Shown: positions 1-64,000 of the stretch, piece by piece | Position numbering within the stretch: the stretch's first letter is position 1 | Layout of the letters: each line of letters opens with the position of its first letter | Assembly: GCA_051715425.1 (NCBI GenBank) | Contig: JBPXJS010000041.1 | Location: 336,360 to 400,359 of the forward strand | Length of the DNA stretch: 64,000 nucleotides | Source: Bacteroidota bacterium | Lineage (GTDB): Bacteria > Bacteroidota > Bacteroidia > UKL13-3 | Direction: 5' to 3' | Program-made: the position numbers and the translations under genes | The notes under the pieces: model-generated | Told to the model about the DNA's origin: nothing | Databases searched by the model: none | The model's input: only the letters and a program-made list of their open reading frames with translations

Positions 1-690
1 ATACTTGCCGGTATGAAGTATGCCACCGGAGATTGCAATGTGGTGATCACAGCAGACCTTCAGGATCCTCCGGAGCTTATGGTAAAAATGTATGAACATT
101 GGGTGCGGGGAATAAAACTTGTTATTGCTAACCGCACAGACCGGGAAGATCCTTTTTTTTCAAAATTATTTGCACTCCAATATCAGAAACTCATCAAGAA
201 ATATGCCCTTAAAAACCTGCCTGAAGGGGGATTTGATTATTGTCTTTTCGATAAACAACTGCGTACCCAGGTTGTGGAAATGAATGAAACCAATACCAAT
301 TCTCTCTACCTTCTCCTGTGGCTCAAATACGATTATGTTTCCATACCGTATACCAGAAAAAAAAGAAGTATCGGAAAATCTTCGTGGACTTTTCAAAAAA
401 AGCTCAAACTCTTTATCGATTCTTTTGTTTCCTTTTCTTACGCCCCTTTAAGATTAATAACTATTATTGGCCTGCTGCTTGGTCTGCTTTCATTTATATA
501 TGCCCTGTATGTTATTTTTGCCAGACTAAGCGGCCTCATTGAAGTTCAGGGATGGACCACCATGATGGTGGTCTTCCTTCTTGTTTCTTCTTTTCAAATG
601 ATGGCATTGGGTATTATGGGAGAATATCTTTGGCGAAATCTGGAATCATCCAGAAAAAGACAGGCTTTTATTGTTGATGAAGTGATATGA
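1..690 (+). CDS. Family 2 glycosyltransferase, C-terminal part (N-terminus lies upstream of the window). Dolichyl-phosphate / undecaprenyl-phosphate sugar transferase-like with C-terminal transmembrane helices.
   Basis: The in-frame ORF runs from base 1. A GT2 DxD-type motif ITADLQDPPE appears near the window start. The tail is hydrophobic (LLLGLLSFIYALYVIFA, MMVVFLLVSSF), as in ArnC/DPM1-type GT2 enzymes. Confidence 0.65.
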   Translation: MLAGMKYATGDCNVVITADLQDPPELMVKMYEHWVRGIKLVIANRTDREDPFFSKLFALQYQKLIKKYALKNLPEGGFDYCLFDKQLRTQVVEMNETNTNSLYLLLWLKYDYVSIPYTRKKRSIGKSSWTFQKKLKLFIDSFVSFSYAPLRLITIIGLLLGLLSFIYALYVIFARLSGLIEVQGWTTMMVVFLLVSSFQMMALGIMGEYLWRNLESSRKRQAFIVDEVI

Positions 691-1193
691 AGAGTGAGCA
701 AAAATGGTATGTTCTTTATACCAATCCAAGAGCCGAAAAAAAAGTTGCTCAGGAACTTATTAAACACCAATATGAGTACTATCTCCCTTTGTTAAAAACA
801 TTAAAACATTGGAGCGACCGGAAAAAATGGGTAGAAGAACCCCTGTTTAAGTCTTACATTTTTGTAAAAACAAACCTGGAATTACACTATTACCACCTGC
901 TCAATATGTATGGTGTAGTAAAATTTATCAGAATTGGCAGTGAAATAGCCACTATCCGTGAAGAACAACTATTGGATATTAAACTGGGCCTGGAACAAAC
1001 AACCGATATTGAGTTAAGTTCAGATAAAATAGTAAATGGTTCAAATGTTGAAATTATTGCCGGCCCTCTTAAAGGCAAAACCGGATTGGTACTGGAAAGA
1101 CGCGGGAATAAATATTTTTCCATTGAAATTGAACAATTAGGCACCTTTATGCTCATTGCAATACCATCTAACTACTTAAAAATCAATGAGTAG
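687..1193 (+). CDS. UpxY-family (NusG-paralog) transcription antiterminator.
   Basis: 168 aa. NGN-like N-terminus (WYVLYTNPRAEKKV) and a C-terminal KOW-like segment (VEIIAGPLKGKTGLV). Typical first gene of Bacteroidota polysaccharide loci. The ATGA start overlaps the upstream stop. Confidence 0.8.
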   Translation: MKSEQKWYVLYTNPRAEKKVAQELIKHQYEYYLPLLKTLKHWSDRKKWVEEPLFKSYIFVKTNLELHYYHLLNMYGVVKFIRIGSEIATIREEQLLDIKLGLEQTTDIELSSDKIVNGSNVEIIAGPLKGKTGLVLERRGNKYFSIEIEQLGTFMLIAIPSNYLKINE

Positions 1194-1305
1194 TAGCTAA
1201 AATGATCAGATCTGGGATACCGCTATAACAGATATTTAAATCCTACTGGTTTTACCCTTATATTTCGAATAATTTATTTGCAAAATTCATAGCGGAGAGC
1301 TATTA

Positions 1306-1326
1306 TTGAGTAATTTTTCTACTCAA
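1306..1326. promoter_or_regulatory. Perfect 7-bp inverted repeat TTGAGTA-N7-TACTCAA in the 171-bp gap upstream of the HTH regulator. Candidate operator or hairpin.
   Basis: Read directly: ttgagta atttttc tactcaa. It is preceded by a Bacteroidota-like TTTG ... TAttaTTG element (about 1280-1310). Confidence 0.3.
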
Positions 1327-1364
1327 TCTTTAACATAGTCATTTGTGACTCACGGGGCGAAGCT

Positions 1365-1928
1365 ATGTTACATCCAGAAATAACCCGGTATTCAGGCATG
1401 CTTGATACACTTATCACATCTAAAACAAGAATAAAGTTGCTGCTTAAGTTTTTCCTTAATGGGAAAACCTCTTCTTATCTGCGCAATCTGGAGAGTGAGT
1501 TTGGTGAAAGTTCGAATGCCATACGCCTGGAGTTGAATAAATTTGAAGAAGCTGGTTTATTGCATACCACACTCGAAGGAAACAAAAAATTATTTAAAGC
1601 CAATACGCAACATCCGTTGTTTAAGGATATACATAATATTTTATTAAAATATACCGGCCTTGATCAGATTCTTGAAAAAATTATTCATAAACTCGGTGAG
1701 GTAGATAAAGTATACCTTGTTGGGGAGTTGGCACATGGGTTAGACAGCCCCATTATTGACCTTATTTTGGTTGGCGATATAAACAAATCCTATCTGATGC
1801 AACTCACAGAAAAGGCAGAGAAAATTGTAAAAAAGAAAATCAGGTATATCATTTATACTGCAAAAGAGGTTTCCGGAAATGAAGCCTCTGTTTTACCTAA
1901 GCATCACTTAATCTTATGGACAAGATAA
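1365..1928 (+). CDS. Winged-helix (ArsR/MarR-like HTH) transcriptional regulator with a C-terminal nucleotidyltransferase-like region. It occupies the position usually held by UpxZ.
   Basis: HTH segment SSYLRNLESEFGESSNAIRLELNKFEEAGLL. The C-terminal VYLVGELAHGLDSPIIDLILVGD resembles a minimal nucleotidyltransferase fold. Confidence 0.45.
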   Translation: MLHPEITRYSGMLDTLITSKTRIKLLLKFFLNGKTSSYLRNLESEFGESSNAIRLELNKFEEAGLLHTTLEGNKKLFKANTQHPLFKDIHNILLKYTGLDQILEKIIHKLGEVDKVYLVGELAHGLDSPIIDLILVGDINKSYLMQLTEKAEKIVKKKIRYIIYTAKEVSGNEASVLPKHHLILWTR

Positions 1929-2938
1929 ATTCTCCATATACCATTGCTGAGATAGGTCAGGCACACGAGGGTAGTCTGGGTATACTTCATTCCTACATTG
2001 ATGCATTGGCTGAAACCGGTGTAAACGCGGTAAAATTCCAAACACATATTGCAGAAGCGGAGAGCAGTGAACATGAGCAATTCAGGGTAAAATTCAGTTA
2101 CGAGGATGCCACTCGTTTCGACTACTGGAAAAGAATGGAGTTTACCCCGGAACAGTGGGCCGGAATAAAACAACATTGTGAAGATAAACATCTCGAATTT
2201 ATTTCATCCCCCTTTTCAATTGCTGCAGTTGAACTTCTGGAGAAATTGAATGTAACCAAATATAAAATCGGTTCAGGTGAAGTTTCCAATCTGCTTATGC
2301 TTGGTGTAATTGCCAAAACCGGGAAAGATATCATGCTTTCATCAGGGATGAGTTCCTACACTGAGCTGGATGCAACAGTAAACTTTATCAAGCCATTTGG
2401 GAATAACCTCTCTGTTTTGCAATGCACCACTTCCTACCCTACTAAACCAGAGCAATGGGGGCTTCAAGTGATTAGCGAGTTAAAGCAAAGGTATCAGATT
2501 CCTGTTGGTTTCTCTGATCATTCAGGTGATATTTTTGCCTGCCTGGCAGCCACCACGCTTGGTGCCGAAATTTTGGAGTTTCATACCGTTTTTGATAAAC
2601 GAATGTTCGGCCCTGATACAAAATCGTCTCTCACTATTGACGAAATAAAAACCCTTGTTTCAGGAATCAAAGCCATTAGCAAATCCATTCACACAAAAAC
2701 CGATAAAAACAATACTGAACCATATACCGGATTAAAAGTGTTGTTTGAAAAGTCACTTGCTGTTAATAAACCTTTAAAGGCCGGACAAACAATTAACGCC
2801 AGTGATCTGGAGTCAAAAAAACCAAAAGGGCACGGAATACCTGCCAATAAATACCAAAGCGTGGTGGGGAAAAAACTAAAACATGATTTAAAACAATGGG
2901 ATTTTCTAACAGAAGCTGATATATCTGATGAACAATAA
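1916..2938 (+). CDS. NeuB-family nonulosonic acid synthase (N-acetylneuraminate or legionaminic acid synthase-like, copy 1) with a C-terminal SAF domain.
   Basis: IAEIGQAHEGSL, VKFQTH, KIGSGE and GFSDHSGD motifs of PEP-dependent NeuB/PseI/LegI aldolases. The C-terminal SAF-like region is KPLKAGQTINASDL. Confidence 0.8.
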   Translation: MDKINSPYTIAEIGQAHEGSLGILHSYIDALAETGVNAVKFQTHIAEAESSEHEQFRVKFSYEDATRFDYWKRMEFTPEQWAGIKQHCEDKHLEFISSPFSIAAVELLEKLNVTKYKIGSGEVSNLLMLGVIAKTGKDIMLSSGMSSYTELDATVNFIKPFGNNLSVLQCTTSYPTKPEQWGLQVISELKQRYQIPVGFSDHSGDIFACLAATTLGAEILEFHTVFDKRMFGPDTKSSLTIDEIKTLVSGIKAISKSIHTKTDKNNTEPYTGLKVLFEKSLAVNKPLKAGQTINASDLESKKPKGHGIPANKYQSVVGKKLKHDLKQWDFLTEADISDEQ

Positions 2939-4088
2939 AAGAAAAGTATGTGTGGTGGTTACAGCAAGGCCAAGCTATAGCCGTATAAAAACCGCATTAA
3001 AAGCTATTCAGGAACACCCGGAGCTTGAATTACAATTGGTAATTGCAGCCTCTGCCCTGCTTGATCGTTATGGCTCTGCGGTAAACTACATTGAACGTGA
3101 TGGTTTTGAGATAGCTGCAAAAGTTTTTAATGTACTCGAAGGGGAGAACCTTACCGCAGCTGCTAAAACAACAGGTATCGGCATACTTGAACTTTCCACG
3201 GTATTTGACAACCTTTCACCTGATATTGTTGTTACAGTAGCCGACCGTTTTGAAACAATGGCCACAGCTATCTCTGCATCTTATATGAATATCCCCCTTG
3301 CGCATGTGCAGGGAGGAGAGGTAACAGGTAATATTGATGAAAAAGTAAGGCACGCCATCACCAAACTTGCCGATCTGCATTTTGTAGCATCGCCACTTGC
3401 AAAAGAAAGAGTAATAAAAATGGGAGAAAACCCGGAAAAAGTATTTCTTACCGGATGCCCGTCAATTGATCTTGCCGAAGAAATTTTACAATCAGGTCAT
3501 ATGGATTTTAATCCATTTGAAAGATACGGGGGAGTGGGAAAAAATGTTGATCTGAAAAATGGATACCTGGTAGTGATGCAGCATCCCGTTACCACCGAGT
3601 ATGATCAGTCAAGAAAACACATCGAAGAAACCCTTGAAGCCATTTACCAGTTGCAACTGCCAACACTCTGGTTTTGGCCTAATGTAGATGCAGGGTCTGA
3701 TGGAACATCAAAAGGGATCAGAACATTCAGGGAGTTTCGCGATGCATCCAATATCCATTTTTTCAAGAATATGGAGCCCCATCATTTCCTTAAACTACTT
3801 AAAGGAAGCCATTGCCTCATCGGTAACTCAAGTGTGGGTATCCGGGAATGCGCTTACCTTGGCGTACCTGTGGTAAACATTGGAAGCAGGCAGGCTGGAA
3901 GAGAACGTGGGCATAATGTGATTGATACGGATTATGAAACCTCCCAGATTAAAGCGGCTATTGAAGAGCAGATAAAACACGGGCATTATAAGCCAGATAA
4001 AATTTACGGTGACGGAACCTCAGGTTTACAGATTGCAAAGCTTCTGGCATCTCAACCATTAACATTCGATAAAAAACTATATTATTGA
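2928..4088 (+). CDS. UDP-N-acetylglucosamine 2-epimerase, NeuC/LegG-like (probably the hydrolysing type).
   Basis: 386 aa. It follows the NeuB-like gene. Epimerase_2 motifs are VVTVADRFETMATAI, HVQGGEVTG, GNSSVGIRE. Confidence 0.8.
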   Translation: MNNKRKVCVVVTARPSYSRIKTALKAIQEHPELELQLVIAASALLDRYGSAVNYIERDGFEIAAKVFNVLEGENLTAAAKTTGIGILELSTVFDNLSPDIVVTVADRFETMATAISASYMNIPLAHVQGGEVTGNIDEKVRHAITKLADLHFVASPLAKERVIKMGENPEKVFLTGCPSIDLAEEILQSGHMDFNPFERYGGVGKNVDLKNGYLVVMQHPVTTEYDQSRKHIEETLEAIYQLQLPTLWFWPNVDAGSDGTSKGIRTFREFRDASNIHFFKNMEPHHFLKLLKGSHCLIGNSSVGIRECAYLGVPVVNIGSRQAGRERGHNVIDTDYETSQIKAAIEEQIKHGHYKPDKIYGDGTSGLQIAKLLASQPLTFDKKLYY

Positions 4089-4089
4089 T

Positions 4090-4836
4090 ATGCTGGAAGT
4101 TTCGGTTAAAGGATTAACATATCACAGGTTTCTGGCAAAAACAGTTGTACCGGAAGATACCCTCCCTCTTAAAAATAAATTCGATTACTCCTTTATCGTA
4201 GCATACGAACACTTTACCGATCCCGATTATCATTGCATAGATAAAAATGCCTGCGTTATTGATCTGAGTATGGGTGCTGAAGCTGCATTTGCAAATTTTA
4301 ATTCAACAAGCAGAAATGAGGTAAGACGCTCGGAAAAAATAAGTGAGCTTACTTTTACAACAGGATATGAAACATTCGGATTTGATACGTTTTTTGAATT
4401 TCACAAAAATTGTGAGCATGACCGTGACTGGTTTCCTGTTCCTCCAGATGAATTAAAAAACAGTCTTCTTTTTTCGGCTTCCTTCAATGGAATGTTGATA
4501 GCAGGAATGAGTTGTTACACACATGAAAATTTTATCCGTGTAGGACGAATTTTTTCAAATAAACGTTCAAAAAAATCCGAAGTACTTACCAATCTCGTAT
4601 ATGGATGTGCCTCCAAAAGGATTGTTTATGAAATCTGTAAATATGGTGCAGCTAACGGATTTTCCCAACTCGATCTTGGAGGGGTTGACCTTAATGATCC
4701 GGCAAAATCAGGCATTTCACAATTTAAGCTTTCCCTTGGATCAAAGGTTATACCGGTAAAACTGGCAAGGTGGTCAAACGATCATTTTAAAACAAATGAA
4801 CACGTAATCAGAGATAATGGATGGGATCTTACCTAA
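4090..4836 (+). CDS. FemAB-family-like (GNAT-fold) acyl or aminoacyl transferase, hypothetical.
   Basis: C-terminal GISQFKLSLGSK resembles the FemAB-family G-x-x-FK-x-x-FG end motif. No other recognisable domain. Confidence 0.35.
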   Translation: MLEVSVKGLTYHRFLAKTVVPEDTLPLKNKFDYSFIVAYEHFTDPDYHCIDKNACVIDLSMGAEAAFANFNSTSRNEVRRSEKISELTFTTGYETFGFDTFFEFHKNCEHDRDWFPVPPDELKNSLLFSASFNGMLIAGMSCYTHENFIRVGRIFSNKRSKKSEVLTNLVYGCASKRIVYEICKYGAANGFSQLDLGGVDLNDPAKSGISQFKLSLGSKVIPVKLARWSNDHFKTNEHVIRDNGWDLT

Positions 4837-4846
4837 TTCAAAAAAC

Positions 4847-5860
4847 ATGGTAAAAAAATTGTACCTGCTGGGTGGAGGAGATTTTGTGTGGGAATTGCTT
4901 ACTTGGGCCACCAATGAAGGAATTAAAACAACTGCCATTACAAACCAAGCCCAGGCCCAAAAACAAATTAGCGCAACAGGTTTGTCCTTTCAGGATAGCC
5001 TGAACCAGCAACATATTCCTGCAGTGTTTACAGATCATGCTGAAGAAATAAAACGGGATGATTCTTATACTGCAGAAGAGTGTCTTTACATTTCATACGG
5101 AGCTCCCTGGATTTTAACCAAAGACATACTGACAAATACTTTCCATGGACGCCTTCTGAATATACACGGAACCAGATTACCTAAAGACCGGGGAGGAAAC
5201 ATTTTTACCTGGCAGATTCTATCAGGTTTAAGAACAGGAATGTGCCTTATACATCAAATGACTGAGCAAATCGATCAGGGTCCGGTTATTGCTTGGGACG
5301 AATTCATTTATCCGGCATCCTGCAGAATCCCGGCCGACTACATTTCATACTACGAAAGCAGGAATTTATCATTCCTTAAAGAATTTATTAAGAAGGAAGA
5401 GTTCTCTCTGGCTCCTACATTTGCTCAACCGGAATATCTGTCTACCTACTGGCCCAGGGTACTGGCAAATGTGCACGGATGGATAAACTGGGAACTGGAA
5501 GCAACGGATACAGAAAAATTTATTTGCGCATTTGATAAGCCATATGGTGGAGCCAGGTGCCGCTGGAATAACCAGGTGGTGATTATAAGGGATACCTACA
5601 GTCAAACCTCAGATGGGAAAACGCATCCGTTTCAACATGGACTCGTTTACAGAAATAATGGGAAATGGCTAAATGTATGCACAAAAGGGGGTGAACTCCT
5701 TATTTGTGATATAAGGGACGAGAAAGGGAATGATTTGCTTTCAAAAATAAAACCTGGAGACAGGCTTTATACACTTCCAGAAGATATAATCTCAACCTTC
5801 CAGCGTGTGGTAAAACAAAAAGATGGGCTTGTTACAAAAAAAATTGATCATCACCGATGA
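4847..5860 (+). CDS. Formyltransferase-domain protein (Fmt/ArnA-N-like, long form with a C-terminal extension). Putative sugar N-formyltransferase.
   Basis: LLNIHGTRLPKDRGGNIFTWQILSG and IHQMTEQIDQGPVIAWDE match the HxSLLPxxRG / DxG core of formyl transferases. Start set at MVKKLYLLGGG (the track ORF starts at 4817). Confidence 0.6.
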   Translation: MVKKLYLLGGGDFVWELLTWATNEGIKTTAITNQAQAQKQISATGLSFQDSLNQQHIPAVFTDHAEEIKRDDSYTAEECLYISYGAPWILTKDILTNTFHGRLLNIHGTRLPKDRGGNIFTWQILSGLRTGMCLIHQMTEQIDQGPVIAWDEFIYPASCRIPADYISYYESRNLSFLKEFIKKEEFSLAPTFAQPEYLSTYWPRVLANVHGWINWELEATDTEKFICAFDKPYGGARCRWNNQVVIIRDTYSQTSDGKTHPFQHGLVYRNNGKWLNVCTKGGELLICDIRDEKGNDLLSKIKPGDRLYTLPEDIISTFQRVVKQKDGLVTKKIDHHR

Positions 5861-6786
5861 AACTATTGGCCGTTAATTTTCATTATTACCGCAACGATGT
5901 ATATCATTCAGGAATTTATCCGGTAAGTCATGCCGCATTTGCACACCAAATAGAGGTACTTTCAAAGCATTATACTTTTGTTAGCCAATCTGAAATTAAC
6001 TTATGGATTGCCAACGATCATTATCCGGAAGGGAATTATTGTGTAATTACTTTTGATGATGGGTTAAAGGAGCAAATGAATGCCTTTTCCTGGTTGAAAC
6101 AAAATGGCATTCCTGCTATATTTTATGTGGTAACCCAACCTCTGCTTGAAGAAAAAGTGTTGCCGGTAAATAAGCTTCATTACATACGAACCCGCCTCAC
6201 CGATTCTGAACTGATTTCACTTATTGAAAATGAATATCCTGAAAAAGTAAAACATATTGATACCCATGCCGCAGAACAACAATACAGGTACGATAATGAA
6301 GAAGGCAGAAAAATCAAGTACTTGTTGAACTTCGGATTGGAAGAACATGAAAAAACGCTTATTCTGAATCAGTGTTTTCAGAATCTGGTTGATGATGAGG
6401 GAACTTTTGCCAGACAATTATACATGAACAAAGAAGACCTTATTGAATTGGCTAAAGAAGACATGCTCGGAGCACATGGTCACCAACATTTGCCCCTTGC
6501 ACAGGTAAAATACGAAACTGCTCACCATGATATCTTAACTTCCATAACCCTTATAGAAAACATGACCAATTTACCTGTTACGTCTTTCGCATACCCATAT
6601 GGAAGCAAAGTGGCAGTTAATGAATCTTTGCTCTCTATTTTTTCCGAGACAAATGTAAAATTTGCATTTACGATGTGGAGAGGTATGAATATATCCACAT
6701 CAGAAATTAATCCGATGCTGCTAAAAAGAATTGACACGAATGATGCACCTGGAGGTAAAGACAACTCTGACGAGTTTTTACCTTAA
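5857..6786 (+). CDS. Polysaccharide deacetylase (NodB homology domain, CE4 family).
   Basis: VITFDDGLKEQ NodB motif 1. AHGHQH and FAYPYGS motifs follow downstream. Confidence 0.65.
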   Translation: MKLLAVNFHYYRNDVYHSGIYPVSHAAFAHQIEVLSKHYTFVSQSEINLWIANDHYPEGNYCVITFDDGLKEQMNAFSWLKQNGIPAIFYVVTQPLLEEKVLPVNKLHYIRTRLTDSELISLIENEYPEKVKHIDTHAAEQQYRYDNEEGRKIKYLLNFGLEEHEKTLILNQCFQNLVDDEGTFARQLYMNKEDLIELAKEDMLGAHGHQHLPLAQVKYETAHHDILTSITLIENMTNLPVTSFAYPYGSKVAVNESLLSIFSETNVKFAFTMWRGMNISTSEINPMLLKRIDTNDAPGGKDNSDEFLP

Positions 6787-6792
6787 TCAACC

Positions 6793-7728
6793 ATGAGAAT
6801 ACTTATTGCCGAGACAAAGGACTTTAGTCGCGAAACTGTTATACTGCTGAATAAAACATTCGAAGTGGATGTGAGGGATATTGAGTCTGAAGAGGTTCCT
6901 TTAGTACTTGATCAATATGATGTATTCTGGTTCAGGTTAAAATATAAACTTACCTCAGATATTATCCTTAACAGCAATAAATGTAAGTATATCATTTGTC
7001 CGGTTACCGGGCTTGACCATATAGATATCGAGGCCTGCAAAATAAAAGGAATCAACATTATCAGCCTTAAGGGAGAAACCGCATTTCTCCGGGAGGTGCG
7101 TGCTACTGCTGAGCATACCATTGGGTTAACACTTTCTCTGCTCAGGCAAATTCCGGCCGCTGTACGTTCCGTTCAAAATGGAATCTGGAACAGGGATTTG
7201 TTTAAAGGAAATGAGATTTATGGTAAAAAGGTAGGAATACTTGGTGTTGGCAGATTGGGCAAAATCACCGCATCGTACTTTAAGTGTTTTGGTGCAGAGG
7301 TCTACGGTTATGATATCAGCCCTGTTGATGCATCAACCTGTACCCCGGTTTCTTCGATGGATGAGTTATTTGCAAGTACAGACATTATAAGCATTCATGT
7401 GAATCTGAATGACGCTACTCACCATTTGGTGACGAAAAAACAACTGGCATTAATGAAGCCAGGTAGCTTTCTTATTAATACATCAAGGGGAAGTATTATT
7501 AAAAGTGAAGATCTGATCTGGGCACTGGAAGAGCAAAAACTGGCAGGTGCAGCCATTGATGTTATTGAAAACGAATTTAACCATAAAACCGATCTCCTTA
7601 CTCAATATGCCGCAGCGAACAAAAATCTGATCATCACCCCCCATATTGGTGGTAATACCTGGGAATCATTCGCGAAAACGGAGTTGTTTGTTGCAAACAA
7701 ACTACTTAAGCTTACAGATAACAATTAA
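6793..7728 (+). CDS. NAD-dependent D-isomer-specific 2-hydroxyacid dehydrogenase (glycerate / phosphoglycerate dehydrogenase-like).
   Basis: GILGVGRLGKITA Rossmann motif. NTSRGSIIKSEDLIWALEEQKLAGAAIDV and IITPHIGGNT are catalytic-domain motifs. Confidence 0.8.
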   Translation: MRILIAETKDFSRETVILLNKTFEVDVRDIESEEVPLVLDQYDVFWFRLKYKLTSDIILNSNKCKYIICPVTGLDHIDIEACKIKGINIISLKGETAFLREVRATAEHTIGLTLSLLRQIPAAVRSVQNGIWNRDLFKGNEIYGKKVGILGVGRLGKITASYFKCFGAEVYGYDISPVDASTCTPVSSMDELFASTDIISIHVNLNDATHHLVTKKQLALMKPGSFLINTSRGSIIKSEDLIWALEEQKLAGAAIDVIENEFNHKTDLLTQYAAANKNLIITPHIGGNTWESFAKTELFVANKLLKLTDNN

Positions 7729-7735
7729 TCCAATA

Positions 7736-8758
7736 ATGAAACTAGCGTTAATAGGACTTGGCCCTCATGGACTCCGTTTATTGGAGGCAGCAAAGAGAAT
7801 AAGTCAAATTACAACTGTTGCCGTCATTGACAGAGATGAGCAAAAATTAAACCTGCCTCAGGTAGCGGAAATTCCTCATAGGTTAAACGACCTCTCCTTG
7901 TTATGGACCAATCAAATTCAACCCGATATCTTGCTTATTGCAACAAATGGTCCGTCACACGCCCCCATTGCACTTGAAGCAATGGATCATGGGGTTAGCT
8001 ACTTGCTCATATCAAAACCTCTTGCCTGCACCACTGAAGACTGTATAAACCTGCTGGAGAAGTCTAAACAAAAAAATATTCGTATTGCTGTAGATCATGC
8101 CATAAGATATGATGATACATATAACTGGATTAAAAGTCAAATATCATCAGGTTCCTGGGGTGACATAAAAAGTATATATATACAGCGCCCTGGCATAGGA
8201 TTAGGTTGTCTTGGCGTTCACTCTATTGACATTGCCAATTTCTTAATGGAAGAACTTCCAGAAACGGTTACGGGATGGATAGATAAACCATACAATATTA
8301 ACCCCCGCGGTGCTGAATTTATAGACCCGGGAGGATTGGTAGTGCTAAACTACAGCAAAGAAAAACGCGCTGTTATTTCTCAAATTGAAACAGGATCAGG
8401 CCCTATGAGCGTGGAAATAATCTGTAATTATGCCAGAATTAAAGTTGACGAAAAATTTGGTCAACTTGAAGTTGTTTCCAGAGATAAAAATTATAAAGCC
8501 GGGCCTGGGAATCCGGTTCCATATATGAAAGAAATAAACCCGCATAACCAACCCGTTAAACATGATCTTATTCTTTTGATGGAAACTACAATACGGGATT
8601 TGTTAGAATCAGAAAATCCAAAAGCTGATACAGAAGCAGGACTAAACGCTGTTGCTATTCTTGCAGCAAGCTATCTTTCCCATCAGAATGGCAATACCCC
8701 TTACCCTTTTCCGCTTCATAAAGGCGAAGATCTTAAACTATTTTTACCCATTACCTGA
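7736..8758 (+). CDS. Gfo/Idh/MocA-family NAD(P) oxidoreductase.
   Basis: MKLALIGLGPHG N-terminal Rossmann. Start moved to an internal ATG just after the upstream stop (the track ORF starts at 7646). Confidence 0.65.
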   Translation: MKLALIGLGPHGLRLLEAAKRISQITTVAVIDRDEQKLNLPQVAEIPHRLNDLSLLWTNQIQPDILLIATNGPSHAPIALEAMDHGVSYLLISKPLACTTEDCINLLEKSKQKNIRIAVDHAIRYDDTYNWIKSQISSGSWGDIKSIYIQRPGIGLGCLGVHSIDIANFLMEELPETVTGWIDKPYNINPRGAEFIDPGGLVVLNYSKEKRAVISQIETGSGPMSVEIICNYARIKVDEKFGQLEVVSRDKNYKAGPGNPVPYMKEINPHNQPVKHDLILLMETTIRDLLESENPKADTEAGLNAVAILAASYLSHQNGNTPYPFPLHKGEDLKLFLPIT

Positions 8759-8760
8759 GA

Positions 8761-9723
8761 GTGAGACTGGCCCTTATTGGTTATGGAAATATTGCAAAAA
8801 AGCACATCGAGGTCTTTAAACACTTCGGGGTAAATATTATTGCCTCCTGCAACCGAAGCGAGGCTGGAAATGTTGCAGCTAAAGAGGAAGCGGGCATCAG
8901 GAAAACGTATACAAACTACATAGAAATGGCTGAAAAAGAAGCACCAGATGCCATTTTGGTTTGTGTAACTTTTGATAAAATATATGAGGTTACGAAAGCC
9001 CTGATACCTCTAAAAATTCCATTACTTATTGAAAAACCGGCCGGAACAAGTGTTGCAGAACTATTGGATCTGATAGCGCTCAAAAACAAGTATGAAACAA
9101 TCGTTCAGGTAGCCCTCAACAGACGACACTACTCCATATTTAATACCGCAATTAATGATATGGGAGGAATCCAGAATTTAACTTCTATGTCCATTGAATG
9201 GTCAGAAAATCCGATAAGAGCCATTGAAAAAAAGAATTATACTGAGTCAATGGCTGCTAAATTAATCTATGCGAATTCTATACACGGTTTGGACACTTTG
9301 CTCCATTTTCCAGGCGTTCCTGTAGAAGAACAAATAATAACAAAAAACTTTGATGGGAAATTTCGTTGTCAGATGCAATTGTCAGGATTAACCGGATCTG
9401 GAAAATTAATTCATTTTAACTCCTCATGGGACAATCCTGTTCCCTGGAGAATCGTAATGACATCAGCCGGTATCCGATATGTATTTGCACCGCTTGAAAC
9501 ATGTGTAAAATTGGACAGTAATGGGACAGAGACTATTTTAGAAGCCGACTCATTTGACAAACAATTTAAAGCAGGGTTTTATACCCAGGCCAAACATTTT
9601 ATGCAAATTATTTCTGAAAAACGGGTTCATCATGAACATGACCTTGATTCTTGCATTTCGGGAATGGTTATAGCAGAAAAATTCTATAAAAAACTTTTTC
9701 AAGACAAGTCTACCCAATTATAA
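8761..9723 (+). CDS. Gfo/Idh/MocA-family NAD(P) oxidoreductase (second copy).
   Basis: MRLALIGYGNIAKKHIEVF Rossmann. The LLIEKP motif is typical of this family. Confidence 0.7.
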   Translation: MRLALIGYGNIAKKHIEVFKHFGVNIIASCNRSEAGNVAAKEEAGIRKTYTNYIEMAEKEAPDAILVCVTFDKIYEVTKALIPLKIPLLIEKPAGTSVAELLDLIALKNKYETIVQVALNRRHYSIFNTAINDMGGIQNLTSMSIEWSENPIRAIEKKNYTESMAAKLIYANSIHGLDTLLHFPGVPVEEQIITKNFDGKFRCQMQLSGLTGSGKLIHFNSSWDNPVPWRIVMTSAGIRYVFAPLETCVKLDSNGTETILEADSFDKQFKAGFYTQAKHFMQIISEKRVHHEHDLDSCISGMVIAEKFYKKLFQDKSTQL

Positions 9724-9732
9724 TATTTAATT

Positions 9733-10428
9733 GTGAATATACTCGCCATTATACCAGCACGCGAAGGTTCCAAAAGAGTACCTAAAAAAAATTTCCGCCC
9801 TTTTGCAGAAAGTACCCTTACAGATATCGCTATTAAACAAGCCTTACAAAGCAAACTTATAAAAACAATTGCAGTAAGCTCAGATAGTAAGGAAGTGCTT
9901 GGTATAGCAAAGAAATATGAGCGAATAATTCCGATGGAGCGTCCGGTTGAATTATCAGATGATCATTCTCCCGCTATTGATTATGTGAGGCATACCTTAG
10001 CGGTACTGGAACAAAACCAGCAATTTGATATGGTTGTGATTCTGCAACCCAGTTCTCCGCTGCGAACAGCCGCTGATATTGATGCTACTATAGATATGCT
10101 GCTAAACCACAAGCATGCTGACTCAGCAGTTAGTGTAGTAAAGGTAAGCCACATGGTGCATCCGGTGAAATTAAAAACGATAAAAGACAATGAGCTCCTT
10201 CCTTTTATTGAAGATGAAAAAGGGCGATTTGCTTCCCAGGATTTACCTGATATTTATGTAAGGAACTGCGCTGTTTATGCAACCTGGCGAAAAGACCTTG
10301 AGACAAGACCTGATGTGATAGGAAAAAAAAGTATTGCCTACGTGATGCCTCCTGAAACATCGGTTGATATAAATGATATGATAGATTTTGAGTTTGCAGA
10401 ATACCTGTATAAAAAACAAATTTCTTGA
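9733..10428 (+). CDS. CMP-nonulosonic acid synthetase (acylneuraminate cytidylyltransferase family; NeuA/LegF/PseF-like).
   Basis: ILAIIPAREGSKRVPKKN and ILQPSSPLR motifs of CTP_transf_3. 231 aa. Confidence 0.8.
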   Translation: MNILAIIPAREGSKRVPKKNFRPFAESTLTDIAIKQALQSKLIKTIAVSSDSKEVLGIAKKYERIIPMERPVELSDDHSPAIDYVRHTLAVLEQNQQFDMVVILQPSSPLRTAADIDATIDMLLNHKHADSAVSVVKVSHMVHPVKLKTIKDNELLPFIEDEKGRFASQDLPDIYVRNCAVYATWRKDLETRPDVIGKKSIAYVMPPETSVDINDMIDFEFAEYLYKKQIS

Positions 10429-11870
10429 GCGTTTTAAAATCTTTAGGTAAGGATACTTTTAACTACGGTATTGGTAAAATAATGCCTCAGGTTATTGGAT
10501 TCCTTCTAATACCCGTTTATACCAGATTTCTTAATCCGTCTGATTATGGGATAGTTGAGATGACTGGTGTATTCAGTGCATTTGTAATGATATTTATGCG
10601 AATGGCACTACCCGGTTCAATTACCAGATTCTACTATAATTACAAAGAAGGTAAAGACCTCAAGGATTATGTTACATCCGTATTTTGGTTAATGAAAATA
10701 CTTGGCCTCACAGTAGCAGTTATCACCGGTATTATTGTCTATTTTTTTGCCGGCACACTTATACCGGGATTGCCATTCTGGCCATTTGTACTTATTGCTT
10801 TGGCAACTGCCTTTTTAACAACCAACTCAGAAATTCAGAAAAGACTACTGCAGGCCAGAAGGCAATCTGCCTATTCTGCCAAACTAAATATTGCTACTGC
10901 CGCATTGGGAATATTACTGGTATTGTTATTTGTTCCGGTATTAAAAATGGGAGCCCTCGGTTTTATTTTAGCAGGTTTGATTGCGGCAATTGTATTTTTT
11001 ATTCAGGCTCATTATTATCTCCGTTTCGATTTGCAGGGTTCATTTAAGCCTGCATTGTTAAAGCATTCCGTTAAATATGCCATTCATATTCTTCCTTCTC
11101 ATCTGATTACGCCTTTTTGTGCATTATTCTCCCGCTCACTTCTTTCTTCCGGTTACTCGCTGGAAGCCGTTGGTGTTTTTGCTATTGCCAACCGCTTTAT
11201 GAGTCCTCTCAATATTGTTTCAGGAGCCTTTAGCAATTCATATGTACCGGTTTATTTTGAAACCAGAGAAAGTAATAGTGAAGAAAATTTGCAGAAACTA
11301 ATTGCTGCAACCCAACGAATATGGGTTCTGGCTAACATGATGTTTCTGGCTATGGCAGTTGCCGGTCCTTTATTTATTGTATTGTTAACACCCGATAAAT
11401 ACCACAGCGGTGCCAACCTTATTCCTGTCTTAAGTTTAACCTTTCTTATCGGGGTTTTCTATGATATGTATACACAGGAACTTTATTACAGCAAACAAAC
11501 TCAGTGGGTTAGTATTATTGCCGTTATGCGATTCATTGCCAATATCAGTGTATTGTTGTTAACGGTAAATTCTTTGGGCATTTTTGCTATTCCGGTGAGC
11601 TTACTTGCAGAATCAATAGTTATCACTACAACTGCTTACTTTATATCAAGAAAACAATTCAGGCTAAAAAAAGATAATTCCTTCCTTACCGTGATAACTG
11701 CTGCCAGCATATCACTCGCATCCATACAAACAATTATGCTTTATTACTCCTTTCCCCTGCATATTCTCATACTGAGCGGGATTGTATTAATCATCATGTT
11801 TCTCGGATTTCTGCATTATAAAAAGTATTTTAACTTTAATACCCTACTAACCCGAATAAGAAAATCATAA
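10425..11870 (+). CDS. wzx: Wzx-type oligosaccharide flippase (polysaccharide biosynthesis protein, MOP superfamily).
   Basis: 481 aa with about 12-14 predicted TM helices. The N-terminus NYGIGKIMPQVIGFLLIPVYTRFL is typical of Wzx. Confidence 0.8.
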   Translation: MSVLKSLGKDTFNYGIGKIMPQVIGFLLIPVYTRFLNPSDYGIVEMTGVFSAFVMIFMRMALPGSITRFYYNYKEGKDLKDYVTSVFWLMKILGLTVAVITGIIVYFFAGTLIPGLPFWPFVLIALATAFLTTNSEIQKRLLQARRQSAYSAKLNIATAALGILLVLLFVPVLKMGALGFILAGLIAAIVFFIQAHYYLRFDLQGSFKPALLKHSVKYAIHILPSHLITPFCALFSRSLLSSGYSLEAVGVFAIANRFMSPLNIVSGAFSNSYVPVYFETRESNSEENLQKLIAATQRIWVLANMMFLAMAVAGPLFIVLLTPDKYHSGANLIPVLSLTFLIGVFYDMYTQELYYSKQTQWVSIIAVMRFIANISVLLLTVNSLGIFAIPVSLLAESIVITTTAYFISRKQFRLKKDNSFLTVITAASISLASIQTIMLYYSFPLHILILSGIVLIIMFLGFLHYKKYFNFNTLLTRIRKS

Positions 11871-11874
11871 CCAT

Positions 11875-12885
11875 ATGTTATCAAATAAGTCAATTTTAAT
11901 AACCGGAGGAACAGGTTCTTTAGGTAAAGAACTTACCAAAACAATTCTAAGCAAATGGCCCGATGTGAAAAAGCTTATCATTTACTCAAGAGATGAGCAA
12001 AAGCAATTCCAGATGGAACAGGAATTTCCGGTAAGCAAATACCCTGCAGTACGTTATTTCATAGGCGATGTAAGAGATCTTGAAAGACTTAAACGCGCCT
12101 TAACCGGTGTGGATTACGTTATACATGCTGCGGCAATGAAACACGTACATATTGCCGAGTATAATCCGGATGAATGTGTGAAAACGAATGTAGGAGGGGC
12201 GGAAAATTTGATAAAGGCCGCGCTTGAAACTAATGTTAAAAAGGTAGTGGCGTTATCTACGGATAAGGCATGTGCTCCAATTAACCTTTATGGTGCCACT
12301 AAACTAACTTCAGACAAACTTTTTATAGCAGCCAATAATATCAAAGGATTCAAGGATATCAAATTCTCTGTTGTTCGTTACGGCAACGTCATGGGTTCAA
12401 ACGGCTCTGTTATTCCCTTTTTTATTAACAAGAAAAAAGAAGGTGTGTTGCCAATTACAGATCCCAATATGACCCGTTTTAATATCTCCCTTGCAGGTGG
12501 TGTTGATATGGTGCTGCATGCTTTAGAACATGCATGGGGTGGAGAATTATATGTACCTAAAATTCCTTCCTATAAAATAATGGACGTGGCAGAAGCGATA
12601 GGCCCGGAATGTGAACACAGGGTTTCAGGTATAAGACCCGGAGAGAAAATCCATGAAGAAATGATAACAAGTTCTGATTCATTCACCACTTATGATTTGG
12701 GTAAGTACTATGTTATTCTTCCACAGGAGCCTATCTGGGATTTGCAGGAATTTATTAAACAGTTTAATGCCAAACATGTGCCCGAAGGATTTAATTACAC
12801 ATCGGGTGAAAACACAGAGTGGGAAACTGTTGAAAGCCTCCGAAAATTAATTAAAGAACACGTTGATCCAACTTTTGTTGTATAA
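11875..12885 (+). CDS. pseB: UDP-N-acetylglucosamine 4,6-dehydratase (inverting), PseB / FlaA1-like.
   Basis: ILITGGTGSLGKEL Rossmann. STDKACAPINLYGATKL is the catalytic Y-x3-K region. 336 aa. Lies upstream of the PseC-like gene. Confidence 0.85.
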   Translation: MLSNKSILITGGTGSLGKELTKTILSKWPDVKKLIIYSRDEQKQFQMEQEFPVSKYPAVRYFIGDVRDLERLKRALTGVDYVIHAAAMKHVHIAEYNPDECVKTNVGGAENLIKAALETNVKKVVALSTDKACAPINLYGATKLTSDKLFIAANNIKGFKDIKFSVVRYGNVMGSNGSVIPFFINKKKEGVLPITDPNMTRFNISLAGGVDMVLHALEHAWGGELYVPKIPSYKIMDVAEAIGPECEHRVSGIRPGEKIHEEMITSSDSFTTYDLGKYYVILPQEPIWDLQEFIKQFNAKHVPEGFNYTSGENTEWETVESLRKLIKEHVDPTFVV

Positions 12886-12889
12886 AATA

Positions 12890-14044
12890 ATGAAACCAAT
12901 ACCATACGGAAAACAATACATTAACGAAGACGATCTGAAGGCAGTTACTGAAACGCTTCAATCTGATTTTCTTACCCAGGGACCTGCAATTGCTGAGTTT
13001 GAAAGTGCCTTTGCAACTTACACCGGTGCAAAATATGCTGTTGCATTAAGTAATGGAACGGCAGCTCTTCACCTATGTGCAATGGCATTGGATGTAAATG
13101 AAAAGAGTAATGTAATTACAACCCCAATTACATTTGCTGCATCAGCTAACTGCGTGAGGTACTGCGGTGGCAACGTTTTTTTCGCAGATATTAATCCCAA
13201 TACCTACACCCTTGATATTACAAAAGTCGAAGAACTGATTCTATCAAAACCTAAAGGATTCTTTCAAGGGATAATCCCGGTTGACTTTGCCGGATATGCT
13301 GTGAACCTGGAAGCATTCAGAAATCTGGCTGATAAACACGGCTTATGGATTATTGAAGATGCATGCCACGCCCCAGGAGGGTATTTTACAGATTCATCAG
13401 GTACCGAACAATTCTGCGGAAACGGAACTTATGCCGATATGGCTATTTTCTCCTTTCACCCGGTTAAACATATTGCATGTGGCGAAGGAGGAATGATTAC
13501 TACCAACAACGAAGACCTTTACAAAAAGCTTCTGTTACTGAGAACACATGGCATAACAAAAGATCCCAACCTGTTACACGAAAATCATGGCGCATGGTAT
13601 TATGAAATGCAAACTCTGGGGTATAACTACAGATTAACTGATTTTCAAGCCGCTTTGGGAACTTCACAATTAAAACGGGCGGATCAGGGTCTATTGCGAA
13701 GAAGAGAAATCGCTCAAACATATTTTGATGCTTTTAAAGATTGTGATTTCATAAAAGGACAATCAGGTGCGGTTGAGGGGCATGCCTATCACCTGTATAT
13801 CATTGAAACAGATAGACGAAAAGAATTGTATGATTTCCTGAGAAGCAAGAATATTTTTTGTCAGGTTCATTATATCCCGGTGCACACGCTGCCATACTAC
13901 ACTGAACTTGGACATAAAAAAGGTGATTATTATAATGCCGAACACTATTATAGCCAGTGTTTAAGTTTACCTATGTTTCCAACATTAAGTCATGAAGAAC
14001 AGACATATGTGATTCATCAGATAAAAGACTTTTTCAGTAACTAA
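12890..14044 (+). CDS. pseC: DegT/DnrJ/EryC1-family PLP aminotransferase, PseC-like (UDP-4-amino-4,6-dideoxy-L-AltNAc transaminase).
   Basis: YGKQYINEDDLKAV and FSFHPVKHIACGEGGMITT (PLP lysine region). Start set at MKPIPYG just after the pseB stop (the track ORF starts at 12863). Confidence 0.8.
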   Translation: MKPIPYGKQYINEDDLKAVTETLQSDFLTQGPAIAEFESAFATYTGAKYAVALSNGTAALHLCAMALDVNEKSNVITTPITFAASANCVRYCGGNVFFADINPNTYTLDITKVEELILSKPKGFFQGIIPVDFAGYAVNLEAFRNLADKHGLWIIEDACHAPGGYFTDSSGTEQFCGNGTYADMAIFSFHPVKHIACGEGGMITTNNEDLYKKLLLLRTHGITKDPNLLHENHGAWYYEMQTLGYNYRLTDFQAALGTSQLKRADQGLLRRREIAQTYFDAFKDCDFIKGQSGAVEGHAYHLYIIETDRRKELYDFLRSKNIFCQVHYIPVHTLPYYTELGHKKGDYYNAEHYYSQCLSLPMFPTLSHEEQTYVIHQIKDFFSN

Positions 14045-14087
14045 TCTTTACCCTTAGTTAGTCATTTAACACAACCAAATTATTTCC

Positions 14088-14951
14088 ATGTCTCCATCAG
14101 TCATTCTTGGTACTGTACAATTCGGCCTTCCTTATGGAATAAATAACTCCAGCGGTCAGGTAAGGAATGAAGAAGCAATAAAAGTGCTTTTGCTTGCTGC
14201 TGAACATGGAATAACCACCCTTGATACTGCTGAAGTATATGGAAACGCCCAGAAAATTATTGGCGATTTTCATCAACATCATGCCCAGCGGTTTCTAATT
14301 AATACCAAGTTTAAGGGCACAGAAAACAACACATTACTTGCCGAGTGCAAAAAAAGCCTCGCGGAGTTAAACATTTCACGTATTGAAACTTATTTCTTTC
14401 ATAGCTACCAGGACTATACCAACAAACCTGGCTTACGCTCAGAGCTTAGCGCTCTAAAAGAGCAAGGGCTTATAAGAAAAACCGGTCTTTCCATATATAC
14501 CAACGAGGAATTTGATACTGCCATTAACGACTCATCTATTGATACCATACAACTCCCGTTTAATTTACTTGACAACTATAACAAACGCGGTGCTTTGCTC
14601 AATAAAGCTAAACAATCAGGAAAATGCATTCAGGTAAGATCCGTTTTTCTTCAAGGTTTATTTTTTAAGCCTACAAATGAACTACCAGACTTTTTAATGC
14701 CACTTAAACCCTGGCTCGAAAAACTAAACTCACTTGCCAAAGCATATCAAACCAGCATGGAAACCCTTTGTTTACAATATGCAGCTTCCCAAAACCTGAT
14801 AGATGAGATTATTATAGGCGTTGATTCCTCTGAGCACCTGATAAGAAATCTTGCTTCACTAAACGAAAGATGTAACGAACAATTATTGCAGGAAATCAAT
14901 AACATAAACGTAGAAGAAACTTCCTTACTTTATCCTTTTAACTGGAAATAA
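14088..14951 (+). CDS. Aldo/keto reductase family oxidoreductase.
   Basis: ILGTVQFGLPYG and TLDTAEVYGN are AKR N-terminal motifs. Confidence 0.7.
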   Translation: MSPSVILGTVQFGLPYGINNSSGQVRNEEAIKVLLLAAEHGITTLDTAEVYGNAQKIIGDFHQHHAQRFLINTKFKGTENNTLLAECKKSLAELNISRIETYFFHSYQDYTNKPGLRSELSALKEQGLIRKTGLSIYTNEEFDTAINDSSIDTIQLPFNLLDNYNKRGALLNKAKQSGKCIQVRSVFLQGLFFKPTNELPDFLMPLKPWLEKLNSLAKAYQTSMETLCLQYAASQNLIDEIIIGVDSSEHLIRNLASLNERCNEQLLQEINNINVEETSLLYPFNWK

Positions 14952-14953
14952 CT

Positions 14954-15934
14954 ATGACTACTAAAACATATATTATCGCTGAAATAGCACAGGGTTTTGA
15001 AGGAAATCCCTGGTTATGCAAAAAATTTATTGAACTGGCAAAAAAGTCAGGAGCGGATGCTGTAAAATTTCAAATCTTCAGAGCAAGTGAAGTATGTACA
15101 GAGGACTATGTATACAATGAACTCTTTAATTCACTTGAGATTGACCCAAAAATCTGGACAGAGCTTATCAGCTACAGTAAATCCATAGGAATCGACTTTA
15201 TTTCCGATGTGGTTGGGATAGAAACATATGACTGGATAAGCAAAACAGACATTACCTCTTATAAAATCCATTCCACAGATCTGAAAAATTATCCCCTGCT
15301 AAAACATATTGGCAACAGAAAACACCGCATCTATGTTGGAATAGGTGGAAGTACTGCTGAAGAAATAGCTAAGGCGATAACCTTACTTGGAGATAGTGAC
15401 CTTGTTCTCCTCACAGGTTTTCAGGCAGAACCCAACCTGCTGGTTGATGTGGAACTTGATAAAATAAAGCTGTTGCAAAAAATGTTCAATCTGCCGGTAG
15501 GTTATGCAGACCATATTGATGCAAATGAAGACCTCGCTGTTGTATTGCCTTCAATGGCGGTGCTGGCCGGAGCCTCAACAATTGAGAAACACCTTACCAT
15601 TGACAGAAACAACCTTCAGATTGAAGACTATATTTCGGCTCTCAACTCTGATGAATTTATACGAATGGTTAACCTGATCAGAAACGTTGAGCAGTTTCCT
15701 TCTCAACAGGAATATAAGTTAAGTGACAGGGAAATTGAATACAGAAAAAAATCAAAGCGTGTAATTCTGGCTGCTAAAGATATTCCCGCAGGTCACACCA
15801 TTGATGCAAGTGATATTACCTTGCTGAGAACGGGAACCCCGGCAGAAATTCTAGATATTGATGAGGTAGTTCATAAACAAACCAAACGAGCATTTAAAAA
15901 ACTGGAAGTAATAACCAAAACGGAATTGATATGA
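14954..15934 (+). CDS. Divergent NeuB-family (SpsE-like) PEP-dependent sugar synthase (copy 2).
   Basis: YIIAEIAQGFEGNP, AVKFQIF, YKIHSTD and GYADHID align to NeuB family motifs. The metal-binding region is divergent. 326 aa. Confidence 0.65.
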   Translation: MTTKTYIIAEIAQGFEGNPWLCKKFIELAKKSGADAVKFQIFRASEVCTEDYVYNELFNSLEIDPKIWTELISYSKSIGIDFISDVVGIETYDWISKTDITSYKIHSTDLKNYPLLKHIGNRKHRIYVGIGGSTAEEIAKAITLLGDSDLVLLTGFQAEPNLLVDVELDKIKLLQKMFNLPVGYADHIDANEDLAVVLPSMAVLAGASTIEKHLTIDRNNLQIEDYISALNSDEFIRMVNLIRNVEQFPSQQEYKLSDREIEYRKKSKRVILAAKDIPAGHTIDASDITLLRTGTPAEILDIDEVVHKQTKRAFKKLEVITKTELI

Positions 15935-16668
15935 AATTAATAGCAACACTTGCCTGTAGAAACAATTCTAAGCGTCTTTACGGCAAACCAATGCAATTGC
16001 TGCAAACAAGAACTGTACTCGAGTATATTGTAAAAGGAATTGAAGCCAATGGAGAAGTAGATGAAATTGTGCTTGCTATCAGTTCTAAAACAGGAAACGA
16101 AATTTTTATTGAGGAAGCCAACAGACTTGGGGTAAGATACGTGCTTGGAGATGACAAAGATGTTCTTAAACGTTTAATTGATGCCTGTGAACTCGGAGGA
16201 GGAGATACCATTTATAGGGTAACCACCGAATCACCATTCCCATATATTGAAGGGTTAAAAAAAGCCAAAACTTCTCACGAGGAGCAACATGCAGATTATA
16301 CCACGTATTCCAACCTGCCTGATGGAAGCAGCTTTGAAATAGTAAGCCTGCGTGCTTTAAAAGCTTCTCATGAGCAAGGAGAAGATCGTCACAGGAGTGA
16401 GTTATGTACCTTGTATATGAATGAAAATAAATCCCGGTTTAAGTTCAATATTCTTGAAACACCGGAGGCTCTTCAACGTGCGGATTATCGTTTAACAATT
16501 GATTTTCCTGAAGACCTGATTCTTTGCCGTAAAATCATACTGGGTCTTGGCGGTGATACAAACTATATCCCTTTCGAAAAGATTATTTCTTTTCTTGATG
16601 CTGACCCGGAACTAAGAAAAACCGTAGCCAACCTGACAGATGAATCTTACATAAAATTCTTTCACTAA
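15931..16668 (+). CDS. SpsF-like cytidylyltransferase (CMP-sugar synthetase family, PseF/SpsF subgroup).
   Basis: MKLIATLACRNNSKRLYGKPM N-terminal nucleotide-binding motif. Overlaps the upstream NeuB-family gene by 4 bp. Confidence 0.65.
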   Translation: MKLIATLACRNNSKRLYGKPMQLLQTRTVLEYIVKGIEANGEVDEIVLAISSKTGNEIFIEEANRLGVRYVLGDDKDVLKRLIDACELGGGDTIYRVTTESPFPYIEGLKKAKTSHEEQHADYTTYSNLPDGSSFEIVSLRALKASHEQGEDRHRSELCTLYMNENKSRFKFNILETPEALQRADYRLTIDFPEDLILCRKIILGLGGDTNYIPFEKIISFLDADPELRKTVANLTDESYIKFFH

Positions 16669-18017
16669 TGAGACAAATCAGCAATTTCAGTAAATCTGAA
16701 GAATACCGTAAAAAAATTCACGACCTGATTCCCGGTGGAGGTCATACCTATTCCAAGGGAGACGATCAGTTTCCACAATTATCTCCTGCTGCAATACAAT
16801 ATGGCAAAGGAGCCTATGTATGGGATATTGACGGCAACCAGTACCTTGACTGTTCCATGGGATTAACTTCGGTTAGTCTTGGCCATGCTTATCCTGAAGT
16901 AACTGAGCGCGTAAAAAAGGAACTTGATTTTGGTGTAAACTTTCAACGTCCCTCCTATCTTGAAATGGAAATGGCGGAAAAGTTTCTATCCCTGATTCCG
17001 CAACACGATATGATTAAGTTTGCGAAAAACGGATCTATAGTTACTACAGCAGCAGTGAAACTAGCAAGGGCCCATACAGGAAGAAAACTTGTTGCGTTCC
17101 CCGGAGATCATCCTTTCTATTCATACGATGATTGGTTTATTGGAAAAACGGCATGCAATAAAGGTGTACCTGAAGAAATATCAGCACTCTCTGTAACTTT
17201 TCAGGGATGCAACTTGCAATCACTGAAAGAATTGTTTGAAAAGTATCCGGATCAGATTGCCTGTGTAATAACAGAGCCTGAAAGAAACCAATGCTATTAC
17301 AACTGTGCCTGTGGCGGCCAACCCGGAGCTTTCCTCGAAAAAGCGATAAAACTTTGCCATGAGCATGGGGCTTTATTTATTATTGATGAAATGATCACAG
17401 GATTTAAAACTGCTCTGCCAGGTTCTTTGGTGAAATATAACCTGAAACCGGATATGGCAACATGGGGAAAAGGTATTGCCAATGGCTTTTCCTTTTGCGC
17501 ACTCACTGGAACAAAAGAGGTAATGGAATTGGGTGGCATTCGAAACAAAGGTCAGGAAAAGGTATTTCTTACTTCTACCACACATGGTGGAGAAACACAT
17601 GCTATTGCAGCGGGTATTGCCTCCATAGACGTATTTCAAAAAAACAATGTCATTGCCCACAATCATGAAATCGGTAACTACTTTCTTGCTAAATGCAATG
17701 AAGTTATACAACATCATGAACTGACCAAATATGTACATCTGATGAATTGTAACTGGATGCCTGTATTTATATTCCGAAATTCAAAAGAGGAAATATGTCA
17801 GGGCATGCGTACGCTGGTATTACAGGAAATGATTAAGCGGGGAATCCTGTTTCAGGGAGCCTTTGTTCCCTGCTATTCCCATACAAAAGAAGACGTTGAT
17901 TATTTTGCCGAAGCCCTCGATCAGAGCCTTGTTATTTTCAAGCAAGCCCTTCACAATGGATATGAATCATATCTTACTGGCGAACCTGCAAAAGCTGTTT
18001 TTAGAAAATTATTATAA
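16668..18017 (+). CDS. Class III PLP aminotransferase (glutamate-1-semialdehyde aminomutase-like).
   Basis: GGGHTYSKG, DIDGNQYLDCSMGLTSVSLGH, IIDEMITGFK and MATWGKGIANGFS (PLP Lys) are hallmarks of class III aminotransferases. Confidence 0.75.
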   Translation: MRQISNFSKSEEYRKKIHDLIPGGGHTYSKGDDQFPQLSPAAIQYGKGAYVWDIDGNQYLDCSMGLTSVSLGHAYPEVTERVKKELDFGVNFQRPSYLEMEMAEKFLSLIPQHDMIKFAKNGSIVTTAAVKLARAHTGRKLVAFPGDHPFYSYDDWFIGKTACNKGVPEEISALSVTFQGCNLQSLKELFEKYPDQIACVITEPERNQCYYNCACGGQPGAFLEKAIKLCHEHGALFIIDEMITGFKTALPGSLVKYNLKPDMATWGKGIANGFSFCALTGTKEVMELGGIRNKGQEKVFLTSTTHGGETHAIAAGIASIDVFQKNNVIAHNHEIGNYFLAKCNEVIQHHELTKYVHLMNCNWMPVFIFRNSKEEICQGMRTLVLQEMIKRGILFQGAFVPCYSHTKEDVDYFAEALDQSLVIFKQALHNGYESYLTGEPAKAVFRKLL

Positions 18018-18035
18018 CTACTAAATATAATTATC

Positions 18036-19238
18036 ATGAGCGAATTAAAAAGATGTAAAAAATGTCTCCTTCCTGAGACTCACGAAACGATCATTTTTGA
18101 TGATGACGGAATCTGCAGTGTTTGCAGACAAAATGAATTTAAAAAAGAAAAAATCGACTGGACTTCTAAAAAAGGAGAACTTGATGAACTTATTGCACAG
18201 TATAAAGGAACCGGTGACTACGACTGTATCGTTCCGTTTAGCGGTGGTAAGGACAGTACCTGGACCTTGTATTATCTGATGAAAGAATACAAACTAAAGC
18301 CACTTGTGGTGAGGTTTGACCATGGTTTTCTTCGTCCCAACCTGAATGAAAACACCATTAAGGTATTGAGAAACCTTGGGGCCGATTTCCATTCTTTTAC
18401 CCCAAACTGGAAAGTGGTACAAAGATTAATGTTGCAAAGTTTTCTTGAAAAAGGAGATTTTTGCTGGCATTGTCATACCGGTATTTATTCTTACCCTATG
18501 TGGGTAGCTATCCGATACAATATTCCTTTAATTTTCTGGGGCGAACCATCTTCAGAGTATACTTCATACTATAGTTATGATCAATCTGAAGAGGTTGATG
18601 AAAAAAGATTCAACAGGTATATAAACCTTGGTATTAATGCCCTGGATATGGCTGTAAGAATTGGCGGTGATATAGATGAGCGTGATTTTAAACCATACTC
18701 TTATCCTCCATTAAAGGAGCTGAGAAGAATTGGTTACAGATCAGTTTGTCTTGGTTCCTATATTCCATGGGATGTAAGAACACAATCTGAAATAATAAAC
18801 AAAGAACTTGGCTGGCAGGGCGACCGTGTTGAAAATGTACCGGCTGAATACAGCTATGAGAAAATTGAGTGCTATATGCAGGGTGTGCGCGATTATATCA
18901 AATACATTAAACGAGGATATACCAGACCAACTCACCTTGCTTCAATAGATATCCGCAATGACCGGATGGAGAGAAGCAAAGGCCTGGATCTGATCAATCA
19001 GTTTGAAGGTAAAAAACCACCAAGTTTGGAAATATTCCTTGAGTTGGTTGGTTTAACAGAAGATGAATTTTTTGAGATCGCGAAAAGTCATACCGTTTCT
19101 CCGTGGAAGCTTAATGTATTTGAGCAGGAAATAGGAGAAAAATTACCTGACTTCAGCAAATGGTCGAGAGAAGGACGTGCGCAAAGGGATAAGGCGATGG
19201 AACAAATCGAACATTGGAAAAAATCTTCCGGCTTATAA
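18036..19238 (+). CDS. N-acetyl sugar amidotransferase (PP-loop ATP pyrophosphatase; WbuX/WbpG/LegX-like).
   Basis: N-terminal Cys-rich CKKCLLPET...CSVC motif. PP-loop IVPFSGGKDST. Followed directly by HisH/HisF paralogs. Confidence 0.75.
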   Translation: MSELKRCKKCLLPETHETIIFDDDGICSVCRQNEFKKEKIDWTSKKGELDELIAQYKGTGDYDCIVPFSGGKDSTWTLYYLMKEYKLKPLVVRFDHGFLRPNLNENTIKVLRNLGADFHSFTPNWKVVQRLMLQSFLEKGDFCWHCHTGIYSYPMWVAIRYNIPLIFWGEPSSEYTSYYSYDQSEEVDEKRFNRYINLGINALDMAVRIGGDIDERDFKPYSYPPLKELRRIGYRSVCLGSYIPWDVRTQSEIINKELGWQGDRVENVPAEYSYEKIECYMQGVRDYIKYIKRGYTRPTHLASIDIRNDRMERSKGLDLINQFEGKKPPSLEIFLELVGLTEDEFFEIAKSHTVSPWKLNVFEQEIGEKLPDFSKWSREGRAQRDKAMEQIEHWKKSSGL

Positions 19239-19241
19239 AAT

Positions 19242-19859
19242 ATGATTGGTATCGTAGATTACGGAATGGGTAATCTTTTATCCGTGTACAGCGCATTCGA
19301 TTACCTCGGAGAGGATGTAAAAATATGTCATCATCCGGAGGAACTTCTATCAGTTGATAAGATTGTGATTCCGGGTGTTGGCGCATTTAAAGATTGTATT
19401 GAAAAACTAAACTCCAGTGGTTTTACAGAAGCATTACATGAAAACACAATAACCAAGGCAAAACCTACTATGGGCATTTGTCTCGGGATGCAGGTGATGG
19501 CCAAATCGAGTCTTGAGGGGGGGGAGTATGAAGGTCTTGGATGGTTTGATGCCAGCGTCATTCGCCTCCATCCGGGTGATAAGGATAAAAAGGTACCCAA
19601 TATCGGATGGAATGATATCACTTATAACTCTTCTGTACCTCTGTTTAAGGGGTTACCCCAAAAACCGGATTTTTATCTTGTACATTCTTATTATATGAAA
19701 TGCAACAATCCCGGTCTGGTGGTTGCTTCATATGAATACGGGCATCAGGTAACGGCTGCCGTATTAAAAGATAATATCTTTGCAACACAGTTTCATCCGG
19801 AAAAAAGCCAGGATTACGGATTAAGAATATTAGAAAATTTTATTGACTGGAACCCCTGA
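19242..19859 (+). CDS. HisH-like class I glutamine amidotransferase subunit (WbuY-like).
   Basis: MIGIVDYGMGNLLSV, IVIPGVGAF, GICLGMQ (catalytic Cys) and FHPEKS. Contains a G8 homopolymer at 19517-19524. Confidence 0.85.
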   Translation: MIGIVDYGMGNLLSVYSAFDYLGEDVKICHHPEELLSVDKIVIPGVGAFKDCIEKLNSSGFTEALHENTITKAKPTMGICLGMQVMAKSSLEGGEYEGLGWFDASVIRLHPGDKDKKVPNIGWNDITYNSSVPLFKGLPQKPDFYLVHSYYMKCNNPGLVVASYEYGHQVTAAVLKDNIFATQFHPEKSQDYGLRILENFIDWNP

Positions 19860-19861
19860 TC

Positions 19862-20647
19862 ATGTCAAAAGCCAGATTAATTCCTAAACTTCAGCTTCGC
19901 AGAAGCTCTCAGAATCCATCAAGAATGGTACTGGTGATTACAAAGCAATTTGATACCCCAATTGAAATTGCTGATCCTGTATCGCAAGCCAAAATTTTTC
20001 AGGCACAGGCTGCTGATGAATTAATCTTTATCAATATAGATAAGGAACAAAAGGATATCAATAAATTGGCTGAAATCATTCATAAAGTTTCTGAAGAAAT
20101 ATTTATGCCCATTACAGTGGGCGGAGGAGTTAGCACTGAAGAACATTTCAGGATTCTGCTTGCCAATGGTGCTGATAAAATATCTATTAATACCATTGCA
20201 GTAGAAGATCCTTCTTTCATTACCCGCACCTCAGAAAAATTTGGTGCTCAGTGCGTGGTAGTGAGTATTGACTACCGACAGGAAGCAGATGGAACTTATT
20301 CTGTTTATACAATGGGCGGACAGAAACAAACGAATTTGCATCCTGTTGAATGGGCCATGGAAGCCGAAAGGCTTGGTGCAGGCGAAATTTTATTGTCAAG
20401 CATCGATCATGATGGAATGAGAAACGGGCTAAACCTTGAAGTAACACGAATGGTGGCCGATAAACTTTCCATCCCATTAATCACCTCAGGTGGTTGCGGA
20501 CTTGCACAACATTTTTCCGAAGGATTTCTTAAAGGCAGAGCTGATGCAGTTGCTGCGGGTAACTTCTTTGCTCACAGAGACCAGAATCTGATGCAAACCC
20601 GATCACAAATAAAAAACGCAGGAATTAACATCCGGGTGCATACCTGA
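19862..20647 (+). CDS. HisF-like cyclase/synthase subunit (WbuZ-like).
   Basis: TVGGGVST, ISINT, VVVSIDYR and EILLSSIDHDGM are TIM-barrel HisF motifs. Confidence 0.85.
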   Translation: MSKARLIPKLQLRRSSQNPSRMVLVITKQFDTPIEIADPVSQAKIFQAQAADELIFINIDKEQKDINKLAEIIHKVSEEIFMPITVGGGVSTEEHFRILLANGADKISINTIAVEDPSFITRTSEKFGAQCVVVSIDYRQEADGTYSVYTMGGQKQTNLHPVEWAMEAERLGAGEILLSSIDHDGMRNGLNLEVTRMVADKLSIPLITSGGCGLAQHFSEGFLKGRADAVAAGNFFAHRDQNLMQTRSQIKNAGINIRVHT

Positions 20648-20654
20648 TTACGCA

Positions 20655-21668
20655 TTGAAAAAAATAATACTAAGAGCAGACGGAAATTCTGCAATAGGTT
20701 TGGGTCATGTATATAGGCTGCTTTCCATTGCCAATATAGCCGGAAAAGACTTTGATGTTTGTTTTGTAATAAACAATCCGGAACCTTTTCTTCTTGACCT
20801 GTTAAACATGCATGTGAATAAGGTTATTTCCCTAAATGAAACACATGATTATTCATCACCTTCTATAAAGGATAAAGAAACAGAAATAGCATTTGATATG
20901 GATGGTATTTTAACCGGTGAAGAGATTGTAGTAACAGATGGATACTGGTTTGGAAAACAATATCAGCAGGCTGTAAAAGCAACAGGATGCAAATTGGTTT
21001 GTATAGATGATTTTGCTACCAACCATTTTTACGCAGATGTTGTGATCAATCATGCACCTGGAATACAACCATCACTCTACTCATCAGAACCTTATACAAA
21101 ATTTTGTCTGGGTTTGGATTATGCCATGTTGAGAAATGAATTTTATAGCACGTTTGCTCCGGTTGAAAAACGAGAAAAAGTACTCCTTATCTCAATGGGT
21201 GGAAGCGATGAATTCAAGCTCACTGGAAAATTTCTGCCTTCTATCATCAACAAGGGCGAATTTAAAGCCATTCATATTCTTATCTCTCCCTTATTTGATA
21301 AAGAACACCTGAACCAGATTAATCATTATGTATCCAATCCCAGTCTGAATATAAGATTACATAGCAATCTTACTGCAAAAGATCTTGTACATGTTATGGA
21401 TTCCTGCGCACATGCATTTGTTTCGGCAAGCACTGTTTTATTTGAGGCTTACAGCAGAGGGTTGATTTGTATAACAGGTTATTATACCGGCAACCAACAG
21501 AATATTTACAATGGATTTACCTCTCAAAAACTTGCACATGGTTTGGGTGATCTGAAAACGTTGGAACAAATTTCTTTTCATCATTTAAATGATAGCACAT
21601 TAATCCCTTTGCTTCAACCAATGAAGTCAGATAAAAATCTAAAAAATATTTTCCTTTCTCTATGTTAA
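20655..21668 (+). CDS. pseG: PseG-like UDP-2,4-diacetamido-2,4,6-trideoxy-L-altropyranose hydrolase.
   Basis: N-terminus KKIILRADGNSAIGLGHVYRLLSIA matches the PseG family start. About 337 aa, GT-B-like. Confidence 0.7.
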   Translation: MKKIILRADGNSAIGLGHVYRLLSIANIAGKDFDVCFVINNPEPFLLDLLNMHVNKVISLNETHDYSSPSIKDKETEIAFDMDGILTGEEIVVTDGYWFGKQYQQAVKATGCKLVCIDDFATNHFYADVVINHAPGIQPSLYSSEPYTKFCLGLDYAMLRNEFYSTFAPVEKREKVLLISMGGSDEFKLTGKFLPSIINKGEFKAIHILISPLFDKEHLNQINHYVSNPSLNIRLHSNLTAKDLVHVMDSCAHAFVSASTVLFEAYSRGLICITGYYTGNQQNIYNGFTSQKLAHGLGDLKTLEQISFHHLNDSTLIPLLQPMKSDKNLKNIFLSLC

Positions 21669-22291
21669 TTCAGATATTATGTGATAATCCTTCCTCATGG
21701 ATTATTCCTTATGCAAAAGAACTGGTAAATGAACTGACCTTGTCAGGAAATATTATCCGGCTTATTCATCATAAGGATGAGGTAGTTTCCGGAGATATTC
21801 TCATTATGCTTTCGTGCGAGCACTTATTCAGGAATCTTTCACTTAACAAGTATAATCTGGTTGTGCATGAGAGTGATCTCCCTAAAGGTAAAGGATGGTC
21901 GCCACTAACCTGGCAGGTGCTTGAGGGTAAGGATAAAATTCCGGTAACCCTTATCGAAGCAACGGAAGGAGTTGATGCCGGGCCAATATATGATCAGATA
22001 ACTATTAACCTGAACGGTACTGAGCTTGTTGATGAACTCAGACAGGCACAGGGAGAAGCGACAAAAGAACTGATCAGAAAATTTGTTAAAAATCACCCCA
22101 ACAATACAGCCACACCTCAACAAGGTGAGGAAAGTTTTTATCCAAGAAGAAAACCTGAAGATGGAAAACTTGATATCCATGTCCCTTTAAAAGATCAATT
22201 TAATCTGCTCCGTGTTTCCGATAATGAGCGATACCCTGCATGGTTCGAAATAGATGGTGTTACTTACCAGTTAAAGATCTACAAAAAATAA
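21662..22291 (+). CDS. Formyltransferase-domain protein (short form), putative sugar N-formyltransferase.
   Basis: VVHESDLPKGKGWSPLTWQVLEG and LIEATEGVDAGPIYDQ. Confidence 0.65.
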   Translation: MLIQILCDNPSSWIIPYAKELVNELTLSGNIIRLIHHKDEVVSGDILIMLSCEHLFRNLSLNKYNLVVHESDLPKGKGWSPLTWQVLEGKDKIPVTLIEATEGVDAGPIYDQITINLNGTELVDELRQAQGEATKELIRKFVKNHPNNTATPQQGEESFYPRRKPEDGKLDIHVPLKDQFNLLRVSDNERYPAWFEIDGVTYQLKIYKK

Positions 22292-22319
22292 CGTTTATCA
22301 AATACGTTCTAAACTAACA

Positions 22320-23318
22320 ATGAAAATTATTAATACTTTCAGGCACGCTGATATAGAAATTCAACACGTTCTTATTGACCTTGGTTCAACAACTGAAATG
22401 AATCAATATATGTTGTTGTTTGAGAAATGTTTTGGGAAAAGAGCCAATATTACCGAAGAAACTTTCACGTGGTTTAACCTTGATCAGCCCGGAGCCGAGA
22501 ATTACAACTTTGGATTTATTGATTGCAACAATAACAGCCTGATAGCTGCATACGGACTGTTGCCAATCGATGCTGCGCTTCATGGGAAAAAGGCAAAAGC
22601 TGTTTTATGCACCAATGTAATGACAGACCCCGACTATGCAGGCAAAGGTTTGTTTGTAAAAATAGGTGAAGAATCCATCAGGCATTGTGGAGAACAAGGT
22701 ATTTCTGTTTGCCTTGGCATCCCAAATGAAAATGCCATAAAAGGACATATGAAAGTAGGCTGGACACCGTTTGAAGATATTTCCTACTATGAGATGCTCA
22801 AAACTGATATGTCGGTCTTCCCTGCTGACAGCAGAATTCAGATCAGTGAATCAGACAGTTTCAACGAACGTGATTATATATTTGATGATCTGTTTAATAA
22901 CGACAGCGATTTTCGTTTAACAAGAACCAGCACCTGGCTTAACTGGCGATGCTCAAAGCCTCACAGTACTTACAGAAAGTTTAAGGTTAATGAAAATGGT
23001 TTTGTTGGTTACTTTATTATAAAGGAGTTTTTTGATGCAAAAGAGGCTGTAAAAAAAACACATATTGTTGACCTGGCCTTTAAAAACGAACAGGTTCTGG
23101 AAGCAATTCTAAAATATGCTGTAAATATTGCGGTGCTCAATCAATCAGATATTCTGAACTTATGGGCATTTGATAGTGATGAGCTGATGGCCCGGTCGCT
23201 AATAAACTGTAACTACAAAAAATCGTCTTCAAAAAATTATGTCATTCTTTACCCTATAGGTATTGAAAAACCGATAAAAAAAATAAGATTATCTTTATTT
23301 GACAACGATGTATTCTAA
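22320..23318 (+). CDS. GNAT / FemAB-like acyltransferase, hypothetical (paralog of 42295-43224).
   Basis: TDPDYAGKGLFVKIGEESIRHCGEQGISVCLGIPNENAIKGHMKVGWTP aligns with the paralog segment THPDHRGKGLFVDLAKK...GFEKLGWTF. Confidence 0.4.
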   Translation: MKIINTFRHADIEIQHVLIDLGSTTEMNQYMLLFEKCFGKRANITEETFTWFNLDQPGAENYNFGFIDCNNNSLIAAYGLLPIDAALHGKKAKAVLCTNVMTDPDYAGKGLFVKIGEESIRHCGEQGISVCLGIPNENAIKGHMKVGWTPFEDISYYEMLKTDMSVFPADSRIQISESDSFNERDYIFDDLFNNDSDFRLTRTSTWLNWRCSKPHSTYRKFKVNENGFVGYFIIKEFFDAKEAVKKTHIVDLAFKNEQVLEAILKYAVNIAVLNQSDILNLWAFDSDELMARSLINCNYKKSSSKNYVILYPIGIEKPIKKIRLSLFDNDVF

Positions 23319-23324
23319 GTAATT

Positions 23325-24383
23325 ATGAACAACACATTTGATATTGGTAAATTTAAGGTAGGCGATGGTCAGCCTGTATTTATTATTGCCGAGCTTTCCT
23401 GTAATCACCAGCAGGATTTTGAACTGGCAAGAAAATCCGTTCTGGCTATGAAAGAATGTGGCGTTGATGCCGTGAAGCTTCAAACAGCCAAACCGTCATC
23501 CATTACCATAAAAGCAGATACTGAGTATTTTAAAATAAAGGGAGGTACCTTATGGGACAATAAAACCCTTTACGATCTTTATTCTGAAGTGTATACCCCA
23601 TGGGAATGGCATAAACCCCTTCAGGAGTTGAGTGAAAGTCTGGGTATGACATTCTTCTCTTCTCCCTTTGATCATGAAGCTGTTGATTTTTTAGAACAAC
23701 ATCAGGTTCCTGCATACAAAATTGCATCCTTTGAAATTACGGATATCCCACTTATTAAATATACAGCCGGTAAGGGCAAACCGATTATTATTTCTACCGG
23801 CATTGCAAATGAAGAAGATATAAAAGATGCCGTTGAAGCCTGTCATTCTGTTGGAAACTATCAGATAGCCTTATTAAAATGTACTTCGGCCTACCCAACT
23901 CCACTTGAGGAAGTAAATCTGAATGTAATACCCGAATTGAAAAGAAAATTTAATACAATTATTGGACTTTCAGATCATACACTTGGTAGTCTGGTTCCAA
24001 CCGGGGCCGTAGCACTTGGAGCACGCATTATAGAGAAACATTTTATTTTAGACAGAAAGCTGGGTGGGCCAGATGCCGCCTTTTCTATGGAACCACATGA
24101 ATTTAAGGCGATGATTGATACCGTAAGGGATCTTGAAAAAGCAATGGGCAAAAGTGAAATTATCATTTCCGAAAAAGTTGAAAAAAACAGACAATTTGCA
24201 CGCTCGCTTTTCATCGTAGAAGATGTAAAAAAGGGCGACTTGCTTACACCTGAAAACGTGAGATCAATACGACCAGGATATGGCATAAGACCTAAACATC
24301 TTGAAAATATACTTGGAAAAAGAGTAACCAGAGATATAGAAAAAGGAACCCCATTGGATTTTAATATGATTGACGCATCATGA
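23325..24383 (+). CDS. pseI: Pseudaminic acid synthase PseI (NeuB family, copy 3).
   Basis: Close full-length resemblance to characterised PseI: FIIAELSCNH, VKLQT, FSSPFD, AYKIASFE, LLKCTSAYPTP, GLSDHTLG and a C-terminal SAF domain. Confidence 0.9.
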   Translation: MNNTFDIGKFKVGDGQPVFIIAELSCNHQQDFELARKSVLAMKECGVDAVKLQTAKPSSITIKADTEYFKIKGGTLWDNKTLYDLYSEVYTPWEWHKPLQELSESLGMTFFSSPFDHEAVDFLEQHQVPAYKIASFEITDIPLIKYTAGKGKPIIISTGIANEEDIKDAVEACHSVGNYQIALLKCTSAYPTPLEEVNLNVIPELKRKFNTIIGLSDHTLGSLVPTGAVALGARIIEKHFILDRKLGGPDAAFSMEPHEFKAMIDTVRDLEKAMGKSEIIISEKVEKNRQFARSLFIVEDVKKGDLLTPENVRSIRPGYGIRPKHLENILGKRVTRDIEKGTPLDFNMIDAS

Positions 24384-25093
24384 TGAAAGAACTCTTCCGC
24401 AACAAAAAAATAATGATGGTGGTGGCTCATCCTGACGATGAACTGCTTGGACCAGGAGCTACCATGAACAGGCTAATCAGTGAATTGGGCGTTAAGGCCC
24501 ATGTAGTTATACTTGGGGAAGGCATCACCTCACGCTCAGATACCCGAGATCCCGCACTTTGGGAAAAGGAGCTTGCTATACACCGCAACAATATCATGTC
24601 GGCCCAAAAGGCCATTGGATATCAAAGCGTACAAATTTATGATTTGCCCGATAACAGATTTGACAGTGTAGCATTGCTTGACATTATTAAAGTAGTGGAA
24701 AAGGAAAAAAAAGCCTTTAACCCGGATATTATTTTTACCCACCATGGCGGAGATGTGAATATTGATCATCAAAGAACTTTTGAAGCAGTGATAACTGCCT
24801 GCCGTCCGATGGAACATGAACAAGTTAAAACCATTATCACTTTTGAAACCCCATCCGGTACGGAGTGGAGAGCATCAACAGATCCAAGACACTTTATACC
24901 AAATCTGTATATGGGGGTAACAAAAGAAAACGTAGAGGCCAAAATAAAAGGGATGGAAAGTTATGAATTTGAAAAACGACCTTTCCCTCATCCACGCTCA
25001 CCTGAAGCACTAATGATTCAGGCCCAGAGATGGGGTGTAGCAGCCGGACTGCATTACGCTGAAGCATTCTGTATTGTAAGAAGTATATCCTAA
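24380..25093 (+). CDS. LmbE-like (PIG-L family) N-acetyl-sugar deacetylase.
   Basis: MMVVAHPDDELLGPGATM and IFTHHGGDVNIDHQ are PIG-L/LmbE zinc-site motifs. Confidence 0.75.
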   Translation: MMKELFRNKKIMMVVAHPDDELLGPGATMNRLISELGVKAHVVILGEGITSRSDTRDPALWEKELAIHRNNIMSAQKAIGYQSVQIYDLPDNRFDSVALLDIIKVVEKEKKAFNPDIIFTHHGGDVNIDHQRTFEAVITACRPMEHEQVKTIITFETPSGTEWRASTDPRHFIPNLYMGVTKENVEAKIKGMESYEFEKRPFPHPRSPEALMIQAQRWGVAAGLHYAEAFCIVRSIS

Positions 25094-25103
25094 TTCTAAA
25101 CCC

Positions 25104-25631
25104 ATGAATACAAAAGAATTAAACAAACCCATTTATCTCGAAATTCTTACTGATGCAAATTTTTCTAAGAATTACGTGAACTGGATGAATGATTATGAAA
25201 TCACAAAATACCTGGAAAGCAGGTGGAGAGGTCAAACCATTGACAGTATTAAAGAATACCTCAAATACATGAATGAGAGCCCAAACAATTTTATGTTCGG
25301 CATTTTCCTGTCATCAAACAACCAACATATTGGCAATATTAAAATAGGTAGTATTGACTGGATACACAGAAACGGTGATGTAGGCCTGTTGATTGGCGAA
25401 CGATCCACCTGGGGTAAGGGTTATGCTACTGAAGCCATCAAACAAATTACCCATATAGCTTTCAAAAATCTAAACCTGAACAAACTGCTTGCAGGTATTT
25501 ATGTTGGCAATGAAGGTTCTTACAAAGCATTTATAAAAGCAGGATGGGAGGATGTAGGTCTTCTCAAAAAACATCGCTTCTCTGAGGGGAAATTTGTTGA
25601 CGAATACCTGGTTGAGGTTATTACCAATTAA
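25104..25631 (+). CDS. GNAT-family N-acetyltransferase (RimL-like). Candidate PseH.
   Basis: 175 aa. Acetyl-CoA-binding region ERSTWGKGYATEAIKQI. Located inside the pse gene block. Confidence 0.55.
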   Translation: MNTKELNKPIYLEILTDANFSKNYVNWMNDYEITKYLESRWRGQTIDSIKEYLKYMNESPNNFMFGIFLSSNNQHIGNIKIGSIDWIHRNGDVGLLIGERSTWGKGYATEAIKQITHIAFKNLNLNKLLAGIYVGNEGSYKAFIKAGWEDVGLLKKHRFSEGKFVDEYLVEVITN

Positions 25632-25644
25632 TTCAGGAAATACC

Positions 25645-26676
25645 ATGATCATTGCAAAACCAGATAATATCTTTTTCTTCACCGGCCCTGCGGTATGGAT
25701 ACCCGAAGCCATCAACTATGCATCTGCCAATGGTATTCAGTGCTATGTTTTTGCCGTTACAAGGCATCTGGAGGAAATTGTAGACAGGGAAAACAATATT
25801 ACTTTTAAAGATGTATTGGAAAAGAATCAGATAGCTTATTTCCATTGTGATGATATCAATACGTCTGCCGATTTTAAAAGACTTGCTACTAAAAACAGCA
25901 TTGGTATAGGCTTAGGGGAAGCGTATACTTTTACAACAGAAACGCTTGCACTGGTTGACCGGAAAATCTTTGATATGATGATTATCCGTATGCCAAAATA
26001 CAGAGGCGGTGCTCATTTTACCTGGCAAATTCTGCAACAAAACAGAATTGGAGCATGGTACCTTCAACTGGTTAATGAAGAAATGATTCCAGGTGGTTAC
26101 GATCACGCTGAAATTATAAAAACACACGAATATATTTTGCCTCAATGGGCTCGCACACCAGCCGACTATTTTAAAGTAGCTGATGTAGAAGGACTCAATC
26201 TTTTTAAGGGGTTTCTTAATGATATTGCATCAGGAAAAGATTTTCATCTGACATGGTTACAGGAGAATTTTTCATTATACCTGCCACGCCTGTATACGTT
26301 AAAACATGCCTTTATTGACTGGAGTTGGAGCGGAGAAGAAATAGAACGTTTTATATGTGCCTTTGATGATCCTTATGTTGGCGCCAGCACCTTTTGCAAT
26401 GGTACCAGGGTATTGATAAAAAAAGCCCAGTTTGAACGTGGAGAGGGGGCTTTCCATCCGTTTATTAATGGTATCATTTACCGTATTTTTAACGGAAAAA
26501 TATTTGTGGCAGTAAATAACGGAAGCATCATTATAGAAACAATTCAAACGGAAAGCGGAGAATCATACCTTCCGGAACTGAAACCAGGATACCGGTTATT
26601 TACTCCGCAGAGCAAAATAGAAGAGGCCATGATGTTTAATGCCGAATTTGATTCAAAAGGAATAAAAAATAAGTAA
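25645..26676 (+). CDS. Formyltransferase-domain protein (long form with a C-terminal extension).
   Basis: MIIRMPKYRGGAHFTWQILQ. The C-terminal region is paralogous to that of 4847-5860 (W...ER.ICAFD.PY.GA....N). Start set at MIIAKPD after the upstream stop (the track ORF starts at 25594). Confidence 0.6.
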   Translation: MIIAKPDNIFFFTGPAVWIPEAINYASANGIQCYVFAVTRHLEEIVDRENNITFKDVLEKNQIAYFHCDDINTSADFKRLATKNSIGIGLGEAYTFTTETLALVDRKIFDMMIIRMPKYRGGAHFTWQILQQNRIGAWYLQLVNEEMIPGGYDHAEIIKTHEYILPQWARTPADYFKVADVEGLNLFKGFLNDIASGKDFHLTWLQENFSLYLPRLYTLKHAFIDWSWSGEEIERFICAFDDPYVGASTFCNGTRVLIKKAQFERGEGAFHPFINGIIYRIFNGKIFVAVNNGSIIIETIQTESGESYLPELKPGYRLFTPQSKIEEAMMFNAEFDSKGIKNK

Positions 26677-27962
26677 TGATATTTGACAGACAAAACAGTT
26701 GTAACAGAATGATGCGTTTTATAGAGGAAGTTTATCCTTTGCAGCGCATGATTAATTCTGAAGGACTTGACAGTGCTTTTGAGATCGTAAAACGAGAAAT
26801 TCCGGAAACCATTATACATGAATACCCTGCCGGAATGGAATGTGGAGACTGGATAGTACCTAAAGGATGGAAAGTAAAAGAAGCTTACCTGAAAAACAAA
26901 GCAGGTGATATTATTGCAGATTTTGCAGAACATCCGCTTTTTGTTGCCGCATACAGTGAACCGGTGAGCGGTTGGTTCACAAAATCTGAAATAGCCCGCC
27001 ATGTGCGTTGCCACCCAACCAAACCGGGAGCTTATTTTTTGGAGCATCGCAATGCCTACAATTATAAATTAACAGACTGGGGCATTACGCTTCCTAAAAA
27101 CACATGGGATAACCTGCCCGATGCAGAGTACCATGTTCATATTGATATAGAATGGAGCAACCGGAGTATGAAGGTTGCAGAAGTATTTGTTCAGGGTCAG
27201 TCAGATAAAATCATTTCTATTAGTGCGCATATTGACGAAATATGTAATGACAACCTGAGCGGATGCGCTGCCGGAATGGAAATGATCCGCTATATTCAGC
27301 AATTACCTTCTCCTAAATATTCCTATCAGTTGCTTTTGATACCGGAAACGATAGGTACCTTTTTTTATGTTTTTAATAACCTGCAGAGGGTAAAGAAAAC
27401 AATAGGCATGTATAACCTTGAAACTGTTGGCTCAGGTGAAAGTTGGGTATTAAAAAAAGCCCTTACACCAAACAGTTTAATTGAACAGGCTCTCCATTCA
27501 GCGCTTGTTAACACCGGTTTCCCTTATAAACATATTGATTTTTTTGAAGGATATGGGAATGATGAACGTGTGTACGAATGGCCTACGCTTAAAATTCCGG
27601 GTGTAGCACTTCAGCGTTATCCTTTTTACGAATACCATTCCGGAGATGATACCCCGGAGAATATTGATCAGGAGCATTTGTTTAATGCTGTTCAAATCTC
27701 GTGTAACCTCGTAGATGTTTTAGAAACCGATTATATTCCTGAATATACTCAGGTTATTCCACCATGGCTTACACGACACGATCTGTATTATGACAGCAGG
27801 GATAATACAGCCAACTTTCATAAGTTCAACAATCTCCTACTTTTTAATATTGATGGAACCAAATCCCTTTCGGAACTTTGCGGGATAGCCGGTATAAGAT
27901 TTACCGAGGCCTATGAATATCTGGAAAAATTTGTTGCCAAAGGTTTTATTATAAAAAAATAA
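26676..27962 (+). CDS. DUF4910 / aminopeptidase-like (M28 fold) protein with a C-terminal winged helix. Resembles the Campylobacter Cj1295 family implicated in non-acetyl acylation of pseudaminic acid.
   Basis: 428 aa. HIDIEWSN, SAHIDEICNDNLSGCAAGME and YEYHSGDDTPE are M28-like metal-site segments. Confidence 0.5.
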   Translation: MIFDRQNSCNRMMRFIEEVYPLQRMINSEGLDSAFEIVKREIPETIIHEYPAGMECGDWIVPKGWKVKEAYLKNKAGDIIADFAEHPLFVAAYSEPVSGWFTKSEIARHVRCHPTKPGAYFLEHRNAYNYKLTDWGITLPKNTWDNLPDAEYHVHIDIEWSNRSMKVAEVFVQGQSDKIISISAHIDEICNDNLSGCAAGMEMIRYIQQLPSPKYSYQLLLIPETIGTFFYVFNNLQRVKKTIGMYNLETVGSGESWVLKKALTPNSLIEQALHSALVNTGFPYKHIDFFEGYGNDERVYEWPTLKIPGVALQRYPFYEYHSGDDTPENIDQEHLFNAVQISCNLVDVLETDYIPEYTQVIPPWLTRHDLYYDSRDNTANFHKFNNLLLFNIDGTKSLSELCGIAGIRFTEAYEYLEKFVAKGFIIKK

Positions 27963-27975
27963 TTTTCATTGTTTT

Positions 27976-29436
27976 ATGCTTTTTAACTCATTCGAGTTTC
28001 TGCTCTTCTTTCCTCTTGTTACCCTGATTTACTTTTTGATCCCGCATCGTTTCAGGTGGTTTCATCTGTTGCTTGCGAGTTGTGTTTTTTATGCGGCCTT
28101 TATTCCGGCCTATATCCTTATTCTGTTTTTTACCATCATCATAGACTATGTGGCTGGTATCCTCATTGAAAAAACGGAAGGCCCAAAACGAAAATGGTAT
28201 CTTACCATGAGCATCATTGCCAATGTGGGTGTTCTTGCCATATTCAAATATTACAACTTCTTTATAGGGAACATCAACGATTTGTTGTTGCTTATTGGTA
28301 TTCATAGTAATCCACTCCCCTATCTTGGTATTATTCTGCCCATTGGTCTTTCCTTTCATACATTTCAGGCGATGAGTTATACCATTGAAGTGTATCGTAA
28401 AAATCAGCCGGCAGAAAAACATTTTGGCATTTATTCTCTTTATGTAATGTTCTATCCACAACTTGTTGCCGGACCTATTGAGAGGCCACAGAATGTGATT
28501 CATCAGTTCCACGAGGAGAAAAAATTCGATTACAGCCTTGCGGTCAAGGGAATGCGACTTATGCTTATCGGGATGTTTAAAAAAGTGGTTATTGCCGACA
28601 GGCTTGCCCTGTTTACCAGTCCTGTATTTAACGACCCCGACCAGTATTCTTCCGTTGTACTTTTTATTGGTGCTGTATTTTTTGCCTTTCAGATTTTCTG
28701 TGATTTTTCCGGGTACTCTGATATTGCTTTGGGATCAGCTCAGGTAATGGGAATAACCCTCATGAAAAACTTTGATAAGCCGTATCATTCTCAATCCATA
28801 TCAGAATTCTGGAGCCGCTGGCATATTTCTCTTAGCACATGGTTCAGGGATTATTTATATATTACTCTCGGTGGAAACAGGGTGTCGGTTCCAAGATGGT
28901 ACTTTAACCTGTTTTTTGTTTTTCTGGTTAGCGGTTTCTGGCACGGTGCCAACTGGACTTTTATCATATGGGGTATGTTACACGGATTCTACCTGATATT
29001 TGCATTAGCAACCTCCGGATTTAGAAAGTCGCTGGCTGCTGCAGTAAAACTGGATAAATTGCCCCGCATTCAATCCGTTTTAAATATACTTATCACATTT
29101 GTACTTGTAACCCTGGCCTGGATCTTTTTCAGGGCCAATACCGTAAAAGAAGCAATGTTCATCATCACTTCTGTGCTCCATATTCCGCTTGATATTTTAT
29201 CAGGATCTGCTAACCTGTTAAGCAAATTTCCTGTTACTGCCAATACCTTTCTCATCTCAGTAGCCATGATTATTCTCCTTGAAACATATCACACCTTACA
29301 TTCTAATGCAAAAATGATATCCCTGTTTTCAAAACCTAAATCTTACTTACGTTGGTCAGCATATTACATGCTTATAATAGGTTTGGTTTTTTTAGGAGTA
29401 TGGGGAGAACAACAATTTATTTATTTCCAGTTTTAA
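27976..29436 (+). CDS. MBOAT-family membrane-bound O-acyltransferase (AlgI/DltB-like).
   Basis: 486 aa, multi-TM. Conserved region FWSRWHISLSTWFRDYLYI with the catalytic His. Confidence 0.85.
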   Translation: MLFNSFEFLLFFPLVTLIYFLIPHRFRWFHLLLASCVFYAAFIPAYILILFFTIIIDYVAGILIEKTEGPKRKWYLTMSIIANVGVLAIFKYYNFFIGNINDLLLLIGIHSNPLPYLGIILPIGLSFHTFQAMSYTIEVYRKNQPAEKHFGIYSLYVMFYPQLVAGPIERPQNVIHQFHEEKKFDYSLAVKGMRLMLIGMFKKVVIADRLALFTSPVFNDPDQYSSVVLFIGAVFFAFQIFCDFSGYSDIALGSAQVMGITLMKNFDKPYHSQSISEFWSRWHISLSTWFRDYLYITLGGNRVSVPRWYFNLFFVFLVSGFWHGANWTFIIWGMLHGFYLIFALATSGFRKSLAAAVKLDKLPRIQSVLNILITFVLVTLAWIFFRANTVKEAMFIITSVLHIPLDILSGSANLLSKFPVTANTFLISVAMIILLETYHTLHSNAKMISLFSKPKSYLRWSAYYMLIIGLVFLGVWGEQQFIYFQF

Positions 29437-29437
29437 T

Positions 29438-30565
29438 ATGATTCGGTTTTTCAAGCGACTTTTCCTTTTTTCGGTTCCAATTATTGTTTTTTTCAGCGTT
29501 CCTCTGTTTGTTCTTTTTCCCTCAGGTGAACTTACCTCCAATACCACCATGCTTGAGGAGCATATAGAGAACAAACAATCCCTTATCGGCTTGGCATATA
29601 GTAATCCGGTAACTTTTCTTAAACTTCATGCGGCAAAACAGAAAACACCTGAAATTCTTGCTTTGGGTACCTCGAGAATAATGCAGGTACGAGACTTTTT
29701 CTTTAAAAATTCTTCATCATTCTACAATGCAGGTGGAGGAATTTTCAGAATAAATTACCTGCGCTATTTTACTTCAGAAGTAATTAAGTCAGCGAAACCA
29801 CGTATGATCATCGTTTGCCTTGATCAGAATTTTTTTAACCCTAACTGGGATAACCTGAGCAAAACGAAATTTGACGATGAATACAAGGATGAATACAACG
29901 CGTTGTCTTATATTTTTAATAATGCAACCACCTGCTGGCATGATGCTTTTGAGGGAAAAGTTCCTGCGGATTATTGTTTAAATCTAAAACCCGGACAAAT
30001 TGGTTTAACTGCCGCAGTAAAGAAAAATGGGTTCCGGAGTGACGGAAGTTATTATTCAGGACAGATAAAAAGTCATCCGGAAGAAGATCAGGATTATCAG
30101 TTCAAAAACACCCTTGATAGAATTGCTAAAGCAACCAAACGATTCGAATATGCCCAACAAATTAACAGCAGAGCAGTAAATGAGCTGGACTCTTTCCTTA
30201 CTTTTTGCAAAGTCAACAATATTCATGTAGTAAGTTTTCTCCCTCCTTATGCAAATAAAATATTATCAGTTATGCGTTCAAAAGGTAACGACTATGCGTA
30301 TCTGGATAAGATCATGCCCGCTTTAAAACCGGTATTTGAAAAACACAGGTTAAACGTATTTGATTTTACAGATCTTTCCACCATTCAGGCAGGAGATGAA
30401 GAAGTGCTTGACGGATTCCACGGATCTGAAAAAATATACCTGAGGATGATGATTCAAATGGCGAATAAAGATAGTATACTGGCAAAATCTTGTGATGTAC
30501 CTGCACTTCAGCATTTGCTCAACCAATCCTATTCCCACCAATTTATACATAACGAAACTTACTAA
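29438..30565 (+). CDS. Putative MBOAT partner protein (AlgJ/DltD-like, N-terminal signal anchor, SGNH-like).
   Basis: Starts immediately after the MBOAT gene. N-terminal TM helix. ALGTSRIMQ motif. The call is by position and architecture only. Confidence 0.35.
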   Translation: MIRFFKRLFLFSVPIIVFFSVPLFVLFPSGELTSNTTMLEEHIENKQSLIGLAYSNPVTFLKLHAAKQKTPEILALGTSRIMQVRDFFFKNSSSFYNAGGGIFRINYLRYFTSEVIKSAKPRMIIVCLDQNFFNPNWDNLSKTKFDDEYKDEYNALSYIFNNATTCWHDAFEGKVPADYCLNLKPGQIGLTAAVKKNGFRSDGSYYSGQIKSHPEEDQDYQFKNTLDRIAKATKRFEYAQQINSRAVNELDSFLTFCKVNNIHVVSFLPPYANKILSVMRSKGNDYAYLDKIMPALKPVFEKHRLNVFDFTDLSTIQAGDEEVLDGFHGSEKIYLRMMIQMANKDSILAKSCDVPALQHLLNQSYSHQFIHNETY

Positions 30566-30567
30566 CT

Positions 30568-32157
30568 GTGAACGCCCTTTTCCTGAAATTCGCAAAAGAC
30601 CCAAGCAAAAGAATTGTAAAACGTATTATAGAAGATTTACATATCAATCATGTGCATGTTATTTCTACAAGCACGGGGCATTTTAGTGAATCTGAACAAA
30701 AAACATTTACAAAGGGTACCAAATTTACCCAACTCTCTGCAGAGGAGCATTATTTTGGTGTTTATGAACATGTAAACTGGAATGAACTGGAGCCAGTTGA
30801 CAAAAGCCTGCTTGATAAGTTTGAAAAACATTACTTCAACCTGTTTGCCGTTTTTGATAAAGACTATCTGCCTTACAATTTTGAAGACCAATACTCTTAT
30901 CCTAAACATATTATTGAGCCTATACTTAAACATCAGTTTAATAAGTATGCGGTAAACAGGATATACAGCTATGATCATTTTGACAAGATCAGAATGATGC
31001 ACCGACATATCAGATTCTGGTATAACTATATCAAACGTGAAAAGATTGAAGCTGCCTTTTTTACCCTATGCCCGCACTTTCCTTTTGAGTATATTATTTA
31101 CGCGCTTTGTAAGGAAATGAATATTCCTACGGCCATGTCGTATTTTTCCAGCCCTCCAGGTTACTCACTGGTATTTAAAGATATTGATGATCCTTATGCA
31201 TATACTCATAAGAAATTTCTTGAACTATCCGCAGATGTAAACCTTCAAACTTCTATTAAACTAAATGATGACTTTGAGGCTGAATGGAATGCAAAAACCA
31301 GAGATATGGAAAAGCCCTGGTATTTTGATACAAAACTAATGGCAAAATTCGATCAGGAGGGTAGATTTAAACATGAAGAAAATTCAAGGGTAAATGAGTG
31401 GAAGAGGCAACGTCCAATTTCTTTTAAAGAGAAAATTTGGAGTAAAGTGAAACGCAGATTTGATATAGATTATATCTATTTCAAAATGAAATTTGGAAAA
31501 GTTCCATACTGGAAAAAGTTATACAATTATTATCAGTCTATAACTGAAACACCAGACTTTAATAAGCCCTACATCTATCTGCCGCTTGCCTACCAGCCTG
31601 AATTATCAACCATGCCGCTGGGAGGTTACTATTTCTATCAAACTACCCTGATTGATATGATTTCCCATTATTTACCGGAAGGTTGGTTTATTTATGTAAA
31701 GGAGCATATTATGCCAAGCAAGAGAATGAGGAGCGTTCAATTCTATCAGGATTTGAAAAACAATCCGAAGGTAAAACTCATCAGCAAGGATGTAGATTCC
31801 ATGAAACTTGCCGAACACGCAAAGGCTGTCGCCACCATTACAGGAACACCAGGCTGGGAAGGACTTTTCCGGGGCAAACCATGTCTGCTCTTCGGACATA
31901 TCTTTTACGAATACGCCCCGGGAGTTTTCAGAATCAGAACAAATGAAGATTGCCGGATGGCTATCAAGAAAATCGAAGAAGGCTTTACTACATCAACTGA
32001 TGACTTAATGATATTTATGAAAGCATTACAACTAACCAATATCAGAGCCGCTATGGAGCATGCCACACTCGATTTTAAAGGATACGATCTGGATGAAAAT
32101 GCTGAGATTTTCGGTAAAGAATATGTTCGGGTAATTAAAGAGCAATTAAAATCATAA
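30568..32157 (+). CDS. Capsule_synth-family (KpsS/KpsC-like, GT107-type) glycosyltransferase candidate.
   Basis: YIYLPLAYQPELSTMPLGG ... FIYVKEHIMPS resembles the KpsS core LQVYNDSQ ... YLVIKHHPMD. Confidence 0.45.
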   Translation: MNALFLKFAKDPSKRIVKRIIEDLHINHVHVISTSTGHFSESEQKTFTKGTKFTQLSAEEHYFGVYEHVNWNELEPVDKSLLDKFEKHYFNLFAVFDKDYLPYNFEDQYSYPKHIIEPILKHQFNKYAVNRIYSYDHFDKIRMMHRHIRFWYNYIKREKIEAAFFTLCPHFPFEYIIYALCKEMNIPTAMSYFSSPPGYSLVFKDIDDPYAYTHKKFLELSADVNLQTSIKLNDDFEAEWNAKTRDMEKPWYFDTKLMAKFDQEGRFKHEENSRVNEWKRQRPISFKEKIWSKVKRRFDIDYIYFKMKFGKVPYWKKLYNYYQSITETPDFNKPYIYLPLAYQPELSTMPLGGYYFYQTTLIDMISHYLPEGWFIYVKEHIMPSKRMRSVQFYQDLKNNPKVKLISKDVDSMKLAEHAKAVATITGTPGWEGLFRGKPCLLFGHIFYEYAPGVFRIRTNEDCRMAIKKIEEGFTTSTDDLMIFMKALQLTNIRAAMEHATLDFKGYDLDENAEIFGKEYVRVIKEQLKS

Positions 32158-32161
32158 GAGG

Positions 32162-33355
32162 ATGAAAAAATATAGTGATATATCCGTTGGCGACTCAGCC
32201 GAAATAAAGCACACCATAACCGATCATGATATACGCAAGTTTGTTGACCTGACAGGTGATGACAACAAACTTCATATTGATTCCGGTTTTGCAGCCAACA
32301 CCTCATTTAAAAAGCCTGTTGCACACGGTATGCTGGGTGCCTCTTTCATCTCCACTATTATAGGCACAAAATTACCTGGCGATGGTGCATTATGGTTTTC
32401 GCAAAGTTTAGAATTTTTGATGCCTGTAAGGGTTGGCGATACATTAACCATTACTGCAGAAGTAACAGGGAAAAATGACAGAAATAACAGTATAGAGTTA
32501 AGAACCGATATATATAATCAGAACAAACAAAAAGTAACCTCCGGCACCGCTAAGGTAAAAATAGTAGAACAGGAACTGCCTTCTGAAAAAAATCAGGAAG
32601 AATTAAGCTCAGGCATTAAAAACATACTTATAATTGGCGCATCCGGAGGCATCGGACAAGCCATCAGTAAAAAACTTAGTCAGGAGGGTTATAACCTGAT
32701 TCTCCACTATAACAACAACCCGGGCAAGGTGGAACAAATTGCAGCTACAAAAGTTAACGACAATCAAAAAATTGCCTGTGTTAAGGCTGATTTAAGTATA
32801 GACAGCGAGCTTGACGGGTTAATCTCCAAAGCAGAAAGAACACTTGGTTCTGTTGATGGTATCATTAATGCGGCAACTGTAAATGTTTCAAACATTAAAT
32901 TTGAGAAAACAGACTGGAACGACCTGAACAGGCATCTTCAGATAAACATTAAAGCCAATTACGAATTGTTGAAAAGGCTGGTTCCTTCTATGAAACAGCG
33001 GAAACAAGGGAAGATCATTTTTATAACCACCCAATATACAGAGAGCACTCCTCCTGCAGAGCTTATTCATTATGTAACAGCAAAATCCGCCCTAAATGGT
33101 TTTGCCAAATCTATGGCTGTAGAGCTGGGTCCTCACAATATCCAGGTTAATCTTGTTTCTCCGGGTATGACTGAAACTGAACTGATTGCTGATGTTCCTG
33201 AAAAAGCCAGACTCGTAGCCGCAGGTAAAACCCCGCTGCGAAGACTTGCTACTCCTCTGGATATAGCAAATGTGGTATCCTTTTTATTTTCCGAAAACAG
33301 CAATTATATAACAGGTGAAACCATTCGTGTGAATGGCGGACAAACCATGATATAA
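32162..33355 (+). CDS. Fusion of a MaoC-like (hot-dog fold) dehydratase and a short-chain dehydrogenase/reductase (FabG-like).
   Basis: N-terminus FVDLTGDDNKLHID and VAHGML (MaoC). C-terminus ILIIGASGGIGQAI and YVTAKSALNG (SDR Y-x3-K). Confidence 0.75.
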   Translation: MKKYSDISVGDSAEIKHTITDHDIRKFVDLTGDDNKLHIDSGFAANTSFKKPVAHGMLGASFISTIIGTKLPGDGALWFSQSLEFLMPVRVGDTLTITAEVTGKNDRNNSIELRTDIYNQNKQKVTSGTAKVKIVEQELPSEKNQEELSSGIKNILIIGASGGIGQAISKKLSQEGYNLILHYNNNPGKVEQIAATKVNDNQKIACVKADLSIDSELDGLISKAERTLGSVDGIINAATVNVSNIKFEKTDWNDLNRHLQINIKANYELLKRLVPSMKQRKQGKIIFITTQYTESTPPAELIHYVTAKSALNGFAKSMAVELGPHNIQVNLVSPGMTETELIADVPEKARLVAAGKTPLRRLATPLDIANVVSFLFSENSNYITGETIRVNGGQTMI

Positions 33356-35109
33356 TGGAATTGATAAAATACACAGACCTCTTAAAAGAAAACAAAATCC
33401 TGAAAGACAAACTTGCAGGAAAACCTCAGGTAAAAATTCACCTGTTGAATAATGTTACAGTGAATATCCTGAAAAATGTACTTGAATACAGGTTACGTTT
33501 GTCCGGCAACAATGTTGAAATGGTGATGCATGATTATGACACCATTATCCCGGACAGTATGCAACTTCAGGATGAGAATACTCCCAGAATCATATTTTGG
33601 GATATTTGCAATTATTTACCCGGTATTTATTACAAAAGCAATCTGTGGTCAAATAAGGAACTCGATGACTTTATCTCTAAAGTAAGAAATGATATTGATT
33701 TGGTGTTTCAATCTCTTTCCAAAGCAAGCATTGCATTTGTTAATACCTTTAGTGCATCGCCCTTTGCCCTGCATGCAGTAAAACAGACACCATTGCAGGT
33801 GGCCGCTGAGGTATTGAATAAATACCTCATTGACAGAAAACCGGAAAATGTTCATCTGGTTGATATGTCGGTCATTTATCAGGAAATATCTGTGAGCATA
33901 GCGACAGATCTGAGAATGTTTAATAACAGCAAAACGTTACACAGTTATCCGTTTTTCTATGCGTATGTTAACCGCATCATGCCCGTGCTGTCATCAGTAA
34001 CCGGGAAAGCCAAAAAGGCATTGATATTTGATTGTGATAATTCCTTATGGCACGGGATTATCGGTGAAGACGGGAAAGAAGGAATTAAAATGTCTGCAGA
34101 AGACAGCAAAGGCATTTTTTTTCATCAGGTTCAACGTATTGCTGTGGAGTTAAGTAAACAAGGAATCATTATTGGCTTAAACAGTAAAAACAACCCGGAA
34201 GATGTGGAGGATATCCTTCAATCGCATCCGGATATGTTCTTAAGAGATGAGCATATTGTAATAAAAAAAGTAAACTGGATCGATAAAGCATCAAATCTTA
34301 AGCAGATAGCCAAAGACCTGAATATTGGTATTGACAGTCTTGTTTTTATAGATGATTCTGATTTTGAAATCAATTTAGTAAGAGAACAACTGCCCGAGGT
34401 TTCCACATTTCAGGTTCCCAAGGCCCTGCATGATTACCCAAAGATGATGAAAGAAATTTCCAACCTCTTTTATAATCACTCACAAACAGGTGAAGATCTG
34501 GAAAGGGTGAACATGTATAAACAAGAACAGGCACGGGAACAACAAAAAGAAACATTCGGTAATATTGATGAGTACCTTCATTCACTTGGCATAAAAATAA
34601 AAATATATAAAGACGATGTATCATTGGTTGCCAGAACCGCACAAATGACACAAAAGACCAATCAGTTTAATCTCACCACCAAACGATACACTGAAAACGA
34701 TATTCAGCATTTTATCACATCTGCATCACATCATGTGTATGTATTTGAGGTTAGTGATAAATTTGGGTCGTATGGAATAACCGGCATGTGCATTACAAAT
34801 GCTGAAAACAATAACGTTTTGATTGATTCCTTTTTGATGAGCTGCCGGGTATTGGGAAGAAAAATAGAATCAAGTTTTCTTTCATACATCATTGATGATT
34901 TGGTAAAAGAAGGAGTTAAGTCTATGCTCTCCTCATATATCAAAACTGCAAAAAATGCTCAGGTTGAAATGTTTTTTGAAAACAATGGGTTCAGCCTCAC
35001 TGAATCATCAGAGGGTGCTAAGAACTATACCCTCAACACAATAGATTGGAAAAACCACACTCCTGATTTTATCACTATTGAAAACGCTGATAACATTAAA
35101 ACTGCATAA
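33355..35109 (+). CDS. FkbH-like HAD-superfamily subfamily IIIC phosphatase/acyltransferase with a C-terminal GNAT-like domain.
   Basis: KALIFDCDNSLWHGIIGEDG is the hallmark FkbH/HAD-IIIC motif I. Further HAD motifs VFIDDS and GLNSKNN. The C-terminal ~150 aa is GNAT-like. Confidence 0.75.
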   Translation: MELIKYTDLLKENKILKDKLAGKPQVKIHLLNNVTVNILKNVLEYRLRLSGNNVEMVMHDYDTIIPDSMQLQDENTPRIIFWDICNYLPGIYYKSNLWSNKELDDFISKVRNDIDLVFQSLSKASIAFVNTFSASPFALHAVKQTPLQVAAEVLNKYLIDRKPENVHLVDMSVIYQEISVSIATDLRMFNNSKTLHSYPFFYAYVNRIMPVLSSVTGKAKKALIFDCDNSLWHGIIGEDGKEGIKMSAEDSKGIFFHQVQRIAVELSKQGIIIGLNSKNNPEDVEDILQSHPDMFLRDEHIVIKKVNWIDKASNLKQIAKDLNIGIDSLVFIDDSDFEINLVREQLPEVSTFQVPKALHDYPKMMKEISNLFYNHSQTGEDLERVNMYKQEQAREQQKETFGNIDEYLHSLGIKIKIYKDDVSLVARTAQMTQKTNQFNLTTKRYTENDIQHFITSASHHVYVFEVSDKFGSYGITGMCITNAENNNVLIDSFLMSCRVLGRKIESSFLSYIIDDLVKEGVKSMLSSYIKTAKNAQVEMFFENNGFSLTESSEGAKNYTLNTIDWKNHTPDFITIENADNIKTA

Positions 35110-35111
35110 AA

Positions 35112-36524
35112 TTGAATAATTCCCGGGATTACTTATCGTACTTACTTCGTATAGAAAAACTTATTTCCGATAAACACCGGCATATTTTCAGCGCACTGTT
35201 TATACAATTCTATCTCTATCTAACAGGAAGTGTACATTCGAAGAAAACCCCAAAAAGAAATATCACCTTTTACCTAGCCAAGTTTTTGAGATTTATCCAA
35301 CTCACATTGTTAAATCTTAAATCAGCAAACGCGGATATAGTGGTATGGATAGCAGACAAATCGCATATTAACGAGGTTTCTGCTGTTTGTGTGAACCTAA
35401 TGGGCAATGGAAAAAAAGTATTAATTGTTTCAGCAAAAAATGATTTGCTCAAAAATCCTGCACTTCAACCCTTTCAAAGGTTATTCATTCCAATTCCTTT
35501 CACCAAACCAATGCCAGAATCAGAAGTTGATGAATTTGTTAAGGCATTTACAAGTGCTGAAGTATTGACCGGTGAGCTAAAGCTGAATGAGACCGAAATG
35601 AACCTTTTTAAACAATGCCTGACAGACTGGGGAAATAATACAAAAAGGCTAGGTGAAATTTTAAATCAACTCCTCAAAAGGATCAAGCCGGAAGCTGCCA
35701 TAATTGGTTATGATATCCCACCTGATGGAAGAACCTTTACCCTGGTATGTAAAGAAAATAATATTAAAACATTTATGATCCAGCATGGTTCAGTTGCTGT
35801 TAAAAATGGCATATTCAGCGGACATAAAGTTGACCATTACATGGTTTATGGAGAACTCACAAAATCTATTTTAAAAGATGTAAATTGTGAATCAGAAATA
35901 TATGTAGCCGGCCCGCCCTATTTAGACCATATAAAGACAAAGAAAAAAGCCGATATCCGGCAACAAACCAGCAGAAAAAAAAGAATTCTAGTAGCCTTTT
36001 CAGGACCGGGGCATTTTACCACATTGGAACATCACCAATTATCTATCAAGGTTCTGATTACTTTAGTTAAGCAAATGCCTGATACAGAATTCTTCCTTAA
36101 ACTTCACCCCAAAGACAGTTTAACATACTATACCGATCTGTTATCTTATTCTAATGTTTTTGATAAACTCCCAAACAACAATAGCACTGATATTTTCGAT
36201 TGGCTTGCCCATAGTGACCTTTTGATTACAGGAGCTTCTACTGTGTGCCAGGAGGCAATGATTATAAATATTCCGGCCATTTGCCTCGACCTCTTAAACC
36301 ACTACTCCAGCGTGGAGTTTATAAAAGATAAAGCGGTGTATTACAATACCTCTGAAACTCAATTAAGCGATACCATTAATAACCTATTTAATGGTATTGA
36401 GGATTTACAAATAAAACAAAATGCCATAGGGCATGTGGAACATTTTTTTGGCAGGCTTGATGGAAAAGCGTCAACCCGTTGTGCCGACTATATACTCAAA
36501 CAATTAGACAGAAATGGAAAATAA
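35112..36524 (+). CDS. TagF/KpsS-like GT-B fold transferase (Glyphos_transf / Capsule_synth superfamily), hypothetical.
   Basis: FMIQHGS, FFLKLHPKD (conserved K-x-HP) and LLITGAST. Confidence 0.35.
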   Translation: MNNSRDYLSYLLRIEKLISDKHRHIFSALFIQFYLYLTGSVHSKKTPKRNITFYLAKFLRFIQLTLLNLKSANADIVVWIADKSHINEVSAVCVNLMGNGKKVLIVSAKNDLLKNPALQPFQRLFIPIPFTKPMPESEVDEFVKAFTSAEVLTGELKLNETEMNLFKQCLTDWGNNTKRLGEILNQLLKRIKPEAAIIGYDIPPDGRTFTLVCKENNIKTFMIQHGSVAVKNGIFSGHKVDHYMVYGELTKSILKDVNCESEIYVAGPPYLDHIKTKKKADIRQQTSRKKRILVAFSGPGHFTTLEHHQLSIKVLITLVKQMPDTEFFLKLHPKDSLTYYTDLLSYSNVFDKLPNNNSTDIFDWLAHSDLLITGASTVCQEAMIINIPAICLDLLNHYSSVEFIKDKAVYYNTSETQLSDTINNLFNGIEDLQIKQNAIGHVEHFFGRLDGKASTRCADYILKQLDRNGK

Positions 36525-36741
36525 AGTAAAGGAAATAATGGCTGCTGTTTTCGAAACAGAGCCATCATTAATTAATGAAAACAGCAGTCCCGATAATATC
36601 GAGAACTGGGATTCTATCAGACATATGAATCTGATTGTTGCCCTTGAGGAGGAATTCGGAATCCAGTTTAATGATGACCAGATTGCCGACATGACCAACT
36701 TTAAGCTGGTAATTGCTACCCTAAAAGAATTTAGTTTATAG
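36514..36741 (+). CDS. Acyl carrier protein (phosphopantetheine attachment site).
   Basis: 75 aa, acidic. WDSIRHMNLIVALEEEFGIQF has the Ser (DSI) attachment motif and helix II. Confidence 0.75.
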   Translation: MENKVKEIMAAVFETEPSLINENSSPDNIENWDSIRHMNLIVALEEEFGIQFNDDQIADMTNFKLVIATLKEFSL

Positions 36742-36745
36742 GTTT

Positions 36746-37309
36746 ATGCTTAAAGCAATTGGCTACTTCCATGCGATTCTTAATTATGCTTATAAATATT
36801 ATTTGCAGATTAAGCACTACCCAAAATTAAAGATAGAGGGTCGCCCCTTGATTGGAAAAAGGGTTCGGTTTATTCTGGCAACAGGTTCCAAAACCACTAT
36901 TGGAAAAGGGGTAATGATTTCTGATGATGTGATTATCCAGGCATGGGCTGGAGCACAAATAACTATTGGAAAGAAATGCTTCTTTAACAGAACAGTATCG
37001 CTTATTGTTCATGAGAAACTGGAAATAGGCAACGAAGTAATGCTTGGAGAAAATGTGAAAGTTTATGACAATGAACATGTGATAAACGGGAATAAGGTGG
37101 AGCGAAAATTGTTTAATACGGCTCCTGTTGTTATCCGTGATAATTGCTGGATTGCCAACAGTGCGGTTGTATTGAAAGGAACAACCATGGGGCCAAATAC
37201 ACTAGTTGCAGCATTAACAATGGCCTCCGGCAATCTGGAAGCCAACGCCATGTATATGGGTGTACCATGCAGAAAATTAAAAAAACTGGAAACGGAGGAA
37301 TCAAAATAA
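36746..37309 (+). CDS. Left-handed beta-helix (hexapeptide repeat) acetyltransferase (WbbJ/PglD/LegH-like).
   Basis: Repeating [LIV]-G-x4 hexapeptides: IGKGVMISDDVII, IGNEVMLGENVKV, IRDNCWIANSAVV. Confidence 0.75.
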   Translation: MLKAIGYFHAILNYAYKYYLQIKHYPKLKIEGRPLIGKRVRFILATGSKTTIGKGVMISDDVIIQAWAGAQITIGKKCFFNRTVSLIVHEKLEIGNEVMLGENVKVYDNEHVINGNKVERKLFNTAPVVIRDNCWIANSAVVLKGTTMGPNTLVAALTMASGNLEANAMYMGVPCRKLKKLETEESK

Positions 37310-39163
37310 ATGTGTGGAATTGCCGGTATAATCGGAAATAACGCTTCAGAAAAAAGCATTGATGAGATGCTTAAGGCTACCAGGCACAGGGGGCCGGATG
37401 ATTATGGCATAGCCTCCTTTGAAGGCGCTGCTATCGGCATGAACCGCCTGGCCATCATTGATCTTTCTGCACTTGCTCATCAGCCCATGCTAAGCAAGGA
37501 TGGAAGATATGCCATTGTATATAACGGAGAAATATATAACTACCTGGAAATTAGAAAAGAACTCGAAAAACAAGGTGAGTTCTTTTTATCCAACTCTGAT
37601 ACCGAGGTTCTTTTAAGGGCTTTCCTTGTTTACGGTAAGGCTTGCCTTTCAAAAATACGGGGCATGTTTGCCTTTGTGATCTGGGATAAAGAAACACAAA
37701 CAGCTTTTGGAGCCAGAGATCACCTCGGCATAAAACCATTTATTTATAGTGTAAGGGATAATAACCTGATTTTTTGTTCAGAATTAAAAGGTTTTCTTGC
37801 CCTAAACAGCTACAACTGGATTCCCGATGACTACTCCGTGTCAGAGTATCTGATGCGTGGATACATTACAGCTCCATCCACCATACTCAAGGATATTTAC
37901 TCCTTGCTTCCGGGAAACTGTTTTGAGTTCAAAAATGGGGAATTAACTATTTCGACATACTGGGACTTAAAAGAAAACGAGCTACCGGCTCTGCCTGAGA
38001 AAGAAATGCTAAGCACCATCAAACAACATGTACTTGATGCGGTTAAAGAACAACAGGTTTCTGATGTTCCGTTGGGAGTATTTCTTAGCGGTGGGCTCGA
38101 TTCTTCCATAGTAGTGTCTGCCATGAGAGAATCCGGTATAAAAAAGATAAAAACGTTCTCCATAGGTTTGCAAAATGATTCAACTGAGCTTGATGAATCA
38201 TCTGATGCCCGCATTACTTCAGCCTTCTTTCAAACGGATCATTATGAGTTTATGCTAACGGGTGAAGAAATAACATCAAAATTTCATCATTATTATAAAA
38301 TGCTGGATCAGCCATCCGTTGATGGTTTAAACACCTATCTGGTAAGCGAAATGGCGAGAAAGGAGGTTACTGTGGCATTGTCAGGATTAGGAGGAGATGA
38401 GTTATTTGGAGGATATAGCTGGCAAACCAAACCATACCTTACATCGGCTTATAAAAAAACTGCGGCAAACATACTAAACCCAATAAAAAACTTTCTTCCA
38501 GGCTCACTTTCAAATAAAGTTAAAAGTACCTTACTGATGAATGATATGCATGATTATTACAAAAACCTGCATACAACTTTTTCAGAAAATGAGTGGGACA
38601 CCGTGCCCAATTCACCCATTAAAAAAGAATCTATTTTAGATAAAGTACTTTCTGCATACCAGCTTAAAGTGGCAGATAAAATGAGGCAGATTACGTATTA
38701 TGACATGAAAGTTTTTATGGCTTCGCGGTTATTAAGAGATAATGATGCGGTAGCAATGGGGCATTCCCTTGAAGTACGTTTTCCATTTATTGATTACCGG
38801 CTGTGTGAGTTTGCATGGAATATTAAAACAGAACAGAAAAGAAACGGATTTTCTGCCGACCCGGGATATGGAAATGGAACAAAAAAACTGCTCTATGAAG
38901 CGTTCAGGAATCAGCTCCCTCCTGATATTGCAAAGAGAACAAAGAAAGGATTTAAATTGCCTTATCAACTTTGGTTTAAAACTACACTGAAGAATGAAGT
39001 AGATCTAATCTGGACAAGCCCGTACCTGAGCAAATATATCAGGAAAGAAAAACTTGTTGAGATAAAACAAGGTTGGGAAAACGGGAAGGTGAACTGGGTA
39101 ATTATTCTTCAACTATTAACCCTTGACGGATGGTTCCGTCATGTTTATGAGCGCACCCCTTAA
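37310..39163 (+). CDS. Asparagine synthetase B-family glutamine-dependent amidotransferase (PseA/WbpS-like).
   Basis: MCGIAGI N-terminal nucleophile Cys. PP-loop FLSGGLDSS. 617 aa. Confidence 0.85.
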   Translation: MCGIAGIIGNNASEKSIDEMLKATRHRGPDDYGIASFEGAAIGMNRLAIIDLSALAHQPMLSKDGRYAIVYNGEIYNYLEIRKELEKQGEFFLSNSDTEVLLRAFLVYGKACLSKIRGMFAFVIWDKETQTAFGARDHLGIKPFIYSVRDNNLIFCSELKGFLALNSYNWIPDDYSVSEYLMRGYITAPSTILKDIYSLLPGNCFEFKNGELTISTYWDLKENELPALPEKEMLSTIKQHVLDAVKEQQVSDVPLGVFLSGGLDSSIVVSAMRESGIKKIKTFSIGLQNDSTELDESSDARITSAFFQTDHYEFMLTGEEITSKFHHYYKMLDQPSVDGLNTYLVSEMARKEVTVALSGLGGDELFGGYSWQTKPYLTSAYKKTAANILNPIKNFLPGSLSNKVKSTLLMNDMHDYYKNLHTTFSENEWDTVPNSPIKKESILDKVLSAYQLKVADKMRQITYYDMKVFMASRLLRDNDAVAMGHSLEVRFPFIDYRLCEFAWNIKTEQKRNGFSADPGYGNGTKKLLYEAFRNQLPPDIAKRTKKGFKLPYQLWFKTTLKNEVDLIWTSPYLSKYIRKEKLVEIKQGWENGKVNWVIILQLLTLDGWFRHVYERTP

Positions 39164-40349
39164 TATCGTATACATTCATCAGGATGGTCATATAACCGGA
39201 TCTGCTATCAGCTTAAAAAATCTGATCAGCGGATTTTTACCGGGTCAGGTAAATCCAACACTAATCATTCCAACTGAAGGGCCTTTGAGAGCTTTTATGG
39301 AAGAAGCGGGCATTCAGGTGATTTGTGCTCCCTTTCAATCATTTTGGACCTTTCCTGGTCCGAGGTGGTTTTCGAGAAATAATTTTAAGATGTACAAGGC
39401 TCTGATACCCGACAAGAAACTTTTGAAGTTGATAAGGGATCTTAAACCGGATATTATTCATATTAATGATAAAGCTGCAATGGCTGCCGGTATTTCCCTC
39501 AGAAAGTCTGGTATTCCTATTATACAACACCTGAGAAGCAACTTTCATAAAACTAAATTCAGGTTTAATAAATGGTTATCTGTATGGCTTACTAAAAGAT
39601 ATGCTGATTTATTCATCGCTATTTCAGAAGATGAAACGGATGGTTTTGATCGTGTATCCAACCTTCATATCATTTACAATACCATACATCCCTCCCTCTC
39701 TGCAAAAGCTCTTGCCAATAAGAAAAATATCCGTGAAGAGTTTAATATCCGTTCAGAAGATGTGGTTGTTTGTTATGTGGGCCTTTACAACGAATTAAAA
39801 GGTGCATGGGATTATATAGATACATGTGGTCGATTAAAGAAAAAACTGCCCCACAAAAAATTCCATTTCTTTTTCATTGGTCCCATTCCCTCACCGGATG
39901 TTAAACTAAATGAACATGGCACCCTTATCAACCCATACGATAAGGCAAAAAAACTTGCTGATGAAGCAGGAATAAGAGAAGAGATGATATTCACCGGATA
40001 CAGAAAAGATGCCCTGAGCCTGATTGCTGCTTCTGATCTGCTGTTGATTATGAATAAGCAGGGCGTGCTGGGCCGTCAACCCTTTGAAGCCATGTCGGTA
40101 GGTGTTCCTGTAATTGCAGTTGCAGGGCAAAGCAGCAAAACCAATATAGTTCGTTCAGGGGTAAATGGTATTCTTCTTAAAGAATATTCACCGGGGCTTA
40201 TTGCAGAAGAAGCTGCCCGTATGCTCTCTGACCGGAACTATTGCCATCAACTTGGCAATGCAGGCAAAGAAATAGCTGACACTGAATTTAACCCACTGAT
40301 TAACTCACAGAAGGTAATCAAACTTTACCACAGCCTCATAAAAAATTGA
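39147..40349 (+). CDS. GT4-family (GT-B) glycosyltransferase.
   Basis: The C-terminal GQPFEAMSVGVPVIAV matches the GT4 E-x7-E region. Start is uncertain (39123, 39141 or 39147) and overlaps the asnB-like stop. Confidence 0.7.
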   Translation: MSAPLNIVYIHQDGHITGSAISLKNLISGFLPGQVNPTLIIPTEGPLRAFMEEAGIQVICAPFQSFWTFPGPRWFSRNNFKMYKALIPDKKLLKLIRDLKPDIIHINDKAAMAAGISLRKSGIPIIQHLRSNFHKTKFRFNKWLSVWLTKRYADLFIAISEDETDGFDRVSNLHIIYNTIHPSLSAKALANKKNIREEFNIRSEDVVVCYVGLYNELKGAWDYIDTCGRLKKKLPHKKFHFFFIGPIPSPDVKLNEHGTLINPYDKAKKLADEAGIREEMIFTGYRKDALSLIAASDLLLIMNKQGVLGRQPFEAMSVGVPVIAVAGQSSKTNIVRSGVNGILLKEYSPGLIAEEAARMLSDRNYCHQLGNAGKEIADTEFNPLINSQKVIKLYHSLIKN

Positions 40350-41209
40350 AACCCGCCAACCCGTCTTTACAAATTGAAGGTCGCTCAGGATGTGAGCTCA
40401 AAATCATACAGCGTGATGGTGGTATATTTGTACGCAAATATTCCAGTAATGAATTGTATAACGAAAGGCTTGTTAAACAACAAGAGAAACAGGCCTCATT
40501 CAATGACCCAACATTAGTGCAATTCGGTTTTTCAACCCCCCAGGTCTTTCAAACCGGCAACGAGGGCAACCTGTTTTGGTTTGAGATGAATTATGTTGGT
40601 GGTGAAAAGTATTCCAACTACCTTCAAAGAATAAATAAACCGGAAATCGACCAACTGATTAACCGTTTTATTAAATACTTTGAGTTTCAGTTTGCCAAAG
40701 CGGAAACGATTGATGTACCCGTATTAATCATTCAGGATAAAATAAAATCCCTTGAAACTGCGGTAAATAATAACGCTGAAATAAATGCGGTACTGAGAGA
40801 AAAGCTCCTGTCTTATTTGCAAAAAAATATTCCTTCACATACAATCGGTATAGGGCAATGTCATGGAGACCTTACTCTCTCCAATATGCTTTTTCTCAAC
40901 AACGGACATATCGTTACCTTTGATCTTCTTGATTCCTTTATTGAATCACCTGTTATTGATTTTGTGAAACTCAGACAGGATACCCGATACGGCTGGTCCA
41001 TTTTTATTGAGGATATTGACACCAATACAAGGCTTAAGCAGGTATTACGTTACCTGGATAATGCGCTGGTTGAATATGCTCAAAGCAAATCCGATCTTAT
41101 TCACTGGGAGCATTATCTTACGGTGTTTAACTTTGCCAGAATATTGCCTTACGCAAAAGACCTCAGGGATTTACATTTTATAGAAAACAAATTGAATAAC
41201 TTAATATAA
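40346..41209 (+). CDS. Aminoglycoside-phosphotransferase-fold kinase (choline/ethanolamine kinase or anomeric sugar kinase, LicA/NahK/AmgK-like).
   Basis: Catalytic loop GQCHGDLTLSNMLF (H-G-D-x4-N), followed by the IVTFDLLDS metal-binding Asp. Confidence 0.7.
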   Translation: MKPANPSLQIEGRSGCELKIIQRDGGIFVRKYSSNELYNERLVKQQEKQASFNDPTLVQFGFSTPQVFQTGNEGNLFWFEMNYVGGEKYSNYLQRINKPEIDQLINRFIKYFEFQFAKAETIDVPVLIIQDKIKSLETAVNNNAEINAVLREKLLSYLQKNIPSHTIGIGQCHGDLTLSNMLFLNNGHIVTFDLLDSFIESPVIDFVKLRQDTRYGWSIFIEDIDTNTRLKQVLRYLDNALVEYAQSKSDLIHWEHYLTVFNFARILPYAKDLRDLHFIENKLNNLI

Positions 41210-41210
41210 T

Positions 41211-42287
41211 ATGATACTTATTGTACCTATGGCTGGCCGATCGAGCCGCTTTCCAAATATGAAACCCAAGTGGATGCTAACACACCCCAGCGGGCGTTTT
41301 ATGGTAATTGAAGCTATTAACGGGCTGAACCTTTCAGACTTTAGCAAAATTGTTTTTGTTTGCCTGAAAGAGCATGAAGAATTACACGGATTTACCAAAG
41401 GGTTCAGGGAAGAGCTTGAATCTTTAGGAATAAATGATAAAAGCGAAATATTATACCTTGAAACTACGACAAGACACCAATCTGAAACCGTGGCCAAGGC
41501 GATTGAACACTACCATATAACGGGTCCAGTGTTTGTTAAAGATTCGGATAATTATTTCACAGTTAGGTATACTGGAAATAATACCGTTTGTTTTTACGAC
41601 CTTAATTCATCGGGGTTAATAAAGCCTAAAAACAAAAGTTACATTTCATTTGATGAACATGGTTATATCAACAATATTGTAGAAAAGCAGGTAATCAGTT
41701 CGAGTTTCTGCGTTGGAGGTTATGGATTTGCCTCAGCAGGTGAGTTTATTTCCTATATGAATAAGATTGACAATGAAGGAGAGGTATACCTTAGCAATGT
41801 GATCTTTGAAATGATTCTTGACGGTAAGAAATTCAGCAGTACCATAGTAGATCATTACAAGGATTGGGGAACCCTTGAAGATTGGGATCGGTTCAAGCGT
41901 TCGTATGCCACCTTGTTTTTGGATATTGACGGCACTTTGGTGAAAAACTCCTCAGCTCATTTTCCTCCTTATATTGGGAATACACCAGCCCTGACCGAGA
42001 ATATAGAGATCATTAAAAAGCTGTATGAGAGCGGTAAATTTCAGGTGATACTTACTACATCACGTCCGGAGAAATACAGAAAGGAAACCGTAAACCAAAT
42101 GGAAAAAGAAGGCATTCCTTTCAACCACCTCATCATGGGGCTTTATCACGCTAAGAGAATTATTATAAATGATTACAGCAAATCAAATCCGTACAAAAGC
42201 TGTGACGCCATCAACCTGAAAAGGGATGCACAGGATCTTAAAGAGATATTAAGGGAATCATTGGGAATTGATTACGAAGAAATTTAA
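41211..42287 (+). CDS. Fusion of an N-terminal sugar-phosphate / phospho-alcohol nucleotidyltransferase (LicC/MurU-like) and a C-terminal HAD-family phosphatase.
   Basis: N-terminus ILIVPMAGRSSRF (G-x-G-x-R NT motif). C-terminus LFLDIDGTLVKNS (HAD DxDxT) and ILTTSRPE. Confidence 0.65.
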   Translation: MILIVPMAGRSSRFPNMKPKWMLTHPSGRFMVIEAINGLNLSDFSKIVFVCLKEHEELHGFTKGFREELESLGINDKSEILYLETTTRHQSETVAKAIEHYHITGPVFVKDSDNYFTVRYTGNNTVCFYDLNSSGLIKPKNKSYISFDEHGYINNIVEKQVISSSFCVGGYGFASAGEFISYMNKIDNEGEVYLSNVIFEMILDGKKFSSTIVDHYKDWGTLEDWDRFKRSYATLFLDIDGTLVKNSSAHFPPYIGNTPALTENIEIIKKLYESGKFQVILTTSRPEKYRKETVNQMEKEGIPFNHLIMGLYHAKRIIINDYSKSNPYKSCDAINLKRDAQDLKEILRESLGIDYEEI

Positions 42288-42294
42288 CTACAAT

Positions 42295-43224
42295 ATGAAT
42301 TACACTACACAAAAATTGGTTCCAGGTAAACTCAATGATTTACACTGGCTTCACAAAAAATCCTTTAACTCAAAATATGATTTCACCTACTTTAAGGATA
42401 AATACAATACACAAGCTTACCACGAAGACTTAATCGGCTTCTTTAGCTATGCTGATGAAACACCTGCCGCATATTATGGCATTTTTCCGATAGCGCTTAT
42501 GTATAACGGCACCAAGGTAATTGCCTCCCAATCTGGTGACACCATGACCCATCCTGATCACAGAGGTAAAGGTCTATTTGTTGACTTAGCAAAGAAAACA
42601 TACCAATTTGCCGGGGAATCAGGTATCAAGTTTGTGTTAGGCTTTACAAACACAAAATCACACCGGGGTTTTGAAAAACTTGGATGGACCTTCACAGGGA
42701 AATGGAAAGTGTTTACTATTGAAAATAAGCTGCCTGATACCTCTATTGTATTTAGAAAATTTCCTTTCTTAAAAAGAATATTCACAAATTGGTTAAAAAA
42801 GTACGTTGTAAAATTTGATCAAATAAAATGGGAATCGTTCATACCAGAAGGAGTTAAAGGTTATGTATTAAAAGACAGTGATTTTTTTGAATATAAAAAA
42901 TACAGTAATGCGCAATTAGTAAGTATCGATGGCTTTCATTTATATCTAAATATAAATCCATACCTGTTGCTTGGTGATGTTTCATATTTTCCTTATGATA
43001 AAATGCCTGCTTTTTTAGCTGTACTGCAAAAAATCGCAAAAAAATCTCTTGTAAAAAAAGTAAGCATAAGTATTTCTGAGAACCACTGGTTAACTGATTA
43101 CTTTAACAAGTCAGGCTTTACGCCTCAGGAATCTTCCAGTACAATTGGTTATTATAATTTTAGTACAGATCACTTTGACTTTAAATCCATCATGCACATT
43201 CAAGGTGATGCTGATTATTTTTAA
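42295..43224 (+). CDS. GNAT / FemAB-like acyltransferase (paralog of 22320-23318).
   Basis: See the paralog alignment for 22320-23318. Start set at MNYTTQ after the upstream stop (the track ORF starts at 42268). Confidence 0.4.
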   Translation: MNYTTQKLVPGKLNDLHWLHKKSFNSKYDFTYFKDKYNTQAYHEDLIGFFSYADETPAAYYGIFPIALMYNGTKVIASQSGDTMTHPDHRGKGLFVDLAKKTYQFAGESGIKFVLGFTNTKSHRGFEKLGWTFTGKWKVFTIENKLPDTSIVFRKFPFLKRIFTNWLKKYVVKFDQIKWESFIPEGVKGYVLKDSDFFEYKKYSNAQLVSIDGFHLYLNINPYLLLGDVSYFPYDKMPAFLAVLQKIAKKSLVKKVSISISENHWLTDYFNKSGFTPQESSSTIGYYNFSTDHFDFKSIMHIQGDADYF

Positions 43225-43227
43225 TCT

Positions 43228-44688
43228 ATGAATATCATTATAGAGTCTACGGTACTGGAAAAGTGGCAACATTCATTGCTTTCTCATCTTCATGAGCATT
43301 CCTCTGATGAAATCAGAATATTCTCATTAGGATTAAAAAATAAATCATCAGGCGGATTAATAAACCTTATTACATTCTTTGAAAATCGCATCAGAAAAAT
43401 TAATAACCTGTCATATAAAGCAACTCCACTTCAAAATGTTGAGGTTTTAAGCATAAGTGACTTAAAATCCTCCTTAGCGGGAAATTCTATAATCAATCTG
43501 ACTGAAACAGACATTTGTGCTTCAGGAGTTATTCCAAAGGATATTTCTGTTTCCGAAATATATTACGCAACAGAAAGCAGTCAATTTACGCGTAGTCCTT
43601 ATGTGATATTTACAAATTCAGACACATTATATATTAAAGCAGTAACCAAATTAAATGGGGAAATAATTCATTCTGCTACGACAAGAACCAGCAATAACCA
43701 GTATTTTACGAGCAAATCTCTTAGTGACCTGAAATGGAACTCTCTAGAACTTTTAAAGCTTTTACTTAAAACTAAAGACCAGGGTAAACAGGCAGAATCG
43801 ATAAAAGTCAATTCCTGGAAACCTCTGATGATTTTGTTTCCAGCAATGCAGAAAACTTTGAATTTGTTTATATCAAAATTTTTCACCTCCAAAAACACCA
43901 AATGGACAATTGCATTAAAGAATAAAAATACAAATATCACTAGCACCCTTATTCCTGAAAAAGATTACTTTCTGGCAGATCCTTTCATAGTTGAGGAAGA
44001 TTCACAATTACACCTTTTTGTTGAGCATTTTTCCTATCCATTAAATAAGGGGTTGCTTTCTTACATTAATATTGAAAACAATTCCATATCCGAACCCGTA
44101 TTAATTCTGGAAGAGCCTTTTCACCTCTCCTACCCTCACGTATTTTTTCATGAAGGCTGTTATTACATGATTCCTGAAACCCGTCAAAGCAATTCTGTAA
44201 GGCTATATAAATGTATTGAATTTCCCTTAAAATGGTCTTTTTTGAAAACCATTATTGATCATACTCAACTTTCAGATGTTACACTTTTTAAACACGACAG
44301 TATTTACTGGATGTTTGCCAATACATGCGTAGAAAACACCAATAACAGTATAGAAAAGCTACACCTTTTTTATACAGACGATCCAATTAATAGTGAGTGG
44401 CAATCTCACCCATTAAATCCTATTGTGAGTGATGTGTGTAGTTCCAGACCCGCAGGTAATCTCTTTGTAAAAGAGGGTAAAATTTACCGTCCCTCACAGG
44501 ATTCGGGTAAAACATATGGGTATGCGGTAAACATTAATGAAATAGTTTGCCTTTCTAAAAACAATTACGAAGAAAGACTTATTCGTAAGATAAGTCCTGA
44601 TGATGTTTCGTTAAATGCACTTGCCACGCATACTTATAATCAAACAGCCTCCTATGAGGTATTCGATATCATAACAAAATTAAAATGA
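43228..44688 (+). CDS. Hypothetical protein. The C-terminal half looks like a beta-propeller or GH-like sandwich domain.
   Basis: 486 aa. No confident motif. The C-terminal segment FLADPFIVEED...YYMIPETRQ...IYWMFAN recurs in glycan-locus proteins of unknown function. Confidence 0.3.
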   Translation: MNIIIESTVLEKWQHSLLSHLHEHSSDEIRIFSLGLKNKSSGGLINLITFFENRIRKINNLSYKATPLQNVEVLSISDLKSSLAGNSIINLTETDICASGVIPKDISVSEIYYATESSQFTRSPYVIFTNSDTLYIKAVTKLNGEIIHSATTRTSNNQYFTSKSLSDLKWNSLELLKLLLKTKDQGKQAESIKVNSWKPLMILFPAMQKTLNLFISKFFTSKNTKWTIALKNKNTNITSTLIPEKDYFLADPFIVEEDSQLHLFVEHFSYPLNKGLLSYINIENNSISEPVLILEEPFHLSYPHVFFHEGCYYMIPETRQSNSVRLYKCIEFPLKWSFLKTIIDHTQLSDVTLFKHDSIYWMFANTCVENTNNSIEKLHLFYTDDPINSEWQSHPLNPIVSDVCSSRPAGNLFVKEGKIYRPSQDSGKTYGYAVNINEIVCLSKNNYEERLIRKISPDDVSLNALATHTYNQTASYEVFDIITKLK

Positions 44689-45734
44689 ATTCACCTTTCT
44701 TTTCCATTTGCATCCCAAACTTCAACTATGGGAATTACCTCCATGAAACGATAGACAGCGTTCTTAGCCAGGATTTTAATGATTTTGAAATTTGTATTGC
44801 TGATAATAAAAGTACTGATAACTCCTGGGAAGTCATTACTGAATACACGAATAAACATAACAACATCAAAGCAATACAGAACACTCAAAATCTTGGATTT
44901 GCTGGTAATTTAGACGCGGTAAGCAAAATCTCAACCGGGAAATGGATGATTATGCTGTCTTCTGATGATTTAATGGAACCAGGGGCATTAAGCCTTTATT
45001 ATAAATGTATCACCAAAGATAATAATACCTTTAATGTATACAATTCAAGTGTAACTCAGTTTAACAATGACAAACCAGAGGAGCAAAAACATATAGGATA
45101 TAGGAAGCCTATCTGGAATAACACCGATAAATCTGAACATTGGACTACCATATTGGGATGCGAAACATATACCAAAAGCTGCAACAAATTACTCCATCTT
45201 GGATTGAAGACATCTAAGAGCCCTTTTAATTTTGTGTCCTTATGCTATTCACGGGAAATTTATAATCTTGTTTCAGGATATGGATCCACTCGCATGATTA
45301 ATCCTGATAAGTGGTTTCACTTTCGCTTGTGTTCGGTTGCCAATGAGGCAATATATATGGATCAGGTTTGTTTTAAATACCGTTGGCATAACAATAACCA
45401 AACAGCACAACAAACGCAGTCGGGAGCGTTGAAGTTTTGGATTGACGAATACAGAACAAGTTTTGAAGTTGACAAAGACTTGCTTCAAAAAATAGGGTTA
45501 AATCAACTGGATGTAAAAAAAGCGTATATCGAAAATGTAATATTGCCTTATATGCTCAGGCATCTTAGATTAAAAGAAAGGAAAATGTCCTGGCGGATTC
45601 TATATTTAGGACTTGCTACTTATCCTGAAATTTGCTTTAGAGATTTTAGATTTTATTTCCTGTTTATTTTATTAACTCTCGGACCACTTGGGAGTTTGAT
45701 TTCAAAACTTTACACCTCCTCCCCTAATAAATGA
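44685..45734 (+). CDS. GT2-family glycosyltransferase.
   Basis: FSICIPNFNYGNYLHETIDSVLSQ and MLSSDD (DxD). Confidence 0.8.
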   Translation: MNSPFFSICIPNFNYGNYLHETIDSVLSQDFNDFEICIADNKSTDNSWEVITEYTNKHNNIKAIQNTQNLGFAGNLDAVSKISTGKWMIMLSSDDLMEPGALSLYYKCITKDNNTFNVYNSSVTQFNNDKPEEQKHIGYRKPIWNNTDKSEHWTTILGCETYTKSCNKLLHLGLKTSKSPFNFVSLCYSREIYNLVSGYGSTRMINPDKWFHFRLCSVANEAIYMDQVCFKYRWHNNNQTAQQTQSGALKFWIDEYRTSFEVDKDLLQKIGLNQLDVKKAYIENVILPYMLRHLRLKERKMSWRILYLGLATYPEICFRDFRFYFLFILLTLGPLGSLISKLYTSSPNK

Positions 45735-45819
45735 AAAAGGCAGACATGGTTTTGCTCAAATGATAAAAAGTTAACAAACCGCATACCCATTTTTACTTAA
45801 AACCAGACTTTCCCATAGT

Positions 45820-47091
45820 ATGAAATCGTTAACGCAACAATTAAAAGTAAAGGACAGGCTATTATCTGCTTACACCATAGCCGTTGTTTTTCCTGTGATT
45901 TATATTGGCACAAACTTTTCGTTGGTAATGTTCATTTTTTTATGGCAGTACATACATAATATCACTAAGGTTTCATTTAGCAGTGTTAGGCTGGAATCCA
46001 AACTGCTTATGGCTTTTGGTGTTGGTGTTGTTATCTCCATTTTTGATATATGGACCCTTGAACAAGGTACAGGTAGGATAACTAAAGCGTTTGCCGTAGT
46101 ACCTAATTACCTCTATTGGGCACTAACTATTGTTTTGTTTGTTACTAACTACAGGCTTATTAATTTCTCAGTTATTTATAAGAGTGTAACAATTTCAATA
46201 GTATGTGTAATTGCCTATTATTATGTACCGTTCTTTAAACCTCTGGAAGCTACGTTTCTTTTCAGGGGACTACCAGATAATATCTTTGCGTTTATATTAA
46301 TTGGTTTTACCCCTATTACACTCTCCTATATTAAAAATAAGTTTGGCATATTTGCCTTTTTCATTTCAGGGATTTCTCTCATGTTGTTTGCCTTTCTTGG
46401 CGGATCAAGATCGGGATCATTGCTTGTTTCCTTAAATTTTGCCATTCTCACCATATTTTACTTAAGAAACAGCCTGCTTATTTATTTCTCGTTTGCCATT
46501 GGTGCTATTCTTTTCCTTTCCTATCTAAGCTTTGAGGATGATATTAAACAAATGGTTAAGGCACTTAACCCGAGAACCTATGACCTTCTTTATGAAGAAA
46601 ACACCCTTGAACTGGATCATTCCTATTTAACGAGAGTAGCTATCCGGGAGAAAGGGCTCTCCTTATTTGAGAAAAGCCCCATCACAGGAGTTGGAATAAA
46701 TAATTTTGGCTCTCTTGAAGGAGAAATATCTTACAACTTCGTTGGAGGTGATATTGTGGCCAGGGATGATGAGCATATCCAACATGCAAGTGCTCACAAC
46801 TCCTACATTTCTATTCTTACTGAAACCGGCTTATTGGGTAGTATTCCATTGGCTATATTTATTCTTTACTCTTTAAGCAGATGTCTCAGAATGGGATTAA
46901 AAGGAGATGAGCAATCCTTTGTGCTTGCTATTGGACTGATAGGTATGCTTATCCATTTTAATTTTATTTCCGCCATTCTGAATATTTATACATGGTTCTA
47001 TTTTGGACTGGTAGCAGCCAACAATCAGCGTTTTAACCAAAAAAATGAAACTAGGAATACATTATCACATACCGCTGCTTCAGGCAGATGA
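45820..47091 (+). CDS. wzy: Wzy-type O-antigen/capsule repeat-unit polymerase (O-antigen ligase family).
   Basis: 423 aa, about 10-12 TM helices. Wzy_C-like motif SAHNSYISILTETGLLG in a periplasmic loop. Confidence 0.7.
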   Translation: MKSLTQQLKVKDRLLSAYTIAVVFPVIYIGTNFSLVMFIFLWQYIHNITKVSFSSVRLESKLLMAFGVGVVISIFDIWTLEQGTGRITKAFAVVPNYLYWALTIVLFVTNYRLINFSVIYKSVTISIVCVIAYYYVPFFKPLEATFLFRGLPDNIFAFILIGFTPITLSYIKNKFGIFAFFISGISLMLFAFLGGSRSGSLLVSLNFAILTIFYLRNSLLIYFSFAIGAILFLSYLSFEDDIKQMVKALNPRTYDLLYEENTLELDHSYLTRVAIREKGLSLFEKSPITGVGINNFGSLEGEISYNFVGGDIVARDDEHIQHASAHNSYISILTETGLLGSIPLAIFILYSLSRCLRMGLKGDEQSFVLAIGLIGMLIHFNFISAILNIYTWFYFGLVAANNQRFNQKNETRNTLSHTAASGR

Positions 47092-48244
47092 AAACCAATA
47101 CTTCACAGTAGGCTTTTTTGGTGTATTTCTGGACAGCCTTGCCAATGAGGTTGATGAACTTGTTTGTTTTCTTCATACTCCACTGCAAGGAGAAAAAGAA
47201 ACAATGGACTATCGTTTAAAAGCCAAAAATATAACATTTGTTGATTTAGGTCCACACGATGCATTATATTACAGACTTTTGCGATCAGTTGCTATAAAAC
47301 GAAAATGTGCACCCCAACTTAAAAATGTTGATGCACTATTAATAAGAACCCCTACCCCATTGGTTCAAACAATGGCCGGTGCTATTGAAAAGAGTAAGGT
47401 AACACTGTTACTGGTTGGTGACTATGAAGAAGGAAGTAAAACACTGGGCTTTGGGACATTGAAAAATTTTGTTCTGAGAAAATGGGGGCAATTTTATAAC
47501 AGACAACTTGAAAAGTTGATTTCCCGGGTAAACGTTCTGGCCAACAGCAATCACCTTCAGCAAAAATTCAGCTTATTTAATCCCCAAATAAGGGTTATTA
47601 CCACAACCACACTTTCAGAACAATCTTTTTATAAAAAAGAAACAACCTGCACAAACCCTGAAATTAAACTTCTTTATACCGGAAGAATTGATACCGGGAA
47701 AGGGATACTTGAAATGGCAGAATCGGTTGCCATATTGCGAAAAAAAGGCTACAATGTTTCACTTTCACTTGCCGGGTGGGATGATGACCGTGGTTTAAAA
47801 TCAACGCGAATGCTTGAGGAATTGGCAGCTAAGCTCGGTATCACCCCATATATCCATTTTCTGGGTAGAAAACAGATTGGAGAAGAGTTGAATGCTGTAT
47901 ACCGTGAGGCTGATATTTATCTGATGTGTTCTCAGGTTATCGAAGGTTTCCCCCGCACTATCTGGGAGGCAATGGCCAACTCTCTTCCTGTTATCGCCAC
48001 AAAAGTAGGTTCCATGCCACATTTTCTTTCTGATAAAGAAACAGCCTTGTTAATAGATCCTATGAAGGTTGACCAGCTGGTTGAAGCAATAGAACAATTG
48101 ATAGTCAATCCGGTCTTAAGAGCAAATTTAATCACCGGAGGATATCAACTTGCTAAACAAAATACATTGGAAAGTCAGGCTAAAAAAATGATTGAAGCAA
48201 TTACAAATCCCATCATCCTAAATGCTGCTAAACATTCTTCATAA
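47045..48244 (+). CDS. GT4-family glycosyltransferase (paralog of 52671-53834).
   Basis: EGFPRTIWEAMANSLPVIATKVGS. The N-terminus MKLGIHYHIP matches the paralog MKLAFYYHIP. Confidence 0.75.
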   Translation: MKLGIHYHIPLLQADENQYFTVGFFGVFLDSLANEVDELVCFLHTPLQGEKETMDYRLKAKNITFVDLGPHDALYYRLLRSVAIKRKCAPQLKNVDALLIRTPTPLVQTMAGAIEKSKVTLLLVGDYEEGSKTLGFGTLKNFVLRKWGQFYNRQLEKLISRVNVLANSNHLQQKFSLFNPQIRVITTTTLSEQSFYKKETTCTNPEIKLLYTGRIDTGKGILEMAESVAILRKKGYNVSLSLAGWDDDRGLKSTRMLEELAAKLGITPYIHFLGRKQIGEELNAVYREADIYLMCSQVIEGFPRTIWEAMANSLPVIATKVGSMPHFLSDKETALLIDPMKVDQLVEAIEQLIVNPVLRANLITGGYQLAKQNTLESQAKKMIEAITNPIILNAAKHSS

Positions 48245-49037
48245 AACAGGTTTTTTTAACCTTTGCCGGTCAGTTTATAAAAATAAAAGAAGCATTTCTA
48301 TTCTTCTGCATGGAACCTATGGGAAAACCTTCCGTGATATTCCTCATAAGTTGCATTTTGGAATGCATACGGATGACCTTGAAAAAATGATTTTATGGTT
48401 AAAGAAGGAGAATATTCCCTTAATATCAACCACTGAATTACTTGCCGGTAAACCAGGTCTCAATATCAGTCTTGATGATGGGTATGCAAATAACTATGAA
48501 TATGGACTTAAGGTTTTTGAAAAAATGGAATCCCCATTTACCATTTTTGTTACTACCAGACATATCATTGAAAATGACCGCTGTGATATTCTTGACTACT
48601 TTACAGAAATAATACAAGAACAAAAAATAGCTGTTTCTGACGAAGCGGGCTATGAACTTTTCTGGGGTTTAACTCCGGATCAGGTTAAAAAACTGAGTGT
48701 GCATCCCTTAGCTGAATTGGGCTGCCATACACATAACCACCCGCATCTGAATCTGTGTTCAGAAAATGATATAAATAATGAAATTAGTTTATCTTCTGAC
48801 ATATTGAAAAATTTAACAGGTGAACAGCCAAAAACTTTTTCATATCCCTTTGGAGATTATGACCAGCGGACAATCAACAGTGTTATTAAAAAGGGATTTA
48901 TTGCTGCCTTTGCGGTAAAACCATCACTCAGGAACAATACACTCTTTGAACTGCCAAGAATAGGTATATACAATAACTCACCCGCTTACTTGTCTGCAAA
49001 ACTCAATTTCATATATCACTCTATCAGATGCGCATAA
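48222..49037 (+). CDS. Polysaccharide deacetylase (NodB/CE4 family).
   Basis: ISLDDGYANN (NodB motif 1). GCHTHNHPHL and FSYPFGD motifs. Confidence 0.65.
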   Translation: MLLNILHKTGFFNLCRSVYKNKRSISILLHGTYGKTFRDIPHKLHFGMHTDDLEKMILWLKKENIPLISTTELLAGKPGLNISLDDGYANNYEYGLKVFEKMESPFTIFVTTRHIIENDRCDILDYFTEIIQEQKIAVSDEAGYELFWGLTPDQVKKLSVHPLAELGCHTHNHPHLNLCSENDINNEISLSSDILKNLTGEQPKTFSYPFGDYDQRTINSVIKKGFIAAFAVKPSLRNNTLFELPRIGIYNNSPAYLSAKLNFIYHSIRCA

Positions 49038-49825
49038 CCATCTATACTTCACTTCAAACTGACTGGCTGGCATTGCACCAGATCAACTCCATTAAAAAAG
49101 AGTTTGAAAACGTAACAGTAGTTGCAGTGAACCGCTCTGAAAAAGAGTTTCTACAGGAACGGATTCAGACACAAAAAAAATTAATAAAAAAAAGGGGACT
49201 CATTTGGTTCATTAAGAAAAGAGTCGATAATTATTTTCTGCGCCCATGCTCTTCTGATTGGAACAGGCATCTTGAGGAACAAAAACAGATACAAAAAGCA
49301 CTACTTAAGACAGAGGAAATACCTTATGACCACATTGTTTCATCTGTTAATGGGAAAAACAGCGCACAAACAATATTGGATACAGAACCTGACCTCTTAA
49401 TTCAGGCAGGCGCAGGAATACTGAAATCTAATATTTTTAATATACCAGCCATTTGCACGCTAAATGTGCATGGTGCTATAGCTCCCCGTTTAAGAGGAGG
49501 AAGCTCCATTTTCTGGTCTTACTATTTTGGACGACCAGACTGGCTTGGGGTAACAGTGCATCAAATTGATAAAGGAATTGATACCGGTGCGGTTTATAAA
49601 AGGCAGACATTATCTTATACACCAGGAATTCACCCGGCTGGTAAGTTGGTAGAATCTGCTATTACCGGAACAGATTTGTTATGTTCTGTAATTGGTCAAA
49701 TTCAGAAAAGAGATATTATTGCACAAAAAATAGAAGAAGAAAGTACATACCTTGGGTTTTACAACTCAAAACAATACAATAGCTTAAAAAACAATAACTG
49801 GTACCCGATTAAAACAACTAAATAA
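49028..49825 (+). CDS. Formyltransferase-domain protein (short form).
   Basis: NVHGAIAPRLRGGSSIFWS and VTVHQIDKGIDTGAVY. Confidence 0.65.
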   Translation: MRITIYTSLQTDWLALHQINSIKKEFENVTVVAVNRSEKEFLQERIQTQKKLIKKRGLIWFIKKRVDNYFLRPCSSDWNRHLEEQKQIQKALLKTEEIPYDHIVSSVNGKNSAQTILDTEPDLLIQAGAGILKSNIFNIPAICTLNVHGAIAPRLRGGSSIFWSYYFGRPDWLGVTVHQIDKGIDTGAVYKRQTLSYTPGIHPAGKLVESAITGTDLLCSVIGQIQKRDIIAQKIEEESTYLGFYNSKQYNSLKNNNWYPIKTTK

Positions 49826-51636
49826 TGTCAATCATCTTAGGAATTAACTTTAGTCACGACTGTTCCGTATCCCTGCTGAAAAACGGAAAAGTTCTGGCAT
49901 CCATTGAGGAAGAAAAAACTAGTCGTATCAAACAGGATTTCGGCTGGCCCAAAACAGCAGTAGAAAGATTGCTTAAAGAGCATCATATTAAACCAGAAGA
50001 GGTAAACACCATTGCGTTTGGCAGTAAGTTCTTTTTAAGCATCAGCAAGAACGAAGTAAAATACCGTTTTAATAAAACGCAGTTAAACAGAAATGGCGAA
50101 ATATTAAACCGCATTACTTCTTTTCTGGGTTTTACCGATTCAAATTTTACTGATAAAAATACAGACACATTTGAAGAGGAGTTGAAAAAAGAAGGATTTA
50201 TTCATGCGAAAGTTCAATTTTTTAACCATCACCTTGCTCATGCTGCAAGTGCGTGGTATGCCGCTCCATTTGAGTGCGATCTCGTATTTACTGCAGATGG
50301 TCATGGCGATGGGGAATCAATCACATTTTATGAACCTGATTCCGTAGAAGGATTAAAACTGCTGCAATCATTTGGTCACGAAGTTTCTGTAGGTCAATTC
50401 TACAGCGGAATTACCAAACTGCTTGGTTTCAGACCCACAAGGCATGAAGGAAAGATTACAGGATTAGCCGCTTATGGTAAGCCCGGTGAATTACTGGAAA
50501 AGTTCAGGGGAGCATTTCATTTCGAAAATGGAATACTCACCCGGTTTCCTTTTAATGAATCTGAAACATTGTGGAAACAATATAATCTTGATAGTAACCT
50601 TGATCTGAAAACGAAAGTTAACTTTCAGTCTGAATCAGCTGTTGGTCAGCAATACGCTAAAAATGCATGGATACTTGATGCATGGCTGAAAGAAGTAACA
50701 GCAGGATACAGCAAAGAAGATATAGCATATGCCTGTCAGAAAGTAACAGAAGAAGTAATGGTGCAATTGATGGATTATGCCATTCACAAATTTAAAGGTG
50801 GCAAAAAAATCAAACTTGGTCTTGCAGGCGGGGTATTTGCTAATGTAAGGGTCAATCAGCTCCTGTTCGAACACCCTTTGGTAGAAAATGTTTTTGTTCA
50901 ACCCGCAATGGGAGATTCGGGTTTATCTATTGGGGCTGTTTATCTGGCCGATATTGAGGATCATAAAAATAAGCTTACAAACCAATATCGTTTTACTCAT
51001 ACTTATCTTGGACCAGACTATACCAATGATCTGGAAACCTTTTTAAACAACATTGATAAAGATAAATACATTGTAGAAGATATGGGAAATGAAGCACCTA
51101 AAAGGGTTGCCAAATTAATGCAGGATAATACCATAGTAGGCTTTTGGCACGGCAGTATGGAATGGGGCCCCCGTGCCCTTGGAAAACGTTCTATGATCCT
51201 CAATACGTTTGTTAGAAGCGTGAACGACACCCTCAATCAACGATTAAACCGTACTGAATTTATGCCATTTGCTCCTTCAGTTATTGATTATATGGTAAAA
51301 ACATATATGCCTAAATATGAGGAAAAGGATATTGCTGCCGATTACATGACAATAACCTACGATGTTGATCCTAAATATCACGACCAGTTGCAGGCCGTGG
51401 TTCATGTAGACGGAACAGCCCGACCACAAGTGGTAAAAAAAGAAACCAATCCCTATTATTATGCTATAATAGATGAGTTTTATAAACTGACCGGATGCGG
51501 GGCGATTGTAAATACAAGTTTCAATGTTCATGAAGAGCCCATTGTATCATCTCCTGAATCAGCCTTCAGGGCTCTTGTTGATCATCGGATTGATGCGCTT
51601 GTTCTTGACCAATTTCTCATCGTACATAAAAAATGA
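49825..51636 (+). CDS. NodU/CmcH-family carbamoyltransferase (Kae1/HypF-like fold), O-carbamoyltransferase.
   Basis: 603 aa. MSIILGINFSHDCSVSLL N-terminus. NHHLAHAASAWY (H-x-H-x-H metal site). C-terminal GCGAIVNTSFNVHEEPIV is the NodU carbamoyl-AMP domain. Confidence 0.8.
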   Translation: MSIILGINFSHDCSVSLLKNGKVLASIEEEKTSRIKQDFGWPKTAVERLLKEHHIKPEEVNTIAFGSKFFLSISKNEVKYRFNKTQLNRNGEILNRITSFLGFTDSNFTDKNTDTFEEELKKEGFIHAKVQFFNHHLAHAASAWYAAPFECDLVFTADGHGDGESITFYEPDSVEGLKLLQSFGHEVSVGQFYSGITKLLGFRPTRHEGKITGLAAYGKPGELLEKFRGAFHFENGILTRFPFNESETLWKQYNLDSNLDLKTKVNFQSESAVGQQYAKNAWILDAWLKEVTAGYSKEDIAYACQKVTEEVMVQLMDYAIHKFKGGKKIKLGLAGGVFANVRVNQLLFEHPLVENVFVQPAMGDSGLSIGAVYLADIEDHKNKLTNQYRFTHTYLGPDYTNDLETFLNNIDKDKYIVEDMGNEAPKRVAKLMQDNTIVGFWHGSMEWGPRALGKRSMILNTFVRSVNDTLNQRLNRTEFMPFAPSVIDYMVKTYMPKYEEKDIAADYMTITYDVDPKYHDQLQAVVHVDGTARPQVVKKETNPYYYAIIDEFYKLTGCGAIVNTSFNVHEEPIVSSPESAFRALVDHRIDALVLDQFLIVHKK

Positions 51637-52661
51637 CATCTCAGGTACTGTTTATCGGTACTTTCATTTCTTCAACATCAGGAAGTAAAGGCCCCTCGGA
51701 AAGTATTTCAGAAAAGCTGAGTGAAATGGGGCATTTGGTGGGCACTGTTTCCGGAAAAAAAAGCCCGATAGTGCGCTTTCTGGACACCACTTTTCACATT
51801 ATAAACAGGTCATACAGCATAGCCTTTGTTGATGTTTACAGCAGCAGAACTTTGTACCTCACCTATTTTTACACCTTATTGCTTCGATTAAAAGGGATTC
51901 CTTATATTTCCATTCTCCACGGTGGTGCCCTTGAAGAAAAGTATGATACCATACACAACTTCTTAAACCCTTTATTGCTAAGAAGCAAGCATATTATCAC
52001 ACCTTCAGTTTTCCTTCAATCTTTTTTTACAAAAAAGGGCTTTGAAGTGCAACATTTACCAAATCCGCTAAATCAAGATTTGTTTCCTTATAAAGAACGA
52101 TCCGGTATTCCTTCAATGAATGTGAAGCTGCTTTGGGTTAGGGCATTTAGTGAAATTTACCAGCCAGAACTTGCTATTTATACTTTGCTTCATTTGCGAC
52201 AGCGGGGGTACAAGGCAAGCCTCACGATGGTTGGGCCCGATAAAGGCAAATTAAAAGAATGCCAGTTTCTGGCAGAAAAAAACCAGCTTTTACCTTTTAT
52301 TTCTTTTACCGGCCCGGTGGATAATTCCAAACTTTATACATATTACCATACACACGATATCCTACTTAACACAACAAAGTATGAAAGTTTCGGAATGGCT
52401 GTGGCAGAAGCCGCCTCTTGTGGATTACCAGTTGTAAGTAATGCTGTTGGAGAGATTAAAGCTGCATGGAAACATGAGCATGACATTATTCTGGCTAATG
52501 AAAACGATTTCGCTGATAAAGTTTCGTTATTGATTGAAAACAGCAAGCTATATACTAAAATCTCTCAGGAAGCTTACCATCATGCAAAGCTATTCTACCG
52601 GGATAATATAATACCCCAATGGTTGAAGCTTATTCATACCATAAGCAAAAAAACTGCTTAG
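51633..52661 (+). CDS. GT4-family glycosyltransferase.
   Basis: ESFGMAVAEAASCGLPVVSNAVGE (E-x7-E). Confidence 0.7.
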   Translation: MTSQVLFIGTFISSTSGSKGPSESISEKLSEMGHLVGTVSGKKSPIVRFLDTTFHIINRSYSIAFVDVYSSRTLYLTYFYTLLLRLKGIPYISILHGGALEEKYDTIHNFLNPLLLRSKHIITPSVFLQSFFTKKGFEVQHLPNPLNQDLFPYKERSGIPSMNVKLLWVRAFSEIYQPELAIYTLLHLRQRGYKASLTMVGPDKGKLKECQFLAEKNQLLPFISFTGPVDNSKLYTYYHTHDILLNTTKYESFGMAVAEAASCGLPVVSNAVGEIKAAWKHEHDIILANENDFADKVSLLIENSKLYTKISQEAYHHAKLFYRDNIIPQWLKLIHTISKKTA

Positions 52662-52670
52662 CCTTTTATA

Positions 52671-53834
52671 TTGAAGTTAGCCTTTTACTACCACATACCA
52701 GCATCACTTAAACCGGATGGAATATATTTCCCATCCTATTTCGGTGTATTTATTGATGCATTGGCAAATGAATGCAGCGGTTTGGTTCTACTGGTTCATG
52801 AGGCTACTCCCTTTGAAAGTGGATCAAATGACTACAGGCTAAAATCAACTCATATTACCCTGATTAATCTGGGCATAACAACACCAGCCTGGCACCGTGC
52901 TTTGTTTCACAGGAATATCATGAAAAAGGCTAAGCAAACATTAAGCACTTGCGATTCCATGATAGTAAGATGCCCTTGCGCATTGGCTCCGTTTATGCAT
53001 CATTATATGCCTGCGGAAAAAATCTGGTTTATGGCCGTAGGTGATTACCGGGAAGCAGCTAAACACTGGAAAACGCCAACTTTAAGGGATAATGCCATTA
53101 AAGTTTATCTCCTCATTAATGATTACCTGTTTAGAAAAAGGCTGCCATACAGTAACCTGCTTGTTAACTCAAAGCTATTGTTTGACAAGTACAGCAAACT
53201 TGCAAAAAAAATTGACCAGATAAGCACCACAACCCTTTCCTCTTCTGATTTCTATGATAGAACAGATACCTGCACCCGACATGAAACAACATTGTTGTAT
53301 ACCGGCAGAATTGACCGGGCAAAAGGGCTGTTTGAACTGGTAGAGGCTGTTTCTATACTTAGAAATGATGGGATGCCGGTAAGACTGAATATTGCCGGCT
53401 GGGAATTGAAAGAGGGAAATGAAACCGAGAAGGAACTCAGATTATTTGCTTCAACATGCGGTGTAGCTAACCATATCCATTTTCTTGGTAAACTAAGTTC
53501 CGGAACCGAACTTAATCAGGCATACCGTGGGGCAGATATTTATGTTATCCCCTCCTATCACGAAGGATTTCCAAGAACCATCTGGGAAGCGTTTGCCAAT
53601 AGTTTACCCGTTATCACCACTTCTGTTGGAGGTATTCCTGATGTACTCACTCATCTTAAACATGCTTACCTTATTCCCCCGCGTGATACCCGGGCAATAG
53701 TAACTGCAGTTAAATATGTTACCGGCAATCAAGCGTGTCGTAAACTTTTAATAAAAGAAGGAAAATTACTTGCAGCACAAAATACCCTTGAGATTCAAAC
53801 CAACAAACTGGTTCAATGTATTTCAAACCCTTAG
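52671..53834 (+). CDS. GT4-family glycosyltransferase (paralog of 47045-48244).
   Basis: EGFPRTIWEAFANSLPVITTSVGG. Confidence 0.75.
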   Translation: MKLAFYYHIPASLKPDGIYFPSYFGVFIDALANECSGLVLLVHEATPFESGSNDYRLKSTHITLINLGITTPAWHRALFHRNIMKKAKQTLSTCDSMIVRCPCALAPFMHHYMPAEKIWFMAVGDYREAAKHWKTPTLRDNAIKVYLLINDYLFRKRLPYSNLLVNSKLLFDKYSKLAKKIDQISTTTLSSSDFYDRTDTCTRHETTLLYTGRIDRAKGLFELVEAVSILRNDGMPVRLNIAGWELKEGNETEKELRLFASTCGVANHIHFLGKLSSGTELNQAYRGADIYVIPSYHEGFPRTIWEAFANSLPVITTSVGGIPDVLTHLKHAYLIPPRDTRAIVTAVKYVTGNQACRKLLIKEGKLLAAQNTLEIQTNKLVQCISNP

Positions 53835-53903
53835 TACAATTTAAAGGAACATCTCTCTAAATCATCACAATATCCGTAAGAAATCATTTGGATTTCTATA
53901 TTT

Positions 53904-55022
53904 ATGAACACCATTTCAATGTCGCACAAAAACAAAATAAACTTTAATACCGATAAAAAAATATTATACCTGCTTCCTACCCCATCAATGAAAGGAGGAA
54001 TGACAGCAATAACACAAATGTGGTACGATGTAGGACTATTTGAATCCGGCAAAACAAAACATTTTGATACCAACTTTTTCTGGGGACGTAACGTTTTTGT
54101 GAGGTTAATGGAATCGTTTGTCCTGAAAATAAAATTCATATATGTACTTCTGCAATTTAAGCCTTACGCCATCTATGTAATCGCATCACCTTATTGGGGA
54201 TTTTACGATAAAATTTGCTATTGTGCCATTGCCAGGGTTTTCTCCGTTAAATCTATTTTTAATAACGTAAGTGCGCGTTTTATTACGTTTCACGAATCCA
54301 CTTTTTTTAACAGAGCGCTTTCAAAATGGTGTATAAAAATTCCAGATGCCCTTGTGGTTGGTTCGCCTTATTGGTACAATTACTTTAATAAACATTTCCC
54401 AAATGCAAAGGTGGTTGAAATTCCCAATCCGGTAACCTCAAATGAATTCATTAGTCGTCCCAAAACAGCGGAAAAATCAAATGGCAAAATCAAAGTAGTT
54501 ACAGCATCCCGGATTACCAAAGAAAAGGGGATATTTGAATTGATACAGGTGGTAAAAATGGTATGTGCTAAAAGTGACCGGTTTGAATTCACCATTATGG
54601 GTGAAGGCCCTGAACTGGATAATATGAGAAAAGAATTGGCCGAGTATGTCTCTTCCGGTTATGTAAAGATTAAAGGCTTTATTATAGGAGAAGAAAAAAT
54701 TAAAACAATCACAGATGCCGATATTTATCTGCTGCTTACACATTTTGACCTGATGCCCATCTCCATACTTGAAGCAATGTCTGCAGGCCTTCCTGTCTTT
54801 ACAACTAAAGTTGGCGGGGTTGATGATATGATTCAAGAAAATGAAACAGGGCATCTTTTTTCTGTAAAAGAAATTAACGAAGTGGCAGATAAACTCCTGT
54901 CTTACCAGTGCAAAAGAGAAAAGCTAATTGAAATGGGGCTGAAAGGACGAAAAAAAGTTCTTGAAAAATATGATATTGAAGTAATCGCTAACCAGCATAT
55001 TCATCTTGTAAATAGCATTTAA
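53904..55022 (+). CDS. GT4-family glycosyltransferase.
   Basis: LMPISILEAMSAGLPVFTTKVGG. Confidence 0.75.
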   Translation: MNTISMSHKNKINFNTDKKILYLLPTPSMKGGMTAITQMWYDVGLFESGKTKHFDTNFFWGRNVFVRLMESFVLKIKFIYVLLQFKPYAIYVIASPYWGFYDKICYCAIARVFSVKSIFNNVSARFITFHESTFFNRALSKWCIKIPDALVVGSPYWYNYFNKHFPNAKVVEIPNPVTSNEFISRPKTAEKSNGKIKVVTASRITKEKGIFELIQVVKMVCAKSDRFEFTIMGEGPELDNMRKELAEYVSSGYVKIKGFIIGEEKIKTITDADIYLLLTHFDLMPISILEAMSAGLPVFTTKVGGVDDMIQENETGHLFSVKEINEVADKLLSYQCKREKLIEMGLKGRKKVLEKYDIEVIANQHIHLVNSI

Positions 55023-55024
55023 CA

Positions 55025-56425
55025 ATGGCCTTAACAGATATTATATATAAATACCTTCCTGTTAGTCTTCAGAATTATGCCATTTCCCTGTATGGCTACA
55101 AGTGGCAGAAAAGACGTTTTGGAGGTATATTCGAAAAGGAACTGACAGGCTTTAAAACGCGGGAAAAATACACCCCTGAGCAATGGGAAGCGTATCAGAA
55201 TACAGAACTCAGAAAAATATTGACCCACGCTTTTTCCCATGTACCATTTTACAGGAAAAAATTCACCGATTCGGGCTTTACCCTGCATGACCTTGTAAAC
55301 TTTACCTTATCAGACTTAAGTCATTTGCCCTATCTGGAGAAAGATGAGTTAAGAACATTTGGAACCACAGATCTGATTGCATCAACAAAGGAACCCGGAG
55401 GAGACTTTTTTGCCAGCAGCGGAAGTACCGGAACGCCCACACAAATTCTTATTTCTCCACGGATGCATCAGGCATGGAGCGCGGGATTTGAAGCACGCAT
55501 CAGGCACTGGGCAGGAGTAAACAGGAAAACCCCTCGCGGAACTATTGGTGGCAGAAGAATTATAAAAGACGGAGACGCAAAAGGGCCATTCTACAGATAT
55601 AATCTGGTTGAAAAGCAGGTCTATTTTTCAGCATACCATATTTCCCCAAAAACAGTAGCCAACTATGTAGACGGTATGTTTAAACATCGGATCGAATACA
55701 TGACAGGTTATGCCATGAGCAACTATTTTCTTGCACGTTTTATTGAAGAGGCAGGAATCAAAGCTCCACAACTCAAGGCCGTTATTACCTCGAGTGAAAA
55801 ATTAACTCCCGAAATGAGGGAAACTTTCCGAAGGGTGTATGGCTGCCCTACCTTTGACTCCTATAGCGGTGTTGAAGACTGCGGCATGATAACCGAATGT
55901 GAATCCGGAAGTTTGCATATAAGTCCGGATCTGGGAATAATAGAAATTCTAAATGAACAGGGAAAACCTGTAAATCCTGGTGAAGAAGGTGAAGCAGTTT
56001 GCACAGGTACACTTAATTATGACCAACCTTTAATACGCTACAGAATAGGTGATATGCTTCGGCTAAGCAAGAATCAGAATTGCCCATGTGGCAGGCAAAT
56101 GCCGGTAATTGATGAAATAATAGGTAGAATTGAAGATACCGTGGTGGGTAAGGATGGGCGCGAGATGGTGCGGTTTCATGGCATATTTATCAACATTCCT
56201 GAGATTATTGAAGCTCAGTTGATTCAACATACATTAGAGATGTTTGAAATAAAATTGGTAACATCGCAGCAGCTTAACCCGGATCAATTAAGCCTTATCC
56301 AAAGCCGCATGGAAAGCCAGCTGGGTAAGATTAACCTTGAAATTAATGAAGTAGAGAGCATACCCAGAAACCAAAACGGAAAATTTAAAGCCGTTATCTC
56401 TAAAGTAAAAAGAAATACCATATGA
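55025..56425 (+). CDS. Phenylacetate-CoA ligase / CapK-family adenylate-forming enzyme.
   Basis: FASSGSTGTPTQ (adenylation P-loop-like core) and YLEKDELR. 466 aa. Confidence 0.7.
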   Translation: MALTDIIYKYLPVSLQNYAISLYGYKWQKRRFGGIFEKELTGFKTREKYTPEQWEAYQNTELRKILTHAFSHVPFYRKKFTDSGFTLHDLVNFTLSDLSHLPYLEKDELRTFGTTDLIASTKEPGGDFFASSGSTGTPTQILISPRMHQAWSAGFEARIRHWAGVNRKTPRGTIGGRRIIKDGDAKGPFYRYNLVEKQVYFSAYHISPKTVANYVDGMFKHRIEYMTGYAMSNYFLARFIEEAGIKAPQLKAVITSSEKLTPEMRETFRRVYGCPTFDSYSGVEDCGMITECESGSLHISPDLGIIEILNEQGKPVNPGEEGEAVCTGTLNYDQPLIRYRIGDMLRLSKNQNCPCGRQMPVIDEIIGRIEDTVVGKDGREMVRFHGIFINIPEIIEAQLIQHTLEMFEIKLVTSQQLNPDQLSLIQSRMESQLGKINLEINEVESIPRNQNGKFKAVISKVKRNTI

Positions 56426-57630
56426 ATACACTCAAACTAATAAAGAATCACACAGGAAAACTTGTTCCCCTTGCGCTTAGCACATTAAATCCGGCTAATT
56501 TTACGGTGCTTGTAAAAAATGCCTTTAGTCTATTATCAAGCCAGCAATGGGAAAACTACATTCTCAAAAACAACAAAAAACACACAGAACTGGCAAAGAA
56601 GTCACTCAACTGGCTAAAACATTCTCAGGATGTTATTGGATCAGGAGGCGTGGGCTGTTATGAATTTTACAGGTGGACCAAAGGTTATCCTGAAGTAACC
56701 GGATACATTATACCAACCTTTTGGGATGCATACCATTTATTTGGTGACGAAGAATATAAACAAAGAGCCATTAGAATGGCTGATTGGGAATTGGGTTTAC
56801 AAAAACCGGAAGGCGGATGGGAAGGCTTTTATGAAGGTGACGGCCAACCTCCCGTAGTTTTTAATTCCGGTCAGGTGCTGAGGGGACTTATCAGAACATA
56901 CAAAGAAACCAACGAACAAAAATACCTTGATGCGGCCATTAAAGGAGCTGATTGGATAGTTGGAACTCAGGATGCAGACGGTAGCTGGACCAGCACCAAC
57001 TTTAAACAAATGAAACGGGTGTACGATACTTACGTTACTGCACCCATTGCAGAATTGTATCAGATTACCAAAAACGAAAAGTATAAAGAAAGCTGCATCA
57101 GAAACTGCGATTTTGTATTGAAACACCAACATGCCAATGGCTGGTTTGAGCTTTGTGATAATACGTTGCTGAACAATGAAGCTCCTGTTACCCATACCTT
57201 ATCGTATACCACAGATGGATTAATTGAAACCGGACAACGGCTAGGAATTGATAAATATATTCAGGCCGGTAAACTTGCAGCAGAAGCTATGATGCATAAA
57301 GCTGAAATTTTACCGGTAATGCCAGCACGACTTGATAAGGACTGGAAAAAAAGAGCCAATTATGTTTGTAATACAGGTAACGCACAATTAGGTATTATCC
57401 TCATGAGACTGTATGAAATAACAGGAGAAGCCCGCTACATGAACACTGCTCTAAAACTGGCCGATTTCCTTGCCTATATCCAGCAACTGAATAGTGTGGG
57501 AGCACACCGCACCGGAGGAATAACAGGATCTTATCCGATATGGGGAATGTATTGCCCGCTGAAATACCCATCGTGGGCAAGTAAATATTATACCGATCTT
57601 TTATTCTATATCCATAAGCATGCTAAATAA
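56422..57630 (+). CDS. Alpha/alpha-toroid repeat protein with terpenoid-cyclase / prenyltransferase-like QW repeats. Function unknown.
   Basis: Repeats LQKPEGGWEG, TQDADGSWTS and HQHANGWFEL spaced about 45-55 aa apart. Confidence 0.4.
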   Translation: MNTLKLIKNHTGKLVPLALSTLNPANFTVLVKNAFSLLSSQQWENYILKNNKKHTELAKKSLNWLKHSQDVIGSGGVGCYEFYRWTKGYPEVTGYIIPTFWDAYHLFGDEEYKQRAIRMADWELGLQKPEGGWEGFYEGDGQPPVVFNSGQVLRGLIRTYKETNEQKYLDAAIKGADWIVGTQDADGSWTSTNFKQMKRVYDTYVTAPIAELYQITKNEKYKESCIRNCDFVLKHQHANGWFELCDNTLLNNEAPVTHTLSYTTDGLIETGQRLGIDKYIQAGKLAAEAMMHKAEILPVMPARLDKDWKKRANYVCNTGNAQLGIILMRLYEITGEARYMNTALKLADFLAYIQQLNSVGAHRTGGITGSYPIWGMYCPLKYPSWASKYYTDLLFYIHKHAK

Positions 57631-58372
57631 AGACACGCTTTCAGAGCAAATCGCATTTATCTCCATTAATCCTTCGGGTAAATTTGTAAAATCGGCTCAG
57701 CTGGGATTTGACAAGGTTGGTTTGCGGCCTAAGTTTATGATTTATGTAAACCCCGGAGGGAGGATAAAAAAAGAATTTAAAAAATATCGCCTTGGCATAT
57801 TCACTCAGTTTTTACTTCCAAAATTCAAACAACACTTTGGCAATAAACAAAGCTTTTCCAACGAGGTCATAAACATTCCCATTCCGGTTATCCATAAAGT
57901 AAGTTCATTAAACAGTGACGAAACAGTAAAGTTTATTACCGACAACAAGATTAAATACCTGGTGAATTGTGGTGCCGGAATTTTCAGAAAAAAAATCACT
58001 TCCATTCAAGGCATTCAAATCATTAATGCCCATGCCGGGAAACTTCCTCACTACAGAAATATGAATGTGGTGGAATGGGCACTGCTGAATGGAGAACCTG
58101 TTATCGGAACCATTCATCTGATTGATAGCGGAATTGATACCGGACCAATTCTTTATGAAGAAGAATTAAAGATTAGTGGTGCTGATCACCTGATACCTGC
58201 AAGGGAAATGGCTTTTGATCAGGTCATACAACTGGCAGGTAAAACCGTGCTTGCACTTGCCGAAGAAACATTAAACATCAAACCACAGCCTAAAGAGGGT
58301 AAAAAATGGTATACCATGCATCCCTTCTTTAAGGAAAAACTGAACAGAAAACTGGCCTCTGCGGGCAGGTAA
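57620..58372 (+). CDS. Formyltransferase-domain protein (short form).
   Basis: INAHAGKLPHYRNMNVVEWALLNG and IHLIDSGIDTGPILYEE. Confidence 0.65.
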   Translation: MLNKDTLSEQIAFISINPSGKFVKSAQLGFDKVGLRPKFMIYVNPGGRIKKEFKKYRLGIFTQFLLPKFKQHFGNKQSFSNEVINIPIPVIHKVSSLNSDETVKFITDNKIKYLVNCGAGIFRKKITSIQGIQIINAHAGKLPHYRNMNVVEWALLNGEPVIGTIHLIDSGIDTGPILYEEELKISGADHLIPAREMAFDQVIQLAGKTVLALAEETLNIKPQPKEGKKWYTMHPFFKEKLNRKLASAGR

Positions 58373-58396
58373 AATTATTCTGTCCAACTCTTTTTC

Positions 58397-59617
58397 ATGA
58401 AAATTCTTATCCTCACCCAATACTTTCCTCCTGAAACAGGTGCACCACAAAACCGGTTGCATTCACTTGCCAGTTATTTAAGTGAATTTGGCGCAGAGGT
58501 GAGCATCCTTACGGCCATGCCCAACTATCCCAAAATGGAAATATATGAGGGGTATACAGGTAAATTCTTTAAAAAGGAAACCGATGGACCGCTTACCGTT
58601 TACAGAAGCTGGATATATGTAAAAAAGAGCAAGGGGGTTTTGGCCCGGCTTCTTAATTATTTTTCTTTTGTATTCTCTTCTCTTTTTATTGGACTTTTCA
58701 GGGTACCACGACATGATCTGATCATATGTGAATCCCCTCCCCTTTTTCTGGGAATCACAGCCCTACTTCTTAAATGGATAAAAAGCAGTAAACTTGATTT
58801 TAATGTATCCGACTTATGGCCTGAAAGTGCCGAAAAGCTGGGTATCGTAAACAATAAGATCATGCTTGGACTTTCATATAAACTGGAATCCTTTATTTAT
58901 AAAAATGCCAACCTGGTGAGCGGACAAACCCAAGGTATCATTACCAGCATCAATCAACGATTCCCAAAAGTAAATACCCACCTCTTCCGAAACGGAATTG
59001 ATACCAAACAATTCTCTACAGAAGGAAACAGATCAGGGTTCAGAAACAAATATGGGATGTTGGAATCCGATTTTGTTATTGCATACGCAGGCATAATAGG
59101 ACATGCTCAGGGGTTGGAGGTAATTATACATGCAGCAAAAGAACTGAGTGCATATCCTCAGATAAAATTTTTGATTGTAGGTGACGGCCCTGAGAAACCG
59201 AAACTAATTGAGCTTACGGCACAACTGGGTCTTACCCATATTATTTTCGTTAACAATGTTCCAAGAAGTGAAATGCCTGATGTGGTAGCAGCATGCGATT
59301 GTTATGTAACTCCCCTCAGGAAAAATGATTTGTTCCTGGGAGCAATCCCTTCCAAAATTTTTGAACCACTTAGTTTTGGTAAGCCTGTGCTTTTGGGTGT
59401 GGATGGGGAAGCAAAGGAGTTATTTGTTGACACCGGACATTGTGCCCTACACTTTGAGCCGGAAAATGCATCACATCTGGCACAGCAGGCGTTAAAACTG
59501 TTTAATAACAAAACGCTCTTGCATGAGTTAGGGGCAAACGGAAGGCTTTATGTAAGAAATAATTTCGACAGACAGGTACTCGCAAAATCTTTATGGCAGA
59601 AACTACAAACTATATAA
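58397..59617 (+). CDS. GT4-family glycosyltransferase, WbuB-like.
   Basis: MKILILTQYFPPETGAPQNR is the WbuB-type N-terminus. Confidence 0.8.
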   Translation: MKILILTQYFPPETGAPQNRLHSLASYLSEFGAEVSILTAMPNYPKMEIYEGYTGKFFKKETDGPLTVYRSWIYVKKSKGVLARLLNYFSFVFSSLFIGLFRVPRHDLIICESPPLFLGITALLLKWIKSSKLDFNVSDLWPESAEKLGIVNNKIMLGLSYKLESFIYKNANLVSGQTQGIITSINQRFPKVNTHLFRNGIDTKQFSTEGNRSGFRNKYGMLESDFVIAYAGIIGHAQGLEVIIHAAKELSAYPQIKFLIVGDGPEKPKLIELTAQLGLTHIIFVNNVPRSEMPDVVAACDCYVTPLRKNDLFLGAIPSKIFEPLSFGKPVLLGVDGEAKELFVDTGHCALHFEPENASHLAQQALKLFNNKTLLHELGANGRLYVRNNFDRQVLAKSLWQKLQTI

Positions 59618-60264
59618 TAAAAGATGCAAAGGCGGATGATTTGAAAACAATTGCCCGTTGCCACAAAGCCGCTTTCCCCGATTCTTTAACAAGTCTGTTG
59701 GGTATTGGATTTATTGCCGACATGCTAAAATGGTACCTGAGCGGTTCAAATAAGTTTTTATACTGGATAGAAGAGAACGGAAAGTGTATTGGCTACTGCG
59801 GAGGATATCTGATGGATGGGCGCGATGCATACGGGGCAAGTTCAGGCATGACCCAATTTGGTTTTAACAGCGCGCTTCGCGCCATGATTTTCAGGCCATG
59901 GTTGTTTTTTCACCCGGAAATATTAGCCAAATACAAATTTATCTGGACCAATATAAAACGAAGGCTGATCAAACAACCAGCAACGGTTAAACAGGAGAAT
60001 ACAAAAAGCACCTCATCAAAATCCGGCAATCAATTACAGGCAGGGCTGGTAGTAATTGGGGTTTCTCCTGAACTTCATAAAAAAGGTTTAGGAACCTTGC
60101 TGCAACAGGAGTTTGAAAGACGTGCCTTAAACATGGGAGCAACTGTTTTATCCCTTTCTGTAAGAAAAGTGAACAACAAAGCCATCTCCTCCTACCAGCG
60201 AAATGGCTGGAATATCACTGACGAAAACGGCCCGTCTCATATTATGACCAAACGCATCAATTAG
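59593..60264 (+). CDS. GNAT-family N-acetyltransferase.
   Basis: VVIGVSPELHKKGLGTLLQQEFERRA (acetyl-CoA pocket Q/R-x-x-G-x-G/A). Confidence 0.55.
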   Translation: MAETTNYIIKDAKADDLKTIARCHKAAFPDSLTSLLGIGFIADMLKWYLSGSNKFLYWIEENGKCIGYCGGYLMDGRDAYGASSGMTQFGFNSALRAMIFRPWLFFHPEILAKYKFIWTNIKRRLIKQPATVKQENTKSTSSKSGNQLQAGLVVIGVSPELHKKGLGTLLQQEFERRALNMGATVLSLSVRKVNNKAISSYQRNGWNITDENGPSHIMTKRIN

Positions 60265-60289
60265 TGCAAAGTGTTTAGTGCAAAGTGCT
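60262..60289. repeat. Tandem 14-bp direct repeat (TAGTGCAAAGTGTT / TAGTGCAAAGTGCT) overlapping the stop codon of the upstream gene.
   Basis: Read directly from the sequence. Confidence 0.6.
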
Positions 60290-60353
60290 CGGTTAGCATG
60301 TAAATAATAAGCTTGAGTTTGTTCGTTCAAAGTTGGCCATTTAACGCATTCGC

Positions 60354-60409
60354 ACATTAACACTTCGACACCTCAACACCTCAACACATTAACACCTCAA
60401 CGCATCTAC
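60354..60409. repeat. Seven tandem 8-bp units ACMTYRAC (ACATTAAC ACTTCGAC ACCTCAAC ACCTCAAC ACATTAAC ACCTCAAC GCATCTAC) in a 184-bp intergenic region.
   Basis: Read directly. The 8-bp period is less than one helical turn. It is not CRISPR-like: no spacers, and the units are too short. Confidence 0.6.
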
Positions 60410-60448
60410 CAACTGGCCGGTGTTTTCAACTAACCAGGAATAAAAATA

Positions 60449-61201
60449 TTGATCTACTTCACCCACGATATAGACTGGCTTTCTCCTTCTCATCCGTATT
60501 CCATTATCAAGTCTTTAACTCATGCAGATAAATGGATAGGATTAGGGCAAATATCAGATAAAAATCTTTTTCTTAGGGAGATTGAAGCGTTGCTTTCAAC
60601 TGATATCACACTCCAGATAAATCCGGTATGGTTAATAGGTGCGCCAAAATCAGGAAGTTTTACACGTTACGGGTTACGTTACCATATTGGTGATACAAAT
60701 TACATGAAATGCTTATCCCTTCTTTTGGAGGCAGGTGTAGAAACGGGGCTTCATAGTATCAACTCGGAATCTTTTACTGAACAGGTAACCACATTGAGTT
60801 CCCTGCTGCAAAAACCAGTAAAATATCACAGAAGTCACTTTCTGAAATTTAGCACAAAAGAACTTACAGAGAATCTCATTAAGCACCACGTGAAGGTTGA
60901 TTTCAGTTTTGGTCACGCCAGAAATATTGCACTTCCGGGGTTACCTGTTTCTTCGGATCATGGTATTCGCTTTATTCCCACCGTCCTCTTCGACAATATA
61001 TTTTTCTTTGAACAACCTGCTGTTATTTTTAATATGCTCAGAAAGGTTCTTGCAGAATCAGCAAAACTAAAGCAGGATATTTCCATTCTCTTCCATCCGG
61101 AAAATTTCGTTTTAAAGCCCGCCCTGCACCAACATTATGCTGAAGTGATTCGCATTTGTAAAAATGAAGGTGATATCTTTAACCCTAAAGTTGAGGCATA
61201 A
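60449..61201 (+). CDS. Hypothetical protein (possible deacetylase or TIM-barrel-like fold).
   Basis: 250 aa. No confident motif. Coding potential is supported by length and codon usage consistent with its neighbours. Confidence 0.3.
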   Translation: MIYFTHDIDWLSPSHPYSIIKSLTHADKWIGLGQISDKNLFLREIEALLSTDITLQINPVWLIGAPKSGSFTRYGLRYHIGDTNYMKCLSLLLEAGVETGLHSINSESFTEQVTTLSSLLQKPVKYHRSHFLKFSTKELTENLIKHHVKVDFSFGHARNIALPGLPVSSDHGIRFIPTVLFDNIFFFEQPAVIFNMLRKVLAESAKLKQDISILFHPENFVLKPALHQHYAEVIRICKNEGDIFNPKVEA

Positions 61202-61387
61202 CCGGATTTCACCGCACCCCTAACTTTTATTTGCAGCCTTTCCCATTAGCTAAGGGCATCTCTTTTGGCTTTCTTTTAATGACTGTTGTTCTGCAGTCGC
61301 ATCCCCACCATCTTATTTATTTAGCGATTTTCATCTGAAAATCCTTATTTCGCAGGTATTGTTTATACTTAATACTTAAAGATACCT

Positions 61388-62599
61388 ATGCTGCCATTTT
61401 CTCCTCCGCACATCGACCAAAAAATTATTGATGAAGTAATCGATACCCTAAAATCCGGTTGGATTACTACAGGCCCAAAAACAAAAAAGTTCGAAAAAGA
61501 GCTTACTGCATATGCAGGAAACAAAGCCACCCTTTGCTTAAATTCAGCCACAGCCGGGTTAGAAATTATGCTGCGCTGGTTTGGTGTTCAGGAGGGGGAT
61601 GAGGTGATTTTGCCGGCATATACATACAGTGCAACAGCTAATGTGATTGTGCATTGCGGAGCCAAGCCTGTTTTTGTCGATATCGGAGATGACTTTAATA
61701 TTTCTGTGAATCAGATAGCCCAGGCAGTTACAGAGCGTACAAAAGTAATCATGCCGGTTGATTTCGGTGGTTATCCTTGTGATTACAATGGTATCAACGC
61801 ATTGGTAAATAAGCCTGAGATAAAAAGCCTGTTTAAACCAGCAACAAAAGAACAGGAACAATTGGGGAGAATAATGGTACTTTCAGATGCTGCGCATTCC
61901 ATAGGAGGATTTTACAACAGTAAACGTACCGGTTCATTAACAGATGTATCTGTTTTTTCTTTTCATGCCGTAAAAAACCTTACCACTGCAGAAGGCGGAG
62001 CCATTGCCCTCAATCTGCCACCTCCATTTGATAATGAAGAAATATACAAATACCTGTGTATAAAAACGCTTCATGGCCAGAACAAAGATGCCCTGGCCAA
62101 AAGTATACCTGGTAACTGGCGCTACGATATTATTGAAGCCGGTTATAAGATGAATATGACAGATATTATGGCCTCTATAGGCCTGGTTGAACTGGAGCGG
62201 TACGACAGGGAAATCCTTCCGGAAAGGAAGCAGATTTTTGAACAGTATACAGAAACATTTAAGCAATATAGCTGGGCTATCATTCCTGAGTATGCCAATG
62301 ATGTAGCCATATCATCCTACCACCTGTACCCGCTAAGAATTAAAGGGGCAACTGAGAAACAAAGGGATGCAGTTATTGCTAAGATATTTGAAAAGCAGGT
62401 TTCGGTTAATGTTCATTTTATACCCGTTCCTATGATGAGTTTTTATGTGAACAGGGGTTATGATATAACCAACTACCCTAAAACCTATAATATGTATTGT
62501 AATGAGATTTCTTTACCTGTTTATGTTGGATTAACACCTGATAAGGTAAAACAGGTAACTGATGCTGTAATTCAATCCATTCAGGAAGTAATGGGATAA
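61388..62599 (+). CDS. DegT/DnrJ/EryC1-family PLP aminotransferase, PglE/WbpE-like (UDP-4-keto-sugar aminotransferase).
   Basis: FSPPHIDQKIIDEV and FSFHAVKNLTTAEGGAI (PLP Lys). Confidence 0.8.
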   Translation: MLPFSPPHIDQKIIDEVIDTLKSGWITTGPKTKKFEKELTAYAGNKATLCLNSATAGLEIMLRWFGVQEGDEVILPAYTYSATANVIVHCGAKPVFVDIGDDFNISVNQIAQAVTERTKVIMPVDFGGYPCDYNGINALVNKPEIKSLFKPATKEQEQLGRIMVLSDAAHSIGGFYNSKRTGSLTDVSVFSFHAVKNLTTAEGGAIALNLPPPFDNEEIYKYLCIKTLHGQNKDALAKSIPGNWRYDIIEAGYKMNMTDIMASIGLVELERYDREILPERKQIFEQYTETFKQYSWAIIPEYANDVAISSYHLYPLRIKGATEKQRDAVIAKIFEKQVSVNVHFIPVPMMSFYVNRGYDITNYPKTYNMYCNEISLPVYVGLTPDKVKQVTDAVIQSIQEVMG

Positions 62600-62644
62600 G
62601 GATGTTTTGAAAGATGATGGCAGGATTGTAAACTTGCAATCACT

Positions 62645-63232
62645 TTGAAACGCCTTTTTGATATTCTATTCAGCCTCATTGGCATACTACTCCTTTCACC
62701 GGTTTTTCTGTTGTTATGGCTGCTTATTAGAATGGAATCCAAAGGGCCTGCCGTTTTTACCCAAATGCGCGTTGGACTTAACAACAGCAACTTTACCCTT
62801 TATAAGTTCCGCAGCATGTATTCAGATGCCGAAAAAAGGGGACAACTTACGGTAGGCATGCGTGACCCAAGGATTACCAAAGTTGGTTATTACCTGAGAC
62901 GGTTTAAACTCGATGAATTACCCCAATTATTTAATGTACTTAATGGCAGTATGAGTTTTGTAGGGCCCAGGCCCGAAGTAAGGCGCTATGTGGATTATTA
63001 CACGCATGAACAATTAAAAGTGCTTTCCGTAAGGCCGGGAATTACAGATTTTGCATCCCTGAAATATTATAAGGAAAATGAATTACTGGGTAAAGCCAGC
63101 GACCCTGAAAAGGAGTACATTCAGGTAATTATGCCTGAAAAACTGGCTCTTAACCTGGAGTATATTAAGAAAAACTCTTTACTGAAAGATATCGTAATTA
63201 TAGTACAAACCATTATCAAAATAATAACCTGA
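62645..63232 (+). CDS. Small (PglC/WecA-unrelated monotopic) phosphoglycosyl transferase of the bacterial sugar transferase family. It initiates the repeat unit on undecaprenyl phosphate.
   Basis: MKRLFDILFSLIGILLLSP, YKFRSM and DELPQLFNVLNGSMSFVGPRP are PglC-family motifs. 195 aa. Confidence 0.85.
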   Translation: MKRLFDILFSLIGILLLSPVFLLLWLLIRMESKGPAVFTQMRVGLNNSNFTLYKFRSMYSDAEKRGQLTVGMRDPRITKVGYYLRRFKLDELPQLFNVLNGSMSFVGPRPEVRRYVDYYTHEQLKVLSVRPGITDFASLKYYKENELLGKASDPEKEYIQVIMPEKLALNLEYIKKNSLLKDIVIIVQTIIKIIT

Positions 63233-63292
63233 TAATAAATAGTTTGGATTTGTATATAATAGTTTCTTTATATTCGTAAAGTTAAAGATAAA

Positions 63293-64000
63293 ATGAGCTT
63301 ACTCTACTCCTTATTCCCCAAAACCGGCAATGCACCGCGGTGGCTGATCTTCTCAATTGACATATTTATTTGTGTTTTCTCTTTTATTTCAGCAACACTC
63401 CTTCGGTTTAATTTCTTTATTGAGGATGCTTTTAACCCGGAATATTTCTATACTTTACCCCTTGTTCTGGCTATCAGAATCCTGTTTATCCTTTATTTCC
63501 GGATTTATGCAGGCATTATTCGCCATACCAGCGTGCAGGATGCCATCCGGGTGTTTTATACCATTACTTTCAGCACCATTGTTATCAGTATCATCAATAT
63601 TATTTACACCAAAATTAACCTGGATACCAAGGCACTTATTCCTGTATCTATTATTATTATTGATTATATAGGTACCACCTTGCTAATGAATTCTTTCAGG
63701 GTTGCGGCCAAGGTGATGTATATGCAGATTAACCGGCCCGATGAATCCAATATTACCAATTTTGCTGTTTTTGGTGCCGGAGAGGCCGGTATTATTGCCA
63801 AAAGAAAACTGGAACAAAATGGCAGCCGGGATATTAAGGTGGTAGCCTTTTTTGATGATGACCAGAAGAAATACAAAAATTATGTTGATGGTGTAACCAT
63901 TTACCATGGCGGAAGAGACCTGGAAACCGTCATTAAAAAACTCAATATAAAAGAAGTGGTTATTTCGCCTCAGGATATTTCTAAATCAAGAAAGCAGGAA
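63293..64000 (+). CDS. N-terminal part of a PglF/CapD/WbpM-like membrane-anchored UDP-GlcNAc 4,6-dehydratase (open to the window end, and absent from the ORF track because there is no in-window stop).
   Basis: ATG at 63293. 236 codons with no stop. Four N-terminal TM helices, then FAVFGAGEAGIIAKRK Rossmann and VAFFDDD. Confidence 0.7.
   Translation, partial: MSLLYSLFPKTGNAPRWLIFSIDIFICVFSFISATLLRFNFFIEDAFNPEYFYTLPLVLAIRILFILYFRIYAGIIRHTSVQDAIRVFYTITFSTIVISIINIIYTKINLDTKALIPVSIIIIDYIGTTLLMNSFRVAAKVMYMQINRPDESNITNFAVFGAGEAGIIAKRKLEQNGSRDIKVVAFFDDDQKKYKNYVDGVTIYHGGRDLETVIKKLNIKEVVISPQDISKSRKQE

Follow-up and report, generated by a model that had tools for sequence, protein, structure and literature searches.

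The question raised by this locus is which acyl group is built by a set of three genes within a pseudaminic acid (Pse) gene cluster, and on which sugar it is placed. In pseudaminic and legionaminic acids, acyl groups other than acetyl influence antigenicity, recognition by phages, and interaction with the host. The first-pass annotation had proposed an acyl carrier protein (ACP)-dependent cassette, consisting of an FkbH-like loader, an ACP, and a MaoC-SDR fusion, that produces a glyceroyl or 3-hydroxyacyl substituent for an amino sugar. The loader, the ACP, and the fusion were established here, but instead of the products suggested at that time a lactyl group is favoured. Hereafter, the window means the whole stretch of DNA analysed (64,000 nucleotides). 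All ORFs described previously were found at their positions on the + strand.

The FkbH-like loader, its carrier protein and the MaoC-SDR fusion

The cassette is a compact, widely conserved, uncharacterised three-gene module in a large surface-polysaccharide cluster. Its central ORF (33355-35109, + strand, 584 aa) is a full, genuine FkbH-domain protein with an intact HAD Asp pair. The FkbH model TIGR01686 matched aa 219-548 with 280.2 bits (cut-off 146.65), covering profile positions 2-321 of 323, and the HAD-IIIC model TIGR01681 scored 58.5 bits (cut-off 35.75). The search of this ORF against Pfam gave no match. The N-terminal part of the protein (aa 1-218) is SGNH-like and appears to have no catalytic role; it is followed by a HAD-IIIC phosphatase domain (aa ~219-370) and, at aa ~400-578, by an acyltransferase domain of GNAT fold, the latter in agreement with the GNAT-like C-terminal domain predicted earlier. 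The motif DCDNSLWHG, by which the ORF had been recognised as FkbH-like, is located at aa 226-234, and HAD motif I, DxDx(T/S), as well as motifs II-IV are present. Among 16 aligned homologues (43-84% identity), D226, D228, S277-K-N-N, D333-D334, and S496-C497-R498 were invariant or nearly so. Residue C497 is invariant within the motif S-C-R-x-x-G-R and maps to the beta4/alpha3 site in the GNAT fold.

A dedicated ACP of 75 aa is encoded at 36514-36741 (+ strand), 1.4 kb downstream of the FkbH-like gene. It passed the PP-binding model PF00550 (24.3 bits, gathering cut-off 20.8), while all AcpP equivalog models remained under cut-off. The predicted DSI site corresponds to D33-S34-I35, with S34 as the phosphopantetheine Ser within NWDSI, and the W-D-S columns are the best conserved ones (~90-100%) among 54 cassette ACPs. 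The consensus of the cassette ACPs is conserved from residue 1, and therefore the start at 36514 is supported. No phosphopantetheinyl transferase (PPTase) domain was detected among the scanned ORFs of at least 100 aa in the window.

The third gene (32162-33355, + strand, 397 aa), with matches in Pfam, NCBIfam, and PDB, encodes the expected fusion of a MaoC dehydratase and a FabG-like SDR. An R-hydratase-type hot-dog dehydratase (aa 1-145) is followed by a FabG-like SDR ketoreductase (aa 153-397), with Pfam scores of 69.9 bits for MaoC_dehydratas (aa 14-115) and 169.5 bits for adh_short_C2 (aa 159-395). The nearest PDB entries are FabG 4jro (121 bits) and the (R)-specific enoyl-CoA hydratase 5cpg (101 bits). 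PF08659 KR scored 43 bits, and a match of 33 bits was obtained to the FAS1 DH region, the best matches being of the MaoC and FabG types. The catalytic residues of both halves are intact. The hydratase-2 motif G32-D33-D-N35-K-L-H38 is present, with D33, N35, and H38 conserved in at least 95% of 38 aligned fusions. The SDR half contains the cofactor motif G159-A-S-G-G-I-G (TGxxxGxG type) and the YxxxK pair Y304/K308, and the GxxxGxG motif, Y304, and K308 are kept across the same 38 fusions. All FabG equivalog models scored under cut-off; therefore, the SDR of the fusion is not a housekeeping FabG. The stop codon of the fusion overlaps the start codon of the FkbH-like gene (TAATG), the cassette genes are tightly packed, and no promoter or terminator signals above chance were found inside the cassette. 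The cassette genes are translationally coupled.

The surrounding Pse locus and the distribution of the cassette

The nonulosonic-acid setting described in the first-pass annotation was confirmed by PseB (506 bits, cut-off 408), PseC (467, cut-off 424), PseG (164, cut-off 154), and PseI (481, cut-off 340), all above their equivalog cut-offs. PseF is represented only by CTP_transf_3 ORFs in the window. The locus also encodes WbuX, HisH, and HisF, related to the acetimidoyl group. No condensing enzyme, ketosynthase, or thiolase was found in the window.

The flanking transferases noted before were recovered as well. Upstream of the cassette, a Capsule_synth/KpsC-like protein (30568-32157, + strand; PF05159 31.9 bits, weak KpsC match in PDB) is syntenic with the cassette in the close relatives L002 and L004, and is a probable ulosonic or nonulosonic acid transferase. 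Between FkbH and ACP lies a GT-B glycosyltransferase (35112-36524, + strand) similar to BFO_1060, a family of Tannerella transferases for Pse/Leg derivatives (function described in PMC5420450). It scored 66.8 bits with NF046086 (cut-off 200) and 50 bits with TIGR04396, and it is a probable nonulosonic-acid transferase. This gene occupies the position between FkbH and ACP in the lineage of the window only (L001-L004) and is absent from other loci. Because two putative nonulosonic-acid transferases enclose the cassette, Pse is most likely the residue that is modified.

Several neighbouring genes are candidates for handling the acyl group. Directly after the ACP, a hexapeptide (left-handed beta-helix, LbH) acyltransferase is encoded (36746-37309, + strand; Hexapep matches), a candidate for the acyl transfer from ACP to sugar, with WcaF, WbbJ, LacA, and Maa as best matches and maltose O-acetyltransferase as the nearest PDB entry. 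Of 12 loci with an LbH gene, 10 have it directly beside the cassette, as do L087 and L089. A PseH-like GNAT of the Acetyltransf_3 family (25104-25631, + strand; PF13302 72.7 bits) is a candidate N-acyltransferase using the acyl-ACP. In the window it lies 8 kb from the cassette; homologues adjoin MaoC-SDR/FkbH/ACP in L005, L007, L010, L015, L020, L036, L048, L054, L084, and L085. A PIG-L family de-N-acetylase (24380-25093, + strand; PF02585 74 bits) is a candidate for the removal of an N-acetyl group from Pse or its precursor before re-acylation; in L004, L005, L048, and L054 it is found alongside both the FkbH cassette and Pse genes. A possible alternative de-N-acylase is the DUF4910/DUF2172/M28 aminopeptidase-like protein (26676-27962, + strand; Pfam matches, PDB 3k9t), which is probably of the Cj1295 type, judging from shared domain annotation.

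Related FkbH loci were compared in 83 cases, spanning Bacteroidota, Pseudomonadota, Campylobacterota, Actinomycetota, Myxococcota, Omnitrophota, Cyanobacteria, and archaea. In 77 of them FkbH has an ACP partner, and 57 contain the MaoC-SDR fusion, in most cases as the gene directly upstream of FkbH. The gene order is fixed as MaoC-SDR, FkbH, ACP, and the same trio was present in all four contexts that were sampled starting from the fusion. Both the HMM scores and the synteny across phyla far exceed what chance would produce. Thousands of homologues exist, with no annotation more specific than 'HAD-IIIC family phosphatase', 'SDR family oxidoreductase', and 'acyl carrier protein'.

The association with nonulosonic acids holds for the Pse locus in the window, but not as a general rule: only about 15 of the 83 loci carry NulO genes. 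Arrangements that link the cassette to Pse are PseB-PseC-...-MaoC/SDR-FkbH-ACP-GNAT-PseF-...-PseG::GNAT-PIG-L-PseI (L054) and NeuB...GNAT-MaoC/SDR-FkbH-ACP-MT...HisH-HisF (L085). Others contain dTDP-6-deoxy-amino-sugar genes, or lack an aminotransferase within 8 kb on each side. The occurrence of the cassette is not confined to nonulosonic-acid loci.

The fusion is present without a FabH-like gene in 36 loci, so that FkbH/ACP must be the source of its substrate. Where the cassette is extended by FabH, an additional SDR and ACP, and an AMP-ligase, the fusion could act on a condensation product instead. A methylmalonyl-CoA-epimerase-like VOC protein uses the same slot upstream of FkbH, and the two nearly exclude each other (Fisher p = 0.007), the pattern expected if a single thioester intermediate were tailored in alternative ways. 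In 20 loci the fusion is accompanied by a SAM methyltransferase, which fits a 2-O-methyl-lactyl group and equally fits other products.

A putative route to a C3 hydroxyacyl decoration

We consider it somewhat more probable than not that the MaoC-SDR fusion, the FkbH-like loader, and the dedicated ACP build a C3 hydroxyacyl thioester that decorates a polysaccharide sugar. Judging from family membership and conserved motifs, the loader is proposed to make glyceryl-S-ACP from 1,3-bisphosphoglycerate, thus drawing its three-carbon unit from glycolysis. Its HAD domain would strip the phosphate (D226/D228), and the GNAT-fold domain would transfer the glyceryl unit to the phosphopantetheine arm on S34 of the ACP, probably through C497. 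By analogy with the DH-KR proteins of FR901464 and lankacidin, the MaoC domain is proposed to act on glyceryl-ACP by elimination of its 3-OH, so that pyruvoyl-ACP arises in its enol form; the 2-keto group would then be reduced by the FabG-like SDR to lactyl-ACP. For the final transfer, the gene neighbourhood suggests two options, the hexapeptide acyltransferase encoded next to the ACP, whose product would most likely be an ester, or the PseH-like GNAT, which would form an amide on a Pse amino group. In the latter case, the amino group may be freed beforehand by the PIG-L deacetylase encoded beside the GNAT, or else by the Cj1295-like protein.

In the strongest alternative, the Maa/LacA-like LbH attaches the acyl group, of any structure, to a hydroxyl of a sugar as an ester, and there is no amide on a nonulosonic acid. 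The LbH gene directly follows the ACP in the window, L002, L004, L012, L013, L087, and L089, the closest relatives of the window LbH are O-acetyltransferases, and no aminotransferase is encoded within 8 kb of the cassettes in Pedobacter and Marinomonas. However, polysaccharide loci often contain LbH genes, whose products could just use acetyl-CoA, the LbHs beside different cassettes share only 20-27% identity, the window LbH with those elsewhere included, and the PseH-like GNAT is the more frequent cassette neighbour (19 loci). We regard this reading as less likely than not.

Concerning the structure of the acyl group, lactyl-ACP (2-hydroxypropanoyl) is favoured, by analogy, over a glyceroyl or a 3-hydroxyacyl product. 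The lactyl group appears likelier than glyceroyl because the fusion accompanies FkbH-ACP, also where a ketosynthase is lacking, in an order matching the DH-KR-FkbH-ACP systems. An unmodified glyceroyl (2,3-dihydroxypropanoyl) could nevertheless be delivered to a Pse amino group, as in Pse5Am7Gra, if the fusion were inactive on the intermediate or belonged to another pathway. Pse with N-glyceroyl or di-O-methylglyceroyl groups is documented, glyceryl-ACP is the product of the FkbH family, and WbuX, HisH, and HisF in the locus match the Am + Gra pattern. Against this, the fusion is translationally coupled to FkbH, has conserved catalytic residues, and is a habitual neighbour of FkbH-ACP, whereas loci of the C. 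jejuni dimethylglyceroyl type carry the VOC epimerase-like gene in the slot of the fusion, so that a plain glyceroyl product is unlikely.

Since no condensing enzyme is encoded in the window, a 3-hydroxyacyl product is unlikely. In the specific form of this alternative, the fusion makes an (R)-3-hydroxybutyryl thioester from crotonyl- or acetoacetyl-CoA supplied by primary metabolism for a 3-hydroxybutanoyl N-acyl group, with FkbH/ACP serving separately. The MaoC half resembles PhaJ-type (R)-hydratases, the SDR resembles FabG and acetoacetyl-CoA reductases, and Pse and Leg with 3-hydroxybutanoyl groups are well known. Yet this fails to account for the near-constant adjacency of the fusion to FkbH-ACP, where stop and start codons often overlap, and the missing ketosynthase and thiolase also speak against it, making it improbable. 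Finally, DltB uses a carrier-protein-bound acyl donor, but a Dlt-like route, in which the acyl-ACP feeds the DltB-like MBOAT (27976-29436) and a downstream partner to O-acylate a polymer outside the cytoplasmic membrane, is very improbable, as the DltB model gives 154 bits, far below the cut-off of 375, homologues of the MBOAT occur in only 2 of the 83 FkbH loci, one being the window's own contig (L001), and the MBOAT does not adjoin the cassette in an 84%-identical relative.

Returning to the lactyl route, we tentatively put forward a broader reading, namely that MaoC-SDR/FkbH/ACP is an unrecognised cross-phylum module for glycan lactylation that has sister versions and supplies C3 hydroxyacyl decorations, namely lactyl and glyceroyl groups and their O-methyl forms. 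In the sister versions, a VOC epimerase and/or a methyltransferase would replace the fusion. In such a scheme, 1,3-bisphosphoglycerate would be diverted onto a carrier protein, and surface sugars of bacteria and archaea would be decorated. If true, the module would explain the origin of some unusual acyl decorations on sialic-acid-like bacterial sugars, and the broader reading would cover the long unexplained N-glyceroyl and dimethylglyceroyl groups of pseudaminic acids. One solved member would allow the re-annotation of a very large family across thousands of genomes, and would let glycan chemists predict lactyl- and glyceroyl-type substituents from sequence.

Comparison with known systems

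LpxA and LpxD are established acyl-ACP-dependent LbH acyltransferases, whereas the LbH of the window has more in common with Maa/LacA, which depend on acetyl-CoA. PseH is the N-acetyltransferase for UDP-4-amino-4,6-dideoxy-AltNAc; the GNAT at 25104-25631 resembles it, yet reaches only 39.7 bits with the PseH model TIGR03585 (cut-off 93).

The cj1295-cj1304 region of C. jejuni NCTC 11168 resembles the window in combining an FkbH gene in a Pse locus with a Cj1295-type gene, and C. jejuni Pse carries a glycerate-derived N-acyl group. Upstream of fkbH lies an 'epimerase' gene (cj1301) there, in contrast to the MaoC-SDR fusion of the window. The C. jejuni locus further differs in having a methyltransferase gene, fabH2, and two ACP genes. 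The fkbH domain is encoded by cj1302 in the flagellin glycosylation locus, Pse is modified with 5-N-(2,3-di-O-methylglyceroyl), and strains without cj1302 or cj1301 also lacked the ions of dimethylglyceroyl-Pse. Cj1295, an aminopeptidase-like polysaccharide biosynthesis protein (PIRSF015244), is needed for di-O-methylglyceroyl-Pse (PMC3068675), and in the Campylobacter literature covered, cj1295 is the only accessory gene tied to the glycerate-type modification. The earlier suggestion that the FkbH route is undescribed for these sugars thus stands for the biochemistry, since no biochemical description of glycan-locus FkbH homologues was found in the searchable literature, but not for the gene itself, as cj1302 has already been noted in the C. 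jejuni Pse locus. The enzymes for glycerate-type acyl groups were still called unknown in the most recent literature covered, the latest statement on Tannerella dating from 2019.

Tannerella forsythia shares a Bacteroidota Pse locus with the window. Its N-glyceroyl Pse (Pse5Am7Gra) is handled by the transferase Tanf_01245 of the BFO_1060 family, and a BFO_1060-like transferase sits inside the window cassette. The Tannerella sugar combines a glycerate-type N-acyl with an acetimidoyl group, for which genes are encoded in the window locus. The modifying enzyme was not identifiable by the T. forsythia workers in their genomes, and N-glyceroyl Pse may arise differently in this species.

Similar to the FkbH/OzmB/tetronate glyceryl-ACP loaders (TIGR01686), the window protein combines HAD-IIIC with the unique C-terminal part, the Asp pair, and a dedicated ACP. 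Unlike the polyketide loaders, it is free-standing in a polysaccharide locus without PKS, has an extra SGNH-like N-terminal domain of ~218 aa, and its acyl group presumably goes to a sugar and not to a PKS starter or extender unit. In the FR901464 and lankacidin systems, bifunctional DH-KR proteins convert glyceryl-S-ACP to lactyl-S-ACP (He et al. 2014, cited in PMC4765723). They share with the window a dehydratase-ketoreductase pair accompanying FkbH and ACP in the same order of functions. The window fusion, however, consists of a MaoC/PhaJ-type single hot-dog domain and a FabG-type SDR instead of PKS-type domains, and the relationship between the two systems is one of functional analogy.

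Cassette proteins and the surrounding polysaccharide locus

The FkbH-like loader, the ACP and the MaoC-SDR fusion described by the first-pass annotation are all real, each element being confirmed by ORFs, profile scores and motifs. The FkbH-like protein (33355-35109, 584 aa) scores 280 bits with the FkbH domain model TIGR01686 (cut-off 147) and 58 bits with the HAD-IIIC model TIGR01681; a Pfam scan of this ORF gave no match. The alignment of 16 homologues (43-84% identity) shows full conservation of the HAD aspartate pair D226/D228 (DCDNSLW), which is intact here, of K278-N-N, D333-D334 and TQKTNQFN, and of S496-C497-R498..G501-R502; S277 reaches at least 90% conservation. The 75-aa ACP (36514-36741) matches the carrier-protein model PF00550 at 24.3 bits and scores below every housekeeping AcpP cut-off; its phosphopantetheine serine is present in the site NWDSI. 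A single ORF at 32162-33355 encodes a MaoC hot-dog domain fused to a FabG-like SDR. Conservation among 38 orthologous fusions covers the hydratase-2 Asp/His, the glycine-rich motif and Y304/K308. The stop codon of the fusion overlaps the FkbH start codon (TAATG). Promoter and terminator scans returned signals at chance level only.

The cassette sits mid-way in one long operon-like array on the + strand, which starts with an UpxY-type NusG gene (687-1193) and ends with an initiating sugar transferase (62645-63232). The array also encodes a Wzx flippase (10425-11870), a Wzy-like polymerase (45820-47091) and many glycosyltransferases, and represents a surface-polysaccharide locus of the Bacteroidota type of about 62 kb. 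Its G+C content is about 38%, and the relatives found come from MAGs and metagenomes only. In a profile search of the window PseB, PseC, PseG and PseI each exceeded the equivalog cut-off, so the locus holds a pseudaminic acid (Pse) pathway, together with amidino genes of the WbuX, HisH and HisF type and two NeuB homologues besides PseI.

The three NeuB-family synthase genes of this one locus lie at 1916-2938, 14954-15934 and 23325-24383; of these, the third alone is a PseI equivalog. Neighbours of the first (1916-10428) encode a UDP-GlcNAc 2-epimerase, a formyltransferase-like ORF, a polysaccharide deacetylase, a D-2-hydroxyacid dehydrogenase, two GFO/IDH oxidoreductases and a cytidylyltransferase, a gene set that suggests a second, unusual nonulosonic acid (NulO) pathway. 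The second belongs to a block (14088-18017) of aldo/keto reductase, NeuB-like protein, CTP_transf_3 and class-III aminotransferase (NF004856 'GSA aminomutase', 533 bits, above cut-off). This block accompanies Pse genes across distant phyla and recurs in the cassette-bearing loci L004, L020 and L054. Five formyltransferase-like ORFs (4817-5860, 21662-22291, 25594-26676, 49028-49825 and 57620-58372), some consisting of the N-terminal or the C-terminal domain only, share the locus with a carbamoyltransferase (49825-51636) and two polysaccharide deacetylases. The set of N-acyl editing enzymes is unusually rich. The gene pair at 40346-42287, an APH-like kinase ORF and then a 358-aa ORF that matches HAD weakly at its C-terminus, is kept beside the cassette block in the related locus L002; further on lies a GINT1_N-domain protein of 486 aa (43228-44688, 143 bits).

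Distribution and subtypes of the cassette

Eighty loci with FkbH-like relatives from species-representative genomes, together with L001 (the window's own contig), L002 and L003, were searched with all window proteins. The FkbH gene is accompanied by the ACP in 77 of the 83 loci and by the MaoC-SDR fusion in 57, with the canonical gene order MaoC-SDR, FkbH, ACP. These loci belong to Bacteroidota, Gamma-, Beta- and Alphaproteobacteria, Campylobacterota, Actinomycetota, Myxococcota, Omnitrophota, Prochlorococcus and archaea. The closest relatives of the window are L002 (84% identity) and L004 (66%), and all three deviate from the canonical order solely by a BFO_1060-like glycosyltransferase (35112-36524 in the window) that separates FkbH from ACP.

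For the fusion, 8000 candidates were scored, of which at least 2809 are homologues at E <= 1e-20; the best 120 of these are mostly 55-60% identical and are named just 'SDR family oxidoreductase' or '3-oxoacyl-ACP reductase'. All four contexts sampled from the fusion side (Leptospira ryugenii, Ca. Marinarcus aquaticus, Marinomonas colpomeniae and Pedobacter sp.) contain the fusion, an FkbH-like protein of about 570 aa and an ACP of about 74 aa. More than 6400 homologues of the FkbH-like protein were found. The window instance is one of thousands and itself unexceptional, and the cassette family is large, unnamed and without biochemical description in the searched literature. The NulO setting proposed in the first-pass annotation holds here but not as a general rule, NulO genes being present in only about 15 of the 83 loci. 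The cassette is not specific to nonulosonic acids; many of the loci carry RmlB, FdtA or DegT genes typical of dTDP-3/4-amino-6-deoxyhexoses.

Neighbouring ORFs were clustered and the cluster representatives scanned with Pfam. Recurrent partners are a SAM methyltransferase (33 loci), DegT aminotransferase (32), AMP-ligase (24), RmlB-like dehydratase (20), FabH-like KAS III (20), PseH-like GNAT of the Acetyltransf_3 family (19), hexapeptide acyltransferase (12, touching the cassette in 10), MBL-fold protein (11), VOC/glyoxalase-like protein (9) and FdtA isomerase (9). Thirty-six loci possess the fusion without FabH, and therefore the substrate of the fusion must come from FkbH/ACP.

The VOC gene nearly excludes the fusion (both in 2 loci, fusion only in 51, VOC only in 7, neither in 21; Fisher p = 0.007) and occupies the fusion's slot just upstream of FkbH. 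Such a replacement is seen in L007, L017, L022, L027, L047, L062, L065 and L076. Of the families compared, methylmalonyl-CoA epimerase matches the VOC protein best (58 bits, below cut-off); the protein is possibly a C2 epimerase of glyceryl-ACP. Fusion and VOC protein appear as alternative enzymes acting at the alpha-carbon of acyl thioesters and competing for one position, as expected if both tailor glyceryl-ACP. A division into methylglyceroyl and lactyl types by mutual exclusivity of methyltransferase and MaoC-SDR was rejected, as both occur together in 20 loci.

Within the window, the ORF scan found no FabH, methyltransferase or clear AMP-ligase, which makes this a minimal version of the cassette. 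An extended version, (FdtA)-second ACP-SDR-MBL-fold protein-FabH-like KAS III-(methyltransferase)-MaoC-SDR-FkbH-ACP-AMP-ligase-GNAT-DegT, is present in L009, L014, L018, L022, L023, L034, L045, L055, L063 and L086 (about 5-13 kb per locus) and is likely to assemble an extended, condensed acyl chain on an amino sugar.

Candidate acyl-transfer enzymes and probable acceptor sugar

Two enzymes, both encoded on the + strand, are candidates for the transfer step. The first is a hexapeptide acyltransferase (LbH, 36746-37309) directly after the ACP, a position kept in L002 and L004; further LbH genes adjoin the cassette in L012, L013, L016, L031, L065, L074, L087 and L089. It is most closely related to maltose and galactoside O-acetyltransferases and to WcaF/WbbJ, a kinship that points to an ester linkage. 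No aminotransferase was found in the Pedobacter and Marinomonas cassette loci within the 8 kb shown per side. Directly after the LbH gene lies a glutamine-dependent amidotransferase of the asparagine synthase type (37310-39163; TIGR01536, 437 bits), which is syntenic in L002 and L004, is near the cassette in L087 as well, and possibly amidates the carboxyl group of a uronic or ulosonic acid.

The second candidate is a PseH-like GNAT (25104-25631), whose homologues directly flank the cassette in many loci. It lies right after a PIG-L de-N-acetylase gene (24380-25093), and the formyltransferase-like ORF at 25594-26676 separates it from a Cj1295-type DUF4910/M28 protein (26676-27962), all on the + strand. 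The Myxococcota locus L054 possesses a complete Pse operon with a PseG::GNAT fusion, the GNAT part of which has the canonical PseH function, and the same operon also holds MaoC/SDR-FkbH-ACP-GNAT and a PIG-L gene. This arrangement suggests deacetylation followed by re-acylation, a route proposed by Hitchen et al. for Cj1295 and the 5-N-(2,3-di-O-methylglyceroyl) group of Campylobacter jejuni Pse (PMC3068675).

The window cassette is bracketed by a KpsC-like ORF (30568-32157) and the BFO_1060-like ORF, which suggests a nonulosonic acid as the most likely acceptor. The BFO_1060 family includes experimentally supported transferases of Pse/Leg derivatives from Tannerella forsythia (PMC5420450); a PDB sequence search with the window protein gave no match. 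Acceptor and linkage type are less certain than the lactyl product discussed below. A Dlt-like route, with an MBOAT acting together with the carrier protein, was rejected because homologues of the window MBOAT are limited to 2 of 83 loci. This DltB-like MBOAT (154 bits to the DltB model) and the following 375-aa ORF (27976-30565), for which no Pfam, NCBIfam or PDB match was found, probably form an O-acylation unit independent of the FkbH cassette.

Predicted acyl product and relation to known systems

Pse carrying N-glyceroyl (Pse5Am7Gra) is established in T. forsythia, and publications of 2017 and 2019 described its modifying enzymes as unknown. In C. jejuni, the flagellin glycosylation locus includes an fkbH-domain gene, cj1302; the adjacent gene cj1301 is annotated as an epimerase, and the VOC protein may correspond to it. 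In two strains lacking cj1302 or cj1301, dimethylglyceroyl-Pse ions were also absent; the authors drew no connection. Open-access literature on FkbH with pseudaminic, polysaccharide or lipopolysaccharide, or on HAD-IIIC, yielded only the passing mention of fkbH in C. jejuni. The statement that an FkbH-type route has not been described for these sugars thus stands for biochemistry in the open-access literature, but not for gene association, where cj1302 is a precedent. Through the cassette family, the question of where C3 hydroxyacyl groups on bacterial surface sugars come from can be tested directly.

FkbH-family enzymes of polyketide pathways transfer a glyceryl unit from 1,3-bisphosphoglycerate to a dedicated ACP. 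Judging from family membership and conserved motifs, the FkbH-like protein and ACP are predicted with high confidence to make a glycerate-derived acyl-ACP. From a 3-hydroxyacyl thioester with an additional 2-OH, dehydration by a MaoC enzyme would yield the enol of pyruvoyl-ACP, which a FabG-type reductase would convert to lactyl-ACP. The interpretation in the first-pass annotation is supported in part: the proposal of an ACP-bound glycerate-derived acyl group is retained, but the 3-hydroxyacyl variant is considered unlikely, with no FabH, thiolase or real AMP-ligase homologue in the window. Lactyl-ACP is the favoured product, at about even probability, based on this expected chemistry and on the DH-KR bifunctional proteins of FR901464 and lankacidin, which convert glyceryl-S-ACP to lactyl-S-ACP (He et al. 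2014, as summarised in PMC4765723). However, the dehydratase and reductase domains of the cassette belong to other subfamilies than those PKS domains, so that the MaoC-SDR step is an analogy and not a demonstration. The cassette is a free-standing, glycan-locus version of the polyketide FkbH/ACP (+DH/KR) starter-unit chemistry.

Follow-up and report, generated by a model that had tools for sequence, protein, structure and literature searches.

The same three activities, an anomeric kinase, a HAD phosphatase removing the distal phosphate and a nucleotidyltransferase (NT), are combined in the GDP-D-glycero-alpha-D-manno-heptose pathway (GmhA, HddA, GmhB, HddC) and in the ADP-heptose pathway with HldE and GmhB. 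These heptose pathways are also encoded in surface-glycan loci, and their product can feed GMD-like dehydratases. The peptidoglycan-recycling bypass MupP/AmgK/MurU likewise obtains an NDP-sugar without a mutase, its enzymes being a HAD phosphatase, a sugar kinase of the APH fold and an NT. A kinase and an NT also lead to an NDP-sugar, there from the free sugar, in Bacteroides FKP (L-fucokinase/GDP-fucose pyrophosphorylase) and in the pair of NahK and GlmU. The present analysis concerns two adjacent genes, encoding a kinase and an NT-HAD fusion protein, in a 64,000-nucleotide stretch of DNA from a Bacteroidota bacterium (hereafter the window). The pair sits inside a giant surface-glycan locus, and a UpxY/NusG-like gene in the window (687-1193) fits Bacteroidota.

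A preliminary description had proposed a kinase with an H-G-D-x4-N loop, translationally coupled to a second gene. Both open reading frames were recovered exactly at the proposed coordinates, and the coupling is indeed tight (Table 1), with a 1-nt spacer where relatives typically have a 4-bp start/stop overlap. The kinase boundaries are identical in an independent gene call on the identical contig. Full-length homologues were found for both proteins, 105 for the kinase and 1621 for the NT-HAD protein, so neither is a chance reading frame. The fusion, earlier called unusual, is so only in being unannotated, the family itself being abundant.

Table 1. Features of the kinase/NT-HAD pair and of two neighbouring glycosyltransferase genes, in window coordinates
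Feature	Position	Strand	Basis
APH-fold (eukaryotic-like) small-molecule kinase	40346..41209	+	ORF, 287 aa, TTG start
Kinase catalytic loop C172-H-G-D-L-T-L-S-N180 (HGDx4N)	40859..40885	+	sequence
Kinase metal-binding segment D193-L-L-D196-S197 (DFG/IDxD equivalent)	40922..40936	+	alignments
TTGA shared by the TGA stop of the upstream GT4 gene and the overlapping TTG start of the kinase	40346..40349	+	sequence
TAA-T-ATG junction kinase/NT-HAD, 1-nt spacer	41207..41213	+	sequence
NT-HAD fusion gene	41211-42287	+	ORF, 358 aa, ATG start
Nucleotidyltransferase domain, aa 1-232	41211..41906	+	signature motifs, profile, Foldseek
Small capless HAD phosphatase domain, aa 233-358, plus stop codon	41907..42287	+	motifs, weak profile matches
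GT4 glycosyltransferase directly upstream of kinase	39123..40349	+	Pfam
GT2 glycosyltransferase, probable user of cassette product	44685..45734	+	Pfam Glycos_transf_2

The kinase is predicted to adopt a bilobal protein-kinase-like (APH) fold with an intact catalytic set (AF2 model, pLDDT 93.5), the best Foldseek matches being 25-hydroxysteroid kinase, APH(3') and APH(2'') (E about 1e-6, probability 1.00). The kinase has G12xSG15 as its Gly-rich loop, K31 as ATP lysine and D193 for metal binding, and it also has the catalytic Asp (D175) on which the preliminary description had made the assignment depend. In an alignment of 127 homologues, G174, D175, N180, K31 and D193 are conserved in at least 95% of the sequences and H173 in 85-95%. 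The invariant residues of this alignment are G12, S14, G15, K31, R41, Q45, K48, Q49, K132, G174, D175, N180, D193, D196, D205, K208, Q211, D212, W217, R265 and Y269; the window kinase departs from a family-invariant residue once, by the conservative F194L. The invariant basic residues R41, K48 and K132, together with the C-terminal K208 and R265, would fit a sugar-phosphate or bisphosphate substrate. The Pfam APH match (PF01636) is weak, at 24.8 bits versus a gathering threshold of 23.2, and covers residues 149-210 only. The nearest named kinase families (Bud32, CotS, APH(3'), homoserine kinase II and Kdo kinase) all lie far below cut-off. NahK and AmgK are absent from the NCBIfam matches of 30 family members, from the PDB profile matches and from the Foldseek top 50. 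The choline-kinase model PF01633 gave no match to the window kinase at E≤0.01, and precomputed matches to it are weak and confined to a few distant kinase relatives. The LicA/NahK/AmgK type suggested earlier was not borne out, as the kinase has no specific affinity to any of the three.

The reading of the second protein as an NT joined to a HAD phosphatase was upheld by the NT fold found with Foldseek and by a DxDGT motif at residues 238-242. The N-terminal domain is predicted to be a Rossmann-like sugar-phosphate NT fold: the Foldseek top 50 are all nucleotidyltransferases (best E 1.8e-13), in the order 4evw, IPCT, GlmU, UGPase, KdsB and RmlA. At the profile level, none of the Pfam NT families (NTP_transferase or related) matches this domain at E≤0.01, and the NCBIfam search returned only a match of 0.0022 to an archaeal NT/acetyltransferase model. 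The proposed specific likeness to LicC or MurU was not recovered. The window protein keeps every family-invariant residue. Its signature P6-M-A-G-R-S-S-R-F...K20, K110-D-S-D-N, E158-K, G169-G-Y-G-F and D218-W-G-T is at least 95% conserved throughout; across 145 sequences this conservation holds for A8-G9-x-S11-x-R13...K20, D111/D113, E158-K159 and D218-W-G-T221. By analogy with RmlA/GlmU, these elements may serve as the G-x-G-x-R...K motif, the acidic metal site and the sugar-phosphate motifs E-K and D-x-G-T.

In the HAD domain, motif I is D238-I-D-G-T, with D238, D240 and G241 at least 95% conserved. Motifs II (T282-T283-S-R285), III (K315/R316) and IV (N320-D321, thus N-D and not D-D) were tentatively placed by position and conservation; the AF2 model is moderately confident for the domain and poor at residues 313-333 (pLDDT <50). 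Pfam and NCBIfam matches stay below their cut-offs: Acid_phosphat_B at 23.7 bits (cut-off 27), HAD_SAK_2 at 21.4 (27.5) and BT0820 at 21.4 (165). A profile match was obtained to the Pnkp1 phosphatase 4xrp (E 1.4e-4), and NCBIfam profiles gave no match of the NT-HAD protein to the GmhB family. The invariant residues R285, H313, R316 and R338 appear suited to sugar-phosphate or bisphosphate substrates.

The NT-HAD family comprises 498 clusters (50% identity) at E≤1e-30 and 3684 clusters at E≤0.001. It is carried by Bacteria, Woesearchaeota, Dothideomycete fungi, marine myoviruses and one giant-virus MAG, the closest relative found belonging to a Chitinophaga pinensis MAG (86% identity). About 70 species genomes carry the cassette, among them those of the cultivable Ferrimonas aestuarii, Paenibacillus thermotolerans and Butyrivibrio sp. 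INlla14. All members (498 clusters) are annotated as hypothetical, and no characterised member was found in the literature on WavE, on kinase/NT/HAD fusions and on anomeric kinases; the cassette is widespread. A different system, which has no kinase, is the alternative inositol-lipid cluster of Bacteroides (NT, CDP-alcohol transferase and HAD).

In 65 of 71 genome loci the kinase gene immediately precedes NT-HAD on the same strand. Five of the other six have no upstream sequence; L016, where about 860 nt upstream hold a methyltransferase and no kinase, is a possible exception. Among metagenome loci the kinase is upstream in 71 of 80, most of the remainder being contig ends, while L104 and L150 appear to be exceptions. 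All 33 full-length viral loci have it upstream apart from the giant-virus MAG, in which the kinase is divergent, and two Woesearchaeota keep the adjacency in reversed order. The three parts also occur as a single chain of kinase, NT and HAD (P0352, 647 aa; hhalign 99.7%) and, on a Legionella plasmid, as an unfused island of kinase, 118-aa HAD, 244-aa NT and two WavE genes; in P0239 the NT-HAD protein is joined to a c8/WavE-like domain. In marine phages the cassette adjoins a tail-sheath gene; before it come a WavE-like transferase and a protein of 587 aa that cyanophage annotations call FkbM methyltransferase/beta-mannosyltransferase. A distant NT-HAD-like gene of cyanophage Bellamy was set aside as uninformative for the family; a classical heptose set (isomerase, kinase, NT) is separately encoded in its cluster.

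The neighbours of the cassette are variable and include GT2, WavE, NDP-sugar SDRs, GMD/Fcl, and C- and O-methyltransferases. Full-length orthologues of the window GT2 (30-49% identity), which resembles ordinary inverting NDP-sugar GT-A enzymes, lie directly downstream of the NT-HAD gene in L001, L002, L036, L028 and L086-L095, and nearby in L003, L004 and L026. Orthologues of the GT4 (about 40% identical) directly precede the kinase in the two closest loci only (L001, L002). A specific extended-SDR subfamily is found immediately downstream of the cassette, or between kinase and NT-HAD (L120, L137). The nearest PDB entries of this most tightly linked SDR are 6dnt, UXS and GalE; 6dnt, listed as 'NAD-dependent epimerase/dehydratase', is presumably a UDP-GlcNAc 4-epimerase. 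Bona fide GMD genes (445-568 bits, above the NCBIfam cut-off) stand beside the cassette in several lineages, as do Fcl-like, Rmd-like, RmlC-like and NDP-hexose C-methyltransferase genes, and no canonical G-x-G-T-R-L nucleotidyltransferase was detected in any GMD-containing locus fetched. The window also holds a weak TagF-like protein (35112-36524), not conserved with the cassette. The GNAT (42268-43224) and the GINT1_N protein (43228-44688) were rejected as pathway members, recurring in one related locus only (L001). An animal-type nonulosonate route (kinase, NeuB, HAD, CMP-synthetase) was considered because three NeuB genes face only two CMP-transferases in the window, and was likewise rejected, with NeuB near the cassette in 1 of 71 genome and 5 of 80 metagenome loci.

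On the whole, the two genes probably constitute a self-contained, horizontally mobile donor-supply cassette of three activities that yields an NDP-sugar; the general idea of an activation pathway, already put forward in the preliminary description, fits all the evidence. The observed basis consists of the folds, the intact motifs, the near-obligatory linkage across domains of life, the triple fusion, the unfused triad, and the recurrent GT2/WavE and NDP-sugar-modifying partners. The linked SDR, GMD, Fcl-like, Rmd-like, RmlC-like and C-methyltransferase genes, the ordinary GT2 partner and the GMD loci devoid of a canonical NT argue for a sugar nucleotide as product. For the sequence of reactions, the site of phosphorylation and the type of product, the following scheme is proposed. 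The substrate of the APH-fold kinase would be a sugar or sugar-phosphate, with the anomeric position as the likeliest site of phosphorylation. The HAD domain would remove a second, non-anomeric phosphate. It could do so after the kinase step, from the bisphosphate, in the manner of GmhB in heptose activation, or ahead of that step, from a phosphorylated precursor, in the manner of MupP in MurNAc salvage. The NT domain would then join the sugar-1-phosphate and an NTP into the NDP-sugar, which in the window the inverting GT2 would use in repeat-unit assembly. The hints to the nucleotide disagree: the GMD/Fcl neighbours suggest a GDP-mannose-like sugar, whereas the tightest SDR resembles UDP-sugar enzymes. 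An NDP-HexNAc made via anomeric phosphorylation is a conceivable product, and should the WavE partners act as phosphotransferases, the cassette might make something other than a classical glycosyl donor. A bolder, tentative proposal, which we regard as possible rather than probable, is that the cassette makes an undescribed nucleotide-sugar, or a known one by an undescribed mutase-independent sugar-bisphosphate route, and is a portable plug-in exchanged by bacteria, archaea, fungi and marine myoviruses, which in phages would remodel host or virion glycans.

It is unlikely that the cassette is instead a non-orthologous replacement of ManB/ManC or HddA/GmhB/HddC, converting Man-6-P (or D-glycero-D-manno-heptose-7-P) via the 1,6- (or 1,7-) bisphosphate and the 1-phosphate into GDP-mannose (or GDP-heptose). 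A true GMD directly follows NT-HAD in L042, L047 and L048; GMD, a C-methyltransferase and an Rmd-like reductase directly precede the kinase in L011, L079, L080 and L103; GMD plus Fcl-like genes are found in L081 and L084; and GMD is also present in L020, L052, L060, L068, L108 and L137 and in the viral L171, L196 and L198. A canonical NT is missing from these loci. However, GMD occurs in only about 10-17% of loci and could be fed by a housekeeping ManC elsewhere in these genomes, GDP-mannose is so common that a strongly conserved dedicated cassette is not obviously needed, and the tightest-linked SDR resembles UDP-sugar enzymes. For the heptose branch, the activities of the cassette are those required after GmhA, and one lineage (L079/L080/L103) has a GmhA-like SIS gene within the operon. 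This branch is only a minor rival, since tblastn found no SIS/GmhA across the 64 kb of the window or in some 150 further loci, and the relatives of the L079 SIS accompany classical GmhB-like HAD or CTP_transf_like genes without the cassette.

A donor for a non-sugar or alditol phospho-substituent (choline, ethanolamine, glycerol including 2-glycerol, inositol), made by the kinase as X-phosphate, converted by the NT into CDP-X and transferred to a phosphodiester by a phosphotransferase, is improbable. Choline and ethanolamine kinases do belong to the APH superfamily, with the weak PF01633 matches of a few relatives, the NT domain has inositol-1-P cytidylyltransferase as its second-best match in structure, and the WavE proteins could be phosphotransferases. 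But LicD, found in one lineage only (L042-type loci), has its own TagD-like cytidylyltransferase next to it, the TagF-like gene of the window does not travel with the cassette, and the fused phosphatase would have no obvious role. The recurrent partners, namely inverting GT2, WavE, extended SDRs, GMD and C-methyltransferases, include enzymes that act on NDP-sugars, and the phosphocholine/ethanolamine donor of the preliminary description is therefore disfavoured. Very improbable is a GT-A glycosyltransferase as N-terminal domain, by which the fusion would be a glycoside-phosphate synthase/phosphatase (cf. MpgS/MpgP, GpgS/GpgP and the PRPP-dependent ribofuranosyltransferase-phosphatase), its phosphorylated acceptor or donor coming from the kinase. 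GT-HAD fusions are the rule in compatible-solute and ribofuranose pathways, and PGAP calls distant standalone relatives, adjoined by HAD phosphatases, 'glycosyltransferase family 2 protein'. Nevertheless, the invariant P-x-A-G-x-S-x-R-F...P-K is an NT signature (G-x-G-x-R...K) absent from GT2 enzymes, E-K and D-W-G-T match the sugar-1-P-binding motifs of RmlA/GlmU-type enzymes, and the Foldseek matches speak uniformly for an NT.

With an NDP-sugar donor as the favoured product, its assignment would annotate thousands of glycan loci at once, and the WavE family, often linked to the cassette, would gain a function as well. Should a rare sugar nucleotide be made, or a mutase be bypassed on the way, the pair of proteins would also serve as a compact enzymatic means of preparing that donor. 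Virus-driven remodelling of glycans is suggested by the copies that phages carry.

In comparison with the known systems, the closest solved relative of the NT domain is 4evw, a structural-genomics entry from Vibrio cholerae RC9 ('nucleoside-diphosphate-sugar pyrophosphorylase'). The two share PMAGxSSRF (Foldseek E 1.8e-13, TM 0.74 on the target; profile E 1.7e-6), whereas 4evw is a standalone protein of 255 aa without a HAD domain and is about 20% identical. FKP has its NT fused to a GHMP kinase and lacks a phosphatase; here a separate APH-type kinase is accompanied by an obligatory phosphatase. The heptose pathways use a GHMP or ribokinase enzyme in place of the APH fold, a GmhB-type HAD-IIIA in place of the PNKP/BT0820-like capless HAD, and GmhA, which accompanies the cassette in one lineage only; HldE fuses the kinase to the NT, while in the cassette it is the phosphatase that is fused. 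MupP/AmgK/MurU acts in cell-wall recycling, in contrast to the polysaccharide, phage and fungal loci of the cassette with its HAD-NT fusion, and no affinity to AmgK or MurU was found at the sequence level. The best reading is that the cassette resembles HddA/GmhB/HddC or MupP/AmgK/MurU in its working, but is built from unrelated families.

About 60 genes, all on the plus strand, form one long surface-glycan locus across the window, with a GC content near 38%, a NusG/UpxY-like gene at the 5' end and an initiating sugar transferase at the 3' end. Two of them encode an APH-fold kinase and a protein in which a nucleotidyltransferase (NT) domain is fused to a HAD phosphatase domain (NT-HAD); both have been found exactly where the preliminary description placed them. 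The TTG start of the kinase gene overlaps the TGA stop of the GT4 gene upstream, and a separate gene prediction for an identical contig sets the same boundaries. The proposed tight coupling of the pair is borne out by the single nucleotide separating them here and by the start/stop overlaps that are the rule at this junction among relatives.

Features of the window locus
Feature	Position	Strand	Remark
Kinase ORF	40346-41209	+	287 aa, TTG start
NT-HAD ORF	41211-42287	+	358 aa, start 1 nt past kinase stop
GNAT (Acetyltransf_9)	42268-43224		between NT-HAD and usual GT2 partner
Plant GINT1 N-terminal domain protein	43228-44688		PF24793, E 1.6e-41; between NT-HAD and GT2
NeuB-type nonulosonate synthases (three)	1916-2938, 14954-15934, 23325-24383
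CMP-transferase genes, CTP_transf_3 (two)	9733-10428, 15931-16668
HisH-like glutamine amidotransferase	19242-19859		pair with HisF-like cyclase
HisF-like cyclase	19862-20647		pair with HisH-like amidotransferase
Formyltransferase N- or C-terminal domain proteins (five)	4817-5860, 21662-22291, 25594-26676, 49028-49825, 57620-58372
Carbamoyltransferase	49825-51636
MBOAT	27976-29436

The kinase gave a marginal Pfam match to APH (24.8 bits, residues 149-210), and its single sequence found no significant match in NCBIfam or PDB sequence searches. The AlphaFold2 model, with 30 homologues as input, is confident (pLDDT 93.5, pTM 0.90) and was placed by Foldseek in the APH/eukaryotic-like kinase fold, with 25-hydroxysteroid kinase, APH(3')-Ia and APH(2'')-Ia as the best matches (E about 1e-6, TM 0.5-0.63). 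An alignment of 127 sequences revealed (i) a catalytic set, G12xSG15, K31, G174-D175...N180 and D193, conserved to at least 95%; (ii) the HGD-motif histidine H173, conserved to 85-95%; (iii) further invariant basic residues R41, K48, K132, K208 and R265, the last two in the C-terminal part. The window kinase keeps the entire catalytic set and these basic residues; the H-G-D-x4-N loop noted earlier is thus present, with the catalytic Asp (D175) intact. Across the 30 family members compared, nothing links the family specifically to LicA, NahK or AmgK, the types first suggested; the nearest named families are Bud32, CotS, APH(3'), homoserine kinase II and Kdo kinase, all far under their cut-offs.

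Residues 1-232 of NT-HAD matched no Pfam nucleotidyltransferase model. They carry the class signature P6-M-A-G-x-S-S-R-F...P19-K20, which is conserved to at least 95% in 145 sequences, as are K110-D-S-D-N, E158-K159, G169-G-Y-G-F and D218-W-G-T. The closest solved structure is 4evw, a Vibrio cholerae "NDP-sugar pyrophosphorylase" known as a structure without characterised function. With the AlphaFold2 model of the fusion (mean pLDDT 78.8), all 50 of the top 50 Foldseek matches in PDB are nucleotidyltransferases, including 4evw, inositol-1-P cytidylyltransferase, GlmU, UGPase, KdsB, RmlA and GDP-mannose pyrophosphorylase. The signature loop and these structural matches speak against reading the domain as a GT-A glycosyltransferase, which is unlikely; they uphold the nucleotidyltransferase label, but not its narrower LicC/MurU version. 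The remainder of the chain (residues 233-358) is a small HAD domain without cap insertion, in which the expected DIDGT starts at D238, followed by T282-T283-S-R285, K315/R316 and N320-D321, with N264, H313, N326, S330 and R338 also invariant. HAD enzymes with Asp at +2 are of the phosphatase or phosphomutase type. All family matches of this domain (Acid_phosphat_B, HAD_SAK_2, BT0820) are sub-threshold, and a profile match was obtained to the Pnkp1 phosphatase domain.

Of 71 genome loci, 65 have a homologue of the window kinase directly upstream of NT-HAD and in the same orientation. The other six include five that lack upstream sequence; in L016 about 860 nt upstream hold a methyltransferase instead, which may be a further exception. 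The same position is occupied in 71 of 80 metagenome loci, the remainder being mostly contig ends, with L104 and L150 as apparent exceptions, and in all full-length viral loci, with the divergent giant-virus copy as the exception. Two Woesearchaeota have the reversed order with both genes still adjacent. NT-HAD is the better conserved partner (median identity to the window protein 51% versus 32%), its identity exceeding that of the kinase in all 139 loci. One homologue, P0352 (647 aa), unites kinase, NT and HAD in one chain (hhalign probability 99.7%). A distant unfused version occurs on the conjugative Legionella sainthelensi plasmid pLA01-117_113k (L076, 5678-9833) next to a Tn3 transposase, as a five-gene island of an APH-like kinase, a 118-aa HAD, a 244-aa NT and two WavE genes. 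Taken together, these findings show the three activities to function as a single unit.

The fusion, previously called unusual, is by no means rare. Its relatives number 1621 in a 90%-identity database, almost all of 352-362 aa and, where named, nearly all "hypothetical"; when representatives at 50% identity were searched exhaustively with a profile, 3684 matches reached E<=0.001 and 498 reached E<=1e-30. With one genome per species, they occur in Bacteroidota, Cyanobacteria, Acidobacteriota, Verrucomicrobiota, Planctomycetota, Chloroflexota, Nitrospirota, Firmicutes, Actinobacteria, Proteobacteria, Campylobacter, CPR bacteria and Woesearchaeota. Longer versions, with some 200-250 additional residues at the N-terminus, are encoded by Dothideomycete fungi (Patellaria atrata, Trichodelitschia bisporula, Dothideomycetidae sp.); these proteins (P0279, P0294, P0291, with P0260 and P0269 grouped with them) are annotated as hypothetical or "HAD-like". 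In IMG/VR, a relative is encoded on 40 viral contigs, full-length on 33, with one of the contigs being a giant-virus MAG (L202), and the deposited Marine virus AG-345-E15 (MH319741.1) carries another. Marine viral contigs (L177-L186; e.g. L185, 2050-10759) show the order 587-aa protein, WavE-like 467-aa protein, kinase, NT-HAD; the first resembles cyanophage genes annotated as FkbM methyltransferase/beta-mannosyltransferase. In these myovirus contigs a T4-type tail sheath gene, whose product shares 46% identity with the tail sheath of Flavobacterium phage immuto, follows 0.5-2 kb downstream of NT-HAD, and such phage neighbours show the cassette to be truly virus-borne.

Besides the kinase, no neighbour of NT-HAD is universally conserved among the compared loci. 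A GT2 orthologous group, including the window GT2 (44685-45734) and resembling ordinary inverting NDP-sugar GT2s, directly follows NT-HAD in Bacteroidota, Moraxellaceae and Chloroflexia as well as in many metagenome loci; in Cyanobacteria it lies close by. WavE (PF07507), for which no relative of solved structure was found, also recurs, as does a related unnamed family, c8. The latter (about 317 aa; L040, 4193-5143) immediately precedes the kinase gene in Alphaproteobacteria from the gut, has no Pfam match and starts with a WavE-like beta-strand-Gly pattern followed by TW(S/T); its fusion to the NT-HAD C-terminus in P0239 (610 aa) suggests a transferase for the cassette product. TylF/Methyltransf_24 O-methyltransferases are further recurrent neighbours. 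The GNAT and GINT1_N genes behind the window NT-HAD have been ruled out as conserved partners by locus comparison; the closest locus (L001, 8604-10411) has the same pair in swapped order, and a second Acetyltransf_9 paralogue lies at 22320-23318 of the window.

Distant standalone NT relatives were also observed on Ruegeria, Acetobacter, Pseudomonas, Rhizobium and Hirschia plasmids (L073-L075, L077, L078), recurring with HAD phosphatases, a second NT-like/GT2 gene of about 250 aa, GDPD-type phosphodiesterases, WavE and a protein of about 106 aa annotated as cupin in the Pseudomonas plasmid. Their PGAP name, "glycosyltransferase family 2 protein", is probably a misannotation; the uncharacterised module is related to the cassette but distinct from it.

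The window locus itself encodes three NeuB-type synthases against two CMP-transferases, which apparently leaves one nonulosonic acid pathway without an activating enzyme of its own. Its HisH-like/HisF-like pair has the layout familiar from acetamidino-sugar formation of the WbuY/WbuZ type. The formyltransferase-domain proteins, carbamoyltransferase and MBOAT, together with two polysaccharide deacetylases and several GNATs, amount to an unusually dense N/O-acyl decoration.

Two groups of neighbours bear on the cassette product. The first comprises enzymes that modify GDP-sugars and lie near the cassette in several independent lineages: GMD (GDP-mannose 4,6-dehydratase), which is bona fide (445-568 bits against a 415-bit cut-off), as well as Fcl-like, Rmd-like and RmlC-like enzymes and NDP-hexose C-methyltransferases. 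A canonical G-x-G-T-R-L nucleotidyltransferase is absent from every GMD-containing locus fetched, which leaves NT-HAD as the only in-cis candidate to supply the nucleotide sugar there. In marine Bacteroidetes single-cell genomes (L079/L080, 3407-5973), SAM synthetase and S-adenosylhomocysteine hydrolase genes, a locus-encoded methyl-cycle supply, stand inside the glycan operon directly upstream of GMD, C-methyltransferase, Rmd-like reductase, kinase and NT-HAD. The GMD/Fcl neighbours suggest a GDP-manno sugar. Against this, the tightly linked extended-SDR subfamily with the ASTSAVYENN motif, usually directly downstream but between kinase and NT-HAD in L120 and L137, looks UDP-like: its nearest PDB relative is 6dnt, listed as "NAD-dependent epimerase/dehydratase", which we take to be UDP-GlcNAc 4-epimerase, followed by UDP-glucuronate decarboxylase and GalE.

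The activation pathway proposed in the preliminary description stands, but support is lacking for its specific family labels and for its phospho-substituent option. A phosphocholine- or ethanolamine-like role is disfavoured by the recurrent partner set, and LicD-containing loci carry their own TagD-like enzyme. Tests of heptose as the general assignment gave no support. Separately, a well-conserved GmhA-like SIS family (P0377-P0496; L166-L168; about 208 aa, 60-69% mutual identity) stands near the beginning of polysaccharide loci, immediately following Wzz, in Bacteroidota from fresh water and the sea, often adjoining GmhB-like HAD or small CTP_transf_like genes.

The most economical reading of the cassette is a three-step donor-supply module. 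The kinase would phosphorylate a sugar or sugar-phosphate, likely at the anomeric position by analogy with the APH-fold anomeric kinases NahK, AmgK, maltokinase and MTR kinase; the HAD domain would remove the distal phosphate, and the NT domain would form an NDP-sugar, to be transferred by the adjacent GT2 or by WavE elsewhere. The invariant basic residues of kinase and HAD domain would favour anionic substrates, and so a heptose-like order of steps. The same three activities are found in HddA/GmhB/HddC heptose activation and in the MupP/AmgK/MurU bypass, in different protein families or arrangement. This kind of system is already known; the protein family, the fused architecture and the product are uncharacterised. 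The family matters for its size, its occurrence in several domains of life and in viruses, and its connection with the unstudied WavE family.

Follow-up and report, generated by a model that had tools for sequence, protein, structure and literature searches.

The window, that is, the whole 64-kb stretch of DNA analysed here, encodes a full-length, two-domain class III carbamoyltransferase (TobZ/NodU/CmcH-type) of 603 aa on its plus strand (49825..51636). We estimate a probability of roughly 70% that this protein is a soluble, cytoplasmic, ATP- and carbamoyl-phosphate-dependent enzyme of the TobZ/NodU/CmcH class which O-carbamoylates a sugar of the capsular or O-antigen-like polysaccharide specified by the surrounding locus.

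The carbamoyltransferase and its two active sites

The ORF starts with an ATG codon, and its length agrees with that of full-length homologs of about 600 aa. The two-domain 603-aa carbamoyltransferase proposed by the sequence-only reading was recovered by the suggested HMM check: Carbam_trans_N (PF02543) covers residues 4-371 (E 2.8e-45, 155.7 bits against a cutoff of 24), and Carbam_trans_C (PF16861) is matched end to end by residues 429-599 (E 5.5e-56, 189.2 bits against a cutoff of 27). Among PDB sequences, NovN (5.5e-56), TobZ (1.4e-46), GdmN, and VtdB were matched. A chance match is not a concern given E-values of 1e-45 to 1e-56 and the full-length agreement with homologs. The AF2 model (pLDDT 86.4, pTM 0.86) was aligned by Foldseek with TobZ (TM 0.78/0.82) and GdmN (E 2.6e-35) over both domains; the folds of NovN and VtdB match too, and Kae1/TsaD match over the N-terminal half only. 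The proposed domain roles, a Kae1-like N-terminal domain and a carbamoyl-adenylate-forming C-terminal one, hold. The protein contains no hydrophobic segment (maximum KD19 = 1.07), which fits a soluble protein. The HypF model (TIGR00143), which requires a four-domain architecture, scored 24.4 bits against a cutoff of 466, with the last subdomain alone matched. The NodU equivalog model (NCBIfam NF041651) scored 113.1 bits against a curated cutoff of 1000, and orthology to NodU was rejected on this score and on 25% identity to S. americanum NodU.

In the Kae1-like transfer domain (residues 4-371; 49834..50937, +), the site residues were mapped by alignments to GdmN with the codons checked, and their roles were taken from the published work on GdmN, in which H27 is the general base (H27N is inactive), H133, H137, D156, and D333 bind iron, and metal ligands of this type are conserved across class III (PMC9633730). 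On the plus strand, H11 (49855-49857), located in G-I-N-F-S-H-D, aligns to the general base H27, and H135 (50227-50229), H139 (50239-50241), D158 (50296-50298), and D364 (50914-50916) align to the metal ligands H133, H137, D156, and D333. Two features typical of class III, the N-terminal general-base His and a metal site built from a pair of His and a pair of Asp, are therefore present. These five residues are invariant in 124/124 relatives. Across these 124 sequences, 107 of the 603 positions do not vary; these include the complete transfer site and most of the adenylation site. The metal site had been read earlier as HxH; the actual motif is H135-H-L-A-H139, i.e., HHxxH of the Kae1/TobZ H-x3-H type, completed by D158 and D364.

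The YrdC-like C-terminal carbamoyl-adenylate-forming domain (residues 429-599; 51109..51621, +) was analyzed using an alignment to TobZ, whose numbering was fixed by K443/M473/S530, and column statistics of 123 subfamily and 145 wider-clade sequences; NodU was compared too. Residues R450, M508, R533, and N563/S565/N567 (NTSFN) correspond to TobZ R418, M473, R498, and N528/S530/N532. The YrdC-type S-x-N half-signature and the Arg residues binding carbamoyl phosphate/ATP in class III enzymes are thus in place, and NTSFN is present in all 123 subfamily sequences and in 145 of 146 from the wider clade. The K-x-R half-signature and the next Arg are replaced, TobZ K443, R445, and R449 corresponding to N475, T477, and M480 within the segment R473-L-N475-R476-T-E-F-M480-PFAP (51241-51276, +), which stands in place of the TobZ-type K-x-R-E-x-x-R-PFAP. 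Loss of catalytic His or Lys residues had been named as a refutation of the proposal: all the His are kept, while Asn475 and Met480 occupy the places of TobZ Lys443 and Arg449, so the expectation of a catalytic Lys was inaccurate for this enzyme. The K443/R449-type replacement is common to all 268 clade sequences examined (123 subfamily and 145 wider) and, being carried by the whole surrounding clade, does not represent decay. R476 is invariant (268/268), and R or K occupies the R473 position in 257/268; both residues sit one or two positions from the aligned TobZ basic residues. Position 475 is variable (N/K/R/G/H/Q/S) among the 145 wider-clade representatives. The motif x-R-[TS]-E-F-M-P-F-A-P is common to at least 145 clusters (50% identity), and K-x-R-E-x-x-R-P is retained in all five characterized enzymes inspected (TobZ, NovN, GdmN, VtdB, and NodU). 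Neither the subfamily nor the wider 'FMPFAP' clade was found to include a characterized member.

The gene belongs to a widespread family, and the finding is well founded without being surprising. Identity to the carbamoyltransferase reaches 53% or more in at least 120 protein clusters, 4,561 clusters (50% identity) make up the family at E<=1e-30, and such proteins are already named "carbamoyltransferase" in public databases. An identical protein is itself deposited (NCBI; Logan run SRR31089860). Relatives in the genome scan came from Bacteroidota MAGs (57-71% identity), and a plasmid tblastn search gave no relative above 32% identity. The view that carbamoylation is rare on surface sugars therefore holds for glycan structures in the searchable literature, but not for genomes. 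This literature, when searched for carbamoylated O-antigens, capsules, exopolysaccharides, or a Bacteroidota glycan carbamoyltransferase, gave the Pseudomonas core and Nod factors only; the absence of other cases is weak evidence, as subscription carbohydrate journals are thinly covered.

Genomic context and conservation of the assembly block

The locus is a very large Bacteroidota-type surface-polysaccharide cluster, headed by UpxY and built for Wzx/Wzy assembly. The UpxY-family transcription antiterminator gene (687..1193, +; NCBIfam NF033644, 139.3 bits against a cutoff of 100) stands at the head of a co-directional locus, the plus strand carrying 60 of the 63 ORFs of at least 150 aa in the window. 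As in other loci of this type, the co-directional genes include those for Wzx, Wzy, glycosyltransferases, and an initiating phosphoglycosyl transferase (PGT). The Wzx-type flippase gene (10425..11870, +; Polysacc_synt) indicates a Wzx/Wzy-dependent pathway. The GT-rich assembly half comprises GT2 at 44685, the Wzy-type polymerase gene (45820..47091, +; Wzy_C), six GT4 genes, and the small initiating PGT gene (62645..63232, +; Bac_transf), which is preceded by genes for a DegT aminotransferase (61388) and a GNAT protein (59593). The amino-sugar genes of the locus include those for two DegT aminotransferases (12863 and 61388) and a class-III aminotransferase (16668). Export genes (Wza/Wzc) were not seen within the 64-kb window. 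Promoter-like or terminator-like sites showed no excess over shuffled sequences between 44 and 60 kb (35 vs 50 expected; 19 vs 14.6±3.6).

Pfam matches of the neighbours placed the carbamoyltransferase gene in the assembly half between a formyltransferase and GT4 genes, as had been described. The formyltransferase-fold gene (265 aa; 49028..49825, +; Formyl_trans_N, 2.6e-11) keeps the Asn-x-His...Asp pattern of Fmt/ArnA in the alignment, and its stop codon overlaps the carbamoyltransferase ATG by 1 nt (TAATG). Upstream of it are a polysaccharide deacetylase gene (NodB/PgaB-type CE4, 271 aa; 48222..49037, +; Polysacc_deac_1, 1.5e-22), for which NCBIfam matches were weak and below cutoff, and a GT4 gene (47045..48244, +; Glycos_transf_1). 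On the downstream side, the ATG of a short GT4 glycosyltransferase gene (342 aa; 51633..52661, +; Glycos_transf_1) overlaps the carbamoyltransferase stop codon by 4 nt (ATGA). The overlaps with both neighbours suggest translational coupling. Three GT4 genes lie downstream (51633, 52671, and 53904), and a CapK/PaaK-like adenylate-forming ligase is encoded beyond them (466 aa; 55025..56425, +); its PaaK-like NCBIfam matches were all below cutoff, and CapK_C was found at orthologous positions.

In 12 of the 14 related loci, the carbamoyltransferase gene lies within a Wzy–GT4–carbamoyltransferase–GT4–CapK-like block, with orthologs sharing 53-76% identity. The Wzy and GT4 genes at 45820..48244 form the conserved upstream flank of this cassette, and the CapK-like ligase is a conserved member of it (56-65% identity in L001 and L004). 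Downstream, the carbamoyltransferase has a conserved partner in the GT4 at 51633: the ortholog of this GT4 follows the carbamoyltransferase gene immediately in seven loci (L001, L004, L005, L008, L010, L011, and L017), after one intervening gene in L006 and two in L016, and immediately precedes it in L012. More distant clade members (39-44% identity) also come directly after a GT4 gene, and the tail of L010 matches that of the window (GT4-GNAT-DegT-Bac_transf). In two loci, the subfamily gene stands alone outside an assembly operon, with unrelated neighbours in L009 and 2.4 kb upstream of a separate UpxY-like/KdsA/KpsF locus in L002; the tie of the carbamoyltransferase to a given locus is thus not obligatory. 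The deacetylase and formyltransferase-like pair is an insertion specific to this window. Apart from the window, where it is two genes upstream, a deacetylase gene was found only in L010, directly upstream of the carbamoyltransferase; in 10 of the 11 remaining assembly-block loci, the orthologs have none beside them. A conserved deacetylase/formyltransferase/carbamoyltransferase trio was rejected, as the pair is missing from the nearest relatives (at 76% and 74% identity) as well as from most other loci. The formyltransferase, which had been named as a neighbour, is no conserved partner of the carbamoyltransferase.

Predicted product and alternative explanations

An intact carbamoyltransferase inside a surface-polysaccharide cluster indicates that the sugar polymer is probably carbamoylated, and a carbamoylated glycan is the best prediction for the locus product. 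This is reasonable, since the gene overlaps its neighbours in the assembly block and its orthologs adjoin Wzy and GT4 genes in most related loci. The C-terminal domain would convert carbamoyl phosphate and ATP to carbamoyl-AMP; H11 would then deprotonate a sugar hydroxyl, whose attack on the carbamoyl carbon would release AMP and leave the sugar O-carbamoylated. The most probable acceptor is a sugar within the undecaprenyl-diphosphate-linked repeat unit that the neighbouring GT4 enzymes assemble, although its nucleotide-sugar precursor may be modified instead. The reaction would take place at the cytoplasmic face, ahead of Wzx flipping and Wzy polymerization, with a carbamoylated capsular or O-antigen-like polysaccharide as the predicted end product. 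These proposals on activity, O-linkage, acceptor, and timing are built on the observed family, fold, transfer-site residues, operon position, and synteny. The O-carbamoylated polysaccharide of the sequence-only reading is partly supported: the enzyme family and the tie to the locus hold (domains, overlapping neighbours, and synteny in 12/14 loci), and the O-linkage is extrapolated from characterized enzymes with no more than 23-31% identity. Reported carbamoyl 13C values are delta-C 158.9 and 159.4 (PMC8005017).

The carbamoyl group could instead be placed on the free amine of an amino sugar, perhaps exposed by the CE4 deacetylase (48222), to give a ureido sugar. Carbamoyltransferases as a group accept amino, hydroxyl, or thiol acceptors (PMC9633730), many amino sugars appear to be made by the locus (12863, 61388, and 16668), and the deacetylase gene lies close by in both the window and L010. 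However, it is lacking beside nearly all other orthologs, the hydroxyl-deprotonating general-base His is invariant, and TobZ, VtdB, GdmN (C-7 hydroxyl), and NodU all act on oxygen, NovN being described only as a carbamoyltransferase. Moreover, the formyltransferase-fold gene is a more obvious user of a freed amine, and N-carbamoylation is considered rather unlikely. The replacement of the canonical K-x-R...R of the adenylating site raises the point that the clade might activate or transfer its group differently from TobZ and NodU. A scheme in which it does so and in which, in this window, the deacetylase, formyltransferase, and carbamoyltransferase act in a Nod-factor-like manner on one capsule-repeat residue (deacetylation, re-acylation of the amine, and carbamoylation) is speculative and improbable. 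It is also quite improbable that the same fold carries out a different adenylating-domain chemistry, with another donor or activated intermediate and a group other than simple carbamoyl from carbamoyl phosphate. The N-R-T...M reading at the aligned K-x-R...R, the variability of position 475, and the intact motif of the five characterized enzymes speak for it. The conservation of R476, of R/K at position 473, and of NTSFN, GPRALG, R533, and M508 fits a re-registered basic pair that serves the same function. In addition, the transfer site shows no change, and Carbam_trans_C is matched over its entire length.

Two further explanations concern the role of the gene as such. The target may lie outside the polysaccharide of the locus (for example, a small metabolite, a glycan attached to protein, or a lipid-linked glycan from a different pathway), the gene position being incidental. 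The lone genes of L009 and L002 agree with this, but the start and stop codons overlapping the neighbour genes, the retention between Wzy and GT4 genes in 12/14 loci, and the GT4 adjacency down to 39% identity make it very unlikely. An inactive remnant was rejected on the conservation in 124 relatives and 268 clade sequences: the enzyme is without a counterpart of TobZ K443, a residue mutated by crystallographers (K443A, PDB 3vez), but its ORF is full length, its invariant positions are numerous (107/603), and the substitution is clade-wide, so that a pseudoenzyme is hardly conceivable. O-carbamoylation of the locus polysaccharide remains the preferred explanation. If true, a Bacteroidota polysaccharide would bear carbamoyl, a substituent whose only documented cases on surface or secreted glycans in the searchable literature are Nod factors and the Pseudomonas LPS core. 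Carbamoylation alters charge-neutral hydrogen bonding and antigenicity and could therefore matter for recognition by phages or antibodies. Because many environmental Bacteroidota loci carry the gene at the corresponding position, a single structural or mutant study would provide the annotation of an entire locus family. The practical value is modest, the carbamoyltransferase being already auto-annotated and its chemistry expected.

Comparison with known carbamoyltransferases

TobZ, the nebramycin/tobramycin 6''-O-carbamoyltransferase (PDB 3VEN and related), has the same two-domain, monomer-sized architecture without an extra C-terminal domain. H11 of the query aligns to GdmN H27, the mutated His of TobZ itself being H14 (H14N, PDB 3vex), and the GdmN ligands are the counterparts of the H-x3-H...D...D metal site. 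In contrast, identity to TobZ is about 24%, K443 and R449 are N475 and M480 in the query, no alignment is obtained for the acceptor-side regions (around residues 66-130 and 231-297), and the TobZ substrate is an aminoglycoside rather than a polysaccharide intermediate. The antibiotic-tailoring class III enzymes with solved structures, GdmN, NovN, and VtdB, were matched best both by sequence and by fold (5.5e-56 to 1.4e-48; Foldseek 2.6e-35) and share the catalytic His and iron ligands with the query. They differ in hydrophobic acceptor pockets suited to polyketides or aminocoumarins and in keeping the K-K-R-E / K-H-R-E motif; GdmN and NovN (about 680 aa) also have an extra C-terminal dimerization domain, which is missing in the query.

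Among enzymes of bacterial surface glycans, WapO (PA5005), called 'putative' by the cited paper itself, is the carbamoyltransferase assigned to 7-O-carbamoyl-heptose of the Pseudomonas LPS core (PMC8005017; PMC6801904). By description, it is a precedent for carbamoyl on a surface glycan and for a gene inside a glycan cluster, but it comes from Pseudomonadota and modifies the LPS inner core rather than a Wzy-polymerized repeat unit. The rhizobial Nod-factor O-carbamoyltransferases NodU/NolO also belong to class III, decorate a sugar of a cytoplasmically assembled oligosaccharide, and, in the case of NodU, are encoded among glycan-assembly genes (nodC-nodS-nodU in L013). NodU is 25% identical to the query, keeps K-F-R-E-H-F-R-P, and acts on a lipochitooligosaccharide signal, not on a repeat-unit polymer. 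The moenomycin carbamoyltransferase MoeM5 is of the NodU type and carbamoylates a sugar of a lipid-linked oligosaccharide; it would be the closest mechanistic analogy to the modification of an Und-PP-linked repeat unit predicted here.

Target gene and predicted fold

The sequence-only reading had placed a carbamoyltransferase of 603 aa at 49825-51636, and an ORF with an ATG start was recovered there on the + strand. Its ATG shares one base with the stop codon of the upstream gene (TAATG), its stop codon overlaps the start codon of the gene that follows (ATGA), and its G+C content (0.389) matches that of the window (0.384). Homologs range from 600 to 606 aa; therefore, the ORF is full length. 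Pfam domains Carbam_trans_N (2.8e-45) and Carbam_trans_C (5.5e-56) were assigned to residues 4-371 and 429-599, respectively, and a sequence search ranked NovN (5.5e-56), GdmN, VtdB (7xb6), and TobZ (1.4e-46) as the top solved relatives.

An AlphaFold2 model computed with 30 homologs as input reached a pLDDT of 86.4 and a pTM of 0.86. Foldseek aligned both domains of the model with GdmN (2.6e-35), TobZ, NovN, and VtdB, with TM values against TobZ of 0.78 on the query and 0.82 on TobZ, while matches to Kae1/TsaD proteins were confined to the N-terminal half. The C-terminal ends of the query and TobZ coincide, whereas GdmN and NovN carry an extra C-terminal dimerization domain that is absent from the query. 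An orthologous relationship to NodU was ruled out: the NCBIfam NodU model scored 113 bits against a cutoff of 1000, and a rhizobial NodU is 25% identical.

Transfer and adenylation sites

In GdmN, H27 is assigned as the general base because the H27N variant is inactive, and iron is coordinated by H133, H137, D156, and D333 (PMC9633730). By alignment, these five residues correspond to H11, H135, H139, D158, and D364 of the query, which are invariant in all 124 subfamily sequences and whose codons were checked in the window. The metal motif had been read as HxH; alignment to the GdmN ligands corrects it to H-x3-H (H135-H-L-A-H139).

For the YrdC-like domain, TobZ numbering was taken as chain index minus 6, calibrated on K443, M473, and S530, each of which fell on the right residue type. 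TobZ residues R418, M473, R498, N528, S530, and N532 are retained as R450, M508, R533, N563, S565, and N567. Not retained are K443, R445, and R449, which are replaced by N475, T477, and M480, the last with a one-residue deletion. Thus, the segment K-x-R-E-x-x-R-P-[FV]-A-P common to TobZ, NovN, GdmN, VtdB, and NodU reads R-L-N-R-T-E-F-M-P-F-A-P in the query. R473, R476, T477, and F-M are invariant in the subfamily (n = 123), where position 475 is N or S. The wider clade (145 representatives, 33-44% identity) likewise keeps R476 throughout, has R or K at position 473 in 134 and F-M in 143, and is unconstrained at position 475 (N/K/R/G/H/Q/S).

This clade-wide sharing rules out decay of a single gene as the cause of the K-x-R...R loss and argues against an inactive enzyme. 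Loss of a catalytic His or Lys had been proposed as grounds for rejecting the assignment; no His is lost, but the Lys formally is (K443 to N475). The likeliest reading of the alignments is that R473 and R476 would supply the basic residues in a shifted register. No characterized member of the query's clade was found in our search. The clade-wide replacement of this motif in the adenylating domain is the sole unexpected feature, and it is the basis of an improbable reading in which the clade activates or transfers its group differently from TobZ/NodU.

Surrounding polysaccharide locus

In the window, 60 of the 63 ORFs of at least 150 aa lie on the + strand. The locus head encodes an UpxY-family antiterminator (139.3 bits, cutoff 100), followed by a 171-bp gap at 1193-1365. 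Further downstream, the co-directional run has gaps above 180 bp only at 36524-36746, 60264-60449, and 61201-61388, which are candidate internal promoters or regulatory sites; no Pfam match was obtained for the ORF at 60449-61201 (250 aa). Nonulosonic acid genes are represented by three NeuB-type synthases (1916-2938, 14954-15934, and 23325-24383), two CMP-sugar cytidylyltransferases (9733-10428 and 15931-16668), UDP-GlcNAc 2-epimerase (2928), a PseB-like dehydratase (11875), and a PseC-like aminotransferase (12863). Together, these genes suggest that a single polymer contains as many as three different nonulosonic acids or their derivatives. A WbuX-type N-acetyl-sugar amidotransferase (343 bits, cutoff 203) with HisH-like and HisF-like genes occupies 18036-20647; such sets are usually tied to acetamidino (acetimidoyl) sugar formation. 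Another HisH/HisF-like pair was observed in the related loci L001, L011, and L017. The tailoring genes also include an asparagine-synthase-type amidotransferase.

Five formyltransferase-fold ORFs were detected (4817-5860, 21662-22291, 25594-26676, 49028-49825, and 57620-58372). CE4 deacetylases at 5857-6786 and 48222-49037 are each paired with one of them, and a PIG-L deacetylase (24380-25093) lies near another, so that deacetylate-and-re-acylate genes are unusually dense. Candidates at 27976-35109, namely an MBOAT O-acyltransferase (27976), a 375-aa ORF without a Pfam match (29438), a MaoC-dehydratase/SDR fusion (32162), and an FkbH-domain protein (33355; TIGR01686, 280 bits, cutoff 147), resemble a glyceryl- or hydroxyacyl-carrier module for O-acylation of the polysaccharide.

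With a Wzx flippase at 10425, this is a Bacteroidota-type Wzx/Wzy-dependent surface-polysaccharide locus. The target does lie in its glycosyltransferase-rich assembly half, which holds a GINT1_N-like gene, GT2, Wzy, six GT4, GNAT, DegT, and a small Bac_transf initiating enzyme. The upstream formyltransferase-fold gene, likewise confirmed, keeps the Fmt/ArnA Asn-x-His...Asp pattern. The GINT1_N-like protein (486 aa; 43228-44688; 1.6e-41), also found in L016 (2062-3552) and L017 (694-2316), resembles the N-terminal domain of eukaryotic glucosamine inositolphosphorylceramide transferase 1, and the closest related loci keep its gene just before GT2-Wzy. The GT4 following the short GT4 has 387 aa from a TTG start (52671-53834) versus 291 aa in L007 (6135-7010), a Logan assembly of apparently the same organism, and its start is tentative.

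Relatives, proposed acceptor, and known carbamoylated glycans

An exhaustive search of 50% identity clusters returned 17,056 at E<=1e-3 and 4,561 at E<=1e-30, with identity dropping from 58% to 44% between the query's own cluster and the next representative. Across the best 120 protein clusters, identity spans 53-100% and length is about 600 aa; JGI or NCBI already labels several of them "carbamoyltransferase", and a protein identical to the target is in a database record. The ortholog lies within a Wzy/GT4 block in 12 of the 14 subfamily loci sampled, usually in the order GT2-Wzy-GT4-carbamoyltransferase-short GT4-CapK-like ligase. The gene is alone in L002, 2.4 kb upstream of a separate UpxY-like/KdsA/KpsF locus, and in L009, among unrelated neighbours. 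In two wider-clade members (44% and 39% identity), it directly follows a GT4. A trio of a CapK/PaaK-like adenylating ligase, a 402-aa alpha/alpha-toroid protein with weak Pec_lyase/GH88/C5-epimerase matches, and a 250-aa formyltransferase-fold protein (55025-58372) recurs in L004 (12844-16206), L012 (9512-12868), and L016 (12311-13809), with identities to L004 of 65%, 69%, and 58%, respectively. The L004 cassette (CALRQL020000001.1, 548-18522), on a contig labelled 'Agrobacterium sp. 719_389' MAG, is 59-69% identical to the Bacteroidota-type genes of the window, which suggests mis-binning or mislabelling of that contig, or horizontal transfer.

Since the protein has no hydrophobic segment and would need ATP and carbamoyl phosphate, it probably acts in the cytoplasm, ahead of the flippase Wzx and the polymerase Wzy. 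Its acceptor would be either the Und-PP-linked repeat unit that the neighbouring GT4 enzymes assemble or a nucleotide sugar. Transfer to oxygen, at a sugar hydroxyl, is favoured because the general-base His is invariant and the characterized class III relatives are O-specific; N-carbamoylation of a deacetylated amino sugar is improbable. The CE4 deacetylase lies two genes upstream of the target; the pair it forms with the formyltransferase is missing in the two nearest relatives (76% and 74% identity), as it is in most other loci, and is a window-specific insertion rather than a conserved partner.

Apart from the metal motif, the observations of the sequence-only reading stand, and its carbamoylated polysaccharide is a reasonable but extrapolated interpretation. 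The finding is less unusual than had been suggested, because the subfamily is common, syntenic, and already auto-annotated. Carbamoylation of capsular or O-antigen sugars had been termed rare; the literature searched shows it to be rarely described, not necessarily rare, and the subfamily itself is common in databases. The searchable literature, outside which most subscription carbohydrate journals fall, yielded neither a carbamoylated capsule or O-antigen repeat unit nor a Bacteroidota glycan carbamoyltransferase. It describes carbamoyl groups in two bacterial glycans, surface or secreted: the Pseudomonas LPS inner core, as a 7-O-carbamoyl-heptose ascribed to the putative WapO/PA5005 (PMC8005017, PMC6801904), and Nod factors, carbamoylated via NodU/NolO (PMC6275314).
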